Shown here piece by piece: positions 1-64,000 of a stretch of 64,000 nucleotides of DNA. Below the pieces are notes generated by a model, which saw only the letters and a program-made list of their open reading frames with translations, did no database searches and was not told where the DNA came from. The stretch covers positions 78,707 to 142,706 of the forward strand of contig CAVTZP010000005.1 in assembly GCA_963739245.1 (NCBI GenBank), read 5' to 3'. Each line of letters begins with the position of its first letter. Within the stretch, counting starts at the first letter, position 1. The DNA is from an uncultured delta proteobacterium. Its GTDB lineage: Bacteria; Chloroflexota; Dehalococcoidia; Dehalococcoidales; BS750m-G39. Position numbers and translations under genes: made by a program.

Positions 1-226
1 TATGCCCGCCACGACATTGCTTCTGTTCTAGCTGATGGTGGCAGAGCTTACCTCCCAGGCGGAGCCGCTCTAGCAGCTGCGGGTTATCGAAGAACGTAAT
101 GGCTCCGCAACTCAGGCAATGCCCCATATAGCCTCTTTCCAGCTCGAAAATACGGGCTTTTGCCCCGCACGGGCAATCCAGTGAAAACTCCGTTGACCTT
201 TTCTTTGTCGACTTCTTTCTTGCCAT
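1..226 (-). CDS. Small Cys-rich (putative Zn-binding) protein of the inserted element, partial (runs off left edge)
   Basis: Not in the ORF track. Manual translation MARKKSTKKRSTEFSLDCPCGAKARIFELERGYMGHCLSCGAITFF... with CPC/CxxC motifs; GAGGA upstream; follows 235..1266 in the same orientation. Confidence 0.65.
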   Translation of the reverse strand, partial: MARKKSTKKRSTEFSLDCPCGAKARIFELERGYMGHCLSCGAITFFDNPQLLERLRLGGKLCHHQLEQKQCRGGH

Positions 227-234
227 CTCAATCC

Positions 235-1266
235 TCATGGCAACAGCTTAAGTGCGGTGCCAGATGGCTGAGCCACAGTTGCATAAGCATTCTTGTCAGC
301 CTCGACAAGGACAAGGCCACACCAGGGGCACTTATAGATACTACTCGGTACGTTGCCTGGGCGAAGGACCCAGAATAGAGCGCCGCACCACAGACAGTGG
401 TGAAAGGTTAGCTGGTCGCTGGTGCCCAGATACTCGATAAGTGATCGCAGATGCACATAGCGATGGTAAAAGCCTACCAGTTCTCCTTTCTCCGCTATCT
501 CTGTTTTTAGTTGGGATAAGACCATTTCGTGCTGGGCCCGCTCCTCCCTCAAGCGGGACAGGATGCCATCGAGATTGCGCCGGTTTTCGCCGAGGGTCTT
601 GATGTCAGTTTCAAGTGCGGCCAGATAGCCGGTAAGTTTCCCATGTTTCTTCAGTGCCTCAGCTAGCCTTTCGCGAGCATTCGTGTAGCCAGCAAACTCT
701 GCGGCCATACCAAGAGTCAGCTCAAGGCTGAAACCATGTCTTGTCACTTTCGCCTTTACTTGCCCGGCAACGGCGATCTCTGCTTCGGTAACATCAGCCT
801 TCCGGCGATATTCGGCCAGCTCTTCATCAATACGCTTCCTTTCCTTGGCTGCCTTGTTCTTGAAAGCTGCGAGCTCCTTTTCCTCCCTTTCCCAATCCTG
901 CTTCACCTTGCGCAGTTGTTCTGTGGCATACTCGGTTGCCTTTACTGCTTCTCGATATTTCTCTTCCGTTTCCTTAGCTCGGTTTTGTAGTGTTTCGAGT
1001 TCCAAGCGTTGAGCGGCAACCCTTCGCTCCAGTTTCTCATTCTCTTGCAATAGCTGATTGTGCATCTCTAGAGCTTGGCTCAAAGACACACCCTTTTCCC
1101 TTTCCAGCTTTACGAGGCCATTTACAGCTTCGAGATAACCGGAGTCTGCGAGCCGTGTCTGAAGTTCGACCAGACTTTGAAGCTGCTTTTCGCTAAATCC
1201 GGGGTTGAAGGCTCGGGCTGACCTTATAACCTCTTTTAGTTCTTCCGGTGTGAATTCGTGTGTCAT
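235..1266 (-). CDS. Coiled-coil protein with C-terminal Zn-ribbon (CLWC...CPWC)
   Basis: 343 aa, long E/K/R-rich helical region, two C-terminal CxxC pairs; ATGA overlap with upstream gene. Confidence 0.7.
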   Translation of the reverse strand: MTHEFTPEELKEVIRSARAFNPGFSEKQLQSLVELQTRLADSGYLEAVNGLVKLEREKGVSLSQALEMHNQLLQENEKLERRVAAQRLELETLQNRAKETEEKYREAVKATEYATEQLRKVKQDWEREEKELAAFKNKAAKERKRIDEELAEYRRKADVTEAEIAVAGQVKAKVTRHGFSLELTLGMAAEFAGYTNARERLAEALKKHGKLTGYLAALETDIKTLGENRRNLDGILSRLREERAQHEMVLSQLKTEIAEKGELVGFYHRYVHLRSLIEYLGTSDQLTFHHCLWCGALFWVLRPGNVPSSIYKCPWCGLVLVEADKNAYATVAQPSGTALKLLP

Positions 1267-2090
1267 CGTTGTCCTCCGTTAGCCACGTTTTGCAGGATCA
1301 TTCGTATCGCCTCCTCAAGCGTCTGGTTGGCTCTTAGATATGGCATTGCACGGTCAACCATCTCTTTAGCCTCGCTTGCCGGATATGCCATTGCTTTCAG
1401 AGCGTTGAGCAGTTGCTCGTAGGTCCATCGCTGTTCGCCAAGTGGCAGGTCCCCGGCAGTGACCATAAACTGCATACCGAGCAAAGCACCAACTATTAAA
1501 GGGGCTATACTCCTTCCCTGGGAGCCAAAATCGCTAAGCCATGCGGCCACGGATTTACGCCTTAACGTATCTGAGACTCGGCTAACAAGATCATCGGGAA
1601 GTACCACCGGCTTGAATCCGGGTACTTCCCAGGTCGTGCGACCAGCACTTCTTGCTAGCACGACAAATCGACTCAGGTCATCATCGAGAATGGCCTGGAG
1701 GAGGACAAGGGGGATAACCAGCATTTCCGGCTTCCCAATTGGACCAACTAGCGCCGCTGGATAACAACGGTCGCCGGTTTCCACTTCTCCTGCTGCCACC
1801 AGGTACATCTTGAGGTCAATTGTGATGTGTGGAGTACCCCGGGTATCGTAGCCAAGATTAGGAACGGCGATATACCACCGTGTCCCATCCCAGGTTGGAT
1901 TTTCCCGATACCTGCCTCGAATCGCGGTTGTAATATCCTTCTCAGCTTCGGAACGTTGCTTAGTGACGTCTATGGCCGACTTAAATAGGTCAGCGACAGA
2001 AGACCGCATATCATCCGTCCCAGAATCGCGAAAAGCCAAATCAGCAGCTTCTCTGAAGTCTTTTATTTGTCTACCATGTAAGACCTTCAT
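1263..2090 (-). CDS. Hypothetical protein with RuvA C-terminal (domain III)-like tail
   Basis: 275 aa; C-terminal YEQLLNALKAMAYPASEAKEMV...TLEEAIRMIL resembles RuvA_C; GAAGGTGA RBS. Confidence 0.6.
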   Translation of the reverse strand: MKVLHGRQIKDFREAADLAFRDSGTDDMRSSVADLFKSAIDVTKQRSEAEKDITTAIRGRYRENPTWDGTRWYIAVPNLGYDTRGTPHITIDLKMYLVAAGEVETGDRCYPAALVGPIGKPEMLVIPLVLLQAILDDDLSRFVVLARSAGRTTWEVPGFKPVVLPDDLVSRVSDTLRRKSVAAWLSDFGSQGRSIAPLIVGALLGMQFMVTAGDLPLGEQRWTYEQLLNALKAMAYPASEAKEMVDRAMPYLRANQTLEEAIRMILQNVANGGQR

Positions 2091-2199
2091 TCACCTTCAC
2101 GTCCCGCTTTGCCAATGGCACTGGCAACTGCACTCAATTCCTCCAAATGGTTGGTGAGCATGAGTTGTATAAACTCAGAGGTTCTCAGGGCTTCTGTCC

Positions 2200-2964
2200 C
2201 CTAACCTTAGAGAGCCAAAGAGGTTCTGGGGTATATCTGACCTGTCGCAGATTATGGAGTCGCAGCGGGAGCTTAACCGGGCAGTGTCACAGCTATCCCG
2301 GATATTGGAGCTATCGGGTAACCCTATTGCCGTGCTGGAGAATGTGGAAGAGGCTGAGGATATTGCCGTCAAACCGGGGGCGGTGTGGACTATCCCCGAG
2401 GATGCTAAAGCCTATCTCCTTGACCTGCTACAGGGTGGTGGGGTCGGGCTGCACATAGATTATATCAACCTATTATATAGAATCCTGCACGATATATCTG
2501 AATCCCCCCGGGCCGCCTTTGGTGGCACCGAGAGGGACCTATCCGGGGTAGCCCTTGAGATTGAGCTTAACCCGCTGCTGCAGAAGGTGAGGCGAAAGCG
2601 GATTATCCGGACTGCCGTCTATAACCGGAGAAACCGGATGATTCTTAACCTTCTGGAGCAGTACCACGGGGAAAGCTTCGGTGAAAACCGCTTGCGGGTA
2701 ATCTGGAGTCCGGTACTACCCCAGGATTTAAGCCGGCTAATTTCTAATGAGCAGACACTGGTTCAGAGTGGTATTCATTCCCGGCGTGGGGCTATGGAAG
2801 AGGTGGGGATTGAGGACCCGGAGAACGAGTTTAAGCGGTGGTTGGAGGAGAGGGAGACAATTCTCAAAATGAATAAGCAGCTTAACGCTAAGTCAGCTCG
2901 AGGCGGAGAGGGAGGGAGAGCTTTAGCCACCGAGGCTGGAGGCGTTGAGGAATCTCCATCATAA
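2200..2964 (+). pseudogene. Phage portal protein, 3' portion only (interrupted)
   Basis: Frame reads PNLREPKRFWGISDLSQIMESQRELN...DLSGVALEIEL...VIWSPVLPQD, portal-like; too short for a full portal; directly upstream of scaffold and capsid. Confidence 0.75.
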
Positions 2965-2975
2965 GGAGGTGAAGA

Positions 2976-3476
2976 TTGCCGGATAAGAATAATCAACCCC
3001 AAAATCCCGCCGGGGAGGAGCTGGAAAGTGCCGCGACTAGGGTCGTGGAGCTTGAGGAGCTTGTCGCCAGCAAAGAGAGGGAGCTTGCGGTCAAGGACTT
3101 GCGTATCTCTGAGCTTGAGCCAGCAGTAGCTAGTCGGGATGACCAGATTGTTGCCCTCAAGCAGTCCTTAGCTGAGCTGGGGGGGAGGTTGTCTGAGTTG
3201 GAGAGCAGGTTATCGCAGGCGGTATCAAGCTACCGGGCTCTGGTAGTCAAATCAAACCCCGCCGTGCCTGAGGAGCTGATAACCGGGGACAGCATTGAGG
3301 AGATTGACCACTCTCTAGCCAGTGCCCAGGTCCTTGTTGATAGGGTAAGGCAGGGGCTGGGGGCTGAAATCGCCGCGGCAAAAATCCCGGCGGGGGCGCC
3401 ACTACGGACGCCGCTGGACTTCTCGGCGCTGTCCCCCAAAGAAAAGATTCAATATGCAATAGGAGAAAGGAGATAA
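2976..3476 (+). CDS. Putative capsid scaffolding protein
   Basis: Coiled-coil 166 aa between portal and capsid; AGGAGGTG RBS with TTG start. Confidence 0.65.
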   Translation: MPDKNNQPQNPAGEELESAATRVVELEELVASKERELAVKDLRISELEPAVASRDDQIVALKQSLAELGGRLSELESRLSQAVSSYRALVVKSNPAVPEELITGDSIEEIDHSLASAQVLVDRVRQGLGAEIAAAKIPAGAPLRTPLDFSALSPKEKIQYAIGERR

Positions 3477-3480
3477 AAAA

Positions 3481-4401
3481 GTGGCATTAACATTGAATGA
3501 GGCAGCCAAGCTGTCAAACGATATGCTTCTGCAAGGGGTGGTGGAGACCATAGTCAGGGACTCGCCCATCCTTCAGCAACTATCCTTCATTGAGATTGTA
3601 GGCAATGTCCTGACCTATAACCAGGAAAAGACCCTGCCCAGCATAGATTTCTATGATGTCGGTGACACCTGGGCTGAGTCCACCCCCACCTTTGAGCAGA
3701 AAACGGCAAGCCTGAAGATTATGGGTGGTGATGCCGATGTTGATAACTTCCTTAAGGCGACCAGGAGCAATATCCAGGACCTGGAGGCCGCCGTGGTTGA
3801 GCTCAAGGCTAAGGCACTCAAGGATAAGTTTGAGGATACCTTTATCTACGGCGATTCCGCCGCCAGCGCCAAGCAGTTTGATGGCCTGAAGAAGCTCATT
3901 GATACCACCACCGCCAGCCCCCAGGTAATTGCTATGGGGCCAACCGGGGCTACCCTTACCCTGGCGAAGCTGGATGAGCTTATTGATGCCGTAAAGGGCG
4001 GTAAGCCCGCCCTGCTGCTGATGAGCCGGCGCTCAAGACGCAAGCTCAATGCCCTGGTCAGGGCCGCTGGTGGCATGATTGAGACCGATAGAGACAACTG
4101 GGGTAACTTTATCCAGTTGTGGGACGGCATCCCCATCGGCGTCAATGACTGGATACTGGATACCCATGTCCTTACCGATAGTGTGGAGACGGCAACCACC
4201 GGGGGCACCTGCTCCACTATCTATGCCTTCCAGATGGGCGAGGGGGCGCTATGCGGCTTGACCAGCCCCGGTCACATCACTGTTGAGCCAATCGGCTCGC
4301 TGGAGACCAAGGACGCATCACGGACCAGGATTAAGTGGTACTGCTCGCTGGCCCTGTTCAGCTCAATCAAGGCCGCCGCTTTAATCGGGGTTCAAGACTA
4401 A
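3481..4401 (+). CDS. Phage major capsid protein (HK97-fold likely)
   Basis: 306 aa, MALTLNEAAKLS...GGDADVDNFL...FIYGD...FDGL motifs typical of capsid proteins; gene order portal-scaffold-capsid. Confidence 0.85.
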   Translation: MALTLNEAAKLSNDMLLQGVVETIVRDSPILQQLSFIEIVGNVLTYNQEKTLPSIDFYDVGDTWAESTPTFEQKTASLKIMGGDADVDNFLKATRSNIQDLEAAVVELKAKALKDKFEDTFIYGDSAASAKQFDGLKKLIDTTTASPQVIAMGPTGATLTLAKLDELIDAVKGGKPALLLMSRRSRRKLNALVRAAGGMIETDRDNWGNFIQLWDGIPIGVNDWILDTHVLTDSVETATTGGTCSTIYAFQMGEGALCGLTSPGHITVEPIGSLETKDASRTRIKWYCSLALFSSIKAAALIGVQD

Positions 4402-4415
4402 AACTAGCCAATTTT

Positions 4416-4443
4416 GGGGAGCCCTTCGGCTGAAGGGCTCCCC
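4416..4443 (+). terminator. Perfect 12-bp hairpin after capsid gene (terminator or mRNA stabiliser)
   Basis: GGGGAGCCCTTC-GGCT-GAAGGGCTCCCC; no U-tract. Confidence 0.55.
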
Positions 4444-4457
4444 CGGAGGAGAGAAAA

Positions 4458-4983
4458 ATGGAAAATAAGATGGAAAATAAGGATGTAGCTCAGTGGATTT
4501 GTCGCTATCGGCTGGAGAAGAGAGAGGGCGATATCAATGCCTGTCAGTCGCCAGAGGAAAGGCTCGCCTTTTTGGAAAATATCAAGCCTTATGAGGTGAT
4601 TGAGGGCGAGGGTAACTGCCTGCTTAATACTGGCATTGATGAGATGTGGGACCTGATCGCTGGTGACTCGGCTAACCACTTTAATAATGCCAATGCCCAG
4701 ATTGGCGTTGGTGATTCCAATACTGCGGCTAATGCCACCCAGACCGATTTACAGGCAGCGACTAACAAGACCTACAAGGGTATGGAGACCGGCTATCCCA
4801 CCTCTACTTCTCAAAAGGCGACCTTTAAGGCTAGCTTCGGTGCTTCTGATGCTAACTATACCTGGAATGAGTGGGTGGTGAAGCAGGCGACCAGTGGCAA
4901 GTGTCTTAACCGGAAGGTTGACGCCTTGGGGACAAAATCAAGCTGGCACCTGGACTTTAGAGGTTAGCATTACTTTGAGCTAA
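4458..4983 (+). CDS. Virion structural protein, apparent frameshift near 4940
   Basis: NCLLNTGIDEMW..IGVGD..WNEW motifs; removing one base gives C-terminus GTKSAGTWTLEVSITLS* ending at 4983. Confidence 0.6.
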
Positions 4984-5013
4984 TAGTAAGTAGCCAAGAC
5001 ATAAGGAGAGTAA

Positions 5014-5812
5014 ATGGCGACTAAATTAGTCGGTGCTGATGATGTTGCTCAAACTGGTAATGAAGGCGCAAATTACTTTCTCCTCTGTAAGTTTACTGCT
5101 GTAGCCTCAGGGACCATGACCGAGTTTAGAGTAAAGTCAGCGGTTGCTGGTAATGTTAAATGCGCTATCTATGCTGATAACGCCGGAGAACCCGGAGCTT
5201 TAATTACTAGTATGAACACCGGGCAAGCAGTAACCGGTAGTGGCTGGGAGACGTTAACCTTCACCCCAACCTCTATAACCAATGGTGTTGCTTACTGGCT
5301 TGCCGTCTGCTTTGATACAGCAGGAGCAGTTACTTATAAAAATAGTGGTGGCGGCACACCCTATAGAACGAAAACAGCAACCTATTCCTCTTTTACTTTC
5401 CCCGACCCAGCAGGTTCAGGTTTTACTAGCTACAACAATTTCTATGACATAGAAGCAGGCTGGGAAGCAGCCACTGCCAAGACCTCATCGGATACTGGCT
5501 CTGGTGCTGATGCCTATGTCTCGCTGGAAACCGGCGAAGCTAAGACCTCATCCGATGCCGGCTCCGGTGTAGATGGCACACCAGTGCCGAGTGCGAGCTT
5601 GGCTGGCAGTGAAACCGGCTCCAGTATTGACGCCATTATTGCCCGGTTACTGGCTGCCTTTGACACTGGCGGTGGTGTTGAAGCCGCTAGTATTGAAGTT
5701 GGGGAGCTGTTCCAGGAGCTGTTTGCCAGCTGAACTGGGGCAGGGCTCCGATTCCCTTGCCGCCAAGATAGAAATGCCAACCAAGGGGGGAGGTATGAAA
5801 TTATGGACCTAA
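5014..5812 (+). CDS. Putative virion fibre/decoration protein (beta-rich N-domain plus SDxGxGxD repeats), apparent frameshift near 5730
   Basis: ORF 5014..5733 continues in the shifted frame ELGQGSDSLAAKIEMPTKGGGMKLWT* to 5812, overlapping the next start; DUF4082-like AIYADNAGEPG...YWLAV segment. Confidence 0.55.
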
Positions 5813-6396
5813 ACACAATGAGAAGTATTATCCGGCGCGACCTGAAGGATGAGGACCCGTCAAACTACCGCTGGAGCGATGATGAGCTGGATAGGCACAT
5901 CGCCCACGCGGTAAAGGAGTTCTCGGAAGCGGTGCCTCTGCCGGCAAAAGCCACCCTGCCCACCACCCCGGGCTCCAGGGTGATTGATATATCATCCCTC
6001 ACCGATAGGGTTATGGTGGAGGCGGTGGAGTATCCGGTAGATAAGTTCCCGCCCGGCTACCAGAGGTTTGCTCTCTGGGGGCATGCCCTGACCCTTTTTG
6101 GCGATGAAGTCCCCGATGGCTCTAACTGCATTGTCTATTACGGTATGCTCCATACCCTTGATACTCAGGGGTCTACCATCCCCACCAAGCACGAGGACTT
6201 GATTGCTATCGGCGCCGAGGGCTATGCCGCTGTGGAGTGGGCGAGCTATGCCATCAACAGGGTTAGCCTCGGTGGCACCACAACCCCGGGGGAGTTCCTC
6301 AACTGGGGCAATGAGAAACTAAATCAGTTTAGAAGCGAGCTAAAGAGACTGGGGAGAAGAAACCTGGTCAGAATTCGCCAGCTCTACAAGATGTAA
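5803..6396 (+). CDS. Putative head-tail adaptor/connector protein
   Basis: 197 aa, RRDLKD...YRWSDDELDRHI motif typical of adaptor proteins; position in structural cluster. Confidence 0.6.
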   Translation: MDLNTMRSIIRRDLKDEDPSNYRWSDDELDRHIAHAVKEFSEAVPLPAKATLPTTPGSRVIDISSLTDRVMVEAVEYPVDKFPPGYQRFALWGHALTLFGDEVPDGSNCIVYYGMLHTLDTQGSTIPTKHEDLIAIGAEGYAAVEWASYAINRVSLGGTTTPGEFLNWGNEKLNQFRSELKRLGRRNLVRIRQLYKM

Positions 6397-6412
6397 AGGA
6401 GGTTAAAGAAAA

Positions 6413-6562
6413 ATGATAGAACGACTGTACAAGTGGCTTTGGACTAGGATAGGTGGCCGACCCTGGACTTATATTATCCGGGATAACCAGAGGCAATATC
6501 CTCTGTTCTGGCTTCTTCTGTTTGGTGCCCTCGGCATTTTGCTCGGTCACCTGTTCTGGTGA
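6413..6562 (+). CDS. Small membrane protein (49 aa), possible holin-like
   Basis: Not in ORF track. MIERLYKWLWTRIGGRPWTYIIRDNQRQYPLFWLLLFGALGILLGHLFW*; AAGGAGGT RBS. Confidence 0.65.
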   Translation: MIERLYKWLWTRIGGRPWTYIIRDNQRQYPLFWLLLFGALGILLGHLFW

Positions 6563-6578
6563 AGTCTAAAGGAGCTAA

Positions 6579-8581
6579 ATGAGGCAGCTTAGTTCAACAT
6601 TGCTTGCCGCTCAGCAGCAGGCGACCGGTGCCCCCTATGTCAGGGTGGAGGCATCAAATAGGCACGCCGGGGTGGTCAACCTGCGGTGGGCAAGGCTTTA
6701 TACCGGCGCGGAGGATGATTACTTTCACGCTGTGGCCATGCCCGGGGATGGCTCCCTAATCAGGGTCAGGATAACACCCCCGGCTGACTCCAGGAAGCTG
6801 TATCGCCAGAGGGTGGCCAGCCCCAACCCCCAGTCCGATTTCAGCCAGTGGGCCTACACCAACCAGTATGACGTTGTTACTGTGGCTGGCTGCTGTCTCG
6901 GGGCTGAGGTCTCTATCTTCTGGATTAAGAGCGACCGGAAGGTCTACCAGCTAAAGAGCACCGACTACGGGGTTAGCTGGGGAAGCCCCCAGCTCCTTGG
7001 CTATACCCCCACCACCGCCATCAATGGCATTGCTGCCTCGTATAAGCCGAACGGCGATATTGCCCTGTTCTTTGCTGACCAGGCAACCCTCTATGTAATG
7101 AAGCGAATAGGTGGTAGCTGGGGGGATAAGGTCGCCTGGAACAAGTCAACCGGCGACCTGTCAGGTGTTGCTGCCGTTTATGGTGGCGATTGGAACCTTT
7201 TTATTACCGGGAAGGATTCTAACGGTAATTTCAAACTTTGGTCGCTGGTTTATGGTGACGGTGGGGATGTCGCTGCTGGCACCTGGTCGGAGCTGAAGGA
7301 GTTTGCCTCAGCCCCGTCAGATGGCAGCTTTGAGTACCGGGCGGCGTTTATGGATAAGCCCGATGTCTATCGCTGCTTCTTTGTTGAGAAGTTTAGCGGA
7401 ACCACGTCGTACAGCCGCCCCTTCTGGTCGCACTCAGTGTTGGATGCTAAGTTTATTGACAACCCGTGGCATGAGCCAGTACCGTTCAACCTTTCCTGCC
7501 AGTATGGCATGGCTATCGCCCACCACGGCGAGTATTGCTGGCTATCTACCCCCTATGGCGTGTGGCGGGCTAAGCTGACCCCCGAGAGCCTGGACTTGTC
7601 TGCCGACGTCCTGTCATTAAGGCAGGAGCTCACCTCAAACAGAGGTAGTCTTACTGTTGAACTCAGAAACGATGATGGCCGGTATGCGGCACCAGGACAG
7701 GGTGACCTTTCCGTCCTTGACATCGGCGGTCAGCTTGAGCTTAGCCCGGGCTATGTTACCTCTCAGGGGAGTGAGACGAGCTCAGGACTTATCTTTACCC
7801 TCAACGCCTATGAGCATACCAGCTCCGGTGGTAAGGCGAGCCTGATTCTCCATGCCTCAGACGGCTGGAGCCTGATTGAAAGCTGGAGAGCCAGGCACCA
7901 GTTCCGCTGGAATAAGCAGAGTAATGAGCTGAGCGTTAAACAGCTCCTTCAGTTTGTGCTGGCCAGGGTCGGGCTGGGCTTGAGACAAAATCCCAGTCGG
8001 CGGTGTTAACCGGCTACTACCCCGATTTCACCATCAACCCCAATAATAGCGGTGACAGCGTTATCAGCCGCCTGCTGTCCTTCGTCCCTGATACTTTATT
8101 TATTGAGGGCAACAAGGCCTACGTGGTAAACCCGCAAGCATCGGATAGCTCCGTCTATAGCTATGGTTCCTCTCATTATATTCTGGATGGCAGGTATAGA
8201 GAGGCGGCTCAGGAGCTTAACCGAGTCCAGGTTGAGGGTTATGACCCGACGCAGAGCAAGGCGATTGTGGTTGACTGTTTCGCCTGGGACCAAATAGAGC
8301 GGCTCTATGACCGGCTGAGGCAACTTGAGGATAAGAATATAGATACTGTAACTAAGGCGGAGCAGAGGGGGGAGGCTTATCTAAGACGGGCGGAGGTGGC
8401 ATCGGTTAATGGTTCCATCCTCATCCCGGTTAATTGCGGCCAGCAGCTATATGATGTTATTGACATCACCGATAGCCGGGCCGGTCTTGATGCCGCCAAG
8501 CGGCGGGTGCTCGGGCTGGCCCTGGTTTATAGTCCCAAAAGCGGGGAGTACCAGCAAAGGTTATTGCTCGGCGGGGTATAG
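6579..8581 (+). CDS. Large tail/baseplate-hub-like protein, split by apparent frameshift near 7976
   Basis: ORFs 6579..8009 and 8003..8581 join as ...ARVGLxLETKSQSAVLTGYYPDF with one added base; Asp-box-like STDYGVSW; hub-like C-terminus. Confidence 0.6.
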
Positions 8582-8594
8582 AAATTGTTTATCT

Positions 8595-8729
8595 ACCTCA
8601 CCCCCTTAATCCCCCTCTCCTTTAAAGGAGAGGGGGAGGAATAAAAAAGAGGGGGGGGCGAAGCCCCCCTCTTAAAACTACTTCCCCCTTCCCCTCTAGG
8701 GGAAGGGGGTCAGGGGGATGGGGTTACCA
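8595..8729 (-). repeat. GC-rich multi-hairpin intergenic repeat (REP/MITE-like), copy 1
   Basis: ACCTCACCCCC end, hairpins CCCCCTCTCC..GGAGAGGGGG, AAGAGGGG..CCCCTCTT and CCCCCTTCCCC..GGGGAAGGGGG. Confidence 0.85.
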
Positions 8730-8814
8730 CCTAAAGCAGGTTCCCTGAAAATCAAAGATTCTTAAGGGTGCATAAAAGCGATAGGGTTATAAGAATATTT
8801 AAGGGGAGACTGAA

Positions 8815-9027
8815 ATGAGGCTGAGGAAAGCAGTGCTGAAGGGTTTCAACTCCGGGGACTATACCGCCACCGTCCAGGTTGCTGGCAGCTATAAGGTCTA
8901 TCTGGAGGGTATTTCTGTGGCGCGGAATCTGCCCGCCGCCGAGATGGCGCTGGGCAGAAAGGTAGCGGTTATATTCTTTGACGAGAATAACGCCAAAGAC
9001 GCCGTTGTTATCGCCGTTTATACTTAA
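8815..9027 (+). CDS. Small phage-cluster protein (possible OB-fold spike-like)
   Basis: 70 aa, beta-rich, last gene of structural cluster; AAGGGGAG RBS. Confidence 0.55.
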   Translation: MRLRKAVLKGFNSGDYTATVQVAGSYKVYLEGISVARNLPAAEMALGRKVAVIFFDENNAKDAVVIAVYT

Positions 9028-9088
9028 TCTGTGCCGAGAGAGAGCTGCCGCGCTGGTAAAAACAGGCTAGCTAAAGTGAGTGCCAGCA

Positions 9089-9490
9089 CTATTGTGGTGC
9101 TTGTTCTTTGCTCACGCCCTGGGCAATATTCTTTAAGATAGTAAGGATGGCAATGAGGGCACGCTGCACATCAACCGGCTCCCGGGCAAGCACACCAGCC
9201 ACATAGGGGTCTACCATGCCCCCGGAATACTCCGACCCGGCCTCAGCCACGCCGGAAGAATGGGAAGATAGATACCCGGCTAAGGTAAACAGCCCATCCT
9301 CACCAATGCCCAGAGGCTTGGCGATTCTCCGCAGAACGCGGGCCGAAGGATAGCGCTCCCCCCTCTCTATCCGCCCGAGATGGGACGGGGATACCCCTGA
9401 CATGGTAGCCAGCTCCTGGAGTGTCAGTGGTATGGTAACCCTCTGCCGCCTAATGATTTCGCCTAAATTGTTACTTCTTCCGTCAAACAT
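9089..9490 (-). CDS. Xre-family HTH transcriptional regulator (paralog of 26170..26562)
   Basis: LTLQELATMSGVSPSHLGRIERGER HTH. Confidence 0.9.
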   Translation of the reverse strand: MFDGRSNNLGEIIRRQRVTIPLTLQELATMSGVSPSHLGRIERGERYPSARVLRRIAKPLGIGEDGLFTLAGYLSSHSSGVAEAGSEYSGGMVDPYVAGVLAREPVDVQRALIAILTILKNIAQGVSKEQAPQ

Positions 9491-9568
9491 AAAAACCTCG
9501 TTATTTTAATTTACTGGATGTAAAATATCAAATAAAAAAGTATAAGCTAGTTAATTTAAACACAGGCT

Positions 9569-9582
9569 TCGCCAAATGGCAA
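9569..9582. promoter_or_regulatory. Putative Xre operator palindrome
   Basis: TCGCCAAATGGCAA; its reverse complement matches 26140..26153 at 12 of 14 positions. Confidence 0.6.
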
Positions 9583-9594
9583 GTTTTCCATTCC

Positions 9595-9623
9595 TTGACG
9601 ACTAAAGCCACTGGTTATACAAT
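9595..9623 (+). promoter_or_regulatory. Sigma70-type promoter
   Basis: TTGACG-N17-TACAAT. Confidence 0.6.
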
Positions 9624-9639
9624 GGCAGGGTTGGCGAAA

Positions 9640-11031
9640 ATGGCTAAAAGATACGATGTTATCATCGTTGGTGGTGGTCCAGCGGCTATCTTTGCCGCCC
9701 TTGAGCTGTCCCAAGCCTCTGGCCTGGATATCCTGCTTATAGAGAAAGGGAGGCATATTGATAATCGCCACTGCCCGACCCGTGACACCGGCAATCCCTG
9801 CCCCCCATGCTCACCGTGTAACCTTGTCTGTGGTCTGGGTGGGGCTGGCGCTTTCAGCGACGGCAAGCTAACCCTATCATCGCTGGTTGGCGGCCGGCTC
9901 CCCAGTTACCTCGGGGAGAGCGAGACTGAAGCCCTTATCCGCTATGTTGATGAGGTATACCTCAGGTTTGGCGCCCCGAGCAAGCTGTATGGTGTGGGCC
10001 AGGGAATTGACGTGCTGAGCGCTAAGGCTGACCGCGCCGGGCTCAAGCTGGTGGCGGTGCCTATCCGCCACCTGGGCACCGAGAATTGCCGTTCGGTGCT
10101 TAAGGCGATGTGGGATTACCTTAGCCCGCATATAGAGTTCAGGCTTGAGACAATGGCGGCCACCATCACTACTGACCAGGGTAAGGTCAAAGGGATTAAG
10201 ACGGAAGCCGGGGAGAGCTTTGACTGCCGCTACCTTATTCTGGCTCCGGGAAGGGAAGGAGCCGATTGGCTCGCCCAGGAAGCGGGCCGACTCAATCTGA
10301 TCGTAGATATCAACCCCGTTGATGTTGGGGTTAGGGTCGAGGTGCCGGCGACAGTAATGGAGGAGTTGACCAGTGTCCTCTATGAGTCAAAGCTGGAGTT
10401 TCAGTCAAAGAGCTTTGACGACCGGGTCAGGACCTTCTGTATGTGTCCTGGTGGAGAGGTCATCATGGAGACCACCGGTGGTGGTGACCCGGTAATCACC
10501 GTTAACGGTCATAGCTATGCCGAGCGTAAGACCAGCAACACCAACTTTGCCCTGCTGGTGAGCACAACCTTCACCAAGCCGTTTCGGGAGCCTATCGCCT
10601 ACGGCAAATACCTGGCGAGGCTGGCTAATATTTTAAGCGGCGGGGTTCTGCTCCAGCGCTTTGGCGACCTCATGGCGGGTCGGCGTTCCACCCCAGCCCG
10701 CATTGAAAGGGGCTTGGTTCAGCCGACACTAATCGATGCCACTCCCGGCGACCTCAGCTTTGCCCTCCCCTACCGCTACCTCACCGACATAGTGGAGATG
10801 CTCAAGGCAATGGATAAGCTGGCGCCGGGTGTCGCCTCAGACCACACCCTGCTTTACGGGACTGAGGTTAAATTCTACTCCAGCCGGCCTCAACTCAGCC
10901 CCAGCCTGGAGACCGAGGTCAGCAACCTGTTTGCCGTTGGCGATGGGGCTGGCATTAGCCGTGGCTTGATTCAGGCGTCAGCTTCCGGTGTGGTCGCCGC
11001 CCGCGAGATATTAAGGAGGGGCAAGCATTAG
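9640..11031 (+). CDS. FAD-dependent oxidoreductase (COG2509-like)
   Basis: IIVGGGPAAIF dinucleotide motif, GLGGAGAFSDGKL, RTFCMCPGG, GDGAG. Confidence 0.85.
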   Translation: MAKRYDVIIVGGGPAAIFAALELSQASGLDILLIEKGRHIDNRHCPTRDTGNPCPPCSPCNLVCGLGGAGAFSDGKLTLSSLVGGRLPSYLGESETEALIRYVDEVYLRFGAPSKLYGVGQGIDVLSAKADRAGLKLVAVPIRHLGTENCRSVLKAMWDYLSPHIEFRLETMAATITTDQGKVKGIKTEAGESFDCRYLILAPGREGADWLAQEAGRLNLIVDINPVDVGVRVEVPATVMEELTSVLYESKLEFQSKSFDDRVRTFCMCPGGEVIMETTGGGDPVITVNGHSYAERKTSNTNFALLVSTTFTKPFREPIAYGKYLARLANILSGGVLLQRFGDLMAGRRSTPARIERGLVQPTLIDATPGDLSFALPYRYLTDIVEMLKAMDKLAPGVASDHTLLYGTEVKFYSSRPQLSPSLETEVSNLFAVGDGAGISRGLIQASASGVVAAREILRRGKH

Positions 11032-11044
11032 CCCCAGTTTTATA

Positions 11045-11180
11045 TGGTAACCCTATCCCCCTGACCCCCTTCCCCTGAGGGGAAGGGGGGAGTAGTTTTA
11101 AGAGGGGGGTGAATCCCCCCTCTTTTTTATTCCTCCCCCTCTCCTTTTGAAGGAGAGGGGGATACAGGGGGTGAGGTTAC
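11045..11180 (+). repeat. GC-rich multi-hairpin repeat, copy 2 (near reverse complement of copy 1)
   Basis: Same three hairpins in opposite orientation; ends GGGGGTGAGGTTA. Confidence 0.85.
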
Positions 11181-11186
11181 CTATGG

Positions 11187-11215
11187 TTGACAGGGCGATT
11201 CAAGCTGACTAGAAT
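11187..11215 (+). promoter_or_regulatory. rpsU promoter
   Basis: TTGACA-N17-TAGAAT. Confidence 0.7.
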
Positions 11216-11269
11216 GTAGTGATGTAAAACGACCTGAGGGTAAGATTGTGAGAAGGAGGCGGATGCCAT

Positions 11270-11470
11270 GTGGCTAATGTAAGAGCTGGCGGTGATGAGA
11301 GCTTTGAGAGTTTGCTCCGTCGGTTTAACCGGAAGGTGCAAAATGATGGCATCTTATCTGAGATACGCCGCCGCGAATACTTTGAGAAGCCTAGCCTTAA
11401 GCGTAAGCGAAAGGAAGCAGCCAAGAGACGCAAGAGCGCGAGAAGTTCAAGGGGTTCAACAAGAAGATAG
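11270..11470 (+). CDS. rpsU: 30S ribosomal protein S21
   Basis: ESFESLLRRF...RREYFEKPSLKRKRK. Confidence 0.95.
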   Translation: MANVRAGGDESFESLLRRFNRKVQNDGILSEIRRREYFEKPSLKRKRKEAAKRRKSARSSRGSTRR

Positions 11471-11479
11471 TAAGTAATT

Positions 11480-11938
11480 ATGGAACAGAAAGAAGCCGCA
11501 CTAAAGCAAAAGCTGGTGGATGACCTCAAGCAGGCGTTAAGACAGGGGGATAAGGTGAGGCGCTCGGTCATCCGCTTATTGATAGCAGCGATTAATAATG
11601 CCGAAATCGCCCGTCAGGCTAAATTAGAGGACACCGATATTTACGGCGTTATTGCCAAGGAAATCAGGCAGCGCAAAGAGAGTATTGATGCCTTTAAGCA
11701 GGGCAACCGCCCCGACCTGGTGGCTCAAGAGGAGGCCGAGCTAGCCGTCCTTCAGGAATACCTGCCCCAGCAGATTAGCCGGGAGGAGATTGTGGCCGCA
11801 GCCCGCCAGGTTATTGCCGAGGTTGGGGCACAGGGGCTCGGTGATAAGGGGAAGGTCATGCCCAAGCTCATCGCTCAGCTCAAGGGCAAAGCCGATGGGC
11901 GTTTGATAAACGAGGTAGTAACCGAGCTACTCTCCTAA
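11480..11938 (+). CDS. yqeY: GatB/YqeY domain protein
   Basis: KEIRQRKESIDAF...EYLPQQ...GKVM...GKADG; follows rpsU. Confidence 0.9.
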   Translation: MEQKEAALKQKLVDDLKQALRQGDKVRRSVIRLLIAAINNAEIARQAKLEDTDIYGVIAKEIRQRKESIDAFKQGNRPDLVAQEEAELAVLQEYLPQQISREEIVAAARQVIAEVGAQGLGDKGKVMPKLIAQLKGKADGRLINEVVTELLS

Positions 11939-13537
11939 CGCCGAGTCAAAGCCCTTTTCCAGCTCGTTTTTCAAGTGCTTGAGCTTTGTCCCGGAATCTA
12001 TTATAGCCCACGGTAACCTCTGTTTGGTATCCCATCTCTGGTTGACATAATAATCAATGTCTAGCTGGCACTTTTCTAGTGCTTTACGCCAGCCAGATAG
12101 CGATACCTCCTCCATATTAGCCAGCACCTCGGCTATTTTTTCGTCCCCCCGGGCTAAAACCCCCTGCACCTGACTCCACATCGGGCTTTCACTATTAATC
12201 TTGATGCCCTTCGGCATCAAGCGGTTTTTAAGTAAGGACAAACGCTGGTTCAGGATAGAGGGCTCGGTCATGGGCAGCCACTGGAAGGGTGTGCCGGCCT
12301 TGGGCACAAAGGGAGCAATATTAAGCACCAGGCGGCAGCCAGCCGGCTGCTTATCAAGGATATCCTTGCCCTTTAGCGTCAGTCTTATAATCCCTTCTAT
12401 ATCCTCCTCGGTCTCCGTGGGCAAGCCAATCATGAAGTAGAGCTTGACCTGCCTTATCCCCTGCTCCGCCACCTTCCCCATCGCCTCCAGGATATCCTCC
12501 TCGGAGAGGCCTTTTTTTATCATCTGGCGCAGGCGCTGGGAGCCAGCCTCGGGGGCAAGGGCAATGGTTCGGGCTTCTCCCTTAGCCAGCTCCCTCAATA
12601 CAATGCGAGAGAGTGGTCTCATGCGCAGGGAGCTGATGGAGAGTTCAGCCCCCATCTGCCCCAGTTTTAATAAGAGCTCCTCTATCCGGGGGTGGTCGGA
12701 GACGGCAGCCCCAACCAGCCCCAGGCGCTTTCTATATTTAAGTCCCTGCTCCGCCTGGACTATCAGATTGTCCAGAGAGCGATAGCGCATGGGGTGGAAG
12801 GCTTGCCCGGTGAGGCAGAAGCGGCAGCCCCAGTTGCATCCCCGCTCCACCTCAATTAAATAAAGGTCGCCCAGCTCGGTGTCCGGGGTGAGTATGATTG
12901 AGGTGACCGGAAAGTCATCCAGATTTTTTGCCCACTGGCGGACTACTGGCTTTCCCGAATAGTATTGCGGGACATAGATGCCGGGCAGTGCCGCCAGCGC
13001 CTTCAATAATTCATCCCGCCTGCCACCGAGGCTCTTAAATAGTACCGGCATCATGGCGGGTAGTATGGGCTCGGCTTCACCGATGCACAGGCAGTCAAAG
13101 AATGGAGAAAGAGGCAGGGGATTGGCGATGATGCAGGGGCCACCGGCGATAAGCAGGGGATGCCTCTCATCACGGTCGGCGGCATAAATGGGTATGCCGC
13201 TGGCTTTAAGCATAGGGACGATATTGAAGTAGTCAAGCTCGTAGGAAACAGAAAAGGCAAGAACGGCGAAGTCAGAAAGCGGGCGCTGAGACTCCAGGGA
13301 GAGAGGGGGTAGACGCTTGTCCCTGTTTTCCCTTTCCCAGAAGGCTCGTTCGCAGACAACCTCATTATAACTATTGAGCAGGCGATAGATGGTATGGAGT
13401 CCGAGATTGGACATGCCTAGATAGTAGGAGTTGGGGTAGACCAGGGCGATGGGGATTCTACCCCCCCAGTCCTTGATGATGGCCCCCTGCTCCCGGGAGA
13501 GCCGCCGCCTCGCTTTCTTGATTTCATTCCAAGCCAT
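11927..13537 (-). CDS. Radical SAM protein (TIGR03960-like)
   Basis: YPNSYYLGMSNLG; RGCNWGCRFC CxxxCxxC; APEAGSQRLR; FVPKAGTPFQW. Confidence 0.85.
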   Translation of the reverse strand: MAWNEIKKARRRLSREQGAIIKDWGGRIPIALVYPNSYYLGMSNLGLHTIYRLLNSYNEVVCERAFWERENRDKRLPPLSLESQRPLSDFAVLAFSVSYELDYFNIVPMLKASGIPIYAADRDERHPLLIAGGPCIIANPLPLSPFFDCLCIGEAEPILPAMMPVLFKSLGGRRDELLKALAALPGIYVPQYYSGKPVVRQWAKNLDDFPVTSIILTPDTELGDLYLIEVERGCNWGCRFCLTGQAFHPMRYRSLDNLIVQAEQGLKYRKRLGLVGAAVSDHPRIEELLLKLGQMGAELSISSLRMRPLSRIVLRELAKGEARTIALAPEAGSQRLRQMIKKGLSEEDILEAMGKVAEQGIRQVKLYFMIGLPTETEEDIEGIIRLTLKGKDILDKQPAGCRLVLNIAPFVPKAGTPFQWLPMTEPSILNQRLSLLKNRLMPKGIKINSESPMWSQVQGVLARGDEKIAEVLANMEEVSLSGWRKALEKCQLDIDYYVNQRWDTKQRLPWAIIDSGTKLKHLKNELEKGFDSALGE

Positions 13538-13592
13538 AATAGTGGTTTCATTATATAGGCTCTAGAATAAAATTGCGATTTTGGGGGAAGAA

Positions 13593-13621
13593 TAAAAAGA
13601 GAGGGGGCGGAGCCCCCTCTC
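13593..13621 (-). terminator. Intrinsic terminator after nrdJ (equals the central hairpin module of the repeat family)
   Basis: GAGAGGGGGC-GGA-GCCCCCTCTC with U-tract on minus strand. Confidence 0.65.
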
Positions 13622-13648
13622 ATGATGATACTCCCGTTCCCTATATTT

Positions 13649-16195
13649 CTAGCACTTAGTATAGCCGCAAGAGGGGCAGTTGTAGCACCCCTCCTGGTAG
13701 CGGAGCAGGTTGCCGCACTCCGGGCACTGCCCGGCAAGGTTCCTGGCTAAGCCGTAGTCCTCCAGCTTTGGTTCAGCGCCGCCGCCAATGTGCTTCTCCA
13801 GGACGCTGGCAATGGCATCGGCGCAGGAGAGGATGGACTTGCCCTCTTCCCAGGCGATGGAGGGGCAGCGGATGCCCCGCAGCTGCTTTACCACCGAGGC
13901 AACATCTACCCCAGCTCTTAGTGCCAGAGAGATAAGCCGGCAGGTGGCTTCAAGCTGTGCCGAGGCACAACCTCCAGCCTTGCCCAGATTGGAGAAGACC
14001 TCGCATATGCCTTGCTCATCGGAGTTCACCGTTACATAGAGGGCGCCACAGCCGGTGTTGACTCTTTCGGTAACCCCGTTGGTTACCTTTGACCTCTTCC
14101 TGGGGGTAAGCCCGACACCATCAACCTTTTCCTCCTTCTCCCGGCCCGTGACCAGCACCTGGGTCTCGCGGCTCCGGTCCCGATAGATAGTTATCCCCTT
14201 CAGCCCCTCGTCATAAGCCATCATATAAACCCTGGCGATGTCTTCCCTGGTGGCCTCGTGGGGGAAGTTGACCGTCTTGGAGACGGCATTATCGGTAGAC
14301 CGCTGAAAGGCGGCTTGCACCCTCACATGCCACTGGGGGCTTATCTCGTGGGCGGTAACGAACAGGCGCTTGATTTTCTCGGGAACACCCTCAATATCGC
14401 TGAGGTGAGCACCCTCGGCCAGCTTCTGCATCAGCTCTTTGGAGTAGAAGCCCCCCTTTCTCGCCGCCTCTTCAAAGTACGGGTTCACCTCAATTAGCCG
14501 GGCGCCGTCAAGGATATTTCTGGTATAGCTCAGGGCAAAGAGGGGCTCAATGCCGCTGGAGCAACCGGCGATTATACTCAGGGTGCCGGTGGGGGCGATG
14601 GTGGTGCCGGAGGCATTCCTCATCCGGGGACCCCCCGGCCTATCGTAGATACTGCCACTAAAGGCGGGGAAAACGCCTCGCTCCTTGGCCAGTTCTACTG
14701 ACGCCTTAGTTGCCTCATCCTGCACAAAGCGCATAATCTCGGTGGCAACCTTGAGCGTCTCCTCTGAGTCATAGGGGATGCCGAGCTCAATTAGCATGTC
14801 GGCGAAGCCCATCACCCCCAGCCCTATCTTTCTCGTTTTCTTGGTCATCTCCTCTATCTGGGGCAGGGGGAACTTATTGACATCAATGACATTATCTAAA
14901 AACCTCACCGCGACCTTTACTGTCTCCGCCAGCTTGGGGTAATCAATCTTAAAACTGCCATTGGCGGCTCTTAGCATCCTGGCCAGGTTAATCGAGCCGA
15001 GGTTGCATGACTCGTAGGGCAGCAGTGGCTGCTCACCGCAGGGGTTAGTCGATTCAATCCGGCCCAGTTGCGGGGTGGGGTTAGCCTTATTTATCTGGTC
15101 AATGAAGACAACGCCGGGGTCGCCGGTCTTCCACGCCATGTCCACTATCTTATCAAAGACCTCCCTGGCGTTGAGCTTAGTTACCACCTCCCTGGTGCGT
15201 GGGTTTACCAGGTTATAGTCCTTGCCGGCCTTGACCGCCTCCATAAACTCATTGGTTACCGCCACCGAGATATTGAAGTTAGTCAAGGCGGTAGGGTCGT
15301 CCTTGGCGGTTATGAACCGCATAATATCGGGGTGGTCAACGCTGAGTATGCCCATGTTTGCCCCCCGGCGCGTCCCCCCCTGCTTGGTGACATCGGTGGT
15401 GGTGTCAAACACCCCCATAAAAGAGACCGGACCACTGGCGACACCCGAGGTGGACTTGACAAAGTCGCCCTCCGGTCTCAGGTGGCTGAAGGAGAACCCG
15501 GTGCCCCCGCCGCTCTTATGAATGAGGGCGGTATACTTTACCGCATCAAAGATGGACTCCATTGAGTCGCTAACGGGAATGACAAAGCAGGCTGACAATT
15601 GCCCCAGTTCCCGCCCGGCGTTCATCAGGGTGGGAGAGTTGGGCAGGAACTCAAGGCTTGCCATCAGCTGGTAGAACCCCTCTTCGGTTGCCTTGGCATC
15701 CGCCTTGGGACTATAGATAAGCTCCGCCGAGGCAATGGCCCCTGCCACCCGCCGGAACATCTCCTCTGCGGTCTCAATGACCTTTCCCTGCTTATCTTTT
15801 TCCAGATACCTTCTTTCCAGGACCTGAACCGCATTTTCGCTGAGACCGATGCCAGCTGTCGGCTTAATTCCGGGCTTAACGATACTGGTTGGTTCCATCT
15901 CGGGTTTAACCTCCTCTCGTTTGGGTGGCGCTTCAGCAGCCAGAATCTCCTTGACCATAGCTTCAATTTCGGCATCGGTCGGCAGACGCTGGCGGTGGGT
16001 ACGCTTTCCTACCAGGTCTTCCATGCCCGGTAAAGCCGGCATGTATTCCTTCTGTGTCTTTTCCAGCCGCTCAATGACCTGGGTTGTCAGCCGCTCCACC
16101 ACCTGCCTGTCCCTTATACCCATGGACTCGGCGGCGGCGAAAATGGCCCGCGCAATCTGGGTGCGGTCAACTAGTGGCTTGTTAGCTGGGTTCAT
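13649..16195 (-). CDS. nrdJ: Vitamin B12-dependent (class II) ribonucleotide reductase with C-terminal TSCPD/Zn-ribbon
   Basis: [33 protein letters not shown]-terminal CPEC/CPSC. Confidence 0.95.
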
Positions 16196-16749
16196 GTCCG
16201 ACTCCTTACTTTACTCCGTTTGCGGCTTGCCCGGTGGCCCTTAATTGCTCCCACCAGCTCCGCCTCGGGCAGTAGCGGCAGTTGGCCGGAAGGTGTCTCA
16301 TCGCCACTGAGCAGGGTATCTACCTCCTGTTTTAACGCGGTAATATCAGCAAATTCCCGATAGACGCTGGCAAAACGGATATAAGCAATGTGGTCCAGCT
16401 TCTTCAGTCGTTCTATTACCATATCACCAATAAGGTCACTGGGTATCTCCGCTTTGCCCAGGCGGTAAAGCTCAGCCTCTATATCATCAACTAGCTTCTC
16501 TATAGCACCGGTAGGCAGTGGCCTTTTTTCACAGGCCTTGTGGATACCAGAAAGCAGCTTGTTGCGGTCAAATTCCTCACGCCTCTCATCCTTTTTAGTC
16601 ACAAAGAGGCTGGCTGGCTGGAGTCTCTCATAGGTGGTGAAGCGAGCGCCGCAGCTCAAGCACTGGCGCCGACGGCGTACCCCATCGTTGACATCACGGG
16701 AATCCACAACCTTAGAGTCATAGTGTCCACAATAGGGACAATTCATCAT
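16192..16749 (-). CDS. nrdR: Transcriptional repressor NrdR
   Basis: CPYCG...RRRRQCLSCGARFTTYE; AYIRFASVYR. Confidence 0.97.
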   Translation of the reverse strand: MMNCPYCGHYDSKVVDSRDVNDGVRRRRQCLSCGARFTTYERLQPASLFVTKKDERREEFDRNKLLSGIHKACEKRPLPTGAIEKLVDDIEAELYRLGKAEIPSDLIGDMVIERLKKLDHIAYIRFASVYREFADITALKQEVDTLLSGDETPSGQLPLLPEAELVGAIKGHRASRKRSKVRSRT

Positions 16750-16755
16750 TAACCC

Positions 16756-16802
16756 CTACATTCTATAGTGTAGAGATTATAAAATACCACAATATGTAGT
16801 AT
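16756..16802 (-). promoter_or_regulatory. Tandem NrdR boxes over the nrdR-nrdJ promoter
   Basis: Minus-strand ATACTACATATTGTGG and ACACTATAGAATGTAG, 31 bp apart; TTGACA at 16804..16809. Confidence 0.8.
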
Positions 16803-16834
16803 TTGTCAAGGGGTTATTGGGCTAAGAAAGGAAT

Positions 16835-16872
16835 AAAAAGAAGGCATTAGGACAGGAACTCCTATCGCCTTC
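16835..16872 (-). terminator. Intrinsic terminator after ftsZ
   Basis: GAAGGC/TAGGA stem followed by TTTTT on minus strand. Confidence 0.55.
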
Positions 16873-16906
16873 AGCCTGGCTTATAAATTCCTGCGGAATT
16901 TTACCA

Positions 16907-18031
16907 CTAGGATGCGCCAGGCGTGGTCTTAACCGGGTTGGTTGCTTGTGGTATTGGCTGACGCCGATGGCTAAATAGCGGACGACGCAGGAAGGCAGGA
17001 ACATCCAGTTCATCATCGCTCTTTAGGCCCTTAAGCAGTTGGGTAAACTCGTCTTCCCGGCTAACTCCGGCTAGGCCTAGCTTGGAGGCGAAGCCGGTGG
17101 CGATTAGGGTAATCCTTACCTCCTCCTTCATACTCGGGTCCTGAACCACGCCAAAGATGATGTTAGCCGCCGGGTCTACTGCCTCTCTTATTGACTCAGC
17201 CGCTTCATTAACCTCAAACAGGGAAAGCCCGGGACCGCCGGCAATATTGAACAGCACTCCCTTTGCCCCCTCCATGGAGACATCCAGTAGCGGGCTAGCC
17301 AGGGCTTCCTTAGCGGCGTCAACCGCTCGGTTCTTACCGGTACCAACGCCTATGGACATCCAAGCCGGACCAGCGTCCTTCATCACTGTCTTAACATCGG
17401 CAAAGTCAAGATTAATCAGCCCGGGGACAGTGATAACCTCAGCAATAGCCTGAACCCCGTGGCGCAACACATCGTCAGCCAGCTTAAAGGCATTATCTAC
17501 CCCTGTCGTCTCATCACAGAGGTCAAGCAAGCGGTCGTTAGGGATGATGATAAGGGTGTCGACCTTGCCCAGGAGGCGGAAAATGCCATCGTTTGCCACC
17601 TCAGTACGGTGGACACCTTCAAAGGTGAACGGCTTGGTGACGACGGCAATGGTGAGAGCTCCAGCTTGCTTACTTATCTCAGCCACCACTGAGGCTGAGC
17701 CGGTGCCGGTGCCACCACCCATACCGCAGGTGATAAACACCATATCAGACCCGGCGAGAAGTTCCTTAAGGTCGTCGCGGCTTTCTTCGGCTGCCTTCTG
17801 ACCTAGGATATGGTCACCACCTGACCCCAACCCCCGGGTGAGCTTCTCGCCAAGCTGGATACGAACCGGGGCTTCGGTGATGGCCAGAGCTTGGGCATCA
17901 GTATTGGCGCCAATGAACTCCACCCCCCGAATCTGCTCCCTGACCATGCGGGTTATGGCGTTGCAGCCACCCCCACCCAGGCCGATAACCTTAATCTTAG
18001 CCGGATTAGCACTGAAACTCGCTTTTGCCAT
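16907..18031 (-). CDS. ftsZ: Cell division protein FtsZ
   Basis: GGGGCNA, GMGGGTGTG tubulin motif, NLDFAD, LDVPAFLR tail. Confidence 0.98.
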   Translation of the reverse strand: MAKASFSANPAKIKVIGLGGGGCNAITRMVREQIRGVEFIGANTDAQALAITEAPVRIQLGEKLTRGLGSGGDHILGQKAAEESRDDLKELLAGSDMVFITCGMGGGTGTGSASVVAEISKQAGALTIAVVTKPFTFEGVHRTEVANDGIFRLLGKVDTLIIIPNDRLLDLCDETTGVDNAFKLADDVLRHGVQAIAEVITVPGLINLDFADVKTVMKDAGPAWMSIGVGTGKNRAVDAAKEALASPLLDVSMEGAKGVLFNIAGGPGLSLFEVNEAAESIREAVDPAANIIFGVVQDPSMKEEVRITLIATGFASKLGLAGVSREDEFTQLLKGLKSDDELDVPAFLRRPLFSHRRQPIPQATNPVKTTPGAS

Positions 18032-18068
18032 CTCCTCCTCCTTTCTTTACCACTTACTGGAAATCATA

Positions 18069-19280
18069 CTAGCCAAACAGACCAAAAATTCGGGAAACAA
18101 AGCGCCGTAAGCCTGAGCCTTGTTGCTGCCAGGCTTGCTTTCCTCTATGTTTTGCTCCCCAGAGTACTAGTCCAACGCCGGTGGCATACGCTGGGTCATG
18201 AAGGGCGTCAGCGATGCCATTTATATTGTTCGGAACCCCTACCCTTACCGGGAGTTGCAAGGTATTACGCCCTAGTGCTTCTATGCCGGCGAGATTAGAG
18301 CTGCCGCCGGTGAGGACAATGCCGTCAGGGACTAGCTTTTCATATTCAGAACTTGGCATCTCAAGCACGATAAGCCTCAGGATTTCCTCCACCCTGGCCC
18401 GGATGATATCGCACAGGTCTCGGTGAGAGATACCGTGTCCATTGGTGAGTAGGTTATCGTTTTTTACACCGGCCTTTGTCTCATAAACCGGGGCAACACT
18501 GCCATACTTTTTCTTCATCTCCTCGGCGACATCAAATGGCAGCCCCAGGCCAATAGCAATATCCCGGGTGATTTGATAACCAGCTACCGGCAGGACAGCG
18601 GTATGCCAGATGCTCCCCTCTCTGAAGATAGCAATATCTGTGGTACCACCTCCGATATCAGCTAGTAGCACACCCACCTGCCTCTCATCCTCGGTCAACA
18701 CCGCCTCGCTACTGGCTAGTGGTTCAAGGACGAGTTCCTCAATATCTATGCCAATACTCCGGACGCACTTTATTAGATTCTGAACCGAGGTAACGGCAGC
18801 GGTAATGATATGTGTCTCCACATCAAGTCTGAAGCCGTGCATCCCTACCGGGTTCTTGACTCCCGTTTGGCCATCAACCGCATAACCACGAGGAATAACA
18901 TGGAGCAGCTTTCTATCGGGGGTAAGTTTAACACCCCGGGCGGAGGCGAGGACTCGCCTCAGGTCTTCAGAACGCACCATACGGTCACCGCGGGTGATGG
19001 CGACCACTGCCCGGCTATTCAGCGAGCTAACATGCCTGCCGGTTACACCAACGTAGGCTGATTCCACTTTATAACCGCAAGTCCGCTCTGCTTCCCTTAC
19101 TGACTTCTTGATTGATTCCCTGGCGTCGTTGATGTTGACGACCAGCCCTTTGTGCAGCCCTGTGCTTGGGGTGATACCTACTCCGATAACCCGAACGTTA
19201 CCATCATCAACATTGGCCACTACCGTGCATACCTTGGTGGTGCCAACATCAATAGCGGCTAAGGTACCTCGCTTGCTCAT
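18069..19280 (-). CDS. ftsA: Cell division protein FtsA
   Basis: IDVGTTKV, DIGGGTTD, LTGGSS, C-terminal amphipathic helix. Confidence 0.97.
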   Translation of the reverse strand: MSKRGTLAAIDVGTTKVCTVVANVDDGNVRVIGVGITPSTGLHKGLVVNINDARESIKKSVREAERTCGYKVESAYVGVTGRHVSSLNSRAVVAITRGDRMVRSEDLRRVLASARGVKLTPDRKLLHVIPRGYAVDGQTGVKNPVGMHGFRLDVETHIITAAVTSVQNLIKCVRSIGIDIEELVLEPLASSEAVLTEDERQVGVLLADIGGGTTDIAIFREGSIWHTAVLPVAGYQITRDIAIGLGLPFDVAEEMKKKYGSVAPVYETKAGVKNDNLLTNGHGISHRDLCDIIRARVEEILRLIVLEMPSSEYEKLVPDGIVLTGGSSNLAGIEALGRNTLQLPVRVGVPNNINGIADALHDPAYATGVGLVLWGAKHRGKQAWQQQGSGLRRFVSRIFGLFG

Positions 19281-19365
19281 CTACCCCTCCTTACTGGCTA
19301 GATTCTAGACTCAGCGATAGCATAAATCCTCACATCTTTAACCCTCCCTGAGGGGGTCTTCATCT

Positions 19366-19575
19366 TTACCCCTGTTTATAGCGTATGTTCCATTTATTGC
19401 ACATGTCACTCAAGAGAGCCCTTAGCTCATCGTTCGGCACCCGATGTATCTCGGCAAGGAAACCGTGCAATAGTTCCCCCCCGCTCATTCCCGGATCAGG
19501 TTCAGTCGGCCCGGGCAGGTTTACCCATACTATCTCGGTCATTACCTTTTGATACTCAATAGACTGTTTAGCCAC
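19366..19575 (-). CDS. Hypothetical 69-aa protein in dcw cluster
   Basis: Overlaps rsmH stop with GGAGG RBS; soluble, no TM segment. Confidence 0.65.
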
Positions 19576-20476
19576 AAGCTACCTCCCTTGATATGGTAAT
19601 GCACTCAGCCGCCCTCAATTTGGCACTGCGGCTGCGGGGATTAAAATGAACCTCAGCCAGAGATGGAGTAATGACCTTCTTATAGACCAACCTCAGGTTT
19701 GCCTCCTGGCGCATAAAGCGCTTCACTACACGGTCGTCAAGGGAGTGATAGCTAATAACAACCAGTCTGCCACCAAACCCAAGGAGACTAGTTGCCTGTT
19801 CCAGGGCTGACTCTAGGTTCTCAAGCTCGTGGTTAACGGCTATTCGCAGGGCCTGGAAGGTTCTGGTGGCGGGGTGAATTCTGCCCCTTCGGCTACCGAC
19901 GGCTTGCTCTATCGCCCCGACCAGTTCAAGGGTGGTTTTTATCGGGCGCTCCTTGACAATATAATGGGCTATTCTGTGGCTGTAGCGTTCCTCGCCGAAT
20001 GTTCTTATCAGCTGTGCCAGTTCTGCCTCGGAGGAGGTGTTAACAATATCGGCAGCCGTGACCTCCTGGCTTGAGCTTAAGCGCATATCCAGGGGTTCAT
20101 CACTCTGGAAGCTGAAACCACGACCACTGCTCGAAAGCTGAAGAGAGGAGAGCCCCAGGTCAAACAAAATGCCATGCACGGGAAAGAAGTCGTATTTAAT
20201 AGCGATTGCCCTGAGATTAGCGAAGTTATCGTTAATTAAAAGTGTTGAGCTCTTGTAAGCTTCAAGTCTTGCCCTGGCGGCGGCAATAGCCTCATGGTCG
20301 GTATCAATGCCCAAAAGCTGCCCCCCGGGCGAGCTACGTTCTAAGATGGCAAGAGCATGACCCCCAGCCCCAAGGGTGCCGTCAATATAGCGACCTCCAG
20401 GCTGAACCGCCAGAGCCTCAATGGTCTCTTCAAGCAACACCGGGATATGAGTCGGTGCTGACATGGTTACGCTCAT
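19568..20476 (-). CDS. rsmH: 16S rRNA m4C1402 methyltransferase RsmH
   Basis: [35 protein letters not shown]. Confidence 0.97.
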
Positions 20477-20901
20477 TGATGCCTCTCTAGGCTTTCTACA
20501 ATCTGCCAGGCTTGTTCCTGGCTAACAGTCCTCTCCTCGCTCCAGTTCGACTTACTCCAGATTTCAAGATAGTTATTGGCGCCAACTATAACTACATCAT
20601 CCACAATCTCGGTATAGAGCCTAAGTGGAATAGGCAGGGCTATTCTTCCCTGCCCATCCATCTTGAGGCTGAAAGCAGTAGCGAAAATCGCCCGCTTTAG
20701 CCGTCTCAATTTGCCTGGTGTGACTGAACTTGTGGTCAAGGTCTCAGCCACCTTTTTCCATTCCGGTAGTGAGTAGAGGGTGATGCATTTCTCCACCCCC
20801 GGTGCCAGTATCACTCCCTCCCTCAGCTCTGTTCTGAACTTGGGTGGGATAGGCACCCTCCCCTTGTCATCAATCTTATATTCAAACTCCCCGAAGAACA
20901 T
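20473..20901 (-). CDS. mraZ: Transcriptional regulator MraZ
   Basis: [25 protein letters not shown]. Confidence 0.97.
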
Positions 20902-20915
20902 ACCTGCCCCCTAGT

Positions 20916-20970
20916 TTACCCTATTTTACCACAATCCACCACTTTTTACCATTCTACATCACATACACCC
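20916..20970 (-). promoter_or_regulatory. MraZ-binding direct repeats
   Basis: (G)TGG/GGT units at 10-nt period upstream of mraZ. Confidence 0.7.
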
Positions 20971-21013
20971 CTCTTTGTCAAGCCCTTTTAGGCTAAAATG
21001 TGATGGTTATTTA

Positions 21014-21150
21014 GTAACCCCACACCCTTTATCCCTCTCCCCTTGCCAAAGGGAGAGGGAGTGAAATGAAAAGAGGGGGCGAAAGCCCCCTCTTTAAAAA
21101 CTCTTTCCCCCTCTCCAAGAATGGAGAGGGGGATTAAGGGGGTGAGGTTG
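21014..21150 (+). repeat. GC-rich multi-hairpin repeat, copy 3
   Basis: Three hairpins; ends GGGGGTGAGGTTG. Confidence 0.85.
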
Positions 21151-21230
21151 ATAAACAATATTTTGCTCTACCCACCTTATGTGGTAAAATAGAGTCTGTC
21201 TTTAGTCGAAGACTCTCCGAGAGGGGTGTT

Positions 21231-21731
21231 ATGTTTAATATCGGCATTATTACCATCAGCGATGGGGTCTCGCGGGGGGAGCGCCCTGACGACAGCAGCA
21301 AGGCAATTGAGAAGAGCCTGGCCGGGGTAGATAGTCGGGTGGTTAAGTACGAGGTCATTCCTGACGAGGCGGGAATTATCTCAAGCAAGCTTGCGGAGTG
21401 GGCGGACGAGGGTAGTGTCGATGTTATCATCACTACCGGGGGCACGGGGCTGGCGCCACGCGATGTTACCCCTGAAGCCACCCTTTCTATAGTGGATAGG
21501 GTTGTGCCGGGATTGGCTGAACTGATGCGAGCCCAGACCTTTGCCAAAACACCCTTATCTATGCTGAGTCGGGCGGTGGCTGGGGTGAGGAAGAAGTGCC
21601 TTATTATAAATTTGCCGGGTAGCCCTAAGGCAGTCAGGGAGTGCCTTGAGGTCATACTGCCGGCCATCCCTCATGCGGTGCAGGTTATCAAGGGAGAAAT
21701 AACTCAGCACACCGGCACGGGGAAGGATTAG
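21231..21731 (+). CDS. mog: Molybdopterin adenylyltransferase (MogA/MoaB family)
   Basis: TTGGTGLAPRDVTPEAT, INLPGSPKAV. Confidence 0.9.
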   Translation: MFNIGIITISDGVSRGERPDDSSKAIEKSLAGVDSRVVKYEVIPDEAGIISSKLAEWADEGSVDVIITTGGTGLAPRDVTPEATLSIVDRVVPGLAELMRAQTFAKTPLSMLSRAVAGVRKKCLIINLPGSPKAVRECLEVILPAIPHAVQVIKGEITQHTGTGKD

Positions 21732-21735
21732 ATAG

Positions 21736-22455
21736 GTGGATATAGATATTTTGACCCTGTTTCCCGAGGTGTTCCAAGGCGTATTCGGCTTCGGCATTTT
21801 CCAGCGGGCTATAGATCAGAAACTGGTCAGTATCGCCGTTCACAATATTCGTGACTGTACCCATGATAAACACCACACCGTTGATGACAGCCCTTACGGG
21901 GGTGGTGCTGGGATGGTGCTCAAGCCCGACCCCATTTTTGAGGCGGTAGAGTCAATAAGGAGGGAGCCTGAAGCCCCCATTATTCTGCTTTCCCCGCAGG
22001 GCCGCCTTTTCTGCCAAAAAATCGCCCAGGAGCTAGCCACCTACCGCCGGCTAATTCTCATCTGCGGTCACTATGAGGGGGTTGATGAGCGGGTGAGTGA
22101 ACACCTGGCTACTGACGAGATTAGCATTGGGGATTATGTGCTCAGCGGTGGGGAGCCGGCAGCCATCGTCGTTATTGACGGCGTAGTCAGGTTACTCCCC
22201 GGCGTTCTTGGTTCGGCAGAATCGCTATTAGATGATTCCCATGTTGGGGGGCTACTTGAGTACCCTCAATATACCCGCCCCGCTGTGTACCGGGAATGGT
22301 CAGTGCCCGAGGTCTTACTCTCCGGAAACCATGCCCAGATTGCTCAATGGCGTCATGAGCAGGCTATTTTGCGCACCATGAAGCGCCGCCCGGAACTCCT
22401 GGAAAAGGCTGAGCTAAGCCCGGAGGAGAGAAAATTAATTGAGAAGTTGAGGTAA
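21736..22455 (+). CDS. trmD: tRNA (guanine37-N1)-methyltransferase
   Basis: [33 protein letters not shown]. Confidence 0.98.
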
Positions 22456-22462
22456 TCTTAGT

Positions 22463-22804
22463 ATGGACGCTATCTCACTATTTAACAACAAATCAAACCC
22501 CAATATTCCCGAGCTTTCCCCCGGCGACACGGTCAAGGTGAGTGCCAAGATTGGGGAGCGGGGACACCCCCAGTTATTTCAGGGGGTAGTAATTAAGGTT
22601 CGCCGTGGCGCTGATGGCGGAAACTTCACCATAAGGCGGGTTTCCCACGGCATAGGGATTGAGCATACCTTCTCCCTCGCCTCACCGACGCTGGAGAAGG
22701 TAGAGGTGGTGCGGCGGGGGAAGGTGCGCCGAGCCCGGCTTTATTACCTGCGCGGGCTCAGCAGCAAGGCATCTCGTACCAAGGAGAAGCAGGTAAAAGA
22801 ATAG
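22463..22804 (+). CDS. rplS: 50S ribosomal protein L19
   Basis: PGDTVKV, FQGVVI, GKVRRARLYYLR. Confidence 0.97.
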   Translation: MDAISLFNNKSNPNIPELSPGDTVKVSAKIGERGHPQLFQGVVIKVRRGADGGNFTIRRVSHGIGIEHTFSLASPTLEKVEVVRRGKVRRARLYYLRGLSSKASRTKEKQVKE

Positions 22805-22817
22805 GTTGGGGTAAGGG

Positions 22818-25244
22818 ATGAGCTATGCTGAGGTTAGTGTCAACTCGCCGGTAGCCCAGCGTAGAACATTCAGCTATACCATACCATCGGGGCTGAGTAT
22901 TGATGTCGGGCAGGCGGTATGGGTCCCCTTTGGCAATAAGCTGCTCCAGGGCATCGTTTTAGAGCTTAATTCCTACCCCTCGGTGGAAGAAACCAGGGAA
23001 ATAGCCGGTGTTATTGAACCCCGCCCCTTGCTCTCTAAAACCCATGTCTTGCTGGCGCGGTGGCTAAGCGAATATTATCTATCCCCCCTTTTTGACGCGG
23101 TGGCCTTAATGCTGCCGCCGGGCTTTGAGCGCAGGACGGTCACCTTCATCTCCATCTCCCCCAACGCCGAGGTGGATAGGTCAGCACTTACCCCGGAACA
23201 AAGGCAAATACTAGAGCTGGTCCAGAGGCAGGGCAAGGTCAGTTTAAGGGAGCTTGAGAAGAGGTTAAGAACAAGAGAGGCCAGGTTTACGATATCCAAG
23301 CTGGTCAATCAAGGGCTGTTGGTTAAAAGCTACGAGCTGGAAAAGATTAAGGTAAGACCGAAGACGGTGGCTTACCTTCGTCTGGAAGTGGCGGCTGGTG
23401 AAGCTCGGCAGGAAGCAGCCGGCCTGTATAAAAAAGGAGCCAACAAACAGGCAGTTCTTCTTGAGTATCTGGCGCAACAAACCGAGCCAGTTTCTCTCGC
23501 TGAAGCCAGGAGGAATGTTAGCTGTGATAAAGCAGTAGCTGATGCTTTAGTCAGAAAGGGCTTGGTCGCCATCAAGCCGGTTGAAGTAAAGCGCGAACCA
23601 ATTTCATACCAGGGCATAACCCCCTCTCAACCGCTGACCCTTACTGCCGCCCAGAGGTCAGCCCTCGAGGCTATTAAGTCCAGCCTGGCTAAGGGCAATG
23701 CCTCAGTTTTTCTTCTTCACGGGGTTACCGGTAGTGGCAAGACCGAGGTCTACCTTCAAGCCCTGGCTGAGGTGGTAGGGCTGGGGAAACGGGGCATAGT
23801 CTTAGTCCCCGAGATCGCCCTTACCCCGCAGACTATAGAGCGGTTCGCTTCCCGTTTCCCCCACAGGGTGGCTGTCCTTCACTCCAAGCTCTCTCTGGGT
23901 GAGCAGTTTGACGAGTGGCAGCGCATCAGAGACGGGGAATTTGATGTCGTTATCGGTCCCCGGAGTGCTATCTTTGCCCCTCAACCCGACCTTGGGCTCA
24001 TCGTTGTTGATGAGGAGCATGAATGGGCCTATAAACAGCAGGATAAATCGCCCCGCTATCACGCCCGTGATGCGGCGATAAAACTGGCGGAGCTAACCGG
24101 AGCCGTGGTCATTTTAGGCAGTGCCACCCCGGACGTGGAGACCTTTTACCACGCGCAACAGGGAGACTATCACCGGCTCCAGCTTCCCGAGCGGGTCACC
24201 CCCCGTGATGGCTCGGCACTGCCAGCGGTTGAGGTGGTCGACCTGAGGGAGGAGCTAAAGGCGGGGAACAGGAGCCTCTTCAGCCGCTCCCTGTCTCAGG
24301 CGGTGACTCAGGCGGTGGCCAACCGGGAGCAGGTCATCCTTTTTCTCAATCGCCGTGGAGGAGCCACCTTTATCCAGTGCCGTAGCTGCGGCTTAGTCCT
24401 CACCTGCAAGCGTTGCGAGGTTCCGCTTACCTATCATCCTGTCGGGGATGTCTTGGTTTGCCACCAGTGCAATTACCGGATGCCAGTCCCTCAGATTTGC
24501 CCCCGGTGCTTGAGCCGCCGGATAAAGTTTTTAGGCGTTGGCACGCAGAAGCTAGAACAGGAAGTGGGGCAGGGCTTTCCCCAGGCCAGACGGCTACGCT
24601 GGGATAGTGATGCGACCAGAGGCAAGCATTCTCATGATGAGATGTTAGGCAAGTTCCGTAGCCACCAGGCTGATATTCTTATCGGCACCCAGATGATTGC
24701 TAAGGGCTTGGACTTGCCCCTGGTTACCCTGGTTGGGGTGGTTAGCGCTGATACCGCGCTGAATCTACCTGACTTCCGCGCCGGGGAAAGAACATTTCAG
24801 CTCCTCTCCCAGGTGGCGGGAAGGGCAGGGCGGGGCACACTAGGGGGAAGGGTCATTATCCAGACCTATACCCCTGAGCACTACGCCATTCAGGCGGCGT
24901 CAAGACACGACTATGCCTCATTCTATGAGCAGGAGCTTAACTATCGGCGCCAGCTCCGCAACCCTCCCTTTACTCGCCTTGCTTGCCTTGTCTATACCCA
25001 TACCAACGATGCCCATTGCCAGCGGCAGGCAGAAATGATGAAGCGTCGGCTTACCCAGGAAATAGACGCGCAGGGTATAGCTGGTATTGAGCTGATTGGA
25101 CCAGCCCCGGCCTTTATTCACCGCTTGCGGGGCCGGTTCCGCTGGCAGCTTATACTCCGGGGTTCAGACTTGTCAGCGTTTCTCTCCAGGATAACTTTTC
25201 CCCAGGGCTGGACGGTGGACATTGACCCACTGGGTCTGGTTTAG
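22818..25244 (+). CDS. priA: Primosomal protein N' helicase
   Basis: GVTGSGKTEVY, DEEHE, four CxxC, GTQMIAKGLD. Confidence 0.97.
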   Translation: MSYAEVSVNSPVAQRRTFSYTIPSGLSIDVGQAVWVPFGNKLLQGIVLELNSYPSVEETREIAGVIEPRPLLSKTHVLLARWLSEYYLSPLFDAVALMLPPGFERRTVTFISISPNAEVDRSALTPEQRQILELVQRQGKVSLRELEKRLRTREARFTISKLVNQGLLVKSYELEKIKVRPKTVAYLRLEVAAGEARQEAAGLYKKGANKQAVLLEYLAQQTEPVSLAEARRNVSCDKAVADALVRKGLVAIKPVEVKREPISYQGITPSQPLTLTAAQRSALEAIKSSLAKGNASVFLLHGVTGSGKTEVYLQALAEVVGLGKRGIVLVPEIALTPQTIERFASRFPHRVAVLHSKLSLGEQFDEWQRIRDGEFDVVIGPRSAIFAPQPDLGLIVVDEEHEWAYKQQDKSPRYHARDAAIKLAELTGAVVILGSATPDVETFYHAQQGDYHRLQLPERVTPRDGSALPAVEVVDLREELKAGNRSLFSRSLSQAVTQAVANREQVILFLNRRGGATFIQCRSCGLVLTCKRCEVPLTYHPVGDVLVCHQCNYRMPVPQICPRCLSRRIKFLGVGTQKLEQEVGQGFPQARRLRWDSDATRGKHSHDEMLGKFRSHQADILIGTQMIAKGLDLPLVTLVGVVSADTALNLPDFRAGERTFQLLSQVAGRAGRGTLGGRVIIQTYTPEHYAIQAASRHDYASFYEQELNYRRQLRNPPFTRLACLVYTHTNDAHCQRQAEMMKRRLTQEIDAQGIAGIELIGPAPAFIHRLRGRFRWQLILRGSDLSAFLSRITFPQGWTVDIDPLGLV

Positions 25245-25268
25245 GTAAACTGTTTTCTAGAGGTTAAG

Positions 25269-25757
25269 ATGGCAGTTCTTCCTATTCATACTGTTCCTGA
25301 CCCGATACTGAAACAGAAGTCAAAGCGGGTTAAGACTATTGACGGCTCAATCAAGAAGCTAGTAGGGGATATGATTGAGACACTGCACGCTGTCCCGGGG
25401 CGAGTAGGCTTAGCCGCGCCCCAGGTGGGTGTTTCCTTGCAGGTGATTGTTATTGGCATACCCGAGGAGGAGGATATAGCCCTGATTAACCCGGAAATCG
25501 TGCGCCGGAAAGGGGAACGCATGGTAACCGAGGGTTGCCTCAGCATCCCGGGCTACTTCGGGGTGGTCAAGCGTGCCGAGTCGGTCAGAGCCAAAGGGCG
25601 TGATGTGAGGGGGAAGGGGATAAAAATTAAAGCCGATGAACTTCTGGCTCAAGTACTGGAGCATGAGATAGACCACCTAAATGGGGTGCTGTTTATAGAA
25701 CACCTGGAAAGCCCAGACCAGCTATACAAGGTAGAACCTGAGGTAGCCCAGCTTTAG
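25269..25757 (+). CDS. def: Peptide deformylase
   Basis: GLAAPQVG, EGCLS, HEIDHLNG. Confidence 0.97.
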   Translation: MAVLPIHTVPDPILKQKSKRVKTIDGSIKKLVGDMIETLHAVPGRVGLAAPQVGVSLQVIVIGIPEEEDIALINPEIVRRKGERMVTEGCLSIPGYFGVVKRAESVRAKGRDVRGKGIKIKADELLAQVLEHEIDHLNGVLFIEHLESPDQLYKVEPEVAQL

Positions 25758-26050
25758 GTGCTTTCTGCCGGTTTTCTTTCCAAGCTAACTGGTTGGCTCT
25801 TTTGTCTCTCCATTGGCTGGACCGGGGCTGTGTTGCCAATCAGCGCCTCGGGGACAAGATAGAAAAGGTCATCAAACTTATATTCGGGGAAGGCTTTTAT
25901 TGCCCCGATGATGAATTTTCGGTTGATGTGGCGTTTGCCTTCAAGCACCCGGTAAATCTGGCTTACCGATATTTCCATCGCCATGGCGAGCTCAGATAGG
26001 TTCCGATATTGTGCGGCGTACAAATCGAAGACCCTTGTTTTCAGTATCAT
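25754..26050 (-). CDS. Small HTH regulator (Cro-like)
   Basis: NLSELAMAMEISVSQIYRVLEG HTH; divergent from Xre gene. Confidence 0.8.
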   Translation of the reverse strand: MILKTRVFDLYAAQYRNLSELAMAMEISVSQIYRVLEGKRHINRKFIIGAIKAFPEYKFDDLFYLVPEALIGNTAPVQPMERQKSQPVSLERKPAEST

Positions 26051-26062
26051 GGTTCGCCTTTT

Positions 26063-26161
26063 CTGCCAGTTGGCAATATTGTAACCGAGAATTTGCCTAT
26101 TGTCAAGACCTTTCTATTCTTTTTGTGCTTTGTTGACATTTGCCAGATGGCGAATTATAAT
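26063..26161. promoter_or_regulatory. Divergent promoters with three palindromic operators
   Basis: Rightward TTGACA(26133)-N17-TATAAT(26156); leftward TTGACA(26106)-N17-TACAAT; operators CTGCCAGTTGGCAA 26063, TTGCCTATTGTCAA 26093, TTGCCAGATGGCGA 26140. Confidence 0.75.
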
Positions 26162-26169
26162 TTAACTAT

Positions 26170-26562
26170 ATGCGGGATATAGACAACAATCTGGGTGAGA
26201 TACTCAAGCAGCGAAGGCTTTCGCTATCACTTACGCTGGGCAAGATTAGTGCCATGTGCGGTGTCTCGGTGTCGCACCTGGGCCGTATTGAGAGAGGCGA
26301 GCGTTTTCCCTCAGGCTCAATTCTGCGCAGAATCGCCAAGCCGTTAGGTTTTGAGGAGGACGAGCTGTTTACTCTCGCTGGCTACCTATCTCCCCCCACC
26401 CCGGGTGTGGCTGAGGGTCAACAGCACTACGGGGGTGGGGAATTAGACCCCTATGTGGCTAAGATGCTGACACAGGAGCCTGTTGATATACAGCGTGCTG
26501 TCCTTGGAATCCTCAGTATCCTAAAGAGCATTGCCAAGGGCGTAACCAAGGCAGGCAAATAA
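26170..26562 (+). CDS. Xre-family HTH regulator (CI-like; paralog of 9089..9490)
   Basis: GVSVSHLGRIERGERFPS; collinear similarity with 9089..9490 over the whole length. Confidence 0.9.
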   Translation: MRDIDNNLGEILKQRRLSLSLTLGKISAMCGVSVSHLGRIERGERFPSGSILRRIAKPLGFEEDELFTLAGYLSPPTPGVAEGQQHYGGGELDPYVAKMLTQEPVDIQRAVLGILSILKSIAKGVTKAGK

Positions 26563-26671
26563 ATATCTAGCCTATGTTTTTAGCCTGCCCGGGAAAGCGC
26601 TTGGTAGTCTTTCACTGAATTCCCCCTTGATATATGGCTAGACTGGTAGTATATTGTAGCTTTAGAGTATT

Positions 26672-28186
26672 ATGTGGGGAAGAATGAAGCTATCTATTGA
26701 CCCTAGAGTCTCATCATTACTAGCTGCAGTAAACAACCTTCTCACCGAGCAGGGGGTAAAATCATATCTTGTCGGTGGGTTTGTGCGTGATGTTCTGCTG
26801 AAAAGAGATACGGCTGATATTGATATTGCTGTTGCCACAGACGCCGTAGAGATTGCCCAACAAATAGCCAATGCTCTTGGTGGTAAGTTTGTCCTGCTGG
26901 ATAAGGTGAACCGGGTGGGCCGGGTGATTATAGCTGATAAAGAAGCATCGCCCGCTCGGTGGGAGCTTGATTTCTCCACATTTCAGGGTAGCATTGAGCA
27001 CGACCTGGCACAGCGCGATTTCACCATAGACGCCATCGCCGTTGACCTTAGTGAGCTAACCAAAGGTTCCGGCGATGTCCCTCTCATAGACCCGTTTAAC
27101 GGTTGGGCTGACCTAAAGCGTGGCGTGATTCGGGCTGTTTCTGAAACAGCCTTCCAGTCGGATGCCGCCCGCTTACTGCGGGCGGTGCGCCTGGCTAGTG
27201 AGCTTGGTTTTTCTCTTGACAATCAGACCGAGACTTGGGTTCGGGACGATTGCCATCTTATCGCCGGTGTGGCTGGTGAGCGAGTGAGAGAGGAGTTACT
27301 CCGGCTCCTCGCTGTCCCTCAATCCCAGCGATTTCTCCCCTACCTTGATGACCTGGGGTTAGTCACCGCTATCATCCCTGAGCTGGCGGAGGCAAAGGGG
27401 GTGAAGCAGCCCAAGGAGCACTTCTGGGAGGTCTTTGACCATTCAATAGAGACAGTAGCTGCCGTTGATTTTGTCCTCCGCGAGGGAGCGTGGGAATATG
27501 CCAGTGATGAAACCCTGGCTTTTGTTCCCTGGTCAGAGTCGCTGGCTCAGCACTTTGCTCAGGAGGTCAGTCATGGTAGCACCAGGAGGGTGCTGCTCAA
27601 GCTAGCGGCACTGCTTCATGATGTGGCTAAGCCTCAGACTAAAGCCATTGCTGAAGATGGTCGGATGCGCTTTCTTGGGCATGGCAAGCTGGGGGCAGCG
27701 GTGGCGGCTAGTATTCTGGAAAGGTTGAGGTTTAGCAGCAAAGAGGTTAAACTGGTGGAGGTTATGGTCAGGGAGCACCTCAGACCGGGGCAGATGAGCC
27801 AGGGAGGACTTCCCAGCCGACGGGCTATTTACCGTTACTTTCGTGACACTGCTGATGCCGGCATTGATATACTATTTTTAGGCCTGGCCGACCACCTGGC
27901 CACCAGGGGACCACAATTAAACCTAGCTGGATGGCAGGAGCATGCCCGGATGGTGGATTATGTGTTAACCCAGCATTTTGAGCAGGAGAAGGTGACTACC
28001 CCGCCCAAGCTAGTTGACGGGTATGATATAATAAATAGTTTTTGCTTGAACCCGGGGCCAAAGATTGGTAAACTGCTTGAGGCGGTGCGGGAGGCGCAAG
28101 CCTCAGGGGAGATAGCGAGCAGGGAGGAGGCTCTGTCTTTTATACGGGAGAGACTAACAACCAAGGCAGTGAATAGATATGGCTAA
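26672..28186 (+). CDS. cca: CCA tRNA nucleotidyltransferase / poly(A) polymerase family with HD domain
   Basis: LVGGFVRD, DIDI, DLAQRDFTIDA, LLHDVAKP. Confidence 0.85.
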   Translation: MWGRMKLSIDPRVSSLLAAVNNLLTEQGVKSYLVGGFVRDVLLKRDTADIDIAVATDAVEIAQQIANALGGKFVLLDKVNRVGRVIIADKEASPARWELDFSTFQGSIEHDLAQRDFTIDAIAVDLSELTKGSGDVPLIDPFNGWADLKRGVIRAVSETAFQSDAARLLRAVRLASELGFSLDNQTETWVRDDCHLIAGVAGERVREELLRLLAVPQSQRFLPYLDDLGLVTAIIPELAEAKGVKQPKEHFWEVFDHSIETVAAVDFVLREGAWEYASDETLAFVPWSESLAQHFAQEVSHGSTRRVLLKLAALLHDVAKPQTKAIAEDGRMRFLGHGKLGAAVAASILERLRFSSKEVKLVEVMVREHLRPGQMSQGGLPSRRAIYRYFRDTADAGIDILFLGLADHLATRGPQLNLAGWQEHARMVDYVLTQHFEQEKVTTPPKLVDGYDIINSFCLNPGPKIGKLLEAVREAQASGEIASREEALSFIRERLTTKAVNRYG

Positions 28187-29516
28187 AAGAAGTACGCTGA
28201 TTTTTTTTATACTACTTGCCCTTTTTGCCTTTGCCATCTGCGCCCTAATCTACCCTATGTTTGGCCGGGAGGGGATACGCCTGGGTCTGGATTTGAAGGG
28301 CGGTATTCACCTGGTCTATAAGGCTGACATGTCAGCGGTGGAAAAAGGGCAGGAGGCGTCAGTCATCGAAGGTGTGGTATCAGTTATTCAGAATCGGATT
28401 AACCCCCTGGGAGTAACCGAACCGGTTATTGAGAGACTGGGGGCAGACCAGATAGTAGTTGAACTACCCGGACTCGGTATCACTGATGTGGAAAAGGGGC
28501 GCATCGGACGCACCGCACTACTTGAGTTTGGCGAACTGATTACCGGCGATGAAGCGTTCAAGTGGGAGGATGAGCTAGGTAAGTGGAAGCCAGCCACCGC
28601 GGTAATTGACAATCAGGAAAAAGAACTCACCAGCAGCTACTTTAAAAGCAATACTTATGTAACCAGGGATAACATGGGCCGGATTCTCCTTGTCTTTTCG
28701 TGGAATGAAGAGGGGAGTAAACTATCAGAAGAGATTACTGGGCGGCTTATTGGTAAGCCACTGGGTATTTTTGAGGGGGATACACCGCTGTTAGGTGATG
28801 ACGGACGGCCAATAGCGCCGACTGTCAATTCACAAATTACAACCACTGGGCAGATTGAGGGATTAAGCATAAAGGAAGCTACTGCCATCTCCAAGCAGCT
28901 AAATGCGGGGCGTCTGCCGGTGCCGCTGGAGCTTGTTTATGAGCAGACCATATCTCCGGTGGCCGGCGCTGACTTTGTAAGCATGAGCCTTAAGGCCGGG
29001 CTAATTGGCATGATACTGGTCATGGCATTTATGACTGCTTACTATCGCTTGTCTGGGTTTCTCGCCAGTCTGGCTCTAATTTTTTATGGAGCGCTTAACC
29101 TGGCGATATTTAAGCTGATACCGGTAACCCTGACTCTGGCTGGAATCGGTGGTTTCGTCGTGTCCATAGGTATAGCGGTAGATGCCAATGTCCTTATCTT
29201 TGAGCGGATGAAGGAAGAGTTGAGGGCAGGGCGGACATTGGGGGCGGCCATTGATGCTGGCTTTAGCCGTGCCTGGTCGGCTATCTGGGATAGCAACGTA
29301 ACTACCTTTATCGTCTGCATAATTCTGATTGTAATCGGCAGCCAGGTTGCCTCTGGGGCGCCAGTAAAGGGATTTGGCATAACCTTACTTATCGGCACAG
29401 TAGTAAGCATGTTCACTGCCATTACCGTGACGCGGACATTATTACATCTGTTCGTAGGGACTCCCCTGGCAAACAGGATTTCACTATTCAGCCCATATGT
29501 AGGTAAAGCAAAATGA
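28179..29516 (+). CDS. secD: Protein translocase subunit SecD
   Basis: LGLDLKGG, GVTEP, AVDANVLIFER. Confidence 0.96.
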   Translation: MAKRSTLIFFILLALFAFAICALIYPMFGREGIRLGLDLKGGIHLVYKADMSAVEKGQEASVIEGVVSVIQNRINPLGVTEPVIERLGADQIVVELPGLGITDVEKGRIGRTALLEFGELITGDEAFKWEDELGKWKPATAVIDNQEKELTSSYFKSNTYVTRDNMGRILLVFSWNEEGSKLSEEITGRLIGKPLGIFEGDTPLLGDDGRPIAPTVNSQITTTGQIEGLSIKEATAISKQLNAGRLPVPLELVYEQTISPVAGADFVSMSLKAGLIGMILVMAFMTAYYRLSGFLASLALIFYGALNLAIFKLIPVTLTLAGIGGFVVSIGIAVDANVLIFERMKEELRAGRTLGAAIDAGFSRAWSAIWDSNVTTFIVCIILIVIGSQVASGAPVKGFGITLLIGTVVSMFTAITVTRTLLHLFVGTPLANRISLFSPYVGKAK

Positions 29517-30421
29517 TTGATATTATAGGTAAAAGACCCTGGTTCTTTCTCATCTCAGGGATAGCTATCCTGCTCAGCATTATTTTTCTCGCGGTGTTCG
29601 GGCTTAAACCCGGGCTTGAATTCAGCAGTGGCTCATCAATGACGTTAAGCTTTACCCAAACGGTAGACCCCGGTGCCTTAAAAGAGGAACTGGCTAATTT
29701 AGGCTATGGCAATTCCATTATTCAAACCACCGGCGAGGGTGACTTCATTATCCGCACCGTGGCTTTAACTGATGACGCAAAAAAGCAGCTGGAAGCCGGG
29801 CTGACTGATAAGTTTGGCCCTCTTACCGAGAAGAGTTTTCAGACTGTAGAGCCAATTATAGCCAGGCAGACATCACGGACAACCGTTATTGCCCTAGTTG
29901 TGGCTACCTTTCTCATGCTCCTTTATATTATCTTCGCATTTCGTCGGGTGCCCAAATCCTTCCGCTATGGCACCACGTTTACCGTAGCTCTGGTGCACGA
30001 TGTATTAATAACGGCCGGGGTTTTCTCGGTTCTCGGTGTCCTGGCTGGCTGGGAAATCGACCTTATGTTTATTACCGGTATCCTGGCGGTCATTGGCGTC
30101 AGTATCGATAACACGATTGTCGTATTTGATAGAATACGGGAAAATGTGAGAAAGGGCATCAGCTCCAGTTTTGAGGTTGTAACTAATTACAGTATAGTTG
30201 AGACTCTAAGCCGTTGTCTGAATACCTCTATTACCATTGTAGTTACGATAGCAGTTTTGCTCCTGTTTGTTGGAGGGTCAATTCGGAGCTTCGCCTGGGT
30301 GCTGCTGATTGGCACTGTTGTCGGAACTTTTGACTCAGTCTTTGTTGCCCCATCTCTGCTGGTGGTATGGGAAGGGGGGGAGTGGGGCCGGTTCCTGCAC
30401 CCCCGCGGGGCGTCAAAGTAG
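29513..30421 (+). CDS. secF: Protein translocase subunit SecF
   Basis: GLEFSSG, HDVLI, DNTIVVFDRIRE. Confidence 0.95.
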   Translation: MIDIIGKRPWFFLISGIAILLSIIFLAVFGLKPGLEFSSGSSMTLSFTQTVDPGALKEELANLGYGNSIIQTTGEGDFIIRTVALTDDAKKQLEAGLTDKFGPLTEKSFQTVEPIIARQTSRTTVIALVVATFLMLLYIIFAFRRVPKSFRYGTTFTVALVHDVLITAGVFSVLGVLAGWEIDLMFITGILAVIGVSIDNTIVVFDRIRENVRKGISSSFEVVTNYSIVETLSRCLNTSITIVVTIAVLLLFVGGSIRSFAWVLLIGTVVGTFDSVFVAPSLLVVWEGGEWGRFLHPRGASK

Positions 30422-31448
30422 AGCGTGTGTTTCCTTTATTGCCCTAATCAGGTTGTCAATCTTTGGTGCCGTGAAGCTGCGCGGTGACTGACCAAGAGGG
30501 TCATCAATACTGGTATTACCCAGAAGGACGTCAAGGGTAGCTTTTACCGAAGCCGCTAAAGCGCTGAGGTGATAACCCCCCTCCAGAACAAAGACCAAAC
30601 GACCATCGCATAGCTCATCAGCTAACCCCTTAATAATCCTTGCCATTTGAGCAAAGCCGGAGACGCTAACCTGCATCATGGCTAGCTCATCAGCCCAGTG
30701 GGCGTCGTAGCCGGCGGAGACTAAAACAAGCTGGGGCTTAAACCGCCTGGCTGCCGGGGTGATAATCTGTTCAAAGGCCAGTAGATATTCATTATCGCCG
30801 CAGCCAGCCGGCAGCGGTATATTAACCTTAGTCCCCTTGGCTGTTCCCCTGCCTGTCTCCTCAACACCGCCTGTCCCCGGGTAGAAGGGGTACTCGTGGG
30901 TTGATATATACATCACCTCAGGGCGGTCATAAAAAATTTCCTGAGTCCCGTTGCCATGATGGACGTCAAAGTCAATGATTAGGCTTCGTTCCAGCTTATA
31001 CTTAACCAGGGCATGCGCGGCAGCAATAGCTATATTGTTAAACAGGCAGAAGCCCATAGCTCGCCGGCGGGTGGCATGATGCCCCGGGGGTCTGACCAGG
31101 GCAAAGGCGCTATCTATCTTTCCCTCCATGACCGCCTCCGTGGCGACGATAGTGCCACCAGCCGCGTAGAGGGCAACCTCGTAAGAATCAGGCGACACTA
31201 CGGTATCGGCATCAAGCCAGCCACCACCCTTCTTGGCGACATCCTGGATATGCGAGATATGCTGTTGTTGGTGCACCAGCGATAATTCTTCAACCGAGGC
31301 GGCTCGGGGTTTGAGCGGGGTTAGCTGCTGCCTGAGCCCGGTTTCCTCAAGACGGGAGATGATTGCCTCCAGCCTTCCGGCGTTTTCCACATGCTCTCCG
31401 GTGTCATGCTTGAGATAGATAGGGTCATAGACCAGAGCCTACTTTCAT
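30413..31448 (-). CDS. Histone deacetylase family (AcuC-like) protein, apparent frameshift near 31437
   Basis: RPPGHHA, GFCLFNN, DFDVHHGNGTQ, LEGGY; removing one base restores MKVGLVYDPIYLKHDTGEHVENAGRL from ATG at 31448. Confidence 0.9.
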
Positions 31449-31503
31449 AATGGCTTGATGATACCAGATACAATTTTGATAGGCAAGGAGGATATTGTTT
31501 AGC

Positions 31504-31706
31504 ATCCCCTCCCCCTGAGTTTATCCCTTTCCCCCTCCCGCCACTCCCCGTGCGTCTTTTTCCCACCCTCCCGCCCTTATGGCGTCTGCAGCTTATCCTT
31601 TGTTTTTCTCCCCACTCTGAAAGCGGGGCGTCTAAGAGGGGCGTCAGCCCCTCTTTCTTCTCTTCCCCCTCTCCTTGCCAAGGAGAGGGGGTAAGGGGGT
31701 GAGGTT
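31504..31706 (+). repeat. GC-rich repeat, copy 4 (long variant)
   Basis: Shares AAGAGGGGCGTCAGCCCCTCTT and terminal hairpin/GGGGGTGAGGTT; resembles reverse complement of copy 7. Confidence 0.8.
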
Positions 31707-31785
31707 AAAAAACAATTGAGTTCATTAACTTAATGCATTATACTGTTATCTGAACAGAGATATAGGCACCGTTGGAGGTGACAGG

Positions 31786-32511
31786 ATGCTGGCAGTAGAA
31801 AATCTCCAGTTGAAGTTAAATGGCAAACCAATCATTGATGATTTAAACCTGGATGTTAGCCAGGGTGAAATCCACGGGATTCTGGGGGAGAATGGGACCG
31901 GTAAGACCACCATCGCCTACCTCATAATGGGGGTGAATAACTACAAGCCCACGGCGGGGAGAATTATTTTTGAGGGTCAGGATATCGCCAACCTTTCTGT
32001 CTCTCAGCGGGCAAAGATGGGGATAACTCTAGCCTGGCAGGAGCCGGCCCGGATTGAGGGGCTGAGGGTGAGAGACTACCTCATGCTCAGTGGCAATAAT
32101 CAGGGGATTGAGCAAACTAAGCGCTATTTATGGATGGTGGGGCTGGAGCCAGACAAATATCTAGAGCGGGACATTGATGCCACCTTGAGCGGTGGGGAGA
32201 GGAAGAGGATTGAGCTGGCTTCGGTGTTAGCCATGCGCCCCAAACTGGCGATACTGGATGAGCCTGACTCCGGCATAGATATTGTCGCTTTGCCGTTAAT
32301 ATTTAATGGCATTGTCGAAATGAATAAGCAGGGCTCAGCGGTTCTATTGATTACCCATAGTGAAAAGATGGCAGAGATAGCCCACCGCGTGTCTATACTA
32401 TGCGCCGGTAAGATAATCAGGACCGGAGCACCCTTGGAAACAAACCAGTGGTTCAAGGATAACTGCCAGACTTGCCTCCATATCAATGAGCCGAAGACTG
32501 AAGTAATATGA
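31786..32511 (+). CDS. sufC: Fe-S assembly ABC ATPase SufC-like
   Basis: GENGTGKTT, LAWQEP, LSGGERKRIE, LDEPDSG. Confidence 0.85.
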   Translation: MLAVENLQLKLNGKPIIDDLNLDVSQGEIHGILGENGTGKTTIAYLIMGVNNYKPTAGRIIFEGQDIANLSVSQRAKMGITLAWQEPARIEGLRVRDYLMLSGNNQGIEQTKRYLWMVGLEPDKYLERDIDATLSGGERKRIELASVLAMRPKLAILDEPDSGIDIVALPLIFNGIVEMNKQGSAVLLITHSEKMAEIAHRVSILCAGKIIRTGAPLETNQWFKDNCQTCLHINEPKTEVI

Positions 32512-33464
32512 TTAACTACTCAGTGGAAAAAGAATATGAGGGAATGCTTGATGCCTATGAGAAGGCAGGCGGAGACAAGCGTGTCTTACAGACTAAGGAC
32601 ATAGCCAAGCTGGTTATTCATGAAAACAGGGTGCTGAGTGATGATGGCGTCAAGGGACTAAGAATAGAAACCAGGGAGACCAAGACCGGCGTTGATGTCC
32701 ATCTTATAGTAGAAGAGGGGGCTAAGATACCCCAACCCGTCCACCTCTGCTTTGGCGTTCTGCCCAAAGAAGGGCTTCAGGAAATTATCATGAAGGTGAC
32801 GGCTCAGGATAACAGCGAGGTAAGCGTCATTGCCCACTGCATCTTCCCCAACGCGGTCAAGGTGATACACAAGATGGATGCCGATATTGAGATTGGGAAT
32901 AATGCCAAGTTTGACTATAAAGAGACCCACTATCACGGAGAGTTTGGCGGCATTGAGGTAATCCCCAAGGCAAGAATCAGGGTAAAGAAAGGCGGGGTCT
33001 GGCAGAGCACCTTCGCCTTAAGCCAGGGGCTGGTCGGCAAGCTTGACTATGATTTTGAGGTGCTCTGCGAAGAGAGGGCAGTGGCGGAGCTGGTGGTAAA
33101 GGTATACGGAAAGGGTTCTGATGATATAAAGGTCTGGGAGAAAATCTACCTGAATGGGGTGGGGGCAAGGGGTCTGGCCAAGAGCCGCATCGTGCTGAGC
33201 GATAAGGCTAGGGCTGAGATAAGGGGGGAGACCTACGGCAATGCCCCCCTCGCCCGGGGGCATGTTGACTGCATTGAGCTGGTCAACGGCACCGAGGCGG
33301 TAGCTACGGCCATACCCATCGTCTCGGTAACCAATGATAAGGCCAAGGTCACCCACGAGGCCGCTATCGGCAGTATAGATAAAAAACAACTAGAGACCTT
33401 GATGGCAAGGGGACTTGACGAGAGCGAGGCGGTGGATGTTATCGTTAGGGGCATCTTGAGGTAG
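32508..33464 (+). CDS. sufB: SufB/SufD-family Fe-S scaffold (minimal SufBC type)
   Basis: PVHLCFG, ARGHVDC, VTHEAAIGS. Confidence 0.85.
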   Translation: MINYSVEKEYEGMLDAYEKAGGDKRVLQTKDIAKLVIHENRVLSDDGVKGLRIETRETKTGVDVHLIVEEGAKIPQPVHLCFGVLPKEGLQEIIMKVTAQDNSEVSVIAHCIFPNAVKVIHKMDADIEIGNNAKFDYKETHYHGEFGGIEVIPKARIRVKKGGVWQSTFALSQGLVGKLDYDFEVLCEERAVAELVVKVYGKGSDDIKVWEKIYLNGVGARGLAKSRIVLSDKARAEIRGETYGNAPLARGHVDCIELVNGTEAVATAIPIVSVTNDKAKVTHEAAIGSIDKKQLETLMARGLDESEAVDVIVRGILR

Positions 33465-33466
33465 AG

Positions 33467-34648
33467 GTGTCACTGGATTTAACCAGGGTAGCGGCTCAAA
33501 TTTGGGGCATGGTTGCCGGGCTGAAAGCCGGCGATGAAGAAAGGCGAAAGCACCTTCAGTATGCCCTGGATATTCTGCGTGATAAGTCTATTGACCTTGC
33601 CCAGCTGCGCCAGAGGATAGAAGATAGCCGCGGTAAGACCACCTGGCTGGTCGCCGGTCTGGTTGACGGGCTTGACCAGCACGATAAACCTTCCGCTCTC
33701 CCTAAAGAATTTACCGTCATTGCTACCGATGGCTCTCATATTGATGTTGACCGGCACCGCTCAACAAGGTGCTATTTGATAAACATCGGGGCAGTGGTTC
33801 TTGACTATGGCACTCGCCCCGATGCCCGCCTTGAGAGCCTCCCTCAACTCTACTCTGAACCGGAAGACCTGGTGATTGCCCCGGAAAAGGGCCGGCAGCA
33901 ACCGGTAGAAGGTCCACTTCTGGGCATCAAGCGCAGTGTCGAGGAGGGCAAGCATCTCGCCGCTCTGGCTAAAGAATTACCCCCCAATACGGCAACTTTA
34001 GCCCTGCTTGACGGCTCGCTGATTCTGTGGGGTCTTGAGGCTTACCCCGAATTCGTCACCGAGGCGCTTCTGGATAAAGGCTTTATCCCTTGTCTGGAGG
34101 AAATAAGGAAGCTTAATATTGCCCTTGCCAGCTATATCAGCTTTCCCCGCTCTACCGATGTCGTTAATGCCCTGCGGGTGGCTATCTGCCCCTATGAAGC
34201 CCCCGACTGCGACCGCTACTGCCCGAACAGGGCTAAAGGCTGCGATAAGGTGGCTGGTGTCCAGGACCGGGAGCTATTTATAAATCTACTGGGGCCGGGA
34301 GAGAGGTCAGCCCTGTTTATCAGCCCGTCAAAGATAATGAAGCGCTACGGAGAGCACCGGGTCTATTTCTTCTATCTCAGGCTGGATGATGAAATCGCCC
34401 GGCTTGAGATTCCAAAGTGGGTAGCCACTAATGATAACCTGCTCAATCTGACTCACGCCTTAGTCTTAGACCAGTGCCAGCGGGGACTTGGCTATCCGGT
34501 GGCGTTAAGCGAAGCCCACGAGCAGGCGGTGGTTACCACCGCTGATAGAGAAGAGTTCTGGCAGCTGGTGGAGTCATTGATGGTGGAAGAAAAAATGCCC
34601 ACCCCCACCTCCGCCAAGAGCCAGAGCAAGAGGACAAGGTGGGTGTGA
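33467..34648 (+). CDS. nurA: NurA-family nuclease
   Basis: IATDGSH, LLDGSL, GYPVALSEAHEQA. Confidence 0.9.
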   Translation: MSLDLTRVAAQIWGMVAGLKAGDEERRKHLQYALDILRDKSIDLAQLRQRIEDSRGKTTWLVAGLVDGLDQHDKPSALPKEFTVIATDGSHIDVDRHRSTRCYLINIGAVVLDYGTRPDARLESLPQLYSEPEDLVIAPEKGRQQPVEGPLLGIKRSVEEGKHLAALAKELPPNTATLALLDGSLILWGLEAYPEFVTEALLDKGFIPCLEEIRKLNIALASYISFPRSTDVVNALRVAICPYEAPDCDRYCPNRAKGCDKVAGVQDRELFINLLGPGERSALFISPSKIMKRYGEHRVYFFYLRLDDEIARLEIPKWVATNDNLLNLTHALVLDQCQRGLGYPVALSEAHEQAVVTTADREEFWQLVESLMVEEKMPTPTSAKSQSKRTRWV

Positions 34649-34656
34649 AGTAATTG

Positions 34657-34735
34657 ACCTCACCCCCTGTCCCCCTCTCCTTTTTTAAGGAGAGGGGGAG
34701 TATAATATAAAAAGAGGGCTACCGCCCTCTTTAAC
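34657..34735 (-). repeat. GC-rich repeat, copy 5 (truncated)
   Basis: ACCTCACCCCC end plus two hairpins. Confidence 0.8.
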
Positions 34736-34760
34736 TCCGGGTTTTGGGGGAAGGGAAGAT

Positions 34761-35561
34761 ATGGTAACTAAAAGCAGGAAGAATATTAAAAAGCCTAGGC
34801 AGCGAAAAGGCTATTCGAACAAGGATATTTACCTGAAACTAGAGAGCGTCGAAAAGAGGATTTATTTTAGTCACCGAACTCAAATACGTATAGGTCTTTC
34901 TGCTGTTGGTATAGCTTTTGTAATTCTCGGTTTAAGCTTATGGTCCGATTTCTTGCAACTAATCGGTATTGATTCGTCACAAGGCTCTATTCTCCCTATT
35001 GGGTACATAATTATGGGAGCTATTACCATGATATGTGCCTACATTGTTACCAGACCAAGGCAAGAAGTAAAAAGGAGGCAAGCAACGGAACTAACCGAGC
35101 AAGAAATAAGAAAACTTGAAAAGTCAATCGCTACCAATCATGGCAGCTTCTCATTAGGCTTGTTTGCAACTGCACTTTTGGTATATAGCACATCCGAAGG
35201 TTCTGGATGGGTTACGTTCGTCGTTATTGGCGGAATCTTTGTGCTATCTAGTTTGCATTTTTTATGTGCAAACAAATTTATACCTAATAAGAAACGACGG
35301 AGTATTATAAATACGGCATCTTTTGCAAGAATAAACCACATAGAATGGTTCTTAGGGTTTGTGCCATTTGGAGTAGGTCTTATACAAACAATACGACTAG
35401 ATTGGGCGGCGGTTGTAGGAATAATCTGTATAATTGTTGGATACGCTGTTTTGGCTTATGGCCTAGGTAAATCAATCAGAACAATCAAGGAGGAGGTTCA
35501 AAAAATGGGAAGTAAAGGCAGAAAGAGCATCAAGAAGCCCAAGCAGCCAAAGAAGAAATAG
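34761..35561 (+). CDS. AT-rich multi-pass membrane protein with Lys-rich termini
   Basis: 266 aa, about six hydrophobic segments; both termini resemble MxxKxRKxIKKPxQ. Confidence 0.65.
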   Translation: MVTKSRKNIKKPRQRKGYSNKDIYLKLESVEKRIYFSHRTQIRIGLSAVGIAFVILGLSLWSDFLQLIGIDSSQGSILPIGYIIMGAITMICAYIVTRPRQEVKRRQATELTEQEIRKLEKSIATNHGSFSLGLFATALLVYSTSEGSGWVTFVVIGGIFVLSSLHFLCANKFIPNKKRRSIINTASFARINHIEWFLGFVPFGVGLIQTIRLDWAAVVGIICIIVGYAVLAYGLGKSIRTIKEEVQKMGSKGRKSIKKPKQPKKK

Positions 35562-35572
35562 ATTGGGAAACT

Positions 35573-35600
35573 CTAAATACTAATATCTAAATCCTAAACG
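35573..35600 (+). repeat. Heptamer array (CTAAATN x4) left of four-helix-bundle gene
   Basis: CTAAATA CTAATAT CTAAATC CTAAACG. Confidence 0.8.
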
Positions 35601-35607
35601 GGTTGAG

Positions 35608-35985
35608 ATGGCTGTGGTTAAAAACCCCAAACAGTATGATTTGGAAGAGCGAACTTTCAGCTTTGCCAAAGAGGTAATAGCGTTTGTAAATATTCTCCCG
35701 AAAACCATAGCAAACCTGGAGATAATCAAGCAGGTTATCAGGTCTTCCGGTTCAGTGGGAGCTAATTACATTGAAGCCAATGAAGCCTTGGGCAAAAAGG
35801 ATTTTGCCATGAGGATTAAGATTTGTCGCAAGGAAGCTAAGGAAAGTATGTATTGGCTAAGGCTTATTGAGGCAAGGGGGGAAGACGCGGAAAAGAGAAG
35901 CCAAGCGTTGATTGGCGAAGCTACAGAGCTTATGAAAATATTTGGCTCCATCGTCGGAACTAAAACACTAAATCCGAAATCCTAA
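35608..35985 (+). CDS. Four helix bundle protein (23S rRNA IVP / TIGR02436 family)
   Basis: DLEERTFSFA...QVIRSSGSVGANYIEA...KEAKESMYWL. Confidence 0.9.
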   Translation: MAVVKNPKQYDLEERTFSFAKEVIAFVNILPKTIANLEIIKQVIRSSGSVGANYIEANEALGKKDFAMRIKICRKEAKESMYWLRLIEARGEDAEKRSQALIGEATELMKIFGSIVGTKTLNPKS

Positions 35986-36030
35986 ATTCTAAATATGTTT
36001 AGGATTTAGTGCTTAGATATTAGGATTTGG
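35968..36030. repeat. Heptamer arrays, four forward then five inverted
   Basis: CTAAATC CGAAATC CTAAATT CTAAATA then TGTTTAG GATTTAG TGCTTAG ATATTAG GATTTGG. Confidence 0.85.
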
Positions 36031-36045
36031 AAAGGAGGAGGGTAA

Positions 36046-36633
36046 TTGGTGGAAAGAGTTGGCGAGGTTATTGAAGCCAGCACGGCGGACTTTGTTGCCC
36101 AGTGCTATGAGCTTTACCAGATTCCGCCACTGGGCAGTCTGGTGAAGACCAAAGACCAGCAGTTTGAGCTGTATGGCATCGTCTATAACGCTGCCACCAC
36201 CAGCCTTGAGCCGGGAAGGCGACCAATTGCCCGGGGCAAGGAGGAAAAAACCGAGGAGGAAATCTACCGAACAAGCCCCCAGCTACTGAAACTGCTTAAA
36301 AGCGAGTTCGGGGTGGTGGTGGTGGGGCATAAGGATAATAGCAAGCTGTATCATTACCTCCCACCCACGCCCGCCCGAATCCATAGCTTTGTCTACCAGT
36401 GCCCGCCGGATGAAGTAAAGGAGTTCAGCCAGTCCTTTGACTTTCTTAATATAATAATAAACGCCCGCCTGCCGGTTTCCACGGAAGAGCTTATTGCCGC
36501 CGCGCTCCGCCAGATGAGCCAGGTATATGAAGAGCGGCAGACCTTTTTGGTCGCCGCCGGCAAGGAGCTAGCCGTATTGCTCAGCGGCAACCTTAACCAG
36601 CTCAAAGCCATTCTGGGGAGGATTAAGCCATGA
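36046..36633 (+). CDS. HAS-barrel domain protein (HerA-associated)
   Basis: GEVIEAST, PPLGSLV, PGRRPIARG; lies between nurA and herA. Confidence 0.75.
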   Translation: MVERVGEVIEASTADFVAQCYELYQIPPLGSLVKTKDQQFELYGIVYNAATTSLEPGRRPIARGKEEKTEEEIYRTSPQLLKLLKSEFGVVVVGHKDNSKLYHYLPPTPARIHSFVYQCPPDEVKEFSQSFDFLNIIINARLPVSTEELIAAALRQMSQVYEERQTFLVAAGKELAVLLSGNLNQLKAILGRIKP

Positions 36634-38219
36634 CTCAAGAAAATGAGAGGCTTGGGATTGTCGTCTCCGGCTCACTGAATAAAGGGGTGGAGGTCAGGCT
36701 TGATAGCTCAGCCTCGGTGGAGGACATGGTGGTGGGGCGGTTTGTCACTATTGAGGGGCAAAAACGGCGCTTCTTCGGCATGATAAACGATGTCAGCCTC
36801 GGGGTGGCTGACCAGAGGATTTCTCTTACTCCACCCGATGTTACAGATCCCTTTATTGCCGAGGTGATTGCCGGAACCAGCACCTTCGGCACGATTCACG
36901 TTTCTCCCAGCCTCGTTATCAGTGGCGATGCTGCTGCCATGCTGGAAGGACCCCAGCCGGTCAAGACCATCCCCAGCCATTTCTCGGCGGTAAGGCTTGC
37001 CTCCCAGAGGGATGTTGAGCTTGTCTTTGGCACCGAGGATGAAAAGAGGTTCTTCATCGGCACGCCGCTGGATATGGAGACCAAGGTCTGTCTTAATTTA
37101 GAAGAGTTGGTCAAGCGCTCCAACGGCGTCTTCGGCAAGAGTGGCACGGGCAAGACCTTTCTTACCCGCTTGCTTTTAATTGGCATGCTGCAGAAGAGGG
37201 CGGCGGTAAGTCTGGTCTTTGATATGCATAGTGAGTACGGCTGGGAGAGCCGTGACGAGCGGGGGCGAAAGGTTAAAGCCCTGAAGCAGCTCTTCTCCTC
37301 GCAGGTGGCGGTGTTTACCCTTGATGAAGAAAGCTCGCGGCGCCGGAAGGTGAGCACCGACTTCGTCGTCAGGATAAGCTATGACGAGATAGAGCCTGAG
37401 GACATTGTCCTGCTGCGCCAGACCTTAAATCTGACTGAGCTTGCCGTTGAGGCTGTCTTCCAGCTAGCCGGAAGATTCGGCAGGGGCTGGCTACAGAGTA
37501 CCCTTAATCTGAAAGGCATTGATGGGTTGCCCGAAGGCCTGAACATCCATGAGAGCACCCTTCAGAATCTGCAGCGGGGTCTGGCTACTATCGGGAGGTT
37601 TCCCTTCCTCATGCCCCACGCCCCGGATAATGCCGTTAACCGCATCCTGGAATACCTTGAGCGGGGGACGAATGTTATTCTGGAGTTCGGCCGGTATACC
37701 GATATTACCGCCTATATTCTGGTGGCTAACCTGCTTACCCGCCGCATCTATGCCCGATACCGGGAAGCGATGGAAAGAGCAATAGGCGAGGGCACTGCCC
37801 CACCACGTCAACTGGTTATAACCATTGAGGAGGCGCACCGCTTCCTCAATCCCGAGGTTTCCAGCCGGACCATCTTCGGCACCATCGCCCGTGAGATGCG
37901 CAAGTATAATGTCACCCTGCTGGTGATTGACCAGAGGCCCAGCGGCATTGACAGCGAGGTTATGTCGCAGATGGGGACGAAGATAACCTGCCTGCTTGAT
38001 GATGAGCGGGACGTTGATAGTGTGCTTACCGGGGTGCCCAATAAAAGCGAGCTTAAATCAGTGTTGTCAAAGCTGGAATCCAAGCAGCAGGCGCTAATCT
38101 TCGGTCATGCCGTGCCGATGGCGGTGGTGGTCAGGACAAGGGAGTATGGCTCCGCCCAATCCTACAAGGACTTTATCCCCAAAGAAGCGGAAAAAGACAT
38201 TGAAAAGCTGTGGGAATAA
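36630..38219 (+). CDS. herA: HerA-family helicase/ATPase
   Basis: GKSGTGKT, FDMHSEYG, IEEAHRF, IAREMRK, DQRPS. Confidence 0.9.
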   Translation: MTQENERLGIVVSGSLNKGVEVRLDSSASVEDMVVGRFVTIEGQKRRFFGMINDVSLGVADQRISLTPPDVTDPFIAEVIAGTSTFGTIHVSPSLVISGDAAAMLEGPQPVKTIPSHFSAVRLASQRDVELVFGTEDEKRFFIGTPLDMETKVCLNLEELVKRSNGVFGKSGTGKTFLTRLLLIGMLQKRAAVSLVFDMHSEYGWESRDERGRKVKALKQLFSSQVAVFTLDEESSRRRKVSTDFVVRISYDEIEPEDIVLLRQTLNLTELAVEAVFQLAGRFGRGWLQSTLNLKGIDGLPEGLNIHESTLQNLQRGLATIGRFPFLMPHAPDNAVNRILEYLERGTNVILEFGRYTDITAYILVANLLTRRIYARYREAMERAIGEGTAPPRQLVITIEEAHRFLNPEVSSRTIFGTIAREMRKYNVTLLVIDQRPSGIDSEVMSQMGTKITCLLDDERDVDSVLTGVPNKSELKSVLSKLESKQQALIFGHAVPMAVVVRTREYGSAQSYKDFIPKEAEKDIEKLWE

Positions 38220-38230
38220 AAGCTAGCTGC

Positions 38231-38860
38231 CTACAGAGGCTCCAGGCTCCGGACAATGTCATTGAGGTCATTAAACGGCGTACACTTGAGGCCTATTTCC
38301 CGGCAGCCGTCAAGCATCCCATCCCGGGCGAAGACGTGATGAGCATGAAGTGCCGGGGCGACATCAGACGGACCATTCCCCACATATATTAGCCGGTGGT
38401 CCTGCTTGAGGAAGACTTTGGTATAAGCCTCCTTGAAATTGCTGGCTAGTGGGGTGCTATCCGGACCTATATATTGAACCTTAAGCCCGCGGCGATAGAA
38501 CCAGGTTTTTGCCGCATGTACCTCAATATCTCCCAGGCCGGCATCCTGCAGAATCGCCGCTATATAGAAGTCTAGCCCGTTGCTGACAATGACGAAGCGA
38601 AACCCCCGGCTCCGGCAATAGCTTACCAGCTCTGGAAGCCCGGCACGCAACCTGACCTTGTCCCGGGTAACCTTAAGTAACTCGGCTTTGCTCGCCTTGA
38701 CCATGGCGAAGGCTCTGGTATTGAACTCGCCGACAGTTATCTTATGTTCCTTGTAGTGCTCGAGCCATTCTCGCCAATCACCTTGGGCAAAGACATCAAG
38801 CAGCATAAAGCTGATATCCTCTTCGGTAATGGTGCCATCAAAATCACACTGGATAATCAT
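38231..38860 (-). CDS. HAD-superfamily phosphatase (MtnX-like)
   Basis: CDFDGTIT, IVSNG, YVGNGPSD. Confidence 0.85.
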   Translation of the reverse strand: MIIQCDFDGTITEEDISFMLLDVFAQGDWREWLEHYKEHKITVGEFNTRAFAMVKASKAELLKVTRDKVRLRAGLPELVSYCRSRGFRFVIVSNGLDFYIAAILQDAGLGDIEVHAAKTWFYRRGLKVQYIGPDSTPLASNFKEAYTKVFLKQDHRLIYVGNGPSDVAPALHAHHVFARDGMLDGCREIGLKCTPFNDLNDIVRSLEPL

Positions 38861-38885
38861 TTCATCGCCAGTCGCATTATACCTA

Positions 38886-38933
38886 TTAGCGTTATAGCAA
38901 TCAATCTAGTTAGCGTTATAGCAATCAATCTAG
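38886..38933. repeat. Exact 24-bp tandem duplication
   Basis: TTAGCGTTATAGCAATCAATCTAG x2. Confidence 0.9.
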
Positions 38934-40091
38934 CGTTTGGCCGCTTTTATGGGTAGTTCTATTTTTGTCCCATCCCGTAGCAGGGTAAGGGTGACCTCGT
39001 CACCCGGACTGGTATGCTCCCCCAGATAGCAGGTAAGGTCGGCTATATTCCGAACCGGTGTCCCGTTAATCGCAACTATAATGTCATCAACCTTAATACC
39101 GGCAGCCTCAGCCGGGGTAGCCGATATGACCGTCTTAACCAGCGCGCCATTAACTGTTTCCAGATTTCTGGTTTTAGCCGTTTCCGGGGTAAGGTCAGTT
39201 ATCTCCACGCCGAGCCACGGGTAGTCAAAAGAGCCCCGCTCAATGAGGGAGAGGGCAACCCTTTTCACCTTGTTTGAGGAAACAGCGTAGTAGACCCCGT
39301 CTCCGAGCTTGGGGTCAATCCGAGCGACAACCATCCCGATGACCTCTCCTTTAGAGTTAAGAAGAGGGCTGCCGGAGTTGCCGGAATTGATTGCGGCATC
39401 AAACTGGATTATGTTGGCCACCCCCCCCAGGCATAACGTCGTATTTTACTTGTCGGTTTGTTTGGCTAACAATGCCTGAGGTGATAGTCCCCGGCAGGTC
39501 AAAGGGGTCACCGATAACTATAACCGGCTCGCCAACCTCTACCGTGGCGGAGTCCACCAGTGTTAACGCCGGGATAGGCAAACTTTGTTTCAATACCGCA
39601 ATGTCGCTATATTCGCAGACGCCAACGATACTGGCTAGCGAGGTATGACCATCGAGTGTGATTATATATATCTGGTTTTGCCCTTTCACTACATGCTGCG
39701 GGGTAAGGATGTAACCCCCGGTATCAAAGGCAAACCCCGAACCGAGCACCTTCTCTCCATCGCTAATCCTGACTACGCCCTGGCTAACCTCCTGATATAG
39801 CTTGCCGGCATTTATGACCGATTGTTCCATTTCATCAATCTTAATGGCAACACCTTTCAGCTCGTTGTGCAGGGCGCTAATCTTCCCGCTGAGGTGGAAA
39901 GCGTAGGCGCCGAGGGCACCAGCTAAGACCAAGGCGAGGACTAAAACTCCAATAACCGCCTTGTTAGCCACTTTGCTAACTACTTTCTTAAGCCCCTTCT
40001 TAACTGCCTTCTTATTCACCTTGTTAGCCACTTTGCTAACTACTTTCTTAAGCCCCTTCTTAACTGCCTTCTTATTCACCTTATTGACCAT
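38930..40091 (-). CDS. htrA: HtrA/DegP-like serine protease with PDZ, out of frame at a G8 tract (39421..39428)
   Basis: GSGF, HVV, DIAVL in 39399..40091; IQFDAAINSGNSGSPL and PDZ in 38930..39421. Confidence 0.85.
39961..40080. repeat. Exact 60-bp tandem duplication in htrA 5' end
   Basis: Lines 39961 and 40021 are identical; encodes VNKKAVKKGLKKVVSKVANK x2. Confidence 0.95.
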
Positions 40092-40223
40092 TTAGCATCT
40101 CCTATCTCGTCACTTTATGAGTGCTATTTTGAACCTTTAGCCGAATTTTGGCAATTGCGCCGTTTTGTAGCTTTAGGCTACGATGAAAGTGTATAATTAA
40201 ACCACCGTAGATTGGAAGGGACG

Positions 40224-40625
40224 ATGTATTATTTTGCCTATGTCTCTAATCTTAGTCGTAAGCAGATGTTAGAGCGCTGCCCTGATGCCAAGCCAAGGTT
40301 CACCGCCACCCTCCCCAATTACAAGCTAATATTCACCGGCTGGTCAAGGGAGTGGCATGGTGGGGTTGCCAGCATCAAGCCGCTTAGAGGGGAGAAGGTT
40401 GTTGGTGCTGTCTATGAAATTTCGGAGAGGGATTTGAGGTTACTTGATAAACACGAAGGCTACCCTAGTATCTATAATCGGAGAGAGGTAATTGTCTTCA
40501 CCGAGGATAGAGAGCCGGTCAAAGCCGTAACCTATATCAAGGTGGAACAGTCAGAAGAGACCAAACCTTCCTTGGAATACCTGGCTACTATTCGGCAGGG
40601 TTACCGAGATTGGGAAATCACTTAA
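40224..40625 (+). CDS. Gamma-glutamylcyclotransferase (AIG2-like) family protein
   Basis: YYFAYVSNL, VVGAVYEI, LDKHEGYP. Confidence 0.85.
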   Translation: MYYFAYVSNLSRKQMLERCPDAKPRFTATLPNYKLIFTGWSREWHGGVASIKPLRGEKVVGAVYEISERDLRLLDKHEGYPSIYNRREVIVFTEDREPVKAVTYIKVEQSEETKPSLEYLATIRQGYRDWEIT

Positions 40626-40651
40626 AATGCCCTGCGCTAACCCATGGAAGT

Positions 40652-40954
40652 TTAGTATCTTCTATCCCTGTCTCCACCAAATCCACCGCCTCCCCTGCCG
40701 CCTCTGTCATCAGAGCGAGGTCGAGCGGCATCAACATTGAGCGCCCGATCCTTTAAAGTCTTCCCGTTAAGAGCAGCGATTGCCGCCTGCCCCTCGGAGT
40801 CTGAAGGCATTTCCACAAACGCAAATCCTTTTGGCCGTCCGCTATACCTGTCAGTTATGATATTCACAGATTCTACCCCTCCAAAAGGGGTAAATTCTGC
40901 CCGTAGTTCCTCCTCAGTCACATCAAAGGATAGATTACCCACGTAGATTTTCAT
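40652..40954 (-). CDS. RRM RNA-binding protein with Gly-rich tail
   Basis: KIYVGNL (RNP2), KGFAFVEM (RNP1). Confidence 0.95.
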   Translation of the reverse strand: MKIYVGNLSFDVTEEELRAEFTPFGGVESVNIITDRYSGRPKGFAFVEMPSDSEGQAAIAALNGKTLKDRALNVDAARPRSDDRGGRGGGGFGGDRDRRY

Positions 40955-41039
40955 AATCTGCTCCTCTCCTTTCCTACTTTCCGGTGTTACATCCGGGTCA
41001 GTTGCCCAACCCGGACGTAACTTTGGGGGTTAACCTTGT

Positions 41040-41339
41040 TTATCTACTCGGTCTGACTTTACGGTAGCAATCGCTACAGTACACCGGCTTGTCCCCACGT
41101 GGTTCGAAGGGTACTTCGGTATCCTTGCCGCATTCCGCGCATACTGCGGGGAACATTTGGCGGCGAGAGCTGTAGTTGCTGTTTCCAAAACGCTCTGACT
41201 TCCTTGCTTGGCGACACGAGGGACAACGCTTGGGCTCATTGGTATAGCCCTTGGATTGGAAAAACTCTTGTTCCTCGGCGCTGAAAGTAAAGGTAGCCCC
41301 ACAATCAGAACACTGGAGAGACTTTTCTTGGAAGCTCAT
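41040..41339 (-). CDS. Zinc-ribbon / CxxC-x17-CxxC domain protein
   Basis: CSDCG..EQEFF..PKRCPSCR; CAECG..VPFEP..PVYCSDC. Confidence 0.92.
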   Translation of the reverse strand: MSFQEKSLQCSDCGATFTFSAEEQEFFQSKGYTNEPKRCPSCRQARKSERFGNSNYSSRRQMFPAVCAECGKDTEVPFEPRGDKPVYCSDCYRKVRPSR

Positions 41340-41526
41340 TGGATGACCTCCTCTCTTTTAAATTTTAGTTAGAGTTCGGTCATCCAATACTTAAGTGGTT
41401 TGCAGTGACTTAAAAAGCTTGTAATAACCTAAGCTGTAACTATTGACTATTATACACTAAAGGGAACCACTTTGCAAATTGAGTTCAAGTCCACCCTGCC
41501 TGCGACGTTACTTTTTTGTAAAATAC

Positions 41527-42912
41527 TTACTTGTGCGCTCTACCTCTGGCGATAGAGGCAAAAATACCGGCAAAACAAAGAACCGCAGAGATGGAGAAAG
41601 CTGTTTTCATACTTTTTAGGAAAAGCGGGTAGTATTCGGGGGTTATCTGAACCCTCCCGATGTACGAGGCAAAGAGCAGCAAGGCTATCCCCATGCTAAG
41701 AGCCTGCCCGGTCAATCTCATAGTACCGAGCATACCCGATGCCACTCCATAGAACTTGCTTTCCACCGAGCACATCACGGCATTGGTATTTGGCGAGGAG
41801 AAAAAACCAAACCCGAGGCCCAGAATAACTAGGCTAACGAGGATAAAATAAAGACCAGTATCACTGCCCAGGAAGGCCAGCATCGCCAGTCCGGCGGTTG
41901 TCAGCGCCATACCTATTGATGCCACGATGCGCGGCTCAATTCTATCAGAGAGACCGCCAGCAATCGGGGAGCAAATAACCATTATTACTGGCTGGGCTAT
42001 TAGAATCAGACCGGCATGTTCCGGGGTAAACCCTTTTACGTACTGCAGGTAAAGACTCAAGAGGAAAGCAACGGCGAAGGTGGCGCTATAGTTGATTAGC
42101 GCTGCCAGATTAGAAAAAGCGAAGACGGTGTTATTTCTGAAAAACCCGATGTTGAATACGGGATGTTCCTGCCTCATTTCCCATCTCACAAAGGCTATAA
42201 GCCCAAGCACACCGAGAATGATGAGCCAGATACCCCATAGCGACGGCAATACGGAAAAGGCGTAGATTATGGCCACCAGCGCCAGGCTATAGATTATCGA
42301 GCCCACGTAATCAAACCTCTCTCCCTTAGCCTCCGCCCACTCTCCCTTCAGTTTCCCAAAAACCACTGCGATAATTATTAGTCCCAGAAGAGCATTGAGA
42401 AGGAAAATGCTTCTCCAGCCCAAATAGCCGGTCAGAAGGCCACCGACCAGTGGTCCTACCGATAGCCCGGCGTAAACCGCTGCCGCGTTTATTCCCAAGA
42501 CTCGGCCCCTCTCATGGGCCGGAAATACTGACGTTAGAATCGCCACCCCCGTCCCAAAAATCATGGCACCACCAAGCCCCTGCAGGGCACGGAATACAAT
42601 AAGCCACTCTCCGGAGTTCGAAGTGGCACCAAGGATTGAGGCAATGACATCGATTATTATGCCGAACTGGAAAATCATTTTCCGGCCGCGGATATCGGCA
42701 ATCCGCCCGAAGGGCACGAGAAATACAGCCGCTGCCAGCAGGTAAGCGGTAGCCACCCAGCTCAATTCCACGGCATTTAACGATAGCTGTATGCCAATCG
42801 TGGGAAGGGCAATATTGACCGAAGACGATGTAAAAGGAGTAAGGAACGAACTCATAGTGGCAATGAGTAATACCACACCCTTGATACCACCGGTTGTCGT
42901 ATTGTTCTTCAT
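41527..42912 (-). CDS. MFS transporter (DHA2/EmrB-like)
   Basis: VNIALP, GRIADIRGRK, about 14 TM segments. Confidence 0.9.
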   Translation of the reverse strand: MKNNTTTGGIKGVVLLIATMSSFLTPFTSSSVNIALPTIGIQLSLNAVELSWVATAYLLAAAVFLVPFGRIADIRGRKMIFQFGIIIDVIASILGATSNSGEWLIVFRALQGLGGAMIFGTGVAILTSVFPAHERGRVLGINAAAVYAGLSVGPLVGGLLTGYLGWRSIFLLNALLGLIIIAVVFGKLKGEWAEAKGERFDYVGSIIYSLALVAIIYAFSVLPSLWGIWLIILGVLGLIAFVRWEMRQEHPVFNIGFFRNNTVFAFSNLAALINYSATFAVAFLLSLYLQYVKGFTPEHAGLILIAQPVIMVICSPIAGGLSDRIEPRIVASIGMALTTAGLAMLAFLGSDTGLYFILVSLVILGLGFGFFSSPNTNAVMCSVESKFYGVASGMLGTMRLTGQALSMGIALLLFASYIGRVQITPEYYPLFLKSMKTAFSISAVLCFAGIFASIARGRAHK

Positions 42913-42936
42913 TTCACCCGAATATGCTCAAGAGAA

Positions 42937-45900
42937 TCAAACAGCTAACTGGGCGTTTATCTGCTCTGTAGTAAAGCCGCCCTGTTCAATGGCACCGGAG
43001 GGGCAGGCGGCACAGCAGGTGCCGCACCCCTTGCAGAGCACCTTGTTTAAATTGGCCACCTTTCGCTCCTTGTCCAGTTCTATTGCTGAATAAGAGCAAA
43101 CTGCCTGACAAATGCCACAGCCGCTGCAGAGGCTCTCATTTACCGAGCAGACTATTCCTTCCGCCAAGATAGAGTCCTTGAGCAAGATAGTGGCGGCTCG
43201 GCCAGCCGCTGCCTTGGCCTGGGCGATGCTCTCCTCGATGAATTTGGGGCCATGAGCCAGACCACACAGAAATATGCCTTCCGTGGCAAAGTCTATGGGT
43301 CGCAGCTTGGCGTGCGCCTCCAGGAAGAAGCCGTCTGCATTCAAGGGTACTTTGAATAACTGAGACAGCTTCTTATTATCAGCGGCGGCAACGGTAGCTA
43401 CACCTAATGCCAGCAAATCAGCATCTATCAAGAGTGTTTCATCCAATATCGTGTCGGTTAGTTTGACCCTTAAGATGTTCTTGCCATCCTTCTGAATAGC
43501 TGTTACTTCCGGCTTTTCTTCTGGCTCGTAGCGCAGAAAGACAACCCCCTCCGCTCGAGCCTTCTCGTAATAGTCTTCCTTGAATCCGTACGTCATTATG
43601 TCTCGATAGAGGATATAGATATTTATTCTTGGTTTCACCTTCTTCAGCTCTAGGGCGCACTTTATGGCTTCGCTGCAGCATACCCGGCTACAATACGGCC
43701 TCTGGTCATCCCTTGAGCCGACGCATTGTATCATTACCAGGGTATCGCAATCTTGAATCTTATCACTCCCCCGATTTATCTCGTTTTCCAGTTCCATGAG
43801 CGTGAGCACCCTGGGATTTTCTCCATACTGATATTCAGTAGATTTATACTCCTGTGCCCCGGTGGCGATAATGGCTGCCCCGTGTTTAATTTCCTTAATG
43901 TCGTTGTCTGGCCCCTTTATTCGAGTGGTGAAATTACCGACATAGCCGGAAACATCAACAATGCCGGACTCGAGGTAAGAGCTGATTAAGGGATTTTTAG
44001 AGATTCTGGTGATGAGGTCAGTCAGGTAAGCCTGGACATCTTCCCCCTCCAGTGTATGGTGGATTCTTCGGGCTATACCGCCGAGTTCCCTACTCTGTTC
44101 CACCAGATGAACCCTTAGTCCCTGCTCGGAGAGGCTCAGAGCGCTAATCAGGCCAGATATGCCACCACCGACTACTAGGGCTACCGGGTTTATGTCCAGG
44201 GACATTCTATCTAGAGGAGCCAAAAGACGCGCCTTAGCTACCGCCATCTTTACCAGGTCTTTCGCTTTTTCGGTAGCGTCGGCTTTTTCCTCGTGAACCC
44301 AAGAGCACTGCTCCCGGATATTCGCCATCTCAAATAGGTAGGGGTTCAGTCCCGCTTCCATCATCGTTTGCTGGAATAGGGGCTCGTGGGTTCGGGGTGT
44401 GCACGAAGCTACTACCACTCTGTTCAGGCTATGCTCTCTTATCTTTTCTTTAATCCTTTGTTGCGTATCCGGGGAACAAGTATAGAGGTTCTCCTCCACG
44501 TAGACGACATTGGGAATCGTCTTAACACACTCCAATACCTTAGGAACATCTATATAGCCGGCGATATTTATGCCGCAATGGCAGACAAACACCCCGATTC
44601 GAGGCTCTTGTCCCGTGACATCGATTTCAGGCGGGTACTCCTTTCGCCGGCTCAGCATTCCCCTTGCCGGGGCCAGCCATCTGGAGACCTCAGCCGCAGC
44701 GGCGCTGGCCTCCGTTACCGTTTCTGGGATATCCTTTGGCCCGCTAAAGGCGCCACAGACATATACCCCAGGCCAGGAAGTCTCTACGGGGGAAAAAGTG
44801 TTTGTCCGGCAGAAGCCATGCTGCTCCAGTTGAATGCCAAGTCTTTCCGCCATTTCCTCAGCACTCTGGGGGGCTTCCAGACCAACCGATAGCACTACGA
44901 GGTCAAAGTCTTCGGTCACCAACTGGCCGTCCTCCGTCTCGTATGTTATCCTCAGGTTCTTCGTTTCGGGCACCTCTTCGATAGCCGGCACCCTAGCTCG
45001 GATGTACCTTACCCCGTACTCGCTCCTTGCTCTTTCTGCATATTGGTAAAAGCCCTTCCCATAGGCGCGCAGGTCCATGTAAAAGATGGTAGCTTCTACT
45101 CCCGGTGCGTGTTCCCTGGCGATAACCGCCTCCTTGGTGGCATACATACAGCAAACGGCAGAGCAGTAGCTCCGATGACAGGAACGGTCGCGGGACCCGA
45201 CACACTGAATGAAGGCGATTCTCCTTGGCATCTTCTTATCAGAAGGCCGGAGTAGTTCGCCACTGAAGGGCCCCGAGGCATTCAGGATGCGCTCGAAGCC
45301 AATACTGGTAACGACGTTGGCATACCGGCCGTACCCGTATTCGCTTTTGCGTGAAGCGTCAAACTCCTCAAAGCCCGGGGCCAGTATAATAGCCCCGGCG
45401 GCTATGTTTATCACTTCTTCTTTCATTTCATGGTCTATGGCCTTGGCCTGGCAGACCTTAACACATTCCAGACACTCCGAGCAGACGCCACAACTCAAGC
45501 AGCGCCTGGCCTCGTCGGCAGCTGCCTCCTCGTCAAGGCCCAATTCAACCTCGGCGAAACTCTTTCGTCTTTCCGGTTCGAGGACGGGCATAGCCTGTCT
45601 CGGCTTTTTCTCTACCCCTTCTTTGCTGACCTCTGACACCCGCTCCCGCGATGTCGGTCTTCCCTCCTTCAGGTCTACGCCCTCAAGATAGCGACTGATG
45701 GAGATAGCCGCCTCTTTGCCCGACGCGATAGCGTCAATAACGTTATCCGGGCCACGCACCATGTCACCACCGGCGAAAACGCCTTCCATATTCGTCGCCA
45801 GTGTAACCGGGTCGGCAGCAACGGTTTCCCGCTCAGTGTAATTGAGTTCCTTGGGTAACATTGTCCTGTCTACCGCCTGCCCGATAGCTATGATGATACT

Positions 45901-47355
45901 GTCAAGGGCCATCTGGAATTCTGAGCCTTTGACCGGTAGCGGGCGCGGGCGTCCGCTGGCATCAGGTTCGCCCAACTCCATCCGGATACACTCAATACCT
46001 GCCACGTGGCCATTTTCCATTAAAACCCTGACTGGCGCCGCCAAGGTATTGAGTCTGATGCCCTCTAGCTCGGTTTCGTTAATCTCACTGACAATGGCCG
46101 GCATTTCAGCCCGGGAGCGTCGATAAATAATGGTAACATCCTTTGCGCCCAGGCGCCTGGCTACCCTGGCGGCATCAACCGCCGCGTTGCCACCCCCCAC
46201 AACCGCAACACGCTCACCCACCCTGACCTCCATACCTGAGTTTAGCTGCCGCAGAAAGTCCAAGGCGTAGATTACCCCGGGGGTGTCCTCATTAGGAATA
46301 TTCATTTTCTGACTTGTCCCGGCACCGGTAGCCAAGAATATAGCTCCATAACCCTGCTCAAAGATATCCTCAAGGTTTTTCACCGGGGTATTGGTCTTTA
46401 TCTCTACTCCGAGCTCTTCAATATAGCTGATTTCGTTGTCTAGTATCTCCTTAGGCAGTCGGTATTCGGGGATGGCGTAGCGCAGCAGGCCGCCCGGTTC
46501 GGGGGCGGCTTCGAAGACGGTAACCGGATACCCCTGCCGGACCAGGTCATAGGCGCAGGCCAGGCCGGCCGGCCCCGAGCCGATAATGGCTACTCTATCC
46601 CTTTTCGTTCTCTCAACAGGCACCGCCTTTTCTCTACCTGATTTAAGTTCGTAGTCCGCCATAAAACGTTTTAGGGAACGTATGGCTATAGGCTCATCAA
46701 CCTTACCCCTCTCGCATTCGGTCTCACAAGGGTGGGTGCAGACCCGCCCGCACACCCCGGCAAAGGGCATTGTCCTTCTCAGCACTTGAAGGGCTTCCTT
46801 GAATTTACCTTGCGAGATAAGAGTGATATAGCCCTGCGCGTTGACTCCCGCCGGGCAGGCGACCTGGCACGGCGGATAGCCACGCTTATCAATGGTGAAG
46901 ACGTTTGGCACGGCCTGAGGAAAGGGGCGGTATATTGCCTTCCGCCGGGCCAGTCCCAATTCGAACTCAGCCGCTATCTCCACCGGACACGCCGTTACGC
47001 AATCTCCGCACCCGGTGCATATACTTGTATCGACATACCCAGCCCGCTTCCTGATGCTAACCCTGAGGTTGCCGGGTTCTCCCTGAACATCTAAGAAATC
47101 GGCGCAGGTAATAATCTCAATATTGAGATGGCGGGCACACTCCACGAGTTTGGGAGAAAGGATACACATAGAGCAGTCGTTGGTAGGGAAGGTCTTATCT
47201 AGCTGGGCCATAACCCCACCAATCGTGGGGGATTTGTCTAGTAGATAGACCTTAAAACCCATTTCGGCTAAGTCCAGGGAGGCCTGGATGCCACCAATAC
47301 CACCCCCAATCACGACTACGGCACCGATTTTATTGTTTTTAATACTTTTGGCCAT
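42937..47355 (-). CDS. hdrA: Large heterodisulfide reductase A-like flavoprotein with inserted GltD-like NAD(P)H domain (HdrL-type)
   Basis: GGVMAQLDKTFPTNDC, CGRVCTHPCE, GGGNAAVD, QCVGSR..CSAVCC twice, ferredoxin motifs. Confidence 0.9.
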   Translation of the reverse strand: MAKSIKNNKIGAVVVIGGGIGGIQASLDLAEMGFKVYLLDKSPTIGGVMAQLDKTFPTNDCSMCILSPKLVECARHLNIEIITCADFLDVQGEPGNLRVSIRKRAGYVDTSICTGCGDCVTACPVEIAAEFELGLARRKAIYRPFPQAVPNVFTIDKRGYPPCQVACPAGVNAQGYITLISQGKFKEALQVLRRTMPFAGVCGRVCTHPCETECERGKVDEPIAIRSLKRFMADYELKSGREKAVPVERTKRDRVAIIGSGPAGLACAYDLVRQGYPVTVFEAAPEPGGLLRYAIPEYRLPKEILDNEISYIEELGVEIKTNTPVKNLEDIFEQGYGAIFLATGAGTSQKMNIPNEDTPGVIYALDFLRQLNSGMEVRVGERVAVVGGGNAAVDAARVARRLGAKDVTIIYRRSRAEMPAIVSEINETELEGIRLNTLAAPVRVLMENGHVAGIECIRMELGEPDASGRPRPLPVKGSEFQMALDSIIIAIGQAVDRTMLPKELNYTERETVAADPVTLATNMEGVFAGGDMVRGPDNVIDAIASGKEAAISISRYLEGVDLKEGRPTSRERVSEVSKEGVEKKPRQAMPVLEPERRKSFAEVELGLDEEAAADEARRCLSCGVCSECLECVKVCQAKAIDHEMKEEVINIAAGAIILAPGFEEFDASRKSEYGYGRYANVVTSIGFERILNASGPFSGELLRPSDKKMPRRIAFIQCVGSRDRSCHRSYCSAVCCMYATKEAVIAREHAPGVEATIFYMDLRAYGKGFYQYAERARSEYGVRYIRARVPAIEEVPETKNLRITYETEDGQLVTEDFDLVVLSVGLEAPQSAEEMAERLGIQLEQHGFCRTNTFSPVETSWPGVYVCGAFSGPKDIPETVTEASAAAAEVSRWLAPARGMLSRRKEYPPEIDVTGQEPRIGVFVCHCGINIAGYIDVPKVLECVKTIPNVVYVEENLYTCSPDTQQRIKEKIREHSLNRVVVASCTPRTHEPLFQQTMMEAGLNPYLFEMANIREQCSWVHEEKADATEKAKDLVKMAVAKARLLAPLDRMSLDINPVALVVGGGISGLISALSLSEQGLRVHLVEQSRELGGIARRIHHTLEGEDVQAYLTDLITRISKNPLISSYLESGIVDVSGYVGNFTTRIKGPDNDIKEIKHGAAIIATGAQEYKSTEYQYGENPRVLTLMELENEINRGSDKIQDCDTLVMIQCVGSRDDQRPYCSRVCCSEAIKCALELKKVKPRINIYILYRDIMTYGFKEDYYEKARAEGVVFLRYEPEEKPEVTAIQKDGKNILRVKLTDTILDETLLIDADLLALGVATVAAADNKKLSQLFKVPLNADGFFLEAHAKLRPIDFATEGIFLCGLAHGPKFIEESIAQAKAAAGRAATILLKDSILAEGIVCSVNESLCSGCGICQAVCSYSAIELDKERKVANLNKVLCKGCGTCCAACPSGAIEQGGFTTEQINAQLAV

Positions 47356-47357
47356 TC

Positions 47358-48236
47358 TTAGCTCAGCTTTTTTAATAGTGCGTCCACTTTCACCCGGTTC
47401 TGATCCAGCCCTAACTCTCTGGGCTCCCGGCCAAAAGCCAGGCCCAGTAGCTGGGGATAGTACAGCACGGGCAGCTCATAATTGGTACCAAAATCCTTTT
47501 CTATGCTTCTCTGGAGAGTATCAAGCTGAAGACCGCATGCCGGGCAGGCGATGACCAAGGCATCCGCCCTGGAGCGGCTGATATTATCCAGCTTTTTCTT
47601 GGCCATGGCTAGAGAGATATCCTGGTTTATGCCCATGATAACGTTGCCGCAACACCCGTTCTTATCAGCGTACTCGACCACCTGGGCCCCGGCATTCTTG
47701 ACCAGGCACTCAAGAGATTGGGGATTCTCCGGGTCGTCAAACTTGTCCAATACTTCGGCTGGTTTAAGGTAATGGCAACCATAATGACATGCCACACGAA
47801 AGGCAGATAGGTCTTTGCCTACTTTTTCTTCTATCCTCCGGCTGCCGATTTCTTCATAAAGTATCCTGGCAAGGTGCCTCACCTTTACGCTACCTTTAAG
47901 TCTCTTATTCCATATTCCCAGTCCGGCATTGATCTCCTGCCTCAGCTTTTCATTCTCCCTCAACTCGCTATTAGCCTCGCTAAGGAAGGAAGCACAACCC
48001 GGGCACAGCGTACATATATCAAGGCCCCGCTCTTGGGCAACGCACAGGTTCCTGGCCGCCATAACCAATGCTGTTTTGATATCCACATTCTTAACGGGGA
48101 AGCCGCAACAGCCAAATTCATCGATATCTAGCAGCTCTATCCCCAAGTCTTGGGCCACTCGGCGCGCGGCGAGCTCGTAATTTAAGGCTCTGACAGGGAT
48201 TAAACAACCGAGAAAGAGCGCGTACTTCACCTTCAT
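47358..48236 (-). CDS. hdrB: Heterodisulfide reductase subunit B
   Basis: Two CCG domains (FGCCG, HYGCH, GCCG, CPAC). Confidence 0.92.
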   Translation of the reverse strand: MKVKYALFLGCLIPVRALNYELAARRVAQDLGIELLDIDEFGCCGFPVKNVDIKTALVMAARNLCVAQERGLDICTLCPGCASFLSEANSELRENEKLRQEINAGLGIWNKRLKGSVKVRHLARILYEEIGSRRIEEKVGKDLSAFRVACHYGCHYLKPAEVLDKFDDPENPQSLECLVKNAGAQVVEYADKNGCCGNVIMGINQDISLAMAKKKLDNISRSRADALVIACPACGLQLDTLQRSIEKDFGTNYELPVLYYPQLLGLAFGREPRELGLDQNRVKVDALLKKLS

Positions 48237-48757
48237 TTACCTTCCTCGTCAGCCGCAAGACTCTTCAGCCCAGTAAGCTCAAAAACCTCGCTGGCGTAGA
48301 TATTCTCTGCCGGGACTGGTGGCAGGCCGTTCCTCTCACGTCTCCGGTTATCCACGGGATAAATTGCGCCGATCTTAGCGAGGAGCTTTATCTGTTCCTT
48401 ATACAGGGGGTGAATATAGCCGGCTTTCACCGCCATATTCTCTAGAGCCTTCATGATATCAGTGAACCGAACCCCCTGGGGACAGCGCTCGTAGCAGGTA
48501 TAGCAGGTAGAGCAAAGCCAGATGAAGTCGCTCTGGAGGACTCTCTCCCTCATGCCCAGGAGAATCATCCTGATAATTCGTCTCGGATTAAATTTCTGGT
48601 CAATTTCTCTGACGGGGCAACCGGCGCTGCACGTGCCACAGGCAAAGCAGAGCCGGATATTTTCCGCGCCGGGGTATTCCGCGACTTCATATTTGAAGTT
48701 CGGGTCTAGTTCGCTGACTTTTGTCGGCTGTCTTGCTTTACCCATGTCTTGTTTCAC
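48233..48757 (-). CDS. hdrC: Heterodisulfide reductase subunit C
   Basis: CFACGTCSAGCP, WLCSTCYTCYERCP. Confidence 0.92.
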   Translation of the reverse strand: MKQDMGKARQPTKVSELDPNFKYEVAEYPGAENIRLCFACGTCSAGCPVREIDQKFNPRRIIRMILLGMRERVLQSDFIWLCSTCYTCYERCPQGVRFTDIMKALENMAVKAGYIHPLYKEQIKLLAKIGAIYPVDNRRRERNGLPPVPAENIYASEVFELTGLKSLAADEEGK

Positions 48758-48792
48758 CCCCTCATTTCCCGAACGAAAGCCTGATAGGTCTT

Positions 48793-48819
48793 ACTATACT
48801 CACTATACTCACTATACTC
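48793..48819. repeat. 9-bp tandem repeat x3 upstream of hdrC
   Basis: ACTATACTC x3. Confidence 0.85.
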
Positions 48820-48947
48820 AATTAATCCCAGTTGGTAAACCATGTATAGCATTCGTTCTTAGTCAAAAAGAAAAAGAGTTACTTAATGTCTATCCTACCA
48901 GAAAAGGCAACTAAGAAAAAAGAGGGAGTTCTACCTACCGTGCAGTA

Positions 48948-49024
48948 TGGTGGGCGGTGCTGGGCTCGAACCAGTGACCTCTGCGATGTCAACGCAGTGC
49001 TCTAACCAACTGAGCTAACCGCCC
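48948..49024 (-). tRNA. tRNA-Val(GAC)
   Basis: GGGCGGTTAGCTCAG...CTGCG TTGACAT CGCAG...GGTTCGAGCCC...CCA. Confidence 0.95.
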
Positions 49025-49045
49025 CCCCAAGACACACTAATTCTA

Positions 49046-50434
49046 CTAGGCACCCTTCCCTTCGTCAAGCCGTCGGCTTCGTATCCGGTTATCAATGAAA
49101 CTCACCAGGAAAAGGAGTAAGCCGCTAATCAGCAGACCACCAAGGTCGAGGTATTTTATGTGCCCTAATTTACTAATAAGCCCCGCTGCCCCCCCGCCAA
49201 TAATTGCCACCAATGCCCCCATGGGGGTGAGCTTCAGCCTGTCCCTATAAAAGCCGGCGATTACCGGCAGAATCAAGCCGCAGGTATATATGGTATAGGC
49301 AAAAAGAAGGGCATTTATCACCCCTTTTAAGGTCAAGGCCAGGAGTAGGGAGAGTATCCCCAGGACTACTACCCCCCAGCGAGAAATAAGCACGACCTGT
49401 TTTTCATTGAGCGAAGGCCGGAGTTTTGTAATGATGTCGTTACTTAGTATGGTGCTAGCAGTCAGTAACAATGCTGGAGACATAATAGCGCTGACCACTG
49501 CCGCCAGAACGATAGCGCCCACAACTGGCGGAAAAACCCCTTGTATCAACGCCGGGAAGGCCTGTTCCGGTGAGATGTTGGGGAACAGGATTGATGCCCC
49601 CATCCCCATCAGGGTTATGGCAAAAGCGAGGGGGGCAATGAGCAGAGCCGCCCAGAATACGGAGTTTCTGGCCGTCTTGGCATCTCTGGCGCTGAAAAGT
49701 CGGGAATACATGTCCGGTCCGACCACGTAGGTGAGCCCAATCAATAGAAGGTAGGAGACCAGCTCATAACCGCCAAAAGTGGGGCTGAGAGGGAAGGAAA
49801 GCTTCGCGGGAGGAAGAGAGTTGACCAGTCCCCCAAATCCGCCCAGGCGTGATAAGAGCTGAGCTAAACCGACAAAGATGCCAGTAAATATCATGCCTGT
49901 CTGCAGTACATCAGTCTGGATAACCGCATACTGGCCACCAAGCAGTGTGTAGGTGATAAGGACGGCATTAAAAATCACCATCCAGAGAATCGGCGTTCCT
50001 ATTTTCAGGACGCTCAAAATCTGCCCTGCGGCCACAATCTGACCGGCGAGAACGCCCAACCAGGCAATCACGATGAGTATTGAAGCCGCCAGGGCAATAT
50101 TGTGTCCATATTGCTTTCCGATTAACTGCGGAAGTGTGTACAGGCCGAATTTCCTTACCCTTTCGGCAAAGAAAAGACCGAGGACAACCAGACCGATGCT
50201 CCCCACCAGAAGCCACCACGCCCCGGTAAGTCCACGACTGAAGCCCAAGCCAGCCATGCCTACTGTTGCTGACCCACCGATGATTGTTGCCACCAGAGAG
50301 CCCGCAATCCATGGAGTGGAGCTACGGCGGCTAGCAACAAAGAAGCCACTGGCATCACGGGCTGCTTTCCGGCTGAATATCCCGATGGCAACCACCACGG
50401 CGAAATAGACCGCAATAATTATCAGGTCAAGCAT
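49046..50434 (-). CDS. Sodium:solute symporter family protein
   Basis: SLVATIIGG, YTLLGG..AVIQTD, about 13 TM segments. Confidence 0.9.
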   Translation of the reverse strand: MLDLIIIAVYFAVVVAIGIFSRKAARDASGFFVASRRSSTPWIAGSLVATIIGGSATVGMAGLGFSRGLTGAWWLLVGSIGLVVLGLFFAERVRKFGLYTLPQLIGKQYGHNIALAASILIVIAWLGVLAGQIVAAGQILSVLKIGTPILWMVIFNAVLITYTLLGGQYAVIQTDVLQTGMIFTGIFVGLAQLLSRLGGFGGLVNSLPPAKLSFPLSPTFGGYELVSYLLLIGLTYVVGPDMYSRLFSARDAKTARNSVFWAALLIAPLAFAITLMGMGASILFPNISPEQAFPALIQGVFPPVVGAIVLAAVVSAIMSPALLLTASTILSNDIITKLRPSLNEKQVVLISRWGVVVLGILSLLLALTLKGVINALLFAYTIYTCGLILPVIAGFYRDRLKLTPMGALVAIIGGGAAGLISKLGHIKYLDLGGLLISGLLLFLVSFIDNRIRSRRLDEGKGA

Positions 50435-50520
50435 CTTATATCCTTCCTAGGGAAAATGTTTTTGAGGCGAACAATTGCCGGAAGCTAAAAAGCCCCGCCT
50501 AATAGGATTCCATACCGCCA

Positions 50521-50754
50521 CTATCTGCCTGGCTTCTCACTACCGATAATGGCAATCTCTATATTCCTGCCACAGTGAGGGCAGGTTAGAATAAGCGAAA
50601 CAGGCTGCTTCATCACCCGCTCAGCAACAGCACTAACCACTGAGTCAATATTATCCAGACGGTGGTCTAGACTATCAATACGCTGCTTAATGTGTTCAAT
50701 ATCCTGTACTTGAATCTTTTTTTCCGCCGATACCTCTTTCTTCGCCAAGAACAC
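50521..50754 (-). CDS. Small coiled-coil protein with CPHCG motif
   Basis: 77 aa; GAGG RBS with GTG start. Confidence 0.65.
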   Translation of the reverse strand: MFLAKKEVSAEKKIQVQDIEHIKQRIDSLDHRLDNIDSVVSAVAERVMKQPVSLILTCPHCGRNIEIAIIGSEKPGR

Positions 50755-50854
50755 ACCTCTGCAGAGATTGTAGCTGAACTAATTATATGGGTTAAAAAGC
50801 ACTATGTCAAAGAGCTGTTCTCATTCCATATCTTAGTGGTATCTCAACTTTCTA

Positions 50855-51053
50855 CACCCCCTCCCCGCTTTAAGCTTATCTTTTTTTCCCACCCTCCCGC
50901 CCTTAGGGGCTTCGCCCCCCCTCTCTAAGTCTTCTCCTTTTCAAGGAGGGGGGAAGAAAGAAAGAGGGGCGTCAGCCCCTCTTAGACGCCCCCTTAAGTT
51001 AGCCTCCTTGAAAAGGAGAGGGGGGATTGAGGGGGGATTAAGGGGGTGAGGTT
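50855..51053 (+). repeat. GC-rich repeat, copy 6 (long variant)
   Basis: AAGAGGGGCGTCAGCCCCTCTT; ends AAGGGGGTGAGGTT. Confidence 0.8.
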
Positions 51054-51132
51054 AATAAGCAACCTAAAGTATTGATTTACCCAAACTAGATGACGTATAC
51101 TAGAGTTAATAAAGGACAAAGGAGGTGCCCAA

Positions 51133-51384
51133 ATGCCAGAGGTGGTAATTGGAGAGGTGACTGACTTCTTTGCTCACCCTGTGGTGGCTGGTATTACTCT
51201 AAGCGGTCCCCTAGAGGTGGGTGACAAAATCCATATCAAGGGTCATACCACTGACCTGGAACTAACTATTGACTCCATGCAGATTAATAATGCGAACGTT
51301 CAAACCGCCAAGGCGGGAGATTCAATTGGGGTCAAGGTTGGCGATCGGGCGAGGAGGGGGGATATCGTCTACAAGGTTACCTGA
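51133..51384 (+). CDS. Translation elongation factor-like beta-barrel protein (U32 C-terminal-like)
   Basis: IGEVTDFF..VAGI..LEVGDKIHIKGHTTD..SMQI. Confidence 0.75.
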   Translation: MPEVVIGEVTDFFAHPVVAGITLSGPLEVGDKIHIKGHTTDLELTIDSMQINNANVQTAKAGDSIGVKVGDRARRGDIVYKVT

Positions 51385-51416
51385 AGGTTCCCCAGCGTCA
51401 CAGGAAGCGAAAAAGT

Positions 51417-51701
51417 ATGGTAAAGGTATTGATAGAGCGTCATGTAAAGAAGGGCAAAGAAGGGTATCTAATTGAGCTACTTAATAAGCTACGTGCTGAG
51501 CTAGTCGCACAGCCGGGTTATGTTTCCGGTGAGCTGCTCCAGAGCACAGAGGGCGAATCTACCATCTTTGCTCTTAGCACCTGGCTAAGTCCACTTGACT
51601 GGAAGTCCTGGGAGGGCAGCCCCCGGCGTCTAGAGGTTGAGTCAAAGATTGAATCGTTATTGACCGAACCGTCTAAATTGACTATTGCTACCGTTATTTA
51701 A
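51417..51701 (+). CDS. Antibiotic biosynthesis monooxygenase (ABM) domain protein
   Basis: QPGYVSGE..STW..W pattern. Confidence 0.75.
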   Translation: MVKVLIERHVKKGKEGYLIELLNKLRAELVAQPGYVSGELLQSTEGESTIFALSTWLSPLDWKSWEGSPRRLEVESKIESLLTEPSKLTIATVI

Positions 51702-51704
51702 TAA

Positions 51705-52172
51705 TCAGCCTATGCTTTTAGCCAGGTTTGCCATCTCAATGGCACTTGTTGCCGCCTTAAAGCCTTGATTTCCCTCTTTGGTTCCGGACCGATCAATTGC
51801 CTGCTCTAAGGTATCGGCGGTGACAATGCCGTAAATAACTGGCAGTCCGGTGTCCAAGCCAACCTTAGCAATCCCCTTGGTTACCTCAGCGGCAATGTAT
51901 TCAAAGTGAGGGGTTCCACCACGAATAACCGCTCCAAGGCAGATAATGGCGTCATAGCGCTTGGTCTGGGCTAATTTTTGGGCGATTAGCGGGATTTCAA
52001 AGGAGCCTGGCACCCAGGCAACATCTATGTCATCCTGGCTAACGCCGTGGCGAAGCAGGGCGTCCTGTGCCCCCTCAACCAGTTTCTTGGTGATGAACTC
52101 GTTGAAACGGGAGACCACCAGCCCAAATTTCAGCCCCTTCCCCAGTAACATACCTTCAAAAGGCTTGCTCAT
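51705..52172 (-). CDS. ribH: 6,7-dimethyl-8-ribityllumazine synthase
   Basis: [27 protein letters not shown]. Confidence 0.97.
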
Positions 52173-52196
52173 TGCTTTCTCCTTATTTTAGTTTAA

Positions 52197-53411
52197 TTAA
52201 TCAGAAGCCTTGGGTATCTCTAGTAGATGACCCAGCTTCTTTCTTTTTGTCTCCAGGTAATCCCGGTTATAGGGATTGGGGGTGACGATGATGGGGAGGG
52301 TCTCCACCACCTTCAGCCCGTAACCCTCCAGACCGATGACCTTTTTGGGGTTGTTGGTGAGCAGCCGAATCTCATGCAAGCCAAGGTCAGCCAGGATCTG
52401 GGCACCGATGCCGTAGTCCCGCAGGTCGGAAGGGAAGCCCAGGGATAGATTAGCCTCCACTGTATCCAGCCCTTTATCTTGAAGGGCATAGGCGCGCATC
52501 TTATTATGGAAGCCAATGCCTCGTCCCTCCTGCCTCATATAGAGCAAGACGCCTCGACCTTCTTTCGCGATATTCTGCATGGCCAGGTCAATCTGCTCAC
52601 CGCAATCACAGCGAAGGCTACCAAATACATCGCCGGTGAGGCACTCACTGTGAACCCGGACTAAAACCGGTTCCTCGGTAGATATATCCCCTATGGCCAG
52701 TGCCAAGTGCTCATCCGGGTCTATGTCACTCTTGTAGGCGATAGCGGTAAACTCGCCATATCTTGTTGGCAATTTTGCCTCAGCTACCCGGTGCACCAGC
52801 TTTTCATGGCGGCGGCGGTAGGCAATAAGGTCGACTACACTTATAATCTTAATCCCAAACTTGTCTGTCATCGCCTCAAGTTGAGGTAGCCGCGCCATAG
52901 AGCCGTCCTCACTCATAATCTCACAGATAATCCCAGCGGGATAGAGCCCAGCCAGCCTGGCTAAGTCAACGATAGCCTCGGTATGGCCGGCTCGGGCGAG
53001 GACACCCCCCTCCCGTGCCTGCAGCGGGAATATATGTCCCGGTCGGGCTAAATCGTCAGCCCTGGTCGCCGGGTCAATGATAACCTTTATTGTCTCAGCT
53101 CTATCCGCCGCCGAAATGCCGGTGCTTATACCATGCTTGGCGTCAACAGAGACGGCAAAGGCAGTGGCGAACTTTGAGGTGTTGTCACCGACCATTAGGG
53201 GAATCCCCAACTCACTTAACCGCTTTCCGATGATAGGCAGGCAAATCAGTCCCCGAGCATGCTTGGCCATGAAGTTAATCGCCTCAGTGGTAACCTTCTC
53301 CGCGGCTAGCGCCAGGTCACCCTCGTTTTCCCTATCCTCATCATCAACGATGATGACAAATTTACCGGCCTTTATATCTTTAATCGCCTCAGCAATACTT
53401 GATAACCCCAT
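52197..53411 (-). CDS. ribBA: DHBP synthase / GTP cyclohydrolase II
   Basis: [31 protein letters not shown]. Confidence 0.97.
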
Positions 53412-53423
53412 ACTTAACCCCTC

Positions 53424-54053
53424 CTAGCTGGCCAAAAACCCATTCTGCTCAAGCAATTCAATAGTTACGCCCCGGTTGCCAGCCTGGCTGAATTGTTTCA
53501 CATACTTGGCAATAATATCCACCTCCAGATTAACCACATTACCCACTCGCTGGCTGCCTAAGGTGGTGTGTTTCAGGCTATAATCAACCACCGAGACCCA
53601 GAGTGAGCTGGTATCCTTAGTCACAATGGTTAGACTGACCCCGTCAACAGCGATAAAACCCTTCTCCACCAAATAGTCCATTACTTCAGGCGGGGCCTCA
53701 AATCTAATGAGCATTGCCTCATCCTCCCTGGTGATGGAACTCACCCTTCCGGTAGCATCAACATGTCCCTGCACCAAGTGTCCACCAAGACGCCCGCCTA
53801 AGGGTAGGGCTGGCTCCAGATTAACTGGGTCTCCGGCATAAAGCAGCCCAAGGTTAGTCCTTCTCAGTGTCTCCGGCATTATTTTCACGGAAAAAGAATT
53901 CCGGTCAAAATCGGTTACCGTCAGGCATACCCCGTTAATCGCCATACTGGCGCCACGCTCTATCCCCGGGATAACATCGCTGGCAGCGATAACAAGCTCA
54001 CCAGCTCGTGCCGATATGACCTTACCTACTTCTTCTATAATCCCGGTAAACAC
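53424..54053 (-). CDS. ribE: Riboflavin synthase alpha chain
   Basis: MFTGIIEE, NGVCLT, GGHLVQGHVD. Confidence 0.97.
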   Translation of the reverse strand: MFTGIIEEVGKVISARAGELVIAASDVIPGIERGASMAINGVCLTVTDFDRNSFSVKIMPETLRRTNLGLLYAGDPVNLEPALPLGGRLGGHLVQGHVDATGRVSSITREDEAMLIRFEAPPEVMDYLVEKGFIAVDGVSLTIVTKDTSSLWVSVVDYSLKHTTLGSQRVGNVVNLEVDIIAKYVKQFSQAGNRGVTIELLEQNGFLAS

Positions 54054-54065
54054 GTATTCTCCTCT

Positions 54066-55161
54066 TTATCTCGCAACATATCCACTGACTGCCAAGTCAT
54101 CGCCAAGCCTTTCCACTCTAACCCGCTCCAGTCTAAGCGATTCTGCCACCTTATCCACCCCTTTGCCAGCAACTGCCGTTTTTGCCTCGGCCCCGCCAAT
54201 GATAACCGGGGCGATAAAGGCGATAACCTTATCCACCAGCCCGTGGTCAAATAGAGAGCCAAACAGAATGCCACCGCCTTCAACTAAAACGCTGGTAATT
54301 TCCTGCTCACCTAATGCCGCCAGTAATCTTTCCAGGTCGACTAGCACCTTTGGCGGCGGGCAATTCCAGTATTTCAGCACCAGCCTGGGCAAAGGCTGTC
54401 TTCTCCTCCGGGGTAGCCTTTCTGCCCAGCGCCAGGATTGTTTTCCCCGGCTGCGTAAATACCCGAGCCGTTAGTGGCGTGCGCCCTTCACCATCTACAA
54501 TCACCCTGAGTGGTTGCTTTCTCACTGTGCCCCCCCGGCCACCACAGCATCTGGTGGTAAGGTGGGGGTCATCGGCTAAGACGGTGTTCACCCCGGCCAT
54601 AATAGCATCACTGATATAGCGCAGGTTGTGAGCATACTTCCTCGCCTCATTGCCGCTAATCCACCGGGAATCTCCCTTTCTGGTGGCAATCTTACCATCC
54701 AGGCTTACCGCAAATTTGGCGGTAACAAAGGGAATGCCGGTGGTAATGAATTTAGCATAAGCCTCATTAATCTCCTTAGCCTCCTCTTCATGCTCGCCAA
54801 GATAGGTTTTAATCCCATCCTTCTCCAGCTCGTCCTTACCCCGCCCTGATATTATGGGATTGGGGTCAATCATCGCCATATGGACCTCGCTGATGCCGGC
54901 AGCAGTGATTGCCTGGGTACAGGGTGGAGTCCGGCCATAATGGCAGCAGGGTTCGAGGGTGACATACATCGCGCCCCCTCTAGCCTCCTTCCCCGCCTGC
55001 TTCAGGGCTAACACCTCAGCATGATGGGAGCCCGGTGGTTGGGTATAGCCTTGCCCGACGACTACCCCCCCCTTGACCACCACCGCCCCTACCGCCGGGT
55101 TAGGACTAGCCTGTCCCTGGGCTAATCTAGCTAGAGAAAGAGCCTGTTCCATGTAGTTCAT
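54066..55161 (-). CDS. ribD: RibD deaminase/reductase, apparent frameshift near 54345
   Basis: HAE, TLEPCCH..PPC; second ORF VDLERLL..LVEGG continues after a one-base shift. Confidence 0.92.
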
Positions 55162-55217
55162 GGCATTGCCATTCTAACACCTCCCTCAAAAAAAGTGCAA
55201 CATTGGGGACTATTTAT

Positions 55218-55410
55218 CAACCTCACCCCCTAACCCCCTCTCCATTCTTGGAGAGGGGGAGTATTTTTAAAAGAGGGGCTGACGCCCCTCTTAGACACCC
55301 TGCCTCCGGGGGTAGGGAGAAAAAATTATGGGATAAGCCGCAGACGCTACGAGGGTGGGTGGGTGGGGAAAATAGATAAGCTTAAAGTGGGGAGGGGGAT
55401 GGGGCTACCC
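55218..55410 (-). repeat. GC-rich repeat, copy 7 (long variant)
   Basis: AACCTCACCCCC end; reverse-complement similarity to copies 4 and 6. Confidence 0.8.
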
Positions 55411-55473
55411 ATAGAAGAATGAAGCTCGATAGAGTATAATAGTAAAACTGCCTGGAGGGGGGGGTAGATTTAG

Positions 55474-56019
55474 ATGAAAGCCGTTTCCCGTGATATTTTG
55501 ATAACGCTCATACTGGCTGTAGTCATCTTCTTCGTATTACAAGCCGTAGTGCAGAGCTTCGTTATTGTCGGCTCCAGTATGGAACCTAACTTTCAGGATG
55601 GGGAGCGACTATTAATTAATAAACTGGTTTATAAAATCCATCAACCAGAAAGAGGCGAGGTAATTGTCTTTCACCCTCCCACCGACTCGCAGGTAGACTA
55701 TATTAAGCGCGTCATCGCTCTACCCGGCGAGACGGTGGCGGTGAAGGACGGGGTGGTATATATTAATGACCGCCTGTTAGACGAGCCTTACCAGCTCAAT
55801 GGGTTGCCTCAATATACTTTCACGGAGCTAAAAGTCCCTAGTAATGAATATTTTGTTCTTGGCGATAACCGCAATTACAGCAACGATTCCCATAATGGCT
55901 GGACAGTGCCCAGGAAAAATATAATCGGCAAAGTCTGGCTATTAATCTGGCCACCAAGCGAATGGGGGCTTGTTCACCACTACCCACTACCGGAGCAGCT
56001 TGTTAGCTTTGCTAAGTAG
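55474..56019 (+). CDS. lepB: Signal peptidase I
   Basis: GSSMEP, YIKRVIALPGE, LGDNRNYSNDS. Confidence 0.96.
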   Translation: MKAVSRDILITLILAVVIFFVLQAVVQSFVIVGSSMEPNFQDGERLLINKLVYKIHQPERGEVIVFHPPTDSQVDYIKRVIALPGETVAVKDGVVYINDRLLDEPYQLNGLPQYTFTELKVPSNEYFVLGDNRNYSNDSHNGWTVPRKNIIGKVWLLIWPPSEWGLVHHYPLPEQLVSFAK

Positions 56020-56053
56020 ATAGTCGCCTTTACTAGGGGTAGTTTGAAGGGGG

Positions 56054-56626
56054 ATGGGGTTGATAAAGAACGTAGAGGAAATCTTTAAGAAATCGGGGGC
56101 GATACTGGAGGGGCACTTCCTGCTCACCTCGGGGCGCCATTCCCCTGTCTACTGGGAGAAGTTCAAGGTCTTACAGTTCCCCAGCTATACCGAGCAGCTC
56201 TGCCAGATGATTGCCGACCACTTCCGGAAGCAAAAGATTCAACTTGTCGCCGGGCCGACCACTGGCGGCATTATTCTTGCCTTTGAAGTTGCCAGACAGC
56301 TAGGAGTAAGGGGCATATTTGCCGAAAAGGAAGGCGCCCAAGAGCGGGCTTTCCGGCGGGGCTTCACCATTAACCCCGGCGAGCGAGTCCTTATTGTTGA
56401 TGATATCCTCACCACCGGCGATTCCATACGCGAGGTTATGGCAGCGGTAACAGGGCTGGGTGGCAAAACAATAGGCATCGGGGTACTGGTTGACCGCTCC
56501 GAGCAAAAGATAGACTTTGGTGTCCCCCTCTTTAGCTGTCTCCGCTCCGAAACTATAACCTATCCCCCGCAGGACTGCCCCTTGTGTGCGGCTAAAATCC
56601 CTCTGGTCAAACCCGGCGGTGGGTAA
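56054..56626 (+). CDS. pyrE: Orotate phosphoribosyltransferase
   Basis: GHFLLTSGRHS, VDDILTTG. Confidence 0.95.
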   Translation: MGLIKNVEEIFKKSGAILEGHFLLTSGRHSPVYWEKFKVLQFPSYTEQLCQMIADHFRKQKIQLVAGPTTGGIILAFEVARQLGVRGIFAEKEGAQERAFRRGFTINPGERVLIVDDILTTGDSIREVMAAVTGLGGKTIGIGVLVDRSEQKIDFGVPLFSCLRSETITYPPQDCPLCAAKIPLVKPGGG

Positions 56627-56641
56627 AAAGTACTAAGACCG

Positions 56642-56670
56642 TTGACAAAACGATAATCAGCCCTTATACT
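56642..56670 (+). promoter_or_regulatory. pan operon promoter
   Basis: TTGACA-N17-TATACT. Confidence 0.75.
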
Positions 56671-56679
56671 GGAATTGCA

Positions 56680-56814
56680 ATAGCTATCGACCCATAGGGC
56701 GGTAAGCTTTTTAAGGTTTGTTAACAACTGGGGTCGCTTGGATCGGATACGACCGAGACGGCAAAAATAGAGCCTTTTTGATGCCTTCTCTGGCAGTGTC
56801 GGAGAAGGTTTTTT
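56680..56814 (+). ncRNA. Structured pan operon leader (pan RNA motif-like) ending in an intrinsic terminator
   Basis: About 160-nt 5' UTR; CGACCC/GGGTCG and GGTCG/CGACC pairings; CCTTCTC..GAGAAGG-TTTTTT at 56784..56814 before the first ORF. Confidence 0.65.
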
Positions 56815-56838
56815 GTAATCTTAATCTGGCTGGGGAAA

Positions 56839-57693
56839 ATGCTAAAATTGGGATTTATCGGCGCTGGAACCGTAGGTACTGCCCTAGCAGTTAGGCTGAG
56901 CAGCAAGGGCTATCCCGTCGTTGCTGTATCCAGCCGAAGCCGAGCCTCAGCCGAAAGGCTGGCACAGGCGATCAGTGGCTGCCGTGTATTTGATAACAGT
57001 CAAGACGTCGCTGACAATGCTGAACTTATCTTCATTACCACCCCTGATGATGCTATCGCCCCGGTAGCTTCTCAAGTAAAGTGGCACTCGGGACAGAGCG
57101 TGGTTCACTGTAGCGGTGCCGATTCCACCGATATTCTCCAACCAGCCAAGGGATCAGGGGCACAGGTTGGTGTTTTCCACCCCTTGCAGACCTTTGCCAG
57201 CGCCAAACAGGCGATAGAGAATATACCGGGCTCAACCTTTGCTCTTGAGGCTGGGGAGCCACTGCTAAAGACACTCAAGGAGATGGTTGCCGCCATCGGC
57301 GGTCACTGGGTGGAGCTAAAGGCAGGCGATAAGGTGCTCTATCACGCCGCCGCCGTCATTGCCTGTAACTACATGGTAACCCTCCTCAAGCTAGCCACTG
57401 ATTTGTGGCAGACCTTTAATGTCCCCCCGCAAAAAGCAACTCAAGCACTACTCCCGCTGCTAAGGGGGACAATTCATAATATTGAGACCGTTGGTATACC
57501 CCAGTGCCTTACCGGGCCAATCGCCCGTGGAGACGTGGGGACAATTCGGAAGCACCTTGATGCCCTAAGTCATAAAGCCCCCCATCTTGTCTCCACCTAT
57601 CGGGAGCTGGGGCTACAGACTATTCCCCTTGCCGTGGCCAAGGGGAGGATAAATCAAAACCAGGCGCAGGAGCTATGGGCGATACTGGAATAA
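56839..57693 (+). CDS. panG: Rossmann-like/DUF2520 protein, probable ketopantoate reductase (PanG-type)
   Basis: GFIGAGTVG, HCSGA, FHPLQTF, YHAAAV, TGPIARGD; first gene of pan operon. Confidence 0.75.
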   Translation: MLKLGFIGAGTVGTALAVRLSSKGYPVVAVSSRSRASAERLAQAISGCRVFDNSQDVADNAELIFITTPDDAIAPVASQVKWHSGQSVVHCSGADSTDILQPAKGSGAQVGVFHPLQTFASAKQAIENIPGSTFALEAGEPLLKTLKEMVAAIGGHWVELKAGDKVLYHAAAVIACNYMVTLLKLATDLWQTFNVPPQKATQALLPLLRGTIHNIETVGIPQCLTGPIARGDVGTIRKHLDALSHKAPHLVSTYRELGLQTIPLAVAKGRINQNQAQELWAILE

Positions 57694-57718
57694 CTCAGAA
57701 TAAATTTTGGAGGGTGTG

Positions 57719-58096
57719 ATGAGAATAATGCTTAAAAGCAAAATCCACCGAGCCCATGTCACCCAGGTCAACATCCACTACGAGGGGAGCATTGCCATTG
57801 ACAAAAGGCTTATGGAAGAGGCTGACATCCTTCCCTATGAGCAGGTTCAGGTACTGAATGTCAACAATGGTGCCCGTTTTGAGACCTATGCTATTGAAGC
57901 CGAGCCTGATAGCGGGGAGATTGGCATCCGGGGGGCGGCTGCCAGATTAGCCGCCGTCGGCGATATTGTTATCATCCTCACCTACCAGCAACTTGAAGAA
58001 GCGGAAGCCAAAAACTATGCTCCCAAGTTGGTATATGTTGACAAGAAAAACGCCATCACCGAGACCAAGCGGGTAGTCGGGGCTATATCTTTCTAG
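57719..58096 (+). CDS. panD: Aspartate 1-decarboxylase
   Basis: [25 protein letters not shown]. Confidence 0.97.
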
Positions 58097-58103
58097 GAGA
58101 GAA

Positions 58104-58946
58104 ATGCGCATCACCGTAAGTCAGATAAAAGAGATGAAGCAAAAGGGCGAGAAAATCGCCATGCTTACCGCCTATGACTATCCCACCGCCAGGATTGTTG
58201 ACGAGGCGGGAATCCCGCTAATCCTGGTTGGAGATAGCCTGGGCATGGTTGTCCTCGGTTATGAATCAACCATACCGGTGACCATGGAGGAGATGCTCCA
58301 CCATACCAAGGCGGTGGTCAGGGGCACCAAGCAGGCGATGGTGATTGGCGATATGCCCTTTATGAGCTACCACATAAGCGCTGACGACGCCCTGCGTAAT
58401 GCCGCCCGTTTTATCCAGGAGGGGGGCGCTCAGGCCGTCAAGCTTGAGGGTGGGGTAACGGTGATGGAAAAGGTAATGAGGATTGTGAGGTGCGGCATTC
58501 CGGTTATGGGTCACATCGGGCTTACCCCCCAGTCAATCCATCAGCTCGGTGGTTTCAAGATGCAGGGTAAAACCCCGGAGGCCGCCGCCAGGGTACTTGA
58601 AGACGCCATAGCTTTAGAGGAGGCTGGAGCCTTTGCCATTGTCCTGGAGACCATTCCCGCCCAGCTTGCCCGGATAATCACGGAAAGGTTAAGCATCCCC
58701 ACCATCGGCATCGGTGCCGGCATACATTGCGATGGTCAGGTTCAGGTTATTAACGACATTCTGGGTTCGTACACCGAGTTTGTCCCCAAGCACGCCAAGC
58801 AATACGTCAAGCTCACCGATATTATCGCCAAGGCAGTAACTCAATACCAAAGCGAGGTGAAGGCTGGCACCTTCCCCACCGAGAAGCAAAGCTTTTCTAT
58901 AGACGAAAGCCTGCTGGCTGAGCTGACCACAGATGAAGGTCATTGA
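58104..58946 (+). CDS. panB: 3-methyl-2-oxobutanoate hydroxymethyltransferase
   Basis: MLTAYD, LVGDSLGM, KLEGG, GHIGLTPQ. Confidence 0.98.
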   Translation: MRITVSQIKEMKQKGEKIAMLTAYDYPTARIVDEAGIPLILVGDSLGMVVLGYESTIPVTMEEMLHHTKAVVRGTKQAMVIGDMPFMSYHISADDALRNAARFIQEGGAQAVKLEGGVTVMEKVMRIVRCGIPVMGHIGLTPQSIHQLGGFKMQGKTPEAAARVLEDAIALEEAGAFAIVLETIPAQLARIITERLSIPTIGIGAGIHCDGQVQVINDILGSYTEFVPKHAKQYVKLTDIIAKAVTQYQSEVKAGTFPTEKQSFSIDESLLAELTTDEGH

Positions 58947-59766
58947 AACAATTGCCGACCTCAGAAGGTTAAGGCCCAAGCTCCCCGAGCCGGTCGGCTT
59001 TGTCCCCACCATGGGCTATCTCCACGAAGGCCATCTGGTTCTAGCAAGACAAGCTAAAGCCGAAAACTCCTCGGTTGTCGTCAGTATCTTTGTTAACCCC
59101 ACCCAGTTTGGTCCCCACGAAGATTTTAAGAAATATCCCCGCGACCCCCAGCGCGACCTGGCTATGCTGGAAAAAGAAGGGGTTGATATTGTCTTTATGC
59201 CATCGGTAGCCGAGATGTACCCCCCAGAGTTCAGTAGCTGGGTAGACGTTGGCAAGATTAGCGAACGGCTGGAGGGCGCCTCCCGCCCCGGTCATTTTCG
59301 GGGGGTGGCGACGGTGGTTGCCAAGCTGTTTAACCTCGTCCAGCCCGATAGAGCCTACTTCGGGCAGAAGGACGCCCAGCAGCTTATAGTTATCAAGAAG
59401 ATGGCGGCTGAGCTTAATATGAACCTGGAGGTCGTTGCTGTGCCTACGGTGCGCGAGCCTGATGGTCTGGCGATGAGCAGCCGCAATACCTATTTAAATC
59501 CCGAAGAACGAAAGGCCGCCGTCGTCTTATATCAGGCGCTTACTCTGGCGCAAAAGCTCTGGTCGCAGGGGGAGAAAGACGCCCAGACCATCCGCCAGCA
59601 GATGACCGAGCTTATTCAGAAGCAGCCATTGGCAAATATAGAATATATCAGCATCGCCGACGCTGAGACCTTAGACGAGCTAGACACAGTCAAACCCCCG
59701 GCATTAGTCTCACTGGCGGTAAGAATTGGCAAGACTAGACTAATAGATAATATAGTGGTGGGATAG
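58933..59766 (+). CDS. panC: Pantoate-beta-alanine ligase
   Basis: VPTMGYLHEGH, FGQKDAQQ, GLAMSSRN, RLIDN. Confidence 0.98.
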   Translation: MKVIETIADLRRLRPKLPEPVGFVPTMGYLHEGHLVLARQAKAENSSVVVSIFVNPTQFGPHEDFKKYPRDPQRDLAMLEKEGVDIVFMPSVAEMYPPEFSSWVDVGKISERLEGASRPGHFRGVATVVAKLFNLVQPDRAYFGQKDAQQLIVIKKMAAELNMNLEVVAVPTVREPDGLAMSSRNTYLNPEERKAAVVLYQALTLAQKLWSQGEKDAQTIRQQMTELIQKQPLANIEYISIADAETLDELDTVKPPALVSLAVRIGKTRLIDNIVVG

Positions 59767-59838
59767 GAGTTGGGTGAAGCTTGAGGATGGTCTTCTATTG
59801 AATCTTGAGAAGACTCACTAGTTGAGAAACGAAATAAT

Positions 59839-60123
59839 CTATGCGAAGCGTTTATCAAATTTAGTAAGAATCGAGAAAAGAAACACAAAAATTAACAAGT
59901 ATAATGGGACAGCACATACGTAGAATAAATACACTATTTTCGGGTCACAAGAGCCCCAGTCCAGTCTGGCGAAAACTGCGTAGAAAAAACCCATCCCCCC
60001 AAGCAGGTAAATCAGTATCGCAGAAGCTTTGATACCTCTTTTAGGATTTCTGATTAGTAATTTAAGGGTGCTATCAGCCCACTTCAAGAACGCAGAACAG
60101 TCAAATCTAGGCTCATTAGCCAT
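59839..60123 (-). CDS. AT-rich small membrane protein
   Basis: 94 aa, two hydrophobic segments; overlaps upstream ORF. Confidence 0.55.
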   Translation of the reverse strand: MANEPRFDCSAFLKWADSTLKLLIRNPKRGIKASAILIYLLGGMGFFYAVFARLDWGSCDPKIVYLFYVCAVPLYLLIFVFLFSILTKFDKRFA

Positions 60124-60415
60124 GTTTCTTCATATACACGATATAGGAAGCGCCGATTACGACGCCTACCAATGGCATTACAAACAGCCAAGAGAGCAGC
60201 GTATAGTTGAGAACAAGTGAAACAACTAACCCCGCCAATGACAATATACCTGTTATGGAAAGCCCAGCTATCTCAGCTGCCATTGTATCTTTAATTGTAA
60301 TAACACCATGTTCTCTTTCACGAGTTTGGTACTCTAATTTATCACGTTTTTCGATGTAGCCTGTTGAGCCGTTATAAATTTGTGATACTGCTGGTGATAA
60401 TTGCTCAGCACTCAT
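60116..60415 (-). CDS. AT-rich small membrane protein
   Basis: 99 aa, two C-terminal TM segments; ATGA coupling. Confidence 0.6.
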   Translation of the reverse strand: MSAEQLSPAVSQIYNGSTGYIEKRDKLEYQTREREHGVITIKDTMAAEIAGLSITGILSLAGLVVSLVLNYTLLSWLFVMPLVGVVIGASYIVYMKKHG

Positions 60416-61092
60416 ATGACTTCCTCCAATATTTTCTCAAATCCATCAGAATGAGTCCGGCAAAGCTCAAACGAATTTACAAGGAACTCCTCTAAACTTT
60501 TTCTTGAGTATTCTACCACATCAGTACTTGATATGGTAGTTGACAAGAAAATAAACACTTTAGATGTAACCTTTTTCATTTTAAATACTCTAAAATCTTT
60601 TTGCAACTGACTAATGTCCATTATGCCACTTTGATGATGCAAATTCAACCTACCTCTACTCATCTCTAATACAACGCTTGAGTCACAACAGTCATCAAAG
60701 ATTTCGCTTTCCTTTATAAAGCATTGTCTATATTTATGTTCTAATGGCTTAAACTCATAATTTCTAACAGGGCGAATCCAAAATATTCTCAAGCGGCGGG
60801 ATTTTATCTTAGCTATAGGTGCAACATCGTTTATATTTTCTAATATTGATAATGTTCTTGTAATAGCTTGCTTATGGTCTATCAGGTCTTCATACAGTAT
60901 CGAACAATTGTCGTAAGTCCATAGAGCTGCGAACTTTAATTTTTCGTCCCGAATTCGAGCACCTGGCTCAAATGGTCTTTCAAGTTTACTAATATCCTTA
61001 GCACTTATACGTTGCATAACGGCTTGTGCCGGAGTAATAACTCTTGTCTTTTCTGAGAATTCCAAGTTTGTTTCAAATCTTGAAATATCCAT
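60412..61092 (-). CDS. AT-rich hypothetical protein (possibly TIGR04255-like)
   Basis: 226 aa; first gene of coupled three-gene cassette. Confidence 0.6.
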   Translation of the reverse strand: MDISRFETNLEFSEKTRVITPAQAVMQRISAKDISKLERPFEPGARIRDEKLKFAALWTYDNCSILYEDLIDHKQAITRTLSILENINDVAPIAKIKSRRLRIFWIRPVRNYEFKPLEHKYRQCFIKESEIFDDCCDSSVVLEMSRGRLNLHHQSGIMDISQLQKDFRVFKMKKVTSKVFIFLSTTISSTDVVEYSRKSLEEFLVNSFELCRTHSDGFEKILEEVI

Positions 61093-61203
61093 ATTTACAA
61101 GTGTCTACAATTCATTATCAAAATGATTATAGTGTAGAAATACAAATACGTCAACCCAAAATAGACGCTAAATAACGAAATTTATCACCCGCATAAAAAT
61201 CCC

Positions 61204-62394
61204 TCACTCCCTCACCAGCCCCATAATCCCCACCATCGCCAGAAAGGCAAGAGCGGCGCCGAAGAAGAAGGGGGCGGCGGGATTTACCGCATCCCATAGC
61301 CACCCCGCAATCAGGCTGGCGGGCAAAAGAGCCAGCCCAACCACCCCGTGATACAGCCCATAGGCCGTGCCCCGCTTCTCCGCGGGAACCAAATCGGCGA
61401 CAAAGGCTCGTGCCACCCCTTCTGCCATCCCATAAAAGACCCCATAACAGGCAAAGAGCAGCCATACCTGCCAGGGCTCCGATGCCAGGGCAAATCCCAG
61501 ATAGACCAGAGCATAGATAGCCCAGCCCACGGCGATAATCCACCGCCTCCCCAGCCTGTCTGATAGCACCCCCGCCGGTAAGGCGGTAACGGCATAGGTA
61601 AGATTAAACAGGACGAGCATCAAGACCACGGAGATAAGCGATGAGCCCAGGTTCTGCGCCCGCAGAATGACGAAGAAATCACTGGAGTTGCCCAGGGTGA
61701 ATACCGCCATTATCGCCAGAAAAAGCTTGAAGCGGGTATCAAAGCCACCAACTGACCTAAAGAGGGGCAACTTCTGGGCAGCCGGCGAGGGTTTTTTCTC
61801 GTGGACAAAGAATAGCAGCACCAGTACCGACAGCACTGCGGGGACAATACCAACCACTATCAGCCACTGGTAGGTCTTCAGGCTAAGCTCAAGCCCCGCT
61901 CCCTGAACCAGATAGATAATGACGGCGGCGAGCGCCAGCCCGAGGACGGCGCCGGTGGTATCCATCGCCCGGTGCAGGCCAAAGCCCCTACCCCTTTCCT
62001 TAGCTGAGACCGAGTCAGCCACCAGGGCGTCGCGGGGGGAGGTGCGGATGCCCTTCCCCAGCCTATCACCAAACCTGATTGCCAGCACGCTACCCCAGCT
62101 TGTTGCCAGATACATGAAGGGCTTAGCTAGAGTGGAAATGCTGTAGCCTAATATTGCCAGAGGCTTGCGCTTTCCCACCCGGTCGCTGAGCCAGCCGCTG
62201 AATATCCTGAGGATAGCATCAGTGCTCTCAGAAACCCCACCGACAAGGCCGACAATAGTGGTCGCTGCCCCCAGCACATTGGACAGGAAGAGGGGAACAA
62301 GGGTAAAAATCATCTCGGTTGAGATATCGGTCAGCAGACTGACCACGCCCAGAAAGAAGACATTAGGGTTAAGACCGAAGACCCGGCGCTGCAT
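61204..62394 (-). CDS. MFS transporter
   Basis: SLLTDISTEM, GWLSDRVGKRK, GKGIRTSPRDAL. Confidence 0.9.
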   Translation of the reverse strand: MQRRVFGLNPNVFFLGVVSLLTDISTEMIFTLVPLFLSNVLGAATTIVGLVGGVSESTDAILRIFSGWLSDRVGKRKPLAILGYSISTLAKPFMYLATSWGSVLAIRFGDRLGKGIRTSPRDALVADSVSAKERGRGFGLHRAMDTTGAVLGLALAAVIIYLVQGAGLELSLKTYQWLIVVGIVPAVLSVLVLLFFVHEKKPSPAAQKLPLFRSVGGFDTRFKLFLAIMAVFTLGNSSDFFVILRAQNLGSSLISVVLMLVLFNLTYAVTALPAGVLSDRLGRRWIIAVGWAIYALVYLGFALASEPWQVWLLFACYGVFYGMAEGVARAFVADLVPAEKRGTAYGLYHGVVGLALLPASLIAGWLWDAVNPAAPFFFGAALAFLAMVGIMGLVRE

Positions 62395-62428
62395 AGCTAA
62401 CCAGTATAGCATAATGGGGTGAGGCTAA

Positions 62429-62458
62429 TTGACAACTAGGCTGCTCACTAGCTACAAT
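62429..62458 (+). promoter_or_regulatory. tRNA operon promoter
   Basis: TTGACA-N18-TACAAT just upstream of tRNA-Phe. Confidence 0.7.
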
Positions 62459-62467
62459 GATTTCCGT

Positions 62468-62543
62468 GCCGAGGTAGCTCAGGTGGTAGAGCACTTGACT
62501 GAAAATCAAGGTGTCCCCAGTTCGACTCTGGGCCTCGGCACCA
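62468..62543 (+). tRNA. tRNA-Phe(GAA)
   Basis: Cloverleaf, loop CTGAAAA, CCA encoded. Confidence 0.95.
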
Positions 62544-62559
62544 AACTGGTGGGTGTTGA

Positions 62560-62634
62560 GCGGAAGTAGTTCAGCGGTAGAATGCCTCCTTGCCAAGGAG
62601 GAGGTCGCGAGTTCGAATCTCGTCTTCCGCTCCA
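62560..62634 (+). tRNA. tRNA-Gly(GCC)
   Basis: Loop TTGCCAA, CCA encoded. Confidence 0.95.
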
Positions 62635-62646
62635 TTTGAGTTTTAA

Positions 62647-62732
62647 GCCGAAGTGGCGGAATAGGTAGACGCGACAGTCTCAAAAACTGTTGGAGGGCAA
62701 CCTCTGTGTCGGTTCGAGCCCGACCTTCGGCA
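62647..62732 (+). tRNA. tRNA-Leu(CAA)
   Basis: Loop CTCAAAA, long variable arm, CCA not encoded. Confidence 0.93.
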
Positions 62733-62742
62733 TAATATAGAA

Positions 62743-62816
62743 TGCCGAGTAGTGCAGCGGTAGCACAGAGGACTTTGGATCCTTTGACCCAGGTTCGAAT
62801 CCTGGCTCGGCAGCCA
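62743..62816 (+). tRNA. tRNA-Gln(TTG)
   Basis: Loop CTTTGGA, CCA encoded. Confidence 0.93.
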
Positions 62817-62872
62817 GTTTGCTTTCTTCCAAGATGCTTGTCTGGAGGTCTTTGTTGTGGGAATTAAGGGGA

Positions 62873-63505
62873 ATGTTCAAGAAGCTACTGAGTGAGCTGC
62901 CCGGCGGGGTGGTGCTGGTGGCGGCGGTCAAAGACAGGACGGCTAAAGAGGTGCTTGAGGCGGTAGAAGCCGGCATAGAGATTGTCGGCGAAAACTATGT
63001 CCAGGAAGCGGAAAGATTCTATAAGGTGATAGAAAGTAAAGCAAAATGGCACTTTATCGGAAGCCTGCAAAAAAATAAGGTGAAAAAAGCGGTAAGACTG
63101 TTTGATATGATACAGACCGTTGATTCTATGGAAATAGCCCAGGAGATTGATAAGCGAAGCGCTCAGATTAGCAAAGTTATGCCGGTATTGGTCGAGATAA
63201 ATAGCGGCCGAGAGAAACAGAAATCAGGCGTCCTGCCCGAAGACGCTGAGCATTTAATAACGACGCTTTCAGGCTTACCCAACATAAAAGTAATGGGACT
63301 AATGACTATGGGGCCTCGTTTTGGCGACCCTGAGGAGTCAAGACCCTATTTTGTCACCGCCAGAAAGATATTTGAGCGGATTAAGAAGCTCAAGATACCG
63401 AACATAGAGATGAGATACCTTTCCATGGGAATGACCAATTCTTACCAGATTGCTATGGAGGAAGGGGCGAACATGGTAAGAATAGGGACTAAAATATTTG
63501 AGTAG
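62873..63505 (+). CDS. yggS: PLP homeostasis protein YggS
   Basis: GENYVQE, WHFIGSLQKNK, LSMGMT, VRIGTKIF. Confidence 0.95.
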   Translation: MFKKLLSELPGGVVLVAAVKDRTAKEVLEAVEAGIEIVGENYVQEAERFYKVIESKAKWHFIGSLQKNKVKKAVRLFDMIQTVDSMEIAQEIDKRSAQISKVMPVLVEINSGREKQKSGVLPEDAEHLITTLSGLPNIKVMGLMTMGPRFGDPEESRPYFVTARKIFERIKKLKIPNIEMRYLSMGMTNSYQIAMEEGANMVRIGTKIFE

Positions 63506-63608
63506 CCCCTTGACTAAGTGAAGCCTTAGACTTAATCTATAACGATGGGTGGGCTGGAAACTGAATAAGACAAATGATAAAATAAGCCATAGTCAGGAGG
63601 TTAGTTGA

Positions 63609-63875
63609 ATGGCGTACAAGATTACTGAGGAGTGTATTAGTTGTGGTGCCTGTGAACCAGAGTGTGGGAATGAGGCAATCTCTGAGGGAAAGGAAATCTA
63701 TGTAATTGCCCCCGATAAGTGCACTGAGTGTGTCGGCAATTTTGAATCACCGAAGTGCGTTGATGTCTGCCCGGTGGACTGCTGTGTACCTGACCCAGAC
63801 CATAAGGAAAGCCGGGAGCAATTGCTTAATAAATGGAAGAAGCTGCACCCGGGTGAAACTCCAGCAGCTACCTAA
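63609..63875 (+). CDS. YfhL-type 2[4Fe-4S] ferredoxin
   Basis: [28 protein letters not shown]. Confidence 0.93.
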
Positions 63876-63931
63876 AAATATCGTTTGATTTAGACTTTTA
63901 TAATAGCAATAAAGTTGCTGCTTTTAGCCGT

Positions 63932-64000
63932 TCCCCGATAGCTCAACGGTAGAGCGGGCGGCTGTTAACCGCTAGGTTGTTGGTTCGAATCCAGCTCGGG
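63932..64000 (+). tRNA. tRNA-Asn(GTT), truncated by window end
   Basis: TCCCCGATAGCTCAA..loop CTGTTAA..GGTTCGAATCC. Confidence 0.9.

Follow-up and report, generated by a model that had tools for sequence, protein, structure and literature searches.

A 46-kb island with its own large serine recombinase splits the portal gene of a gene transfer agent-like cluster in a Dehalococcoidia genome

Why does a phage-type portal gene begin in the middle of its own protein family? The window analysed here, a stretch of 64,000 nucleotides of contig CAVTZP010000005.1 (contig coordinates are prefixed C5; window position 2201 is C5:80907), belongs to a metagenome-assembled draft genome of 9 contigs that is 93.7% complete. 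Near its left end lies a portal frame that matches phrog_64 (portal, 1.7e-25) and the Pfam family SPP1_portal (55 bits). Half of the portal is missing, because the SPP1_portal match covers only positions 202-413 of the 416 in the profile. The open frame spans 2173-2964 and contains ...LLSPNLREPKRFWGISDL...; the annotated portal ATG at 2254 is an internal codon. An earlier note on this DNA had proposed that an integrated site-specific element splits the gene, and the marks to which it pointed are all present: a TAA at 2170-2172, upstream of the 3' part; a palindrome, TGAGTT-GTATA-AACTCA, at 2161-2177; two copies of AGAGGTTCT, at 2177-2185 and 2219-2227; and a loss of portal character near 2200. 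The last of these can be placed closely, as the aligned intact portals of relatives run to window 2200-2202 and diverge leftward from there. The junction between portal and non-portal sequence is highly significant, far beyond chance. By plain arithmetic, about 16 palindromes with 6-bp arms are expected per 64 kb for each spacer length, so the palindrome is at chance level. The left copy of AGAGGTTCT belongs to the attP arm described below. The right copy is probably a coincidence, because it is portal coding sequence (K-R-F-W-G) oriented wrongly for a half-site; it is present in 5 of the 10 aligned relatives.

The other half of the gene exists, and the proposed split is borne out. It sits 46 kb farther upstream, at C5:34135-34769 and on the same strand, and a large serine recombinase gene adjoins it (Table 1). 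The earlier note had expected a 5' portal half, a recombinase and a terminase to the left of the window; the terminase is not inside the element and belongs instead to the interrupted cluster. The 5' half covers profile positions 19-194, against 202-413 for the 3' half. Each half is complete and has no stop codon within it, the two join exactly to the nucleotide, and the joined protein reads Y-P-N without a gap. They abut with neither gap nor overlap in 10/10 extended relative loci and, at the nucleotide level, in all 10 loci with both flanks matched, a count that leaves out L015, where the right flank alone matched. The notion of a naturally short portal fails, as homologous portals have 450-520 aa. 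Moreover, the portal is intact in all three genomes of the same genus, and none of the 10 aligned relatives carries the island.

Table 1. Coordinates of the split portal gene, the island features and the interrupted cluster (window positions unless prefixed C5).
Feature	Position	Strand	Basis or remark
Divergent large serine recombinase, 709 aa	C5:34760-36889	-	resolvase-type motifs, Pfam, family profile
Island gene, 97-aa ORF, begins 55 bases before the window (C5:78651-78944)	2..238	-	no family match
Island gene, 343-aa coiled-coil protein with zinc-ribbon-like C-terminal end	235..1266	-	weak matches below cut-offs
Last island gene, 275 aa, transcribed away from the junction	1263..2090	-	ORF; no family match
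Palindrome TGAGTT-GTATA-AACTCA	2161..2177		right arm alone overlaps outer end of attP arm
attR element-side (P) arm, with AGGTTCT at 2179-2185	2170..2199		inverted partner C5:34770-34799
attR crossover core CC, island end	2200..2201		matching attL core C5:34768-34769
Portal gene, 3' part, Pro212 to stop	2200..2964	+	SPP1_portal and phrog_64 matches
Scaffold-like coiled-coil protein, 166 aa	2976..3476	+	between portal and capsid; coiled-coil matches below cut-off; conserved
Major capsid protein, epsilon15 gp7 / SU10-like	3481..4401	+	NCBIfam, PHROG, Pfam SU10_MCP
Two cluster genes, 169 aa (phrog_23653, annotated as unknown function) and 239 aa (variable)	4458..5733	+	PHROG, relatives
Head-tail adaptor, SU10 adaptor-like	5803..6396	+	Pfam SU10_adaptor, 28.2 bits (cut-off 27)
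Distal cluster genes, 476, 192 and 70 aa	6579..9027	+	conserved in relatives
XRE-type repressor-like gene, right cluster edge	9089..9490	-	PHROG transcription-regulator matches

Public metagenomes hold both the empty and the occupied site. A contig from run X1 carries an intact portal with 0 differences from the window over 1630 nt; in that run the final 2 kb of the island (window 201-2198) are lacking, and the 46 kb are missing together as a single unit, in a comparison in which uncovered stretches do not count as absence. Contigs in runs X5 and X6 span attR, and the empty portal site is present in contigs of X1, X5 and X6. The attL junction was seen independently in L079, together with an 86%-identical recombinase. 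Since a matching strain without the island exists, the split in the portal is genuine and recent, and it could in principle be reversed. As the earlier note expected, conservative excision would restore the frame exactly, and the rebuilt sequence is the one seen in the X1 contig. The excised circle itself did not turn up. We found no circle (attP) junction among the loose ends listed from the metagenome contigs, which as assemblies drop rare variants, and a search for the circle arrangement in relative loci with the island's last 2.2 kb gave one weak, unrelated match only. Empty and occupied forms within one metagenome can be different strains rather than products of excision. Other ways of separating two portal pieces fit poorly. 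A chromosomal inversion or translocation is contradicted by the shared strand of the halves and by the 46 kb that is missing as one unit in X1, a phage's own attP within the portal would place the 3' half before the 5' half, and paralogous remnants are contradicted by the exact abutment of the halves in relatives.

The island ends have the structure used by large serine recombinases, with an attP that is an imperfect inverted repeat around a 2-bp core and an attB that is different. Matches occur at 21 of the 30 arm positions of the attP-like repeat, a value equalled by 0 of 20,000 random 30-mer pairs, and AGGTTCT stands 14 nt from the core at both ends. The B arms agree at 11/30 positions, which is chance level. 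There are no long direct repeats; the only sequence common to the two island ends is a run of Cs, four in attL and four in attR, within which the exact position of the core is ambiguous. The empty site of relatives reads ATCTACCC(T/C)AACC and has three or four Cs (5/10 each), because the third base of the proline codon varies; the X1 contig carries the 3-C form.

The recombinase is structurally tied to the junction, as its stop codon lies across attL and its last codons cross from island into portal sequence. It has a resolvase-type catalytic domain with a serine nucleophile, recognisable by the motifs YGRVSS and SRLSRD, and R35, S37, R140 and R143 are invariant in 26 homologues. The protein scores 24.2 bits against Pfam Resolvase (cut-off 23.3) and passes marginally against Pfam Recombinase (PF07508; 21.2 bits, cut-off 21.1, residues 277-379), a domain listed for many of its homologues in precomputed Pfam annotation. 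Pfam Zn_ribbon_recom gives no match, and C375, H378, C395 and C407 are invariant in the homologues; a coiled-coil stretch follows this region, through which the XisF model aligns. A profile of the recombinase family finds its best solved-structure match in the catalytic domain of the SPbeta recombinase YokA/SprA (8e-9). XisF is the sole NCBIfam match and extends over positions 42-463 of 465, and as it reaches 33 bits against a cut-off of 375 we judge from the score that the protein is not an orthologue of XisF. In an additional C-terminal extension of about 200 aa, Myb-like repeats score weakly and stay below the cut-off (19.2 bits). Among the island genes we recognised no directionality factor, relaxase or replication initiator; a conserved 137-aa AbrB/MazE-like gene and an upstream 265-aa gene are candidate directionality factors.

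The island measures 46,137 bp (C5:34771-80907) and contains the recombinase module, small genes without assigned function, an IS110 transposase, an ABC-transporter operon and a glycan-synthesis cluster. Relatives also have the operon of ABC-transporter and dehydrogenase genes, at 76-86% DNA identity, which makes the island a mosaic, one that may have taken up chromosomal genes. The 275-aa protein has homologues at 40-46% identity in 4/100 relatives, with one further weak match at 27%, and its gene would sit just downstream of the recombinase gene in an excised circle. A homologue of the 343-aa gene follows the 275-aa gene in L034 and L137; the 343-aa protein itself has coiled-coil and SMC-like matches only, all below cut-off. 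We considered whether the island is a prophage, and found no capsid, portal, tail or terminase gene by Pfam in 49 ORFs (47 together with the 275-aa and 343-aa genes, C5:53728-54486 being left out) or by PHROGs in the 21 of these without a firm family. An integrative conjugative element was likewise rejected, as no relaxase, coupling protein or type IV secretion gene was found by Pfam (E<=1e-5) or by NCBIfam in 15 island proteins. A PADLOC search of 25 island and cluster proteins identified no defence system, and returned only a match resembling an HTH 'control protein' and sub-threshold SMC-like matches.

The interrupted genes form a phage-derived head-and-packaging cluster, long retained in Dehalococcoidia, in the order TerS, split TerL, portal, scaffold, capsid protein and adaptor, with the large terminase in two reading frames. 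The capsid protein is assigned firmly (NCBIfam MCP_gp7_epsi_15, 201.9 bits, cut-off 75; phrog_212, 1.3e-69). The 476-aa distal protein may be tail-related, for which an atlas gives a weak 'phage tail protein' lead; searches of PDB sequences with this protein and with the 274-aa cluster protein gave nothing usable. The cluster is syntenic across the order, with the same host genes in the same order flanking 7/10 loci, and integrases are absent from the flanks examined; the XRE-type repressor-like gene is also next to the cluster in L052 and L060. Of the 101 genomes of the order 66 have the portal, mostly as a single copy, and 172/301 genomes of the class have the capsid protein (a count that includes G338, flagged as unpublished). 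For 11 cluster genes the median dN/dS lies at 0.06-0.20, compared with 0.10-0.24 for three flanking host genes, with dS near saturation except in the comparison with the same-genus relative, where dN/dS ranges from 0.06 to 0.31. Three of the 10 relative loci are without terminase genes within 11-12 kb upstream of the portal, and three relatives have internal deletions in the cluster; in the source genome the rest of the cluster is intact. A structural cluster at a fixed locus, inherited vertically and under purifying selection, is what is looked for in a gene transfer agent (GTA). Because of its synteny across the order, its presence in 172/301 class genomes and the purifying selection, the cluster, known here from its genes, looks GTA-like rather than like an ordinary prophage.

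Taken together, we consider it probable, at roughly 85%, that the island was integrated by its own large serine recombinase, through conservative site-specific recombination, into the Pro212 codon of the portal gene of this GTA-like cluster. Recombinase dimers would bind attP, the imperfect inverted repeat at the extreme 3' end of the recombinase gene, and also attB, formed by the portal codons F-V/I-I-Y-P-N-L. Cleavage at the central CC and strand exchange would then yield attL, ending the portal 5' half, and attR at window 2200-2201. Carriers would make no portal and hence no particles. Excision, which would need a directionality factor, would restore the portal gene exactly. The portal may serve as the site because it is single-copy, strongly conserved and, presumably, dispensable for growth.

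The serine recombinase family in question comprises at least 180 divergent members, and the relatives of the island's enzyme show that the site is not used by one element alone. Nine more contigs have a related recombinase at this portal site, with occupancy taken from tblastn-derived coordinates, and at least three recombinase lineages use it. In 6 contigs the cut gene is the terminase ATPase gene of the same cluster, so that two essential packaging genes are targets. Outside the cluster, putative targets are ArdC-like genes (10), clamp-like genes (6-8) and subtilase genes (4); the ArdC-like, subtilase and other genes beside related recombinases were called targets from domain ends only. The family was found in 3/101 genomes of the order and 3/301 of the class. 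Among IMG/VR viral contigs the recombinase profile produced 40 pattern matches but no relative.

This architecture, precise and frame-restoring, would also suit a programmed switch, in which a domesticated element is excised under regulation in a subpopulation, rebuilds the portal and licenses particle production. SprA and XisF, to which the recombinase is related, act in exactly such switches; empty and occupied forms occur together in runs X5 and X6, the same site has been reused by at least three recombinase lineages, and the remaining cluster is intact in the source genome. We nevertheless regard a switch as unlikely. The element is not conserved at the site, since all three same-genus genomes and the other aligned relatives have intact portals, and the recombinase family was found only in the few genomes counted above. 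Genes of other kinds (subtilase, ArdC-like and others) appear to be cut by the family as well, the lack of window 201-2198 in X1 fits a strain difference, and the loose ends listed include no excised circle.

It is also conceivable that the island exploits or antagonises the particle, excision restoring the portal so that the freed circle is packaged as a capsid hitch-hiker, or its insertion blocking a putative particle-linked lysis of the carrier. The cutting of the terminase ATPase gene by related recombinases would be in keeping with such a habit, as would an island in which no transfer genes of its own were recognised. However, neither a packaging signal nor a small-terminase mimic was found, 46 kb may be too much for the head of a GTA-like particle, and putative targets lie outside the cluster at least as often, all of which makes this explanation quite improbable. 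Very little speaks for an artefact or for decay, that is, for a chimeric contig or a portal remnant truncated by deletion. The genome is a metagenome-assembled draft and three relatives do have real deletions in the cluster, but both junctions recur in independent assemblies, and remnants would hardly comprise two complete, stop-free halves that join to the nucleotide. Site-specific integration by the island's own recombinase thus remains our preferred explanation.

Elements that split a gene and leave it again by recombination are textbook cases in sporulation and heterocyst genes. SPbeta and skin interrupt sporulation genes, are fixed in their lineages and leave at a set stage of development, in a cell that is terminal; the intervening fdxN element of heterocysts is excised by the large serine recombinase XisF. 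The XisF model matches the island recombinase along nearly its whole length, although host, target and programme are all different. In Bacillus and Clostridioides, SPbeta with SprA in spsM and skin with SpoIVCA in sigK are reported as elements of large serine recombinases that split a gene which excision rebuilds (PMC4191935, PMC5025042). The island resembles them in splitting a coding gene that conservative excision would restore exactly. Unlike them, it targets a phage-derived portal and not a sporulation gene, brings a cargo of metabolic and glycan genes with no phage structural gene among them, and has a recombinase with a C-terminal extension and a stop codon across attL. It is also sporadic, with intact portals in same-genus genomes, whereas the skin and nifD elements are vertically fixed.

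Within the class, genomic islands of Dehalococcoides are reported to integrate at the tmRNA gene ssrA (PMC3146451). They too are site-specific cargo islands in a small Dehalococcoidia genome, but the present island lies inside the portal reading frame. IME1 of Dehalococcoides reportedly uses a tyrosine recombinase, lies beside tRNA genes, measures 21-28 kb, is found also as circles and is proposed to be a filamentous virus (bioRxiv 10.64898/2026.09.15.751708). IME1 and the island are both integrative elements of Dehalococcoidia, but they are unrelated. The cluster, for its part, shares with GTAs such as RcGTA a compact form, a fixed place, vertical inheritance, purifying selection and integrase-free flanks (where examined); unlike RcGTA it has a capsid protein of the epsilon15/SU10 type and a large terminase in two frames, and it is known from genes alone.

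In the literature searched we found no description of a large serine recombinase element splitting a phage-type portal in a vertically inherited, selected capsid cluster, and no report of a GTA in Dehalococcoidia. The cluster is a candidate GTA in a class with organohalide-respiring members. In Dehalococcoides, catabolic islands are documented to move horizontally (PMC3146451). If the portal is merely a safe landing site, the locus is an ordinary but clean case of site-specific island integration. The family would in addition offer 180 or more divergent serine recombinases whose natural attB/attP pairs are defined and lie in conserved genes, and the locus a natural on/off polymorphism of the portal that is traceable in metagenomes. 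It is tempting to speculate that a domesticated GTA-like particle is class-wide in Dehalococcoidia, with islands of this kind as its reversible on/off cassettes or its parasites; we hold this to be doubtful, though worth stating. Were it true, three or more recombinase lineages whose attP arms differ would have converged on, or retained, the same portal dinucleotide, and within a population a cell would either carry an island or produce particles, the two states being mutually exclusive.

A conserved portal gene carries, at Pro212, a precise, recombinase-associated and recently mobile 46-kb insertion, and the earlier note was right to read the gene as split by an integrated element. The stop codon, open frame, palindrome and repeated motif on which that reading drew are all present in the window sequence. 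The window's portal frame matches Pfam SPP1_portal over profile positions 202-413 of 416 only (55 bits) and PHROG portal family 64 over 283-512 of 547 only, and therefore represents the back half of a portal gene. When the organism's own genome (1.35 Mb in 9 contigs, the window being C5:78707-142706) was searched with the portal family, a second piece emerged upstream at C5:34252-34770, on the same strand and covering profile positions 39-194. The reading frame that breaks off there picks up again in the window with P-NLREPKRFWG.

Comparison with relatives supports two halves of one gene. The two halves are adjacent in all ten relatives (loci of 16-20 kb), with the expected 16-17 codons between both tblastn matches. 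At the nucleotide level we compared 11 relative loci, ten of which had both flanks matched by blastn (L015, matched on its right flank only, was excluded), and each of the ten carries an uninterrupted site reading ...ATCTACCC(T/C)AACCT.... Because the relatives' open frames at the portal match are mostly 450-520 aa, homologous portals are not naturally short. The 5' half that the earlier note proposed to look for exists upstream, and halves that are contiguous elsewhere are separated here by the insert; neither condition named in that note as refuting its reading, a missing 5' half or naturally short homologues, therefore holds.

Coordinates of the principal features (C5, contig CAVTZP010000005.1 in its own numbering)
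Feature	Coordinates	Length	Remarks
Terminase ATPase frame	C5:29499-30323		26 nt from nuclease frame, different frame
Terminase nuclease frame	C5:30350-30859		
Phage-derived cluster	C5:29107-30859 and window 2200-9027		relatives' loci L047-L056
SocA/Panacea-domain gene and 144-aa gene	C5:31120-32214		variable terminase-portal stretch
Secreted TIG/Ig-domain proteins	C5:32637-33626		opposite strand, between terminase and portal genes
Portal 5' half frame	C5:34135-34794	219 aa	ends ...NPYGFIPFVIYP, then seven foreign codons (DRMLQNL) and stop
Large serine recombinase frame	C5:36979-34760	739 codons	converges on portal 5' half
Island	C5:34771-80907	46,137 bp	right end at window 2201
Internal island repeat	C5:50138-50423 and C5:51070-51381	about 300 bp	82% identity
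IS110 transposase	C5:52121-53335		island cargo
Island dnaN-like gene	C5:76196-77207	98 aa + 245 aa	left of window, two overlapping frames
Palindrome TGAGTT-GTATA-AACTCA	window 2161-2177		right arm alone overlaps attP arm
TAA stop	window 2170-2172		upstream of portal-like frame
Open frame with portal 3' part	window 2173-2964		reads ...LLSPNLREPKRFWGISDL...
AGAGGTTCT	window 2177-2185 and 2219-2227		two copies
Nested-element candidate	L082:8254-9366		downstream of recombinase

The ends of the island resemble the products of site-specific recombination. The left end (attL) reads ...ATCTACCCC then GACAGG..., the right end (attR) ...TCTGTCCCC then TAACC..., and the empty site ATCTAC-CC-TAACC, which is consistent with conservative exchange at a CC core whose exact place within the C run is ambiguous. 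Oriented towards the core, the element-side arms match at 21 of the inner 30 positions, a level never reached in 20,000 random 30-mer pairs drawn from the contig, and both carry AGGTTCT 14 nt from the core; the portal-side arms agree at 11 of 30, no better than chance (P ~0.11). The junction motifs that had drawn attention to the site fared unevenly. The left copy of AGAGGTTCT is part of the half-site of attP, the site in the circular form. The right copy is portal coding sequence (K-R-F-W-G), occurs in five of ten relatives and has the wrong orientation for a half-site, and by our own arithmetic chance alone would yield about 16 palindromes with 6-bp arms in 64 kb at any given spacer length.

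The recombinase that the earlier note expected to the left of the window lies beside the portal 5' half. Its motifs (YGRVSS and SRLSRD) and Pfam matches just above the cut-offs (Resolvase, 24.2 bits against 23.3; Recombinase, 21.2 against 21.1) identify the predicted product as a divergent large serine recombinase (LSR), probably of 709 aa if it starts at the methionine used by its database twin. R35, S37, R140, R143 and the set C375/H378/C395/C407 are invariant among 26 aligned homologues, and the family profile matches the SPbeta recombinase YokA/SprA at 8e-9. The sole NCBIfam match is to XisF (positions 42-463 of 465, 33 bits against a cut-off of 375), and the Pfam zinc-ribbon family was not detected in the protein. 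A C-terminal extension of about 200 aa has a weak Myb-like match (19.2 bits, below cut-off). The last three codons, including the stop, cross attL into portal DNA, and in related loci the recombinase 3' end likewise overlaps the junction. Many loci have an AbrB/MazE-like 137-aa gene, often also a 265-aa gene, upstream of the recombinase.

The gene content of the insert points to a cargo island rather than a prophage, because no capsid, tail or terminase gene, nor any relaxase or secretion gene, was recognised in the island ORFs scanned (all but C5:53728-54486). Besides the recombinase module it encodes a methyltransferase, two short-chain dehydrogenases, a 504-aa protein of unknown function, an IS110 transposase and a branched-chain-type ABC transporter of five genes together with a LysR regulator. 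Some 20 kb hold sugar-nucleotide, methyltransferase, glycosyltransferase, flippase and AglB/STT3-like genes, and roughly 7 kb hold small unknown genes on the minus strand, among them a dnaN-like gene and, within the window, genes of 97, 343 and 275 aa. Relatives share the transporter and dehydrogenase segment with 76-86% identity at the DNA level; the glycan segment is all but confined to this genome. An internal repeat beside the IS110-family transposase hints at a mosaic island built stepwise. The island's dnaN-like gene is probably frameshifted here; in relatives it is a single open frame of about 400-428 aa, often in two or three copies per genome, and in eight other contigs it is itself a target of related recombinases.

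Logan contigs from four public metagenome runs provided an independent check of the junctions. In run X1, a contig of 2361 nt (depth 14.2) is identical to window 2199-3828, with 0 differences, and extends to the left by 30 letters that match exactly where the portal 5' half of this genome ends, so that the contig holds an intact portal; window 201-2198 is without cover there. Gain or loss of the island is therefore very recent, in a lineage that cannot be told from this one over 1.6 kb. Occupied and empty states co-occur in two further studies, in contigs that would read the same under excision within a clone and under coexistence of strains: X5 has a contig across attR (window 1348-2228, 16 differences) and a second that enters from a slightly divergent intact portal, and X6 a contig across attR (window 2019-2228, depth 141) together with a loose end that comes from an intact portal. 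Of the two kinds of sequence that the earlier note had proposed to look for, the empty site was seen; the circle junction was found neither among the loose ends listed in the Logan contigs nor among the recombinase-bearing and relative loci searched.

The LSR family is rare in binned genomes: it occurs in 3 of 101 genomes of the order and 3 of 301 of the class, with a full-length copy in this genome only. It is common in raw assemblies (137 protein-collection clusters, mostly on contigs of 2-5 kb that, where named, carry Dehalococcoidia or Chloroflexota names). GTDB genomes yielded 24 loci and metagenome contigs 180 relatives; IMG/VR yielded none. Targets were surveyed by tblastn with this genome's proteins at 104 loci (the 24 GTDB loci and 80 of the 180 metagenome relatives). 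Directly past the recombinase stop lies the portal 5' part in nine (L037, L079, L080, L090, L093-L096, L158), a dnaN-like clamp gene with a single cut position in eight, and in six the terminase ATPase gene that belongs to the portal's own cluster (cut at residue 157 in three and about residue 72-80 in two, with the other side of the cut in one). When the 67 downstream stretches that reach 150 nt or more (from 66 loci and this genome) were clustered, they gave groups for an ArdC-N-domain gene (10), portal (8), clamp (6), terminase (4), subtilase (4) and one unnamed group (4), the remainder being four pairs and 23 singletons, some beside ordinary cellular genes. The family as a whole has many target genes, among which those of mobile-element and phage type are enriched. 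The portal junction is identically placed in all nine other cases, at the F-V/I-I-Y/F-P codons. A FastTree phylogeny of 83 recombinases, midpoint-rooted and without bootstrap, groups this genome's LSR with L079 and L080; on it the portal label changes four times, at least three of the changes forced by well-supported branches. The element-side sequence at the portal site is of at least three types. Several LSR lineages therefore share the portal site as a recurrent point of integration.

Other members of the family abut genes that look truncated: they stop just past an ArdC N-terminal domain (L034, L043, L120, L145) or past the first ~90 positions of a subtilase domain (L112, L133), or start at position 640 of an AcrB-type transporter (L121). 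This suggests that the family usually integrates by splitting a gene. In one locus (L082) the recombinase is followed by a fragment of another serine recombinase gene and then a reversed AbrB/MazE-like gene, which may be one element inserted in another.

The interrupted cluster runs from a TerS-like protein (125 aa), terminase ATPase (274 aa) and terminase nuclease (169 aa), through a variable stretch with opposite-strand TIG-domain surface proteins and a 91-aa HTH protein, to portal, scaffold and capsid protein, followed by proteins of 169 and 239 aa, an adaptor, and proteins of 476, 192 and 70 aa. This order is repeated among relatives' loci. The same host genes (CT398-like zinc-ribbon protein, S41 peptidase, radical-SAM enzyme) adjoin TerS in 7 of 10 loci; in the remaining three, no terminase gene lies within 11-12 kb upstream of the portal. 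The capsid protein is firmly identified by its match to MCP_gp7_epsi_15 (201.9 bits, cut-off 75). TerS matches PHROG 1889 (1e-8), with an NCBIfam TerS match below cut-off, and the nuclease matches Terminase_6C in Pfam (23.0 bits, cut-off 22.6); the ATPase assignment is a lead whose one basis is a language-model similarity of 0.97-0.99 to terminase clusters. Two frames encode the large terminase, a split that looks conserved rather than recent because the parts also match as separate pieces in all the extended relative loci that hold them (7 of 10) and in the complete genome G038. In the variable stretch, the SocA/Panacea-domain gene and its 144-aa partner are 97% and 87% identical to those of an other-family genome (L059, G060), far exceeding neighbouring genes, which suggests an antitoxin-type module recently transferred horizontally. 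The TIG/Ig-domain genes there and in relatives' loci number from one to four or more tandem divergent copies, varying by genome; their products may be surface proteins of the host or related to the particle.

The portal 3' half is matched in 66 of 101 genomes of the order, this one included (34 of 48 of high quality), mostly at 62-91% identity and nearly always once per genome. Across the class, 172 of the 301 sampled genomes have the capsid protein, usually once (134 of 223 of high quality), a count that includes G338, flagged unpublished. Cluster proteins are conserved equally to or above flanking host proteins; against one other-family genome, identity is 83% for the terminase ATPase and 81% for the capsid protein, compared with 45% and 53% for two host neighbours. 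Pairwise dN/dS has medians of 0.06-0.20 in 11 cluster genes and 0.10-0.24 in three host neighbours, with dS near saturation except against the same-genus genome, where dN/dS is 0.06-0.31. Order-wide synteny, shared host flanks and purifying selection led us to reject an ordinary prophage. We read the cluster as vertically inherited, selected and phage-derived, a putative particle cluster and a candidate gene transfer agent (GTA). Three relatives, one a complete single-contig genome, have internal deletions that look in-frame and take out at least the capsid gene: a fusion of the portal and 476-aa genes (L057/L058, G038), portal followed by the end of the 192-aa gene (L060, G078), and loss of scaffold and capsid genes (L061, G056). 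The cluster is therefore being lost in some lineages, which counts against a uniform function. No earlier report of such a GTA-like cluster in Dehalococcoidia was found in the literature searched. IME1 elements use a tyrosine recombinase and are unrelated to the island (bioRxiv 10.64898/2026.09.15.751708).

By analogy with established LSRs, recombinase dimers would bind attP and the empty site (attB), make a 2-bp staggered cut at the core, rotate their subunits and religate the ends. Carriers would be without a functional portal, and the particle therefore could not be assembled or filled. Every other cluster gene of this genome is full-length, so excision would restore the system at once. LSR integration requires the recombinase alone and excision a directionality factor; none was identified for this LSR. 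Two things argue against a fixed developmental switch at the portal: the island is sporadic, occurring in no same-genus relative, and the LSR family has a wide range of other targets. A role as switch or parasite draws some support from the recurrent hits on two packaging genes, portal and terminase ATPase, and from populations that contain both occupied and empty states; we nevertheless consider it unlikely. The plainest reading of the site choice is that a single-copy, highly conserved and non-essential gene makes a good attB.

The most unexpected result is that the interrupted gene is part of a class-wide, selected, GTA-like cluster that is repeatedly struck by serine-recombinase islands.

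Follow-up and report, generated by a model that had tools for sequence, protein, structure and literature searches.

RcGTA, which represents the gene transfer agents (GTAs) of Alphaproteobacteria (Rhodobacter capsulatus, Caulobacter), is encoded by a cluster of about 15 kb and has a siphovirus-like tail. Like the locus presented here, which spans about 12.5-14 kb, it is chromosomal, starts with TerS and TerL, and comprises packaging, head and tail genes only. PMC5721377 and PMC10883770 describe vertical inheritance of RcGTA with losses across a class and under purifying selection, and class-wide inheritance of this kind is common to both systems. RcGTA TerS lacks a recognisable DNA-binding domain according to PMC11841831, where, besides RcGTA, the few known GTAs are given as BaGTA (Bartonella), VSH-1 (Brachyspira), Dd1 (Desulfovibrio) and VTA (Methanococcus). 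These four resemble the present locus as a concept, that of a phage-derived particle kept by its host. Dd1 has been described as short-tailed. In the literature we found neither a GTA from Chloroflexota nor a description of this cluster, in line with the suggestion of a first-pass annotation that the particle might be undescribed.

The Dehalococcoidia cluster is of independent origin and differs from RcGTA in its host phylum, its phrog_212/SU10-like capsid and its SU10-type adaptor. Pfam families for a prohead protease, tail tube or tape measure were not matched in it, nor were those specific to RcGTA, and its function as a GTA is putative. Homology to RcGTA was not detected: in Pfam scans of the cluster ORFs from the genome under study (G000) and from a relative with an intact copy (G032), only families of the SU10, SPP1 and phrog_212 types were matched. 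With Kuravirus SU10 the cluster shares the families built from that phage, which match its capsid, adaptor and, weakly, portal, as well as a propeller in the tail protein that follows the adaptor and the absence of a long-tail gene. However, the two are only distantly similar (among deposited phages, the closest capsid has 42% identity), and genes for replication, lysis or early functions are missing from the cluster. PBSX of Bacillus has an Xre-family regulator, a long contractile tail and lysis genes. It is comparable in being a phage-like particle that is non-infectious, chromosomally encoded and retained in a lineage, and in having a regulator of the Xre family close by, although no contractile tail or lysis genes were found in the Dehalococcoidia cluster.

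The window analysed is a stretch of 64,000 nucleotides from G000. We put at roughly 80% the probability that its positions 2200-9490 are the distal half of a phage-derived particle cluster that has become fixed in the chromosome of Dehalococcoidia as a trait maintained by selection. The first-pass annotation had taken this row for a compact virion gene cluster. The row is real, but it is the right-hand half of a larger cluster and its "portal" is a C-terminal half only. As a whole, the cluster runs TerS, TerL, HTH protein, portal, scaffold, capsid, adaptor, membrane protein, a 669-aa sialidase-fold tail protein and orf70. In the intact G032 copy (L019:3486-15996), the order begins with a short protein resembling TerS and with TerL (459 aa). 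Variable cell-surface proteins of Ig/TIG type, between one and three in number, come next and are encoded on the opposite strand. After a small protein that is rich in Cys and has an HTH like that of sigma region 4, there follow portal, scaffold and capsid, then two proteins associated with the head, of which one has a lectin domain, the SU10-type adaptor, a small membrane protein and, at the end, the tail protein with its sialidase-fold propeller and orf70. In G000 the terminase genes are present outside the window, adjoining the N-terminal half of the portal.

All ORFs of the 2200-9490 row are on the plus strand up to orf70, and their roles were assigned through Pfam and PHROGs. The portal fragment (2254-2964, frame open from 2173) covers SPP1_portal positions 280-413 of 416 and phrog_64 positions 297-512 of 547. 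The N-terminal half (phrog_64 positions 89-279) is found at C5:34183-34770, 46 kb upstream, and intact portals in relatives have 464-483 aa. A scaffold-like coiled-coil protein of 166 aa (2976-3476) gave coiled-coil matches only; its position between portal and capsid is constant in related loci, and its dN/dS is 0.16-0.35. The major capsid protein (3481-4401, 306 aa) matches phrog_212 with E 1.3e-69, as well as SU10_MCP, GP7 and Phage_capsid. It is followed by a conserved head-module protein of 169 aa (4458-4967; phrog_23653, E 4e-39), in which a 1-nt insertion near 4944 shifts the last ~12 codons. Metagenome runs X1, X3 and X5 have one letter less there, and the counterpart in G003 ends ...GTWTLEVSITLS, the same residues being encoded in another frame in G000. 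A variable protein of 239 aa (5014-5733) has lost ~24 conserved C-terminal residues to a 1-nt insertion near 5729. In G032 and G017 the corresponding proteins have a lectin domain of ConA-like type (Laminin_G_3, E 3e-11 and 6.5e-22), which makes a decoration or fibre protein likely.

The SU10-type podovirus head-to-tail adaptor (5803-6396, 197 aa; PF24175 SU10_adaptor with 28.2 bits, the cut-off being 27) is kept in every locus that extends that far. Next to it, a small membrane protein of 49 aa with a hydrophobic C-terminus (6413-6562) has the common motif IGGRPWTYI(I/L)RD. Its G032 form, with 89 aa and two hydrophobic stretches, has no family match in Pfam or PHROGs, and the protein is a candidate release or holin-like factor. 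The tail protein, of ~669 aa in relatives, occupies 6579-8581 and appears in G000 as two ORFs (6579-8009, 476 aa, and 8003-8581, 192 aa), which had been annotated as separate tail-like and spike-like genes. They are a single gene: both halves are in one frame in all but one of 71 loci (70 of 71), this frame stays open over 640 aa or more in 67 of them, and the G000 gene is split by a 1-nt deletion near 7974, where an extra T is present in all four metagenome runs that cover the site. In a predicted model (pLDDT 66.9), residues ~28-337 form a sialidase-fold beta-propeller with an Asp-box; the best structural matches are sialidases (Z 22.5, rmsd 3.2 A, 277 residues aligned), and the endosialidase of phage phi92 scores Z 20.6.

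Between the tail gene and orf70 lies a host intergenic hairpin repeat (8586-8730), as the first-pass annotation had noticed. It is multi-copy in the genome (111 blastn-short HSPs), with a depth in metagenome contigs of 170-400x vs ~14x beside it, and the insert is missing in some relatives (L034 and L021 have 5 nt between the two genes). The last conserved cluster gene, orf70 (8815-9027), encodes a small non-hydrophobic protein with no family match in Pfam or PHROGs, 59-93% identity within the order and dN/dS of 0.04-0.15. An Xre-family HTH gene follows on the minus strand (9089-9490; HTH_3, E 1.6e-12). It is a frequent and not a constant neighbour, other loci passing from orf70 directly to the oxidoreductase. 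The conserved host flank, common to other families, extends over 9595-16195 and comprises, as had been read from the letters, FAD oxidoreductase (9595-11031, by Pfam), rpsU (11270-11470, like the Pfam-verified S21 of G032) and YqeY (11480-11938, by Pfam), and then a radical SAM protein and ribonucleotide reductase.

In intact relatives, only genes for structure and packaging make up the cluster. Pfam and PHROGs profile searches of the intact G032 cluster revealed no integrase, replication, repressor or lysin families, and none of the 85 unassigned ORFs in 14 further loci matched integrase, recombinase, replication or lysin families. No lysis system, lysin or holin family was recognised and no toxin module was found in the same 15 loci. 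Tape measure, tail tube and sheath genes were likewise not found among the cluster ORFs, which, together with the podovirus adaptor of SU10 type, fits the short tail that had been proposed for this particle. On the packaging side, the TerS-like protein (123-125 aa) aligns only with positions 75-146 of 276, 72-101 of 238 and 122-163 of 284 in TerS profiles. No HTH family was matched in it in the G000 and G032 scans, and its basic N-terminus could hide an unrecognised binding motif. The N-terminal part of TerL is 81-93% identical among loci, at dN/dS values of 0.055-0.058. Terminase and portal are thus among the best-conserved genes, which argues that DNA packaging is under selection.

The portal of G000 is interrupted by a 46,137-bp island that separates it between two adjacent codons without the loss of a base. 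The fragments read ...GFIPFVIYP and NLREPKRFWG, intact relatives read straight on, and no related locus that includes the gene shows an interruption in it. Window positions 1-2198 are the right end of this island (minus strand; ORFs 2-238, 235-1266 with a coiled coil, and 1263-2090), which extends upstream to C5:34771 and is separate from the cluster. What lies left of ~2199 is consequently made of island genes, neither host DNA nor cluster. The three ORFs match no phage structural family and are found in none of 98 related loci, and no contig of runs X1, X3, X5 and X6 matches 1500-2033. The right junction (attR, 2198-2202, plus strand) has a CCC(C) core in common with the left one (L006:16061-16064), and in the reconstructed attP 16 of 22 bases are complementary in the arms around CCC, an imperfect dyad. 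A large serine recombinase gene (Resolvase and Recombinase domains; phrog_95 integrase, E 2.4e-32) abuts the left junction at the far end, and only one of 61 genomes, G000 itself, carries it. The island thus shows the recombinase at one end, precise insertion, dyad attP and empty sites in relatives that characterise large-serine-recombinase islands.

A misassembly or an ordinary rearrangement could also have separated the portal halves, and the metagenome origin of the assembly, in 9 contigs, and the host-like metabolic and glycosylation genes in the middle of the interval would suit such an event. We consider it very improbable, however, in view of the codon-exact break, the recombinase at the junction and its restriction to G000 among 61 genomes, the dyad formed by the joined ends, cargo genes that are missing or only 50% identical in congeners, and a foreign composition (GC 46.5% vs 50.9% for the genome). 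Moreover, independent metagenome contigs, from X1 and X3, stop matching exactly at 2199 and match from there rightwards only. The skin element of Bacillus integrates in sigK by a large serine recombinase. It is a close parallel to the island, which sits codon-exactly within an ORF, has its recombinase gene at one of its ends and an attP with dyad symmetry, and whose excision would rebuild the gene. Unlike skin, the island has a gene of a domesticated phage cluster as its target, regulated excision was not seen, and it is confined to G000 among the 61 genomes. The first-pass annotation had noted no integrase or replication genes on this side and held that such modules to the left would speak against its reading. 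For the cluster its observation stands in all 15 loci; to the left, integrase and replication-like genes are indeed present, but they belong to the island with its serine recombinase.

Other lesions affect the G000 copy. TerL contains an 8-nt indel with stop codons, and 1-nt indels are found in three genes, the tail gene and the two head-module genes described above; all four genes are frameshifted by them. All are private to G000 and are recent, and the copy is probably non-functional at present as judged from its sequence. If the island were excised, the portal would be whole again, but the other damaged genes would not. The three 1-nt indels could be assembly errors instead of mutations; omega on the G000 branch is 0.13-0.21, without relaxation, which is compatible with an intact working copy in which the indels are errors. 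A near-identical strain matches G000 only from the island junction rightwards. Taken together, the split portal, the indels and the lack of an integrase or replication gene might give the impression of an ordinary decaying prophage remnant met by chance in G000. To this we attach almost no probability, since intact clusters occupy the same locus in other families, purifying selection is evident, conservation surpasses that of the RpoC C-terminus in 33 of 34 genomes and the lesions are restricted to one genome. At the level of the family, a decaying remnant is contradicted by the intact and constrained copies elsewhere.

The distribution of the cluster is broad. Its capsid was detected in 38 of 61 relatives (17 of the 23 high-quality ones). 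Across the class it turned up in 223 of 401 genomes, including 189 of the 336 of high quality, and in 130 of 216 genera, almost always as a single copy. The sporadic occurrence among relatives that the first-pass annotation had named as adverse to its reading was therefore not seen. In a genome collection, 353 species representatives have the capsid, and complete single-contig genomes exist among the carriers. The cluster was absent from the search results for 178 of the 401 class genomes, including all of families f55 (0/30) and f56 (0/12), and was not found in g19, a genus of complete genomes (0/3), so it must be dispensable. The flanks CtpS41-CT398 on one side and (Xre) FADox-rpsU-YqeY-rSAM-RNR on the other surround it in five families (L019, L023, L024, L025 and L026) and in two further species (L088 and L089), and the G000 locus is collinear with its relatives once the island is removed. 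Gene order is looser outside the order, where TerS and TerL may stand apart from the rest or host genes may lie between portal and scaffold.

Relative to G000, capsid identity falls from 92-95% among members of the genus to 86-92% across the family and 69-86% in other families; the order as a whole spans 69-95%, and the remainder of the class 60-70%. Capsid and RpoC identity are correlated (Spearman 0.89, 34 genomes), and the capsid is more conserved than RpoC, compared over its C-terminal 704 aa only, in 33 of the 34 genomes. The Mantel r is 0.66, a value reached by 0 of 2000 permutations. The cluster tree and a tree of host-flank genes, which are physically linked to the cluster, have 7 of 11 splits in common, whereas label shuffles averaged 0.2 and never exceeded 3. 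The correlations are overstated, because related genomes are not independent samples. Across all cluster genes dN/dS is 0.04-0.35, and dS against the congener G001 is 0.25-0.70, like that of the flanks (0.45-0.49). The checks of synteny, vertical inheritance and dN/dS proposed by the first-pass annotation thus came out in favour of a GTA-like or domesticated phage, as did the fixed place and the restriction to structural and packaging genes.

An active temperate phage with one preferred site and a recent spread in Dehalococcoidia would account for the authentic phage head and packaging genes, and for the 225 IMG/VR contigs that carry cluster genes and are filed as viral. It is nevertheless exceedingly doubtful. 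Integrase, repressor and replication genes were not found in the 15 loci, and the features of a functional temperate prophage (its own integrase and att site, repressor, replication and lysis) are missing; dS equals the value for the host flanks, and the two trees are in agreement; in some lineages FtsZ and other host housekeeping genes lie between cluster genes. In addition, no free phage with cluster genes was seen: the nearest phage capsids are at most 42% identical to that of the cluster, and the best 80 of the 225 IMG/VR contigs are 2.2-12.7 kb long. The pattern fits a vertically inherited, GTA-like domesticated phage, with structural and packaging genes in the chromosome, no integration, replication or lysogeny modules, and descent with the host under purifying selection, as is expected of GTAs.

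A GTA is defined by its cargo: its particles take up largely random host DNA without preference for their own genes, in pieces too short to hold the entire cluster, and they are made under host control and set free when producing cells lyse. Whether the cluster is a GTA in function proper is, in our judgement, an even bet. If so, a subpopulation of cells would express it on a host signal, perhaps through the HTH protein, and the terminase would fill procapsids by a headful mechanism. Packaging would not be sequence-specific, as the TerS-like protein has no recognisable DNA-binding domain. The short, podovirus-like tail would then bind or cut the surface glycans of neighbouring cells and deliver the DNA. 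Release might proceed through the small membrane protein, and an endolysin would be needless if the lineage has no murein wall. Another possibility is that the domesticated particle serves the host differently, as a PBSX-like killer particle, for DNA release or as a glycan-degrading device. All the conservation evidence would fit that equally well, and so would the frequent Xre-family neighbour, the sialidase fold of the tail protein and the variable surface proteins encoded within the cluster; the TIG genes have no explanation under the GTA reading. Still, the strong conservation of terminase and portal and the lack of any toxin or lysis module among the loci searched speak against such a function, and we regard it as unlikely.

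Our more far-reaching proposal is tentative, and we hold it at somewhat less than even odds. This would be a true GTA of independent origin in Dehalococcoidia, whose domestication preceded the diversification of the class. No other would be known from Chloroflexota, and among short-tailed GTAs it would be the first to have its genes known. Its sialidase-fold tail would act on the S-layer glycans of wall-less cells, no endolysin being needed, and it would be a major route by which these slow-growing bacteria of the subsurface exchange genes, for instance those for dehalogenases. The portal would serve as the landing site of an island that switches the agent off. The broken G000 copy and the near-identical strain constitute a natural knock-out pair.

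With so few GTAs known, a candidate that occurs in hundreds of species from a class abundant in the subsurface, and whose capsid changes more slowly than does RNA polymerase beta-prime in the part compared, is of some consequence. The 225 contigs in the public virus collection are fragments of this cluster, and virus counts and host links for Dehalococcoidia that are derived from such contigs may be inflated. To our knowledge, these tiny-genome organisms have neither natural competence nor conjugation. If the particle does transfer DNA, it would provide them with a mechanism for gene flow.

At the level of genes, our comparison demonstrates that the cluster is a phage-derived set of packaging, head and short-tail genes that lacks selfish modules and sits at a fixed chromosomal locus. 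The row of ORFs that a first-pass annotation had read between 2200 and 9490 is present in the genome under study (G000). On the forward strand, it runs from a portal-like ORF (2254-2964; family scans, phrog_64 positions 297-512 of 547) and a scaffold-like coiled-coil ORF (2976-3476; family scans) to the major capsid protein (3481-4401; phrog_212, E 1.3e-69; Pfam SU10_MCP, GP7 and Phage_capsid), a conserved ORF (4458-4967; phrog_23653), a variable ORF (5014-5733) and a SU10-type adaptor (5803-6396; family scans). A 49-aa ORF with a hydrophobic C-terminus (6413-6562), the small membrane protein, lies between the adaptor and two forward-strand ORFs without a family match (6579-8009 and 8003-8581). 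These had been taken for separate tail-like and spike-like genes; they are a single tail gene, whose two parts share one frame in 70 of 71 related loci; in 67 of the 71 this frame has no stop for 640 aa or more, and G000 is one base short near 7974. The row closes with orf70 (70 aa, non-hydrophobic; 8815-9027, forward strand) and an Xre-family HTH gene on the minus strand (9089-9490; family scans). The host genes follow in the order FAD oxidoreductase, rpsU, YqeY, radical SAM and ribonucleotide reductase (RNR), the first three being the housekeeping genes noted at first reading.

In base composition the cluster resembles its host: its tetranucleotide frequencies correlate with those of the genome at 0.89, which equals the genome median. 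The repeat noticed near 8595 is a true multi-copy host repeat: this GC-rich family of three stem-loops has 111 short matches across the 1.35 Mb genome, with copies in the gap between the tail gene and orf70 (8586-8730) and after the oxidoreductase (11045-11177). The portal call was right as to the gene but not as to its extent, as only the C-terminal half is found there; a whole-genome search placed the N-terminal half (phrog_64 positions 89-279) in the same orientation 46 kb upstream. Adjoining it are a TerS-like gene and TerL, whose ATPase and nuclease parts are split from each other. TerL is followed by a SocA/Panacea gene and its partner ORF, by an opposite-strand Ig/TIG surface protein and by a small HTH gene. 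The SocA/Panacea-domain protein and its 144-aa partner (L006:12414-13508, L006 being the locus upstream of the window) are inserted at the cluster's variable spot, with TerL on one side and the TIG gene on the other. The two may form a toxin-antitoxin or defence pair, and only one other locus (L085) shows a SocA match, a weak one. Just upstream of the portal, HTH91 (L006:15161-15436) has a Cys-rich N-terminus (C-x7-C-x5-C-x2-C-x4-C) and a sigma-region-4-like HTH matching phrog_836, a late transcriptional activator. It may activate the cluster in response to metal or redox state.

Far from being sporadic, the capsid gene was found in 38 of 61 relatives, including 17 of the 23 high-quality genomes. 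All G000 proteins were mapped on 18 loci and then on 80 more, and gene order was invariant wherever the contig reached: HTH, portal, scaffold, capsid, (orf169), (variable ORF), adaptor, tail gene and orf70, with an uninterrupted portal. TerS and TerL lie upstream of the HTH gene, with one to three opposite-strand TIG-domain genes between. Different families share one chromosomal frame, in which a CtpS41 protease and a CT398-like gene flank the terminase side and (Xre), FAD oxidoreductase, rpsU, YqeY, radical SAM and RNR flank the far side. Both flanks are visible in loci L019, L023, L024, L025 and L026, from five families, and in L088 and L089; in several genomes RpoC lies 10-30 kb off on the same contig.

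An intact copy of 12.5 kb was found in the 100%-complete genome G032. It encodes TerS (123 aa), TerL (459 aa), a TIG protein on the other strand (812 aa), a sigma-region-4-like HTH protein (107 aa), portal (464 aa), scaffold (191 aa), capsid (306 aa), orf154, a ConA-like lectin-domain protein (228 aa), orf78, adaptor (214 aa), membrane protein (89 aa), tail protein (669 aa) and orf70. Family scans of this copy recognised nothing besides packaging, head and tail genes, TIG, HTH and lectin. Integrase, recombinase, transposase, replication and lysin families matched none of 85 unassigned ORFs (at least 90 aa; four ORFs of L019, the G032 locus, were left out as scanned before) in the cluster span of 14 loci. 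What the span does contain are TIG/Ig and lectin-domain proteins.

The Ig/TIG proteins number one to three per cluster; their genes always run on the opposite strand and separate TerL from the HTH gene, in G000 (L006:13931-14920) as in all relatives (e.g., L019:11737-14175). They are fast-evolving (25-39% identity, up to 66% within the genus), and that of G000 has a hydrophobic N-terminal leader and a C-terminal anchor. They could be receptors, exclusion factors or unrelated passengers. In some lineages host genes also occur within the cluster span, namely FtsZ and an MMPL transporter in G017 (L022:13152-18973) and homocysteine synthesis, ferredoxin, acyltransferase and carbonic anhydrase genes in G286 (L133:4971-10132). 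A sigma factor and its anti-sigma lie within the span at L128:11720-13119.

Comparison of loci further demonstrates that the cluster diverges together with its hosts across the order, and in a looser form across the class. Capsid identity to G000 is 92-95% within the genus, 86-92% within the family, 69-86% in other families of the order and about 60-70% in other orders of the class. Capsid and RpoC identities (C-terminal 704 aa) are correlated (Spearman 0.89, n=34 genomes, related genomes not being independent), and the capsid is more conserved than this part of RpoC in 33 of the 34. In 14 taxa with both, cluster and flank distances gave a Mantel r of 0.66, reached by none of 2000 permutations, the flanks being linked to the cluster, and the mean p-distance was smaller for the cluster (0.29) than for the flanks (0.35). 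Two maximum-likelihood trees, one built from six concatenated cluster proteins and the other from up to five physically linked flank proteins, have 7 of 11 splits in common (label shuffles: mean 0.2, maximum 3). Pairwise dN/dS was 0.04-0.35 for every cluster gene and 0.10-0.34 for flank genes, demonstrating purifying selection as strong as on housekeeping genes. Because dS against the congener G001 is similar in cluster genes (0.25-0.70) and flanks (0.45-0.49), the cluster is as old as its surroundings; beyond the family level dS is close to saturation.

Of 401 genomes sampled evenly across the class, 223 carry the capsid (one of the carriers, G273, is an unpublished genome), as do 189 of 336 high-quality genomes and 130 of 216 genera, almost always as a single copy. 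Presence varies by family: it is high in f42 (22/25), f49 (27/30) and f53 (10/11), and the capsid was not found in f55 (0/30) and f56 (0/12). In family f10, a genus with complete genomes of 1.7-2.1 Mb has 8 carriers in 9 and one with complete genomes of 1.4-1.5 Mb has none in 3. The core of scaffold, capsid, adaptor, tail and orf70 is kept in 20 loci from complete or near-complete class genomes, with the terminase-portal part sometimes displaced or apart from it. The best 80 of 353 species representatives are all titled Dehalococcoidia or Chloroflexota MAGs, except for one Deltaproteobacteria label. The capsid family has thousands of metagenome members, named, where at all, only "hypothetical protein", and the nearest deposited phage capsids share at most 42% identity. 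Of 225 capsid-bearing IMG/VR contigs, the best 80 (L223-L302) measure 2.2-12.7 kb, none longer than the cluster; such contigs are fragments of the chromosomal cluster, which virus catalogues probably count as Dehalococcoidia phages.

Capsid relatives with 47-55% identity also occur beyond the class, in 20 sampled genomes of the phylum. These are single-copy, occur in several families of other Chloroflexota classes (in one genus, in all four genomes listed) and adjoin portal and terminase relatives (L138-L141). No adaptor, tail or orf70 relatives were found in these four loci; since only head and packaging genes match, they were not counted as the same element and may be either ordinary prophages or a second lineage of domesticated elements.

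The absence of tape measure and sheath genes noted earlier holds: past the SU10-type adaptor, genes for a tube, tape measure, sheath or baseplate are lacking, and only the small membrane protein, the 669-aa tail protein and orf70 follow. Tail protein residues 1-476, when modelled (pLDDT 66.9), contain a six-bladed propeller (residues 28-337). The structures that it matches best are those of sialidases (Z 22.5; 277 residues aligned at 3.2 A rmsd) and of fucose lectins; the phage phi92 endosialidase scores Z 20.6. The protein also contains the motif STDYGVSWG, which we take to be Asp-box-like. Profile searches of its two parts against PDB sequences gave nothing useful. The C-terminal third has no fold assignment because its model (orf192 part, pLDDT 40) was unusable. 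A podovirus nozzle was considered as a candidate role for the 669-aa protein, and Foldseek against PDB and BFVD returned generic propeller matches only. The most economical reading is a short podovirus-like tail with a predicted glycan-binding or glycan-cutting tip.

Taken together, the absence of selfish modules, the fixed locus, the divergence with the hosts and the purifying selection match the signature that has been described for alphaproteobacterial GTAs (PMC5721377, PMC10883770, PMC11841831). In the inferred mode of action, particles would be produced from the cluster, filled by a headful and non-specific mechanism, released without a lysin and delivered to neighbouring cells. Non-specific packaging is suggested because the TerS-like protein matches only the central part of TerS profiles. 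It is also possible that the particles serve the host in some use other than gene transfer. The cluster makes a strong candidate for a GTA-like system that is new and evolved independently. The first-pass observation was largely right and its GTA-like interpretation is supported, both being strengthened by the comparative data. No prior description was found in the main text of open-access papers on GTAs, prophages or capsids in Dehalococcoidia and Chloroflexota. IME1, the subject of a preprint (10.64898/2026.09.15.751708), is a different element that lacks tailed-phage genes.

The copy in G000 is interrupted. The portal fragments end and begin ...GFIPFVIYP / NLREPKRFWG..., where intact congener portals read ...GFIPF(I/V)IYPNLREPKRFWG..., and 46,137 bp are inserted between them with no portal sequence missing (G000:C5:34771-80907, i.e., L006:16065 to window 2198). 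One end of this island carries a large serine recombinase of 739 aa, immediately next to the broken portal; the C-terminus of the recombinase also matches the D5-like regulator family phrog_323. At the other end are minus-strand early genes of phage-like character, among them a sliding-clamp relative that is broken into two ORFs. The joined ends form an imperfect dyad (16/22) around a CCC core. The recombinase was found in none of 60 relatives, the composition of the island is foreign, and its cargo (an AglB-type, S-layer-type glycosylation cluster, a branched-chain amino-acid ABC transporter, LysR, two SDRs and IS110) is absent from congeners or has only distant matches there. The AglB/STT3 oligosaccharyltransferase (L001:13029-15344) reads as three consecutive ORFs of 80, 186 and 441 aa, either a pseudogene or frameshift errors.

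Contigs from two soil-metagenome runs (X1, X3) match the window from 2199 rightwards, with 4 differences over 2199-5105 (2.9 kb); left of 2199 they carry about 7 kb unlike the window sequence. Because they match only rightwards, a near-identical strain differs left of the junction. Window 1500-2033 was left uncovered by the metagenome contigs compared, which was weighed only together with the contig breaks at 2199. Over 5076-8615 (3.5 kb) the same strain differs at 72 letters, a mosaic pattern that suggests recombination within the cluster between strains.

Other lesions accompany the insertion. The TerL linker has an 8-nt length difference with TAA and TAG, and single-base indels near 4944, 5729 and 7974 are not seen in other strains; the base missing near 7974 is present in all four metagenome runs compared. 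The single-base indels are possibly assembly errors. Flanking host genes whose total length is similar show no such indels, a point in favour of real decay. A RuvB frameshift had been considered as a sign of assembly errors and was rejected, the frame being open and the ORF caller having begun at a later ATG. Substitutions on the G000 branch are unrelaxed (omega 0.13-0.21, like relatives), so any inactivation would be recent. The G000 copy is freshly disrupted by the serine-recombinase island, and for this reason it is a natural control, not a working example, of the cluster.

Follow-up and report, generated by a model that had tools for sequence, protein, structure and literature searches.

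Why should a pair of divergent repressor-type genes, laid out like a phage immunity region, lie between def and cca on the chromosome of an uncultured Dehalococcoidales bacterium, and what do these genes control? To our knowledge, hardly anything is known of how transcription is controlled in this order outside the organohalide-respiring isolates, and in the literature on XRE proteins of Dehalococcoidia and Dehalococcoides, S-layers, leaderless starts, gene transfer agents and LexA, we found no published description of such a module. An earlier note on this DNA had read it as an orphan lambda-like immunity switch, bistable, that would directly turn on particle genes in a subpopulation of the cells. 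All coordinates below are those of the window, that is, the whole 64-kb stretch of DNA that was analysed.

The two genes, which we call L and R, both encode XRE-type helix-turn-helix (HTH) proteins and are divergently oriented. L (25754-26050, minus strand) is an ORF call of 98 aa with a single domain, and R (26170-26562, plus strand) an ORF call of 130 aa of the XRE repressor type. They are flanked by def on the L side (25269-25757) and by cca on the R side (26672-28186), the latter having its own promoter downstream of R. The 119 bp between them carry two promoters arranged back-to-back. PR (26133..26161, plus strand) associates TTGACA (26133-38), a 17-bp spacer and TATAAT (26156-61), and matches the consensus at 12 of 12 positions; PL (26078..26106, minus strand) associates TTGACA (26106-01), the same spacing and TACAAT (26083-78), and matches it at 11 of 12. 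They are the top two among 7 promoter-like sites in 4.5 kb, where shuffled sequences give 3.0 +/- 1.4. The three related palindromes that accompany them, O1 to O3, are copies of TTGCCA-N2-TGGCAA. O1 (26062..26077, core 26064-75; TGCCAGTTGGCA) lies 2 nt downstream of the PL -10 box, over the predicted leftward start site. O2 (26092..26107, core 26094-26105) is the imperfect palindrome TGCCTATTGTCA and covers the PL -35 box, its right half being this very box read on the opposite strand. Finally, O3 (26139..26155, core 26141-52; TGCCAGATGGCG) lies inside the PR spacer, and its 15-mer TTGCCAGATGGCGAA (26140-54) fills the 17 bp exactly. At such positions, a bound dimer would block RNA polymerase. 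The -10 box of PR ends 8 nt ahead of the R ATG, with no Shine-Dalgarno sequence, and with so short a distance we predict an R mRNA with little or no leader; the leader of L measures about 21-27 nt and includes a weak Shine-Dalgarno sequence. No Rfam match at E <= 1 was found in 25600-26750. Among 22 sequencing runs found for this DNA, 20 of which contain at least part of it, none is recorded as RNA. The layout described in the earlier note, with divergent HTH genes, near-consensus promoters and three related operators, is thus borne out.

R belongs to the Pfam family HTH_3 (PF01381; E 5.4e-11, 42.8 bits for a cut-off of 23), and Pfam gives nothing but HTH families in this protein: the absence of an S24 peptidase domain, also claimed earlier, holds. 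NCBIfam returned only sub-threshold matches for R (RstR, ClgR, DicA, others), and a sequence search of the PDB returned generic XRE matches, the best at E 2.8e-5. The protein is built of an HTH part (residues 1-70), a disordered linker (78-89) and two conserved C-terminal helices (94-128). According to Foldseek, the HTH of the R model resembles controller proteins and ClgR, and the full length resembles SinR (1b0n) and DdrO (6rnx and 6jq1); in these full-length alignments the rmsd is high (9-12 A), so R shares only its architecture with them. L stays under the HTH_3 cut-off of 23 (17 bits, E 0.006), has no match in NCBIfam and no meaningful one in the PDB sequence search, and matches PHROG 3642, 'HTH DNA binding protein', at E 4.7e-14. 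Its conserved core covers about residues 1-66, and its tail is variable and disordered. The L model (pLDDT 80) has strands at 2-5 and 63-66 and five helices, and its best Foldseek match is the 66-residue chain of CylR2 (1utx; TM 0.78 over the target). The matches as a set have TMs of 0.75-0.78 over the target, but E values of only 8e-3 to 4.5e-2. The alignment of the L family has 24 invariant columns, including SVSQ.YRV..G.R, and the recognition helix is invariant. That of R is invariant across 51 R-family proteins, and the two helices are similar to each other (S-x-S-Q/H-I/L-x-R).

Could such a pair be a decaying prophage remnant, a toxin-antitoxin pair or a restriction-modification controller, devoid of any host function? 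XRE pairs are indeed common in such elements, and the HTH of R resembles controller proteins and HipB-type antitoxins. However, no toxin, restriction-modification, integrase or other phage gene adjoins L and R, whose flanks are def and cca, and the genes and all their sites are intact and conserved at a housekeeping rate over an order. All 19 relative loci have L and R side by side and divergent; def and cca flank them in 17, the remaining 2 being cut by contig ends. Identities in these relatives are of the same range for the pair (58-81% for L, 67-82% for R) and for its neighbors (64-82% for def, 58-81% for cca), and a neighborhood of about 35 kb is syntenic in five genomes from three families. 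The remnant, toxin-antitoxin or restriction-modification reading is already contradicted by these conservation data, and we give it practically no credence. The term orphan, used in the earlier note, does not survive either, since relatives keep the arrangement def-L-R-cca, and the module has passed vertically, operators included, through much of the order. The note had named a sporadic remnant, with sites degenerate in relatives, as what would speak against its reading; the opposite was found, the sites being nearly invariant.

Indeed, in all 20 intergenic regions compared (119-200 bp), the conserved parts are the two promoters and O1-O3 only, and the block TTGACATTTGCCAnnTGGCGAAyTATAAT is almost invariant in 20 of 20. 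On the L side, PL is conserved in 41 of 49 distinct upstream regions; among these 41 promoters, 27 have an O1-equivalent site and 35 an O2-type TTGACA-NN-TGGCR, each with at most 1 mismatch, and the leaders of L orthologs measure 27-55 nt from the end of the -10 box. On the R side, the spacer contains YGCCANNTGGCD in 65 of 77 R-family promoters, and the distance from the -10 box to the start codon is at most 10 nt in 65 of the 77 R-family genes with a recognisable promoter, which supports the leaderless-type start that the earlier note had proposed for R. As the O2-O3 distance varies between these intergenic regions, lambda-like cooperativity across both promoters is unlikely.

How specific is the palindrome? 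In the window, TGCCANNTGGCA has 7 matches with at most 1 mismatch, against 2.79 +/- 1.53 in shuffled sequences, 2 of 100 of which reach 7, and this count by itself is weak. The whole 1.35-Mb genome has the 15-mer TTGCCANNTGGCRAA at no more than 3 places and its reversed control at none, and the conservation of the palindrome in the sequences of relatives puts this 15-mer far beyond chance. The matches to the palindrome at C1:10566 and at window positions 258 and 1436 fall within coding sequence of inserted elements, and we regarded them as fortuitous.

Outside the L/R locus, the most conserved palindrome-bearing member of the regulon is the gene of a BNR-repeat, membrane-anchored surface protein of about 1000 aa (a putative S-layer protein), in which the palindrome overlaps the start codon; its promoter is located on contig C3, around 125700-125790. 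In genome G000, the layout of this S-layer-like gene reads TTGACT-17-TAGAAT-tttgccacATG. In at least 17 genomes, for which coordinates were matched by hand, the palindrome lies at the start of the gene or no more than about 35 nt upstream of it. In further genomes, with at most 2 mismatches allowed, it is present at this gene in 13 of 15 that carry L versus 1 of 12 that lack it. Other genes that bear the palindrome in relatives are also of the envelope type: they encode a Laminin_G_3 secreted protein, a GT4 glycosyltransferase, a CARDB protein, camelysin-like and beta-helix secreted proteins, a DivIVA-like protein, a phosphohexomutase and a small membrane protein. Going by these sites, the gene of the main cell-surface protein seems to be under the control of the L/R circuit. 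A repressor box at the start of an envelope gene that is presumably among the most highly expressed is nevertheless awkward for a simple on/off toggle. We are highly confident that this is a real, conserved regulatory module with a regulon in trans.

Does this regulon include the particle genes, as the earlier note had it? The window holds a conserved phage-like particle locus (2191..9027, plus strand) with the C-terminal part of the portal gene, a scaffold-like gene, the major capsid gene (3481-4401), the adaptor gene (5803-6396) and others. In favor of such control, the layout of the switch is lambda-like, and the switch is located within 17-28 kb of this locus wherever both are on one contig. 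The end of the locus brings a further argument in favor of direct control. Its last gene is tail-to-tail with R2 (9089..9490, minus strand), a paralog of R with 63% identity and the same recognition helix, SHLGRIERGER. Upstream of R2, between it and an FAD-dependent oxidoreductase gene, lies the R-type operator TTGCCATTTGGCGAA (minus-strand reading, 9568..9582), which is one of the 3 genomic places with the 15-mer, and relatives carry an operator cassette at the same position. The candidate R2 promoter (9503..9531, minus strand; TTGATA-17-TAAAAT, 10 of 12) leaves the operator upstream of it and outside the spacer in this genome. At 10 of the 12 sites fetched, the end of the particle locus has an R-family gene with the operator cassette as its neighbor, and a hand count from coordinates gives at least 41 genomes in which the capsid gene and an R-family gene share a contig, 3.7-16 kb apart. 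An R paralog with the same operator is thus the conserved neighbor of the last particle gene in many families, a partial link between the L/R system and the particle. In an R-family tree made by a quick method, the deep forks are weakly resolved, and this tree does not demonstrate that the def-side copy came from the particle-side copy.

The promoter of the particle locus, which lies outside the window (contig C5, around 33760-33870) and is kept in each of the 7 genomes compared, tells another story. In its spacer lies AGAACATATGTGCT, a different, LexA-box-like palindrome of the form AGAACA-N2-TGTGCT, conserved in all 7 genomes, and a similar box, AGAACAAATGTATT, is found in the lexA leader; the consensus of the Cheo-type LexA box is GAAC-N4-GTTC. 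No R-type operator (at most 1 mismatch to the 12-mer core) was found inside the particle locus of six relatives or of this window. Among the 116 capsid-bearing genomes, 48 have no L and 27 have no R-family gene at all. Given this other box and the 48 capsid-bearing genomes without L, direct control of the particle genes by L/R is not supported. The portal gene is moreover split here by a 46-kb insert, and the module is no orphan. We therefore hold a bistable immunity switch that directly turns on the particle genes to be very unlikely.

The distribution of the module was surveyed in 151 Dehalococcoidales genomes that are at least 90% complete. L is present in 81 of them and R-family genes in 108, R being also found in 80 of the 81 genomes with L. 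The compact divergent pair is widespread but not universal: in 7 genomes of one family (f27), L adjoins def and its divergent neighbor is a permease gene, and in 3 genomes of another (f30), L faces cca directly. In both, the only R-family gene is the one at the particle locus, so that any toggle must also act in trans. Among the contigs retrieved, the lineages that carry the module include no cultured member. The 15-mer is found in 81 of the 151 genomes, its reversed control giving scattered single matches. It is present in 72 of the 81 genomes with L versus 9 of the 70 without it, these 9 being 2 of the 28 that have an R-family gene and 7 of the 42 that have neither.

Which of the two proteins, then, binds the palindrome? 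L could be the master: a CylR2-like L dimer would recognise TTGCCA-N2-TGGCRAA, autoregulate at O1 and O2, and repress R, R2 and the surface-protein gene, while the R-family proteins would bind something else. The distribution of the 15-mer argues for this, as do the invariant recognition helix of L and the S-layer-gene site, which adds at least 17 exact occurrences in genomes with L to the 13 of 15 versus 1 of 12 given above. However, in some lineages without L, the spacer of the R promoter still has the core of the palindrome, and genomes with and without L form different clades, so that the coupling may be plain shared ancestry. We consider L as master to be unlikely.

Those same L-less lineages favor a one-way cascade without bistability, in which R-family proteins would be the sole palindrome binders and L a mere repressed target with its own sites or function, so that a signal inactivating R would free L, the surface-protein gene and others. 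In 20 genomes with R and without L, TGCCAnnTGGC[A/T] persists in the R promoter spacer of 5, and related palindromes are found in 3 more. The two operators at L form the pattern of a strongly repressed target, and R, of SinR/DdrO-like architecture, has an extra conserved C-terminal domain that could take the signal. Yet a pure R regulon fails to explain why the S-layer-gene sites and the exact 15-mer are almost confined to genomes with L. Furthermore, no partner or protease gene was found beside R, and the sole Peptidase_M78 gene of the genome is an unlinked HTH-M78 fusion in a mobile-looking context. This cascade seems to us unlikely. When covariation between helix and operator was sought, the R recognition helix proved unchanged whatever the promoter spacer and so points to neither protein as the binder; in particular, f33-type lineages have R promoters without the palindrome and yet the same helix. 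As far as sequence distribution can tell, the 15-mer and the S-layer-gene site track L and not R, which fits L as the binder at least as well as R.

The explanation that we favor, and to which we give an even chance, is that of a host-owned, vertically inherited XRE two-repressor circuit of cI/Cro-like build, acting as a chromosomal regulator in uncultured Dehalococcoidales. R would be expressed from a consensus-strength promoter as a leaderless mRNA, and its dimer would bind the 6-2-6 palindrome TTGCCA-N2-TGGCRAA; that an R-family protein binds this palindrome is probable. At O3, inside its own 17-bp spacer, R would repress itself, and at O1 and O2, which bracket the PL -10 box, it would keep L off. 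L, as a small CylR2-like dimer whose recognition helix resembles that of R, would bind the same operator family and counter-repress R, thereby closing a toggle. Such mutual repression and bistability, read from the arrangement of the sites, are a tentative part of the model that we rather doubt. The outputs would be the other palindrome-bearing genes: here the BNR-repeat surface (putative S-layer) gene and R2, and further envelope genes in relatives. The circuit perhaps derives from the immunity region of a tamed phage, whose structural genes would be driven by the separate promoter of LexA-box type. A bolder version, which we judge improbable, would have the wall-less Dehalococcoidales keep the immunity switch of an anciently domesticated phage and rewire it onto S-layer and envelope genes. 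A bistable L/R decision would then set the cell surface, likely the receptor or exit barrier of the particle, in a subpopulation, and R2 would tie this decision to the LexA-controlled particle genes.

Whatever the binder, the locus supplies a fully specified cis-element, a 15-bp operator fitting exactly in a 17-bp promoter spacer, together with two candidate binding proteins of a size suited to direct biochemical work and a predicted regulon centred on a universal surface protein gene of about 1000 aa. All three are open to testing in E. coli or in vitro without culturing the host. It also shows, in clear form, a cI/Cro layout of phage type that lives on as a host circuit, passed down vertically, near a domesticated particle locus, and this is relevant to the control of tamed phage elements. 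Should the toggle prove real, surface-layer heterogeneity would be expected in abundant sediment and aquifer bacteria.

How does this module compare with known systems? Type II toxin-antitoxin systems (HipB/HigA) have an adjacent, co-transcribed toxin gene, whereas L and R are divergent, both are HTH proteins, and no toxin family was found. The C proteins of restriction-modification systems (C.AhdI, C.BclI, C.Esp1396I) provide the closest solved HTH domains to that of R. They are small XRE dimers that autoregulate via palindromes on their own promoter; R, in contrast, is extended by a C-terminal domain and has a regulon in trans, and no restriction or methylase gene adjoins it. With SinR/SinI of Bacillus subtilis and DdrO/IrrE of Deinococcus, R shares an HTH_3 domain followed by a short helical C-terminal domain, in about 130 aa. 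SinR and DdrO are chromosomal master repressors relieved by a partner or a protease, whereas R has no linked SinI-like or IrrE-like partner, the lone M78 gene being elsewhere and fused to an HTH. The regulators of gene transfer agents (CtrA and GtaR of RcGTA) are likewise host regulators tied to a domesticated phage-particle locus, and the production of RcGTA is regulated jointly with surface functions of recipients. They belong, however, to other protein families, and the particle promoter carries a LexA-like box here, with no R/L operator found in it. For L, the best structural match is CylR2 of Enterococcus faecalis (1utx, 2xiu), a small dimeric repressor acting on a promoter inverted repeat: the L model has a five-helix HTH core closed by N- and C-terminal strands and matches CylR2 with a TM of 0.78, but the identity is 17-18%, the Foldseek E values are only 8e-3 to 2e-2, and L has a variable, disordered tail.

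In its build, the module parallels the immunity regions of lambdoid phages (lambda, 434 and P22, with cI or c2 and Cro at OR). These also have divergent HTH repressor genes, back-to-back promoters with three operators over them, and similar recognition helices in both proteins. In lambda, cI is read leaderless from PRM, and the longer repressor is predicted to come from a leaderless-type mRNA here as well. Unlike them, the present pair lies outside any prophage and has no S24, RecA-cleavable domain; it has two operators at PL and one in the PR spacer, at a variable distance; and it is followed not by lytic genes but by cca with its own promoter. L and R are not adjacent in two large families, the operator is also found at unlinked envelope genes of the host, and the module is inherited vertically over an order.

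The divergent pair lies between def (25269-25757) and cca (26672-28186) and consists of L (25754-26050, minus strand), which encodes a 98-aa XRE-type helix-turn-helix (HTH) protein, and R (26170-26562, plus strand), which encodes a 130-aa XRE repressor-type protein. The HTH_3 match of R is clear (Pfam, E 5.4e-11); L scores under the Pfam cut-off and matches PHROG 3642 'HTH DNA binding protein' (E 4.7e-14). In a promoter scan of 4.5 kb, the two top-ranked sites were the rightward promoter, TTGACA-17-TATAAT (12/12), and the leftward one, TTGACA-17-TACAAT (11/12). Three related palindromes, the candidate operators O1 to O3, cover them: O1 (TGCCAGTTGGCA, 26064-75) begins 2 nt past the leftward -10, O2 (TGCCTATTGTCA, 26094-26105) has its right half in common with the leftward -35, and O3 (TTGCCAGATGGCGAA, 26140-54) exactly fills the rightward 17-bp spacer. 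Genes, promoters and palindromes are all found where the earlier note had placed them. The L ORF shares 4 nt (25754-25757) with the def stop, and the final ~25 residues of L lack conservation and are predicted to be disordered, while its orthologs stop earlier, so that this tail may be a lineage-specific read-on. Judged from the window alone, the palindrome 12-mer is only mildly enriched (7 matches versus 2.8 +/- 1.5 in shuffles, 7 being reached by 2/100 shuffles). The 15-mer TTGCCANNTGGCRAA occurs in three places only in the 1.35-Mb genome, and its reversed control in none.

The earlier note had taken this switch for an orphan, and this does not hold. R is found in 34/41 related genomes and L in 30/41 (22/24 for each within the same family), and in each of the 19 relative loci fetched the two genes stand side by side in divergent orientation, with a conservation on par with that of def and cca. 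Both flanks are present in 17 of these loci, and the remaining two run out at contig ends. Outside O1-O3 and the two promoters, the 20 intergenic regions vary in length (119-200 bp) and in sequence, whereas a near-invariant TTGACATTTGCCAnnTGGCGAAyTATAAT is common to them, which is the opposite of a sporadic remnant with degenerate sites. Synteny extends over 35 kb in five genomes from three families, in the order particle locus, FAD-oxidoreductase, yqeY, nrdJR, ftsZA, mraWZ, trmD, rplS, priA, def, L/R, cca. In an evenly drawn sample of 151 genomes of the order Dehalococcoidales (at least 90% complete), 81 carry L, each with one copy or a few, 108 carry R-family genes, and R accompanies L in 80 of the 81.

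The architecture of the promoters is equally recurrent. Of the 96 R-family genes whose upstream sequence was long enough, 77 show a TTGACN-16..18-TANNNT promoter; the spacer contains YGCCANNTGGCD in 65 of these 77, and the -10 is at most 10 nt from the start codon in 65/77 as well, the modes of this distance being 6, 7 and 9 nt. By these counts, both the operator-in-spacer cassette and the leaderless-type start are traits of the R family. The leaderless-type start proposed for R is upheld by this survey and by R itself, the ATG of which lies 8 nt past the end of the rightward -10 with no Shine-Dalgarno. In one R-family subgroup (fetched loci L124, L136, L137, L140, L146, L150, L151, L229, L235, L238 and L240), the consensus promoter and a 6-nt leaderless spacing are kept, and the spacer is TTCGTCGGCTTGCTAAC or similar, with GCTAAC conserved before the -10 and the palindrome absent; some of these genes adjoin cca without L. 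For L, a promoter was found in 41 of 49 distinct upstream regions, with O1 (at most 1 mismatch) 2-3 nt past the -10 in 27/41 and O2, as TTGACA-NN-TGGCR, in 35/41; the distance from -10 to start is 27-55 nt in every case. A strict search (consensus -35/-10, start codon 5-10 nt on) returned 19 genes in the genome, including R and a surface-protein gene, so leaderless-type starts are predicted for a small minority of genes, yet are not confined to R.

Each genome has one to four more sites marked by the 15-mer besides that in the R promoter; in the 41 relatives, 73 matches were listed, each palindromic site being entered once per strand, and the reversed control had six. The target that recurs is the ortholog of a 969-aa protein encoded in this genome at contig C3 122812-125721 (minus strand), a putative S-layer protein that has a signal peptide, BNR/Sortilin repeats and, at its C-terminus, a membrane anchor. 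Its promoter here reads TTGACT-17-TAGAAT-tttgccacATG, with the start codon inside a perfect palindrome, TTTTGCCACATGGCAAAA. In relatives, further sites precede envelope-type genes, which encode a Laminin_G_3 secreted protein, a GT4 glycosyltransferase, CARDB, camelysin-like and beta-helix secreted proteins, a DivIVA-like protein, a phosphohexomutase and a ~110-aa membrane protein; the gene for the last carries the full TTGACA-operator-TATAAT cassette.

The palindromes follow the presence of L. The 15-mer occurs in 72/81 genomes with L versus 9/70 without it, these nine having single matches, at about the level of the reversed control. The exact site lies at the surface-protein start or at most ~35 nt upstream in at least 17 genomes, as matched by hand from coordinates. 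Of 20 further genomes with L, 15 gave an N-terminal match to the surface protein, and 13 of these have the palindrome (at most 2 mismatches), mostly as TTCGCCAnnTGGCGAA with the ATG inside; 20 genomes without L gave 12 matches, with the palindrome in one. These contrasts are inflated by kinship, yet they hold over many families. The ~1000-aa surface protein itself is present in 128 of the 151 genomes. In genomes without L (loci L201, L203 and others), its gene has a strong TTGACT-17-TAGAAT/TACAAT promoter with no operator, just 6-11 nt ahead of the ATG, and the leaderless-type start seems to be ancestral for this gene.

As to which protein binds the sites, the evidence pulls two ways. The 15-mer is found in only 2/28 genomes that have R and lack L, which counts for L, whereas the spacer of the R promoter in 20 such genomes holds TGCCAnnTGGC[A/T] in five and related palindromes in three, which counts for R. 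Of the other R promoters, four of the f33 type have no palindrome, and in three closed genomes of family f10 R has a Shine-Dalgarno leader and no cassette. The recognition helix of R, SHLGRIERGER, is invariant whatever the promoter type, that of L, SVSQ[IV]YRV, is also invariant, and the two are similar in pattern. The simplest reading would be a single operator family shared by the two proteins, as in the case of cI and Cro.

The first 9 kb of the window hold a phage-like head locus with portal, scaffold-like, capsid, adaptor and other genes (2191-9027, and contig C5 33867-34773), syntenic over the order; the stretch examined showed no gene for a terminase, tail protein or integrase. Its capsid protein is found in 116/151 genomes and is 78-95% identical across the related genomes compared, a higher conservation than that of def and cca. 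An R paralog, R2 (9089-9490, minus strand, 63% identity to R), stands tail-to-tail with the last particle gene, with one of the three genomic 15-mer sites upstream of it. Of 12 operator sites that were fetched near particle loci, 10 have an R-family gene beside them, which mostly stands opposite the FAD-oxidoreductase gene and has the complete cassette; by hand count of coordinates, at least 41 genomes have an R-family gene and the capsid gene 3.7-16 kb apart on one contig. Families f27 and f30 have no R-family gene other than that at the particle locus, and L stands there by def or cca without R. The R family is therefore linked to the particle locus, as would fit an origin in phage immunity; a quick tree gives no direction for the R/R2 duplication. 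Between the last two particle genes (8590-8710) are two GC-rich hairpin repeats, the arms of which are purine/pyrimidine-rich.

The general presence of R-family neighbours, and R2 with its operator site, would also favour direct control of the particle genes by the L/R switch, which the earlier note had inferred to turn them on. However, the promoter of the particle operon, which precedes a Cys-rich HTH gene and the portal gene, has its own spacer box, AGAACAnnTGTGCT (listed also as AGAACATATGTGCT; contig C5 33813), conserved with the promoter in 7/7 genomes and preceded by a conserved GACAAAA element upstream of the -35. The box recurs in a second promoter 5 kb upstream (contig C5 28979), and a similar one, AGAACAAATGTATT, lies in the lexA leader (contig C3 about 260850; locus L245 1700-1713), which suggests SOS control of the particle genes; GAAC-N4-GTTC is reportedly the LexA site of Dehalococcoides. 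Moreover, no R-type operator (at most 1 mismatch to the 12-mer core) was found inside the particle locus in six relatives or in the window, 48 of the capsid-bearing genomes have no L and 27 have no R-family gene, and here the portal gene is split by an insert of ~46 kb (window 1-2190 and contig C5 34773-80897), so that direct control is not borne out. C5 34135-34773 encodes portal residues 1-213 and window 2191-2961 encodes residues 209-473, a 5-residue overlap that hints at a duplicated target. Glycan and protein-glycosylation genes make up what was seen of the insert's content: an epimerase, methyltransferases, a B12 radical-SAM enzyme, a Polysacc_synt flippase and pieces of the AglB/STT3 oligosaccharyltransferase.

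Two other observations concern the rest of the genome. A trypsin-like/PDZ (HtrA-type) protease is present as two overlapping ORFs (38930-40091, minus strand), one of 230 aa with the N-terminal part of Trypsin_2 and one of 163 aa with the Trypsin_2 end and PDZ, which may be a frameshift or a split gene. The sole Peptidase_M78 (ImmA/IrrE-type) gene (contig C4 95722-96738, locus L169 1279-2298, minus strand) is fused to an N-terminal HTH_3 (339 aa in all) and lies among unannotated genes resembling a mobile or defence island.

The observations of the earlier note are thus confirmed and its interpretation is supported in part, without the orphan status and the drive of the particle genes. As read from sequence, L/R is a conserved circuit of two repressors, cI/Cro-like and owned by the host, which has an envelope regulon and an operator-in-spacer cassette that can be reused; we propose that L and R would repress each other in it, with possible bistability. 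This circuit is tied by evolution to the domesticated phage locus but probably does not drive its structural genes. In the model of R (pLDDT 82), a disordered linker joins an HTH (1-70) to two conserved helices (94-128); the model of L (pLDDT 80) is a small HTH fold with a strand at 2-5, five helices, a strand at 63-66 and the disordered tail. Compared with known systems, the L model has its best structural match in CylR2, and the R model is nearest to controller proteins and ClgR in the HTH, while its full-length alignments are to SinR and DdrO.
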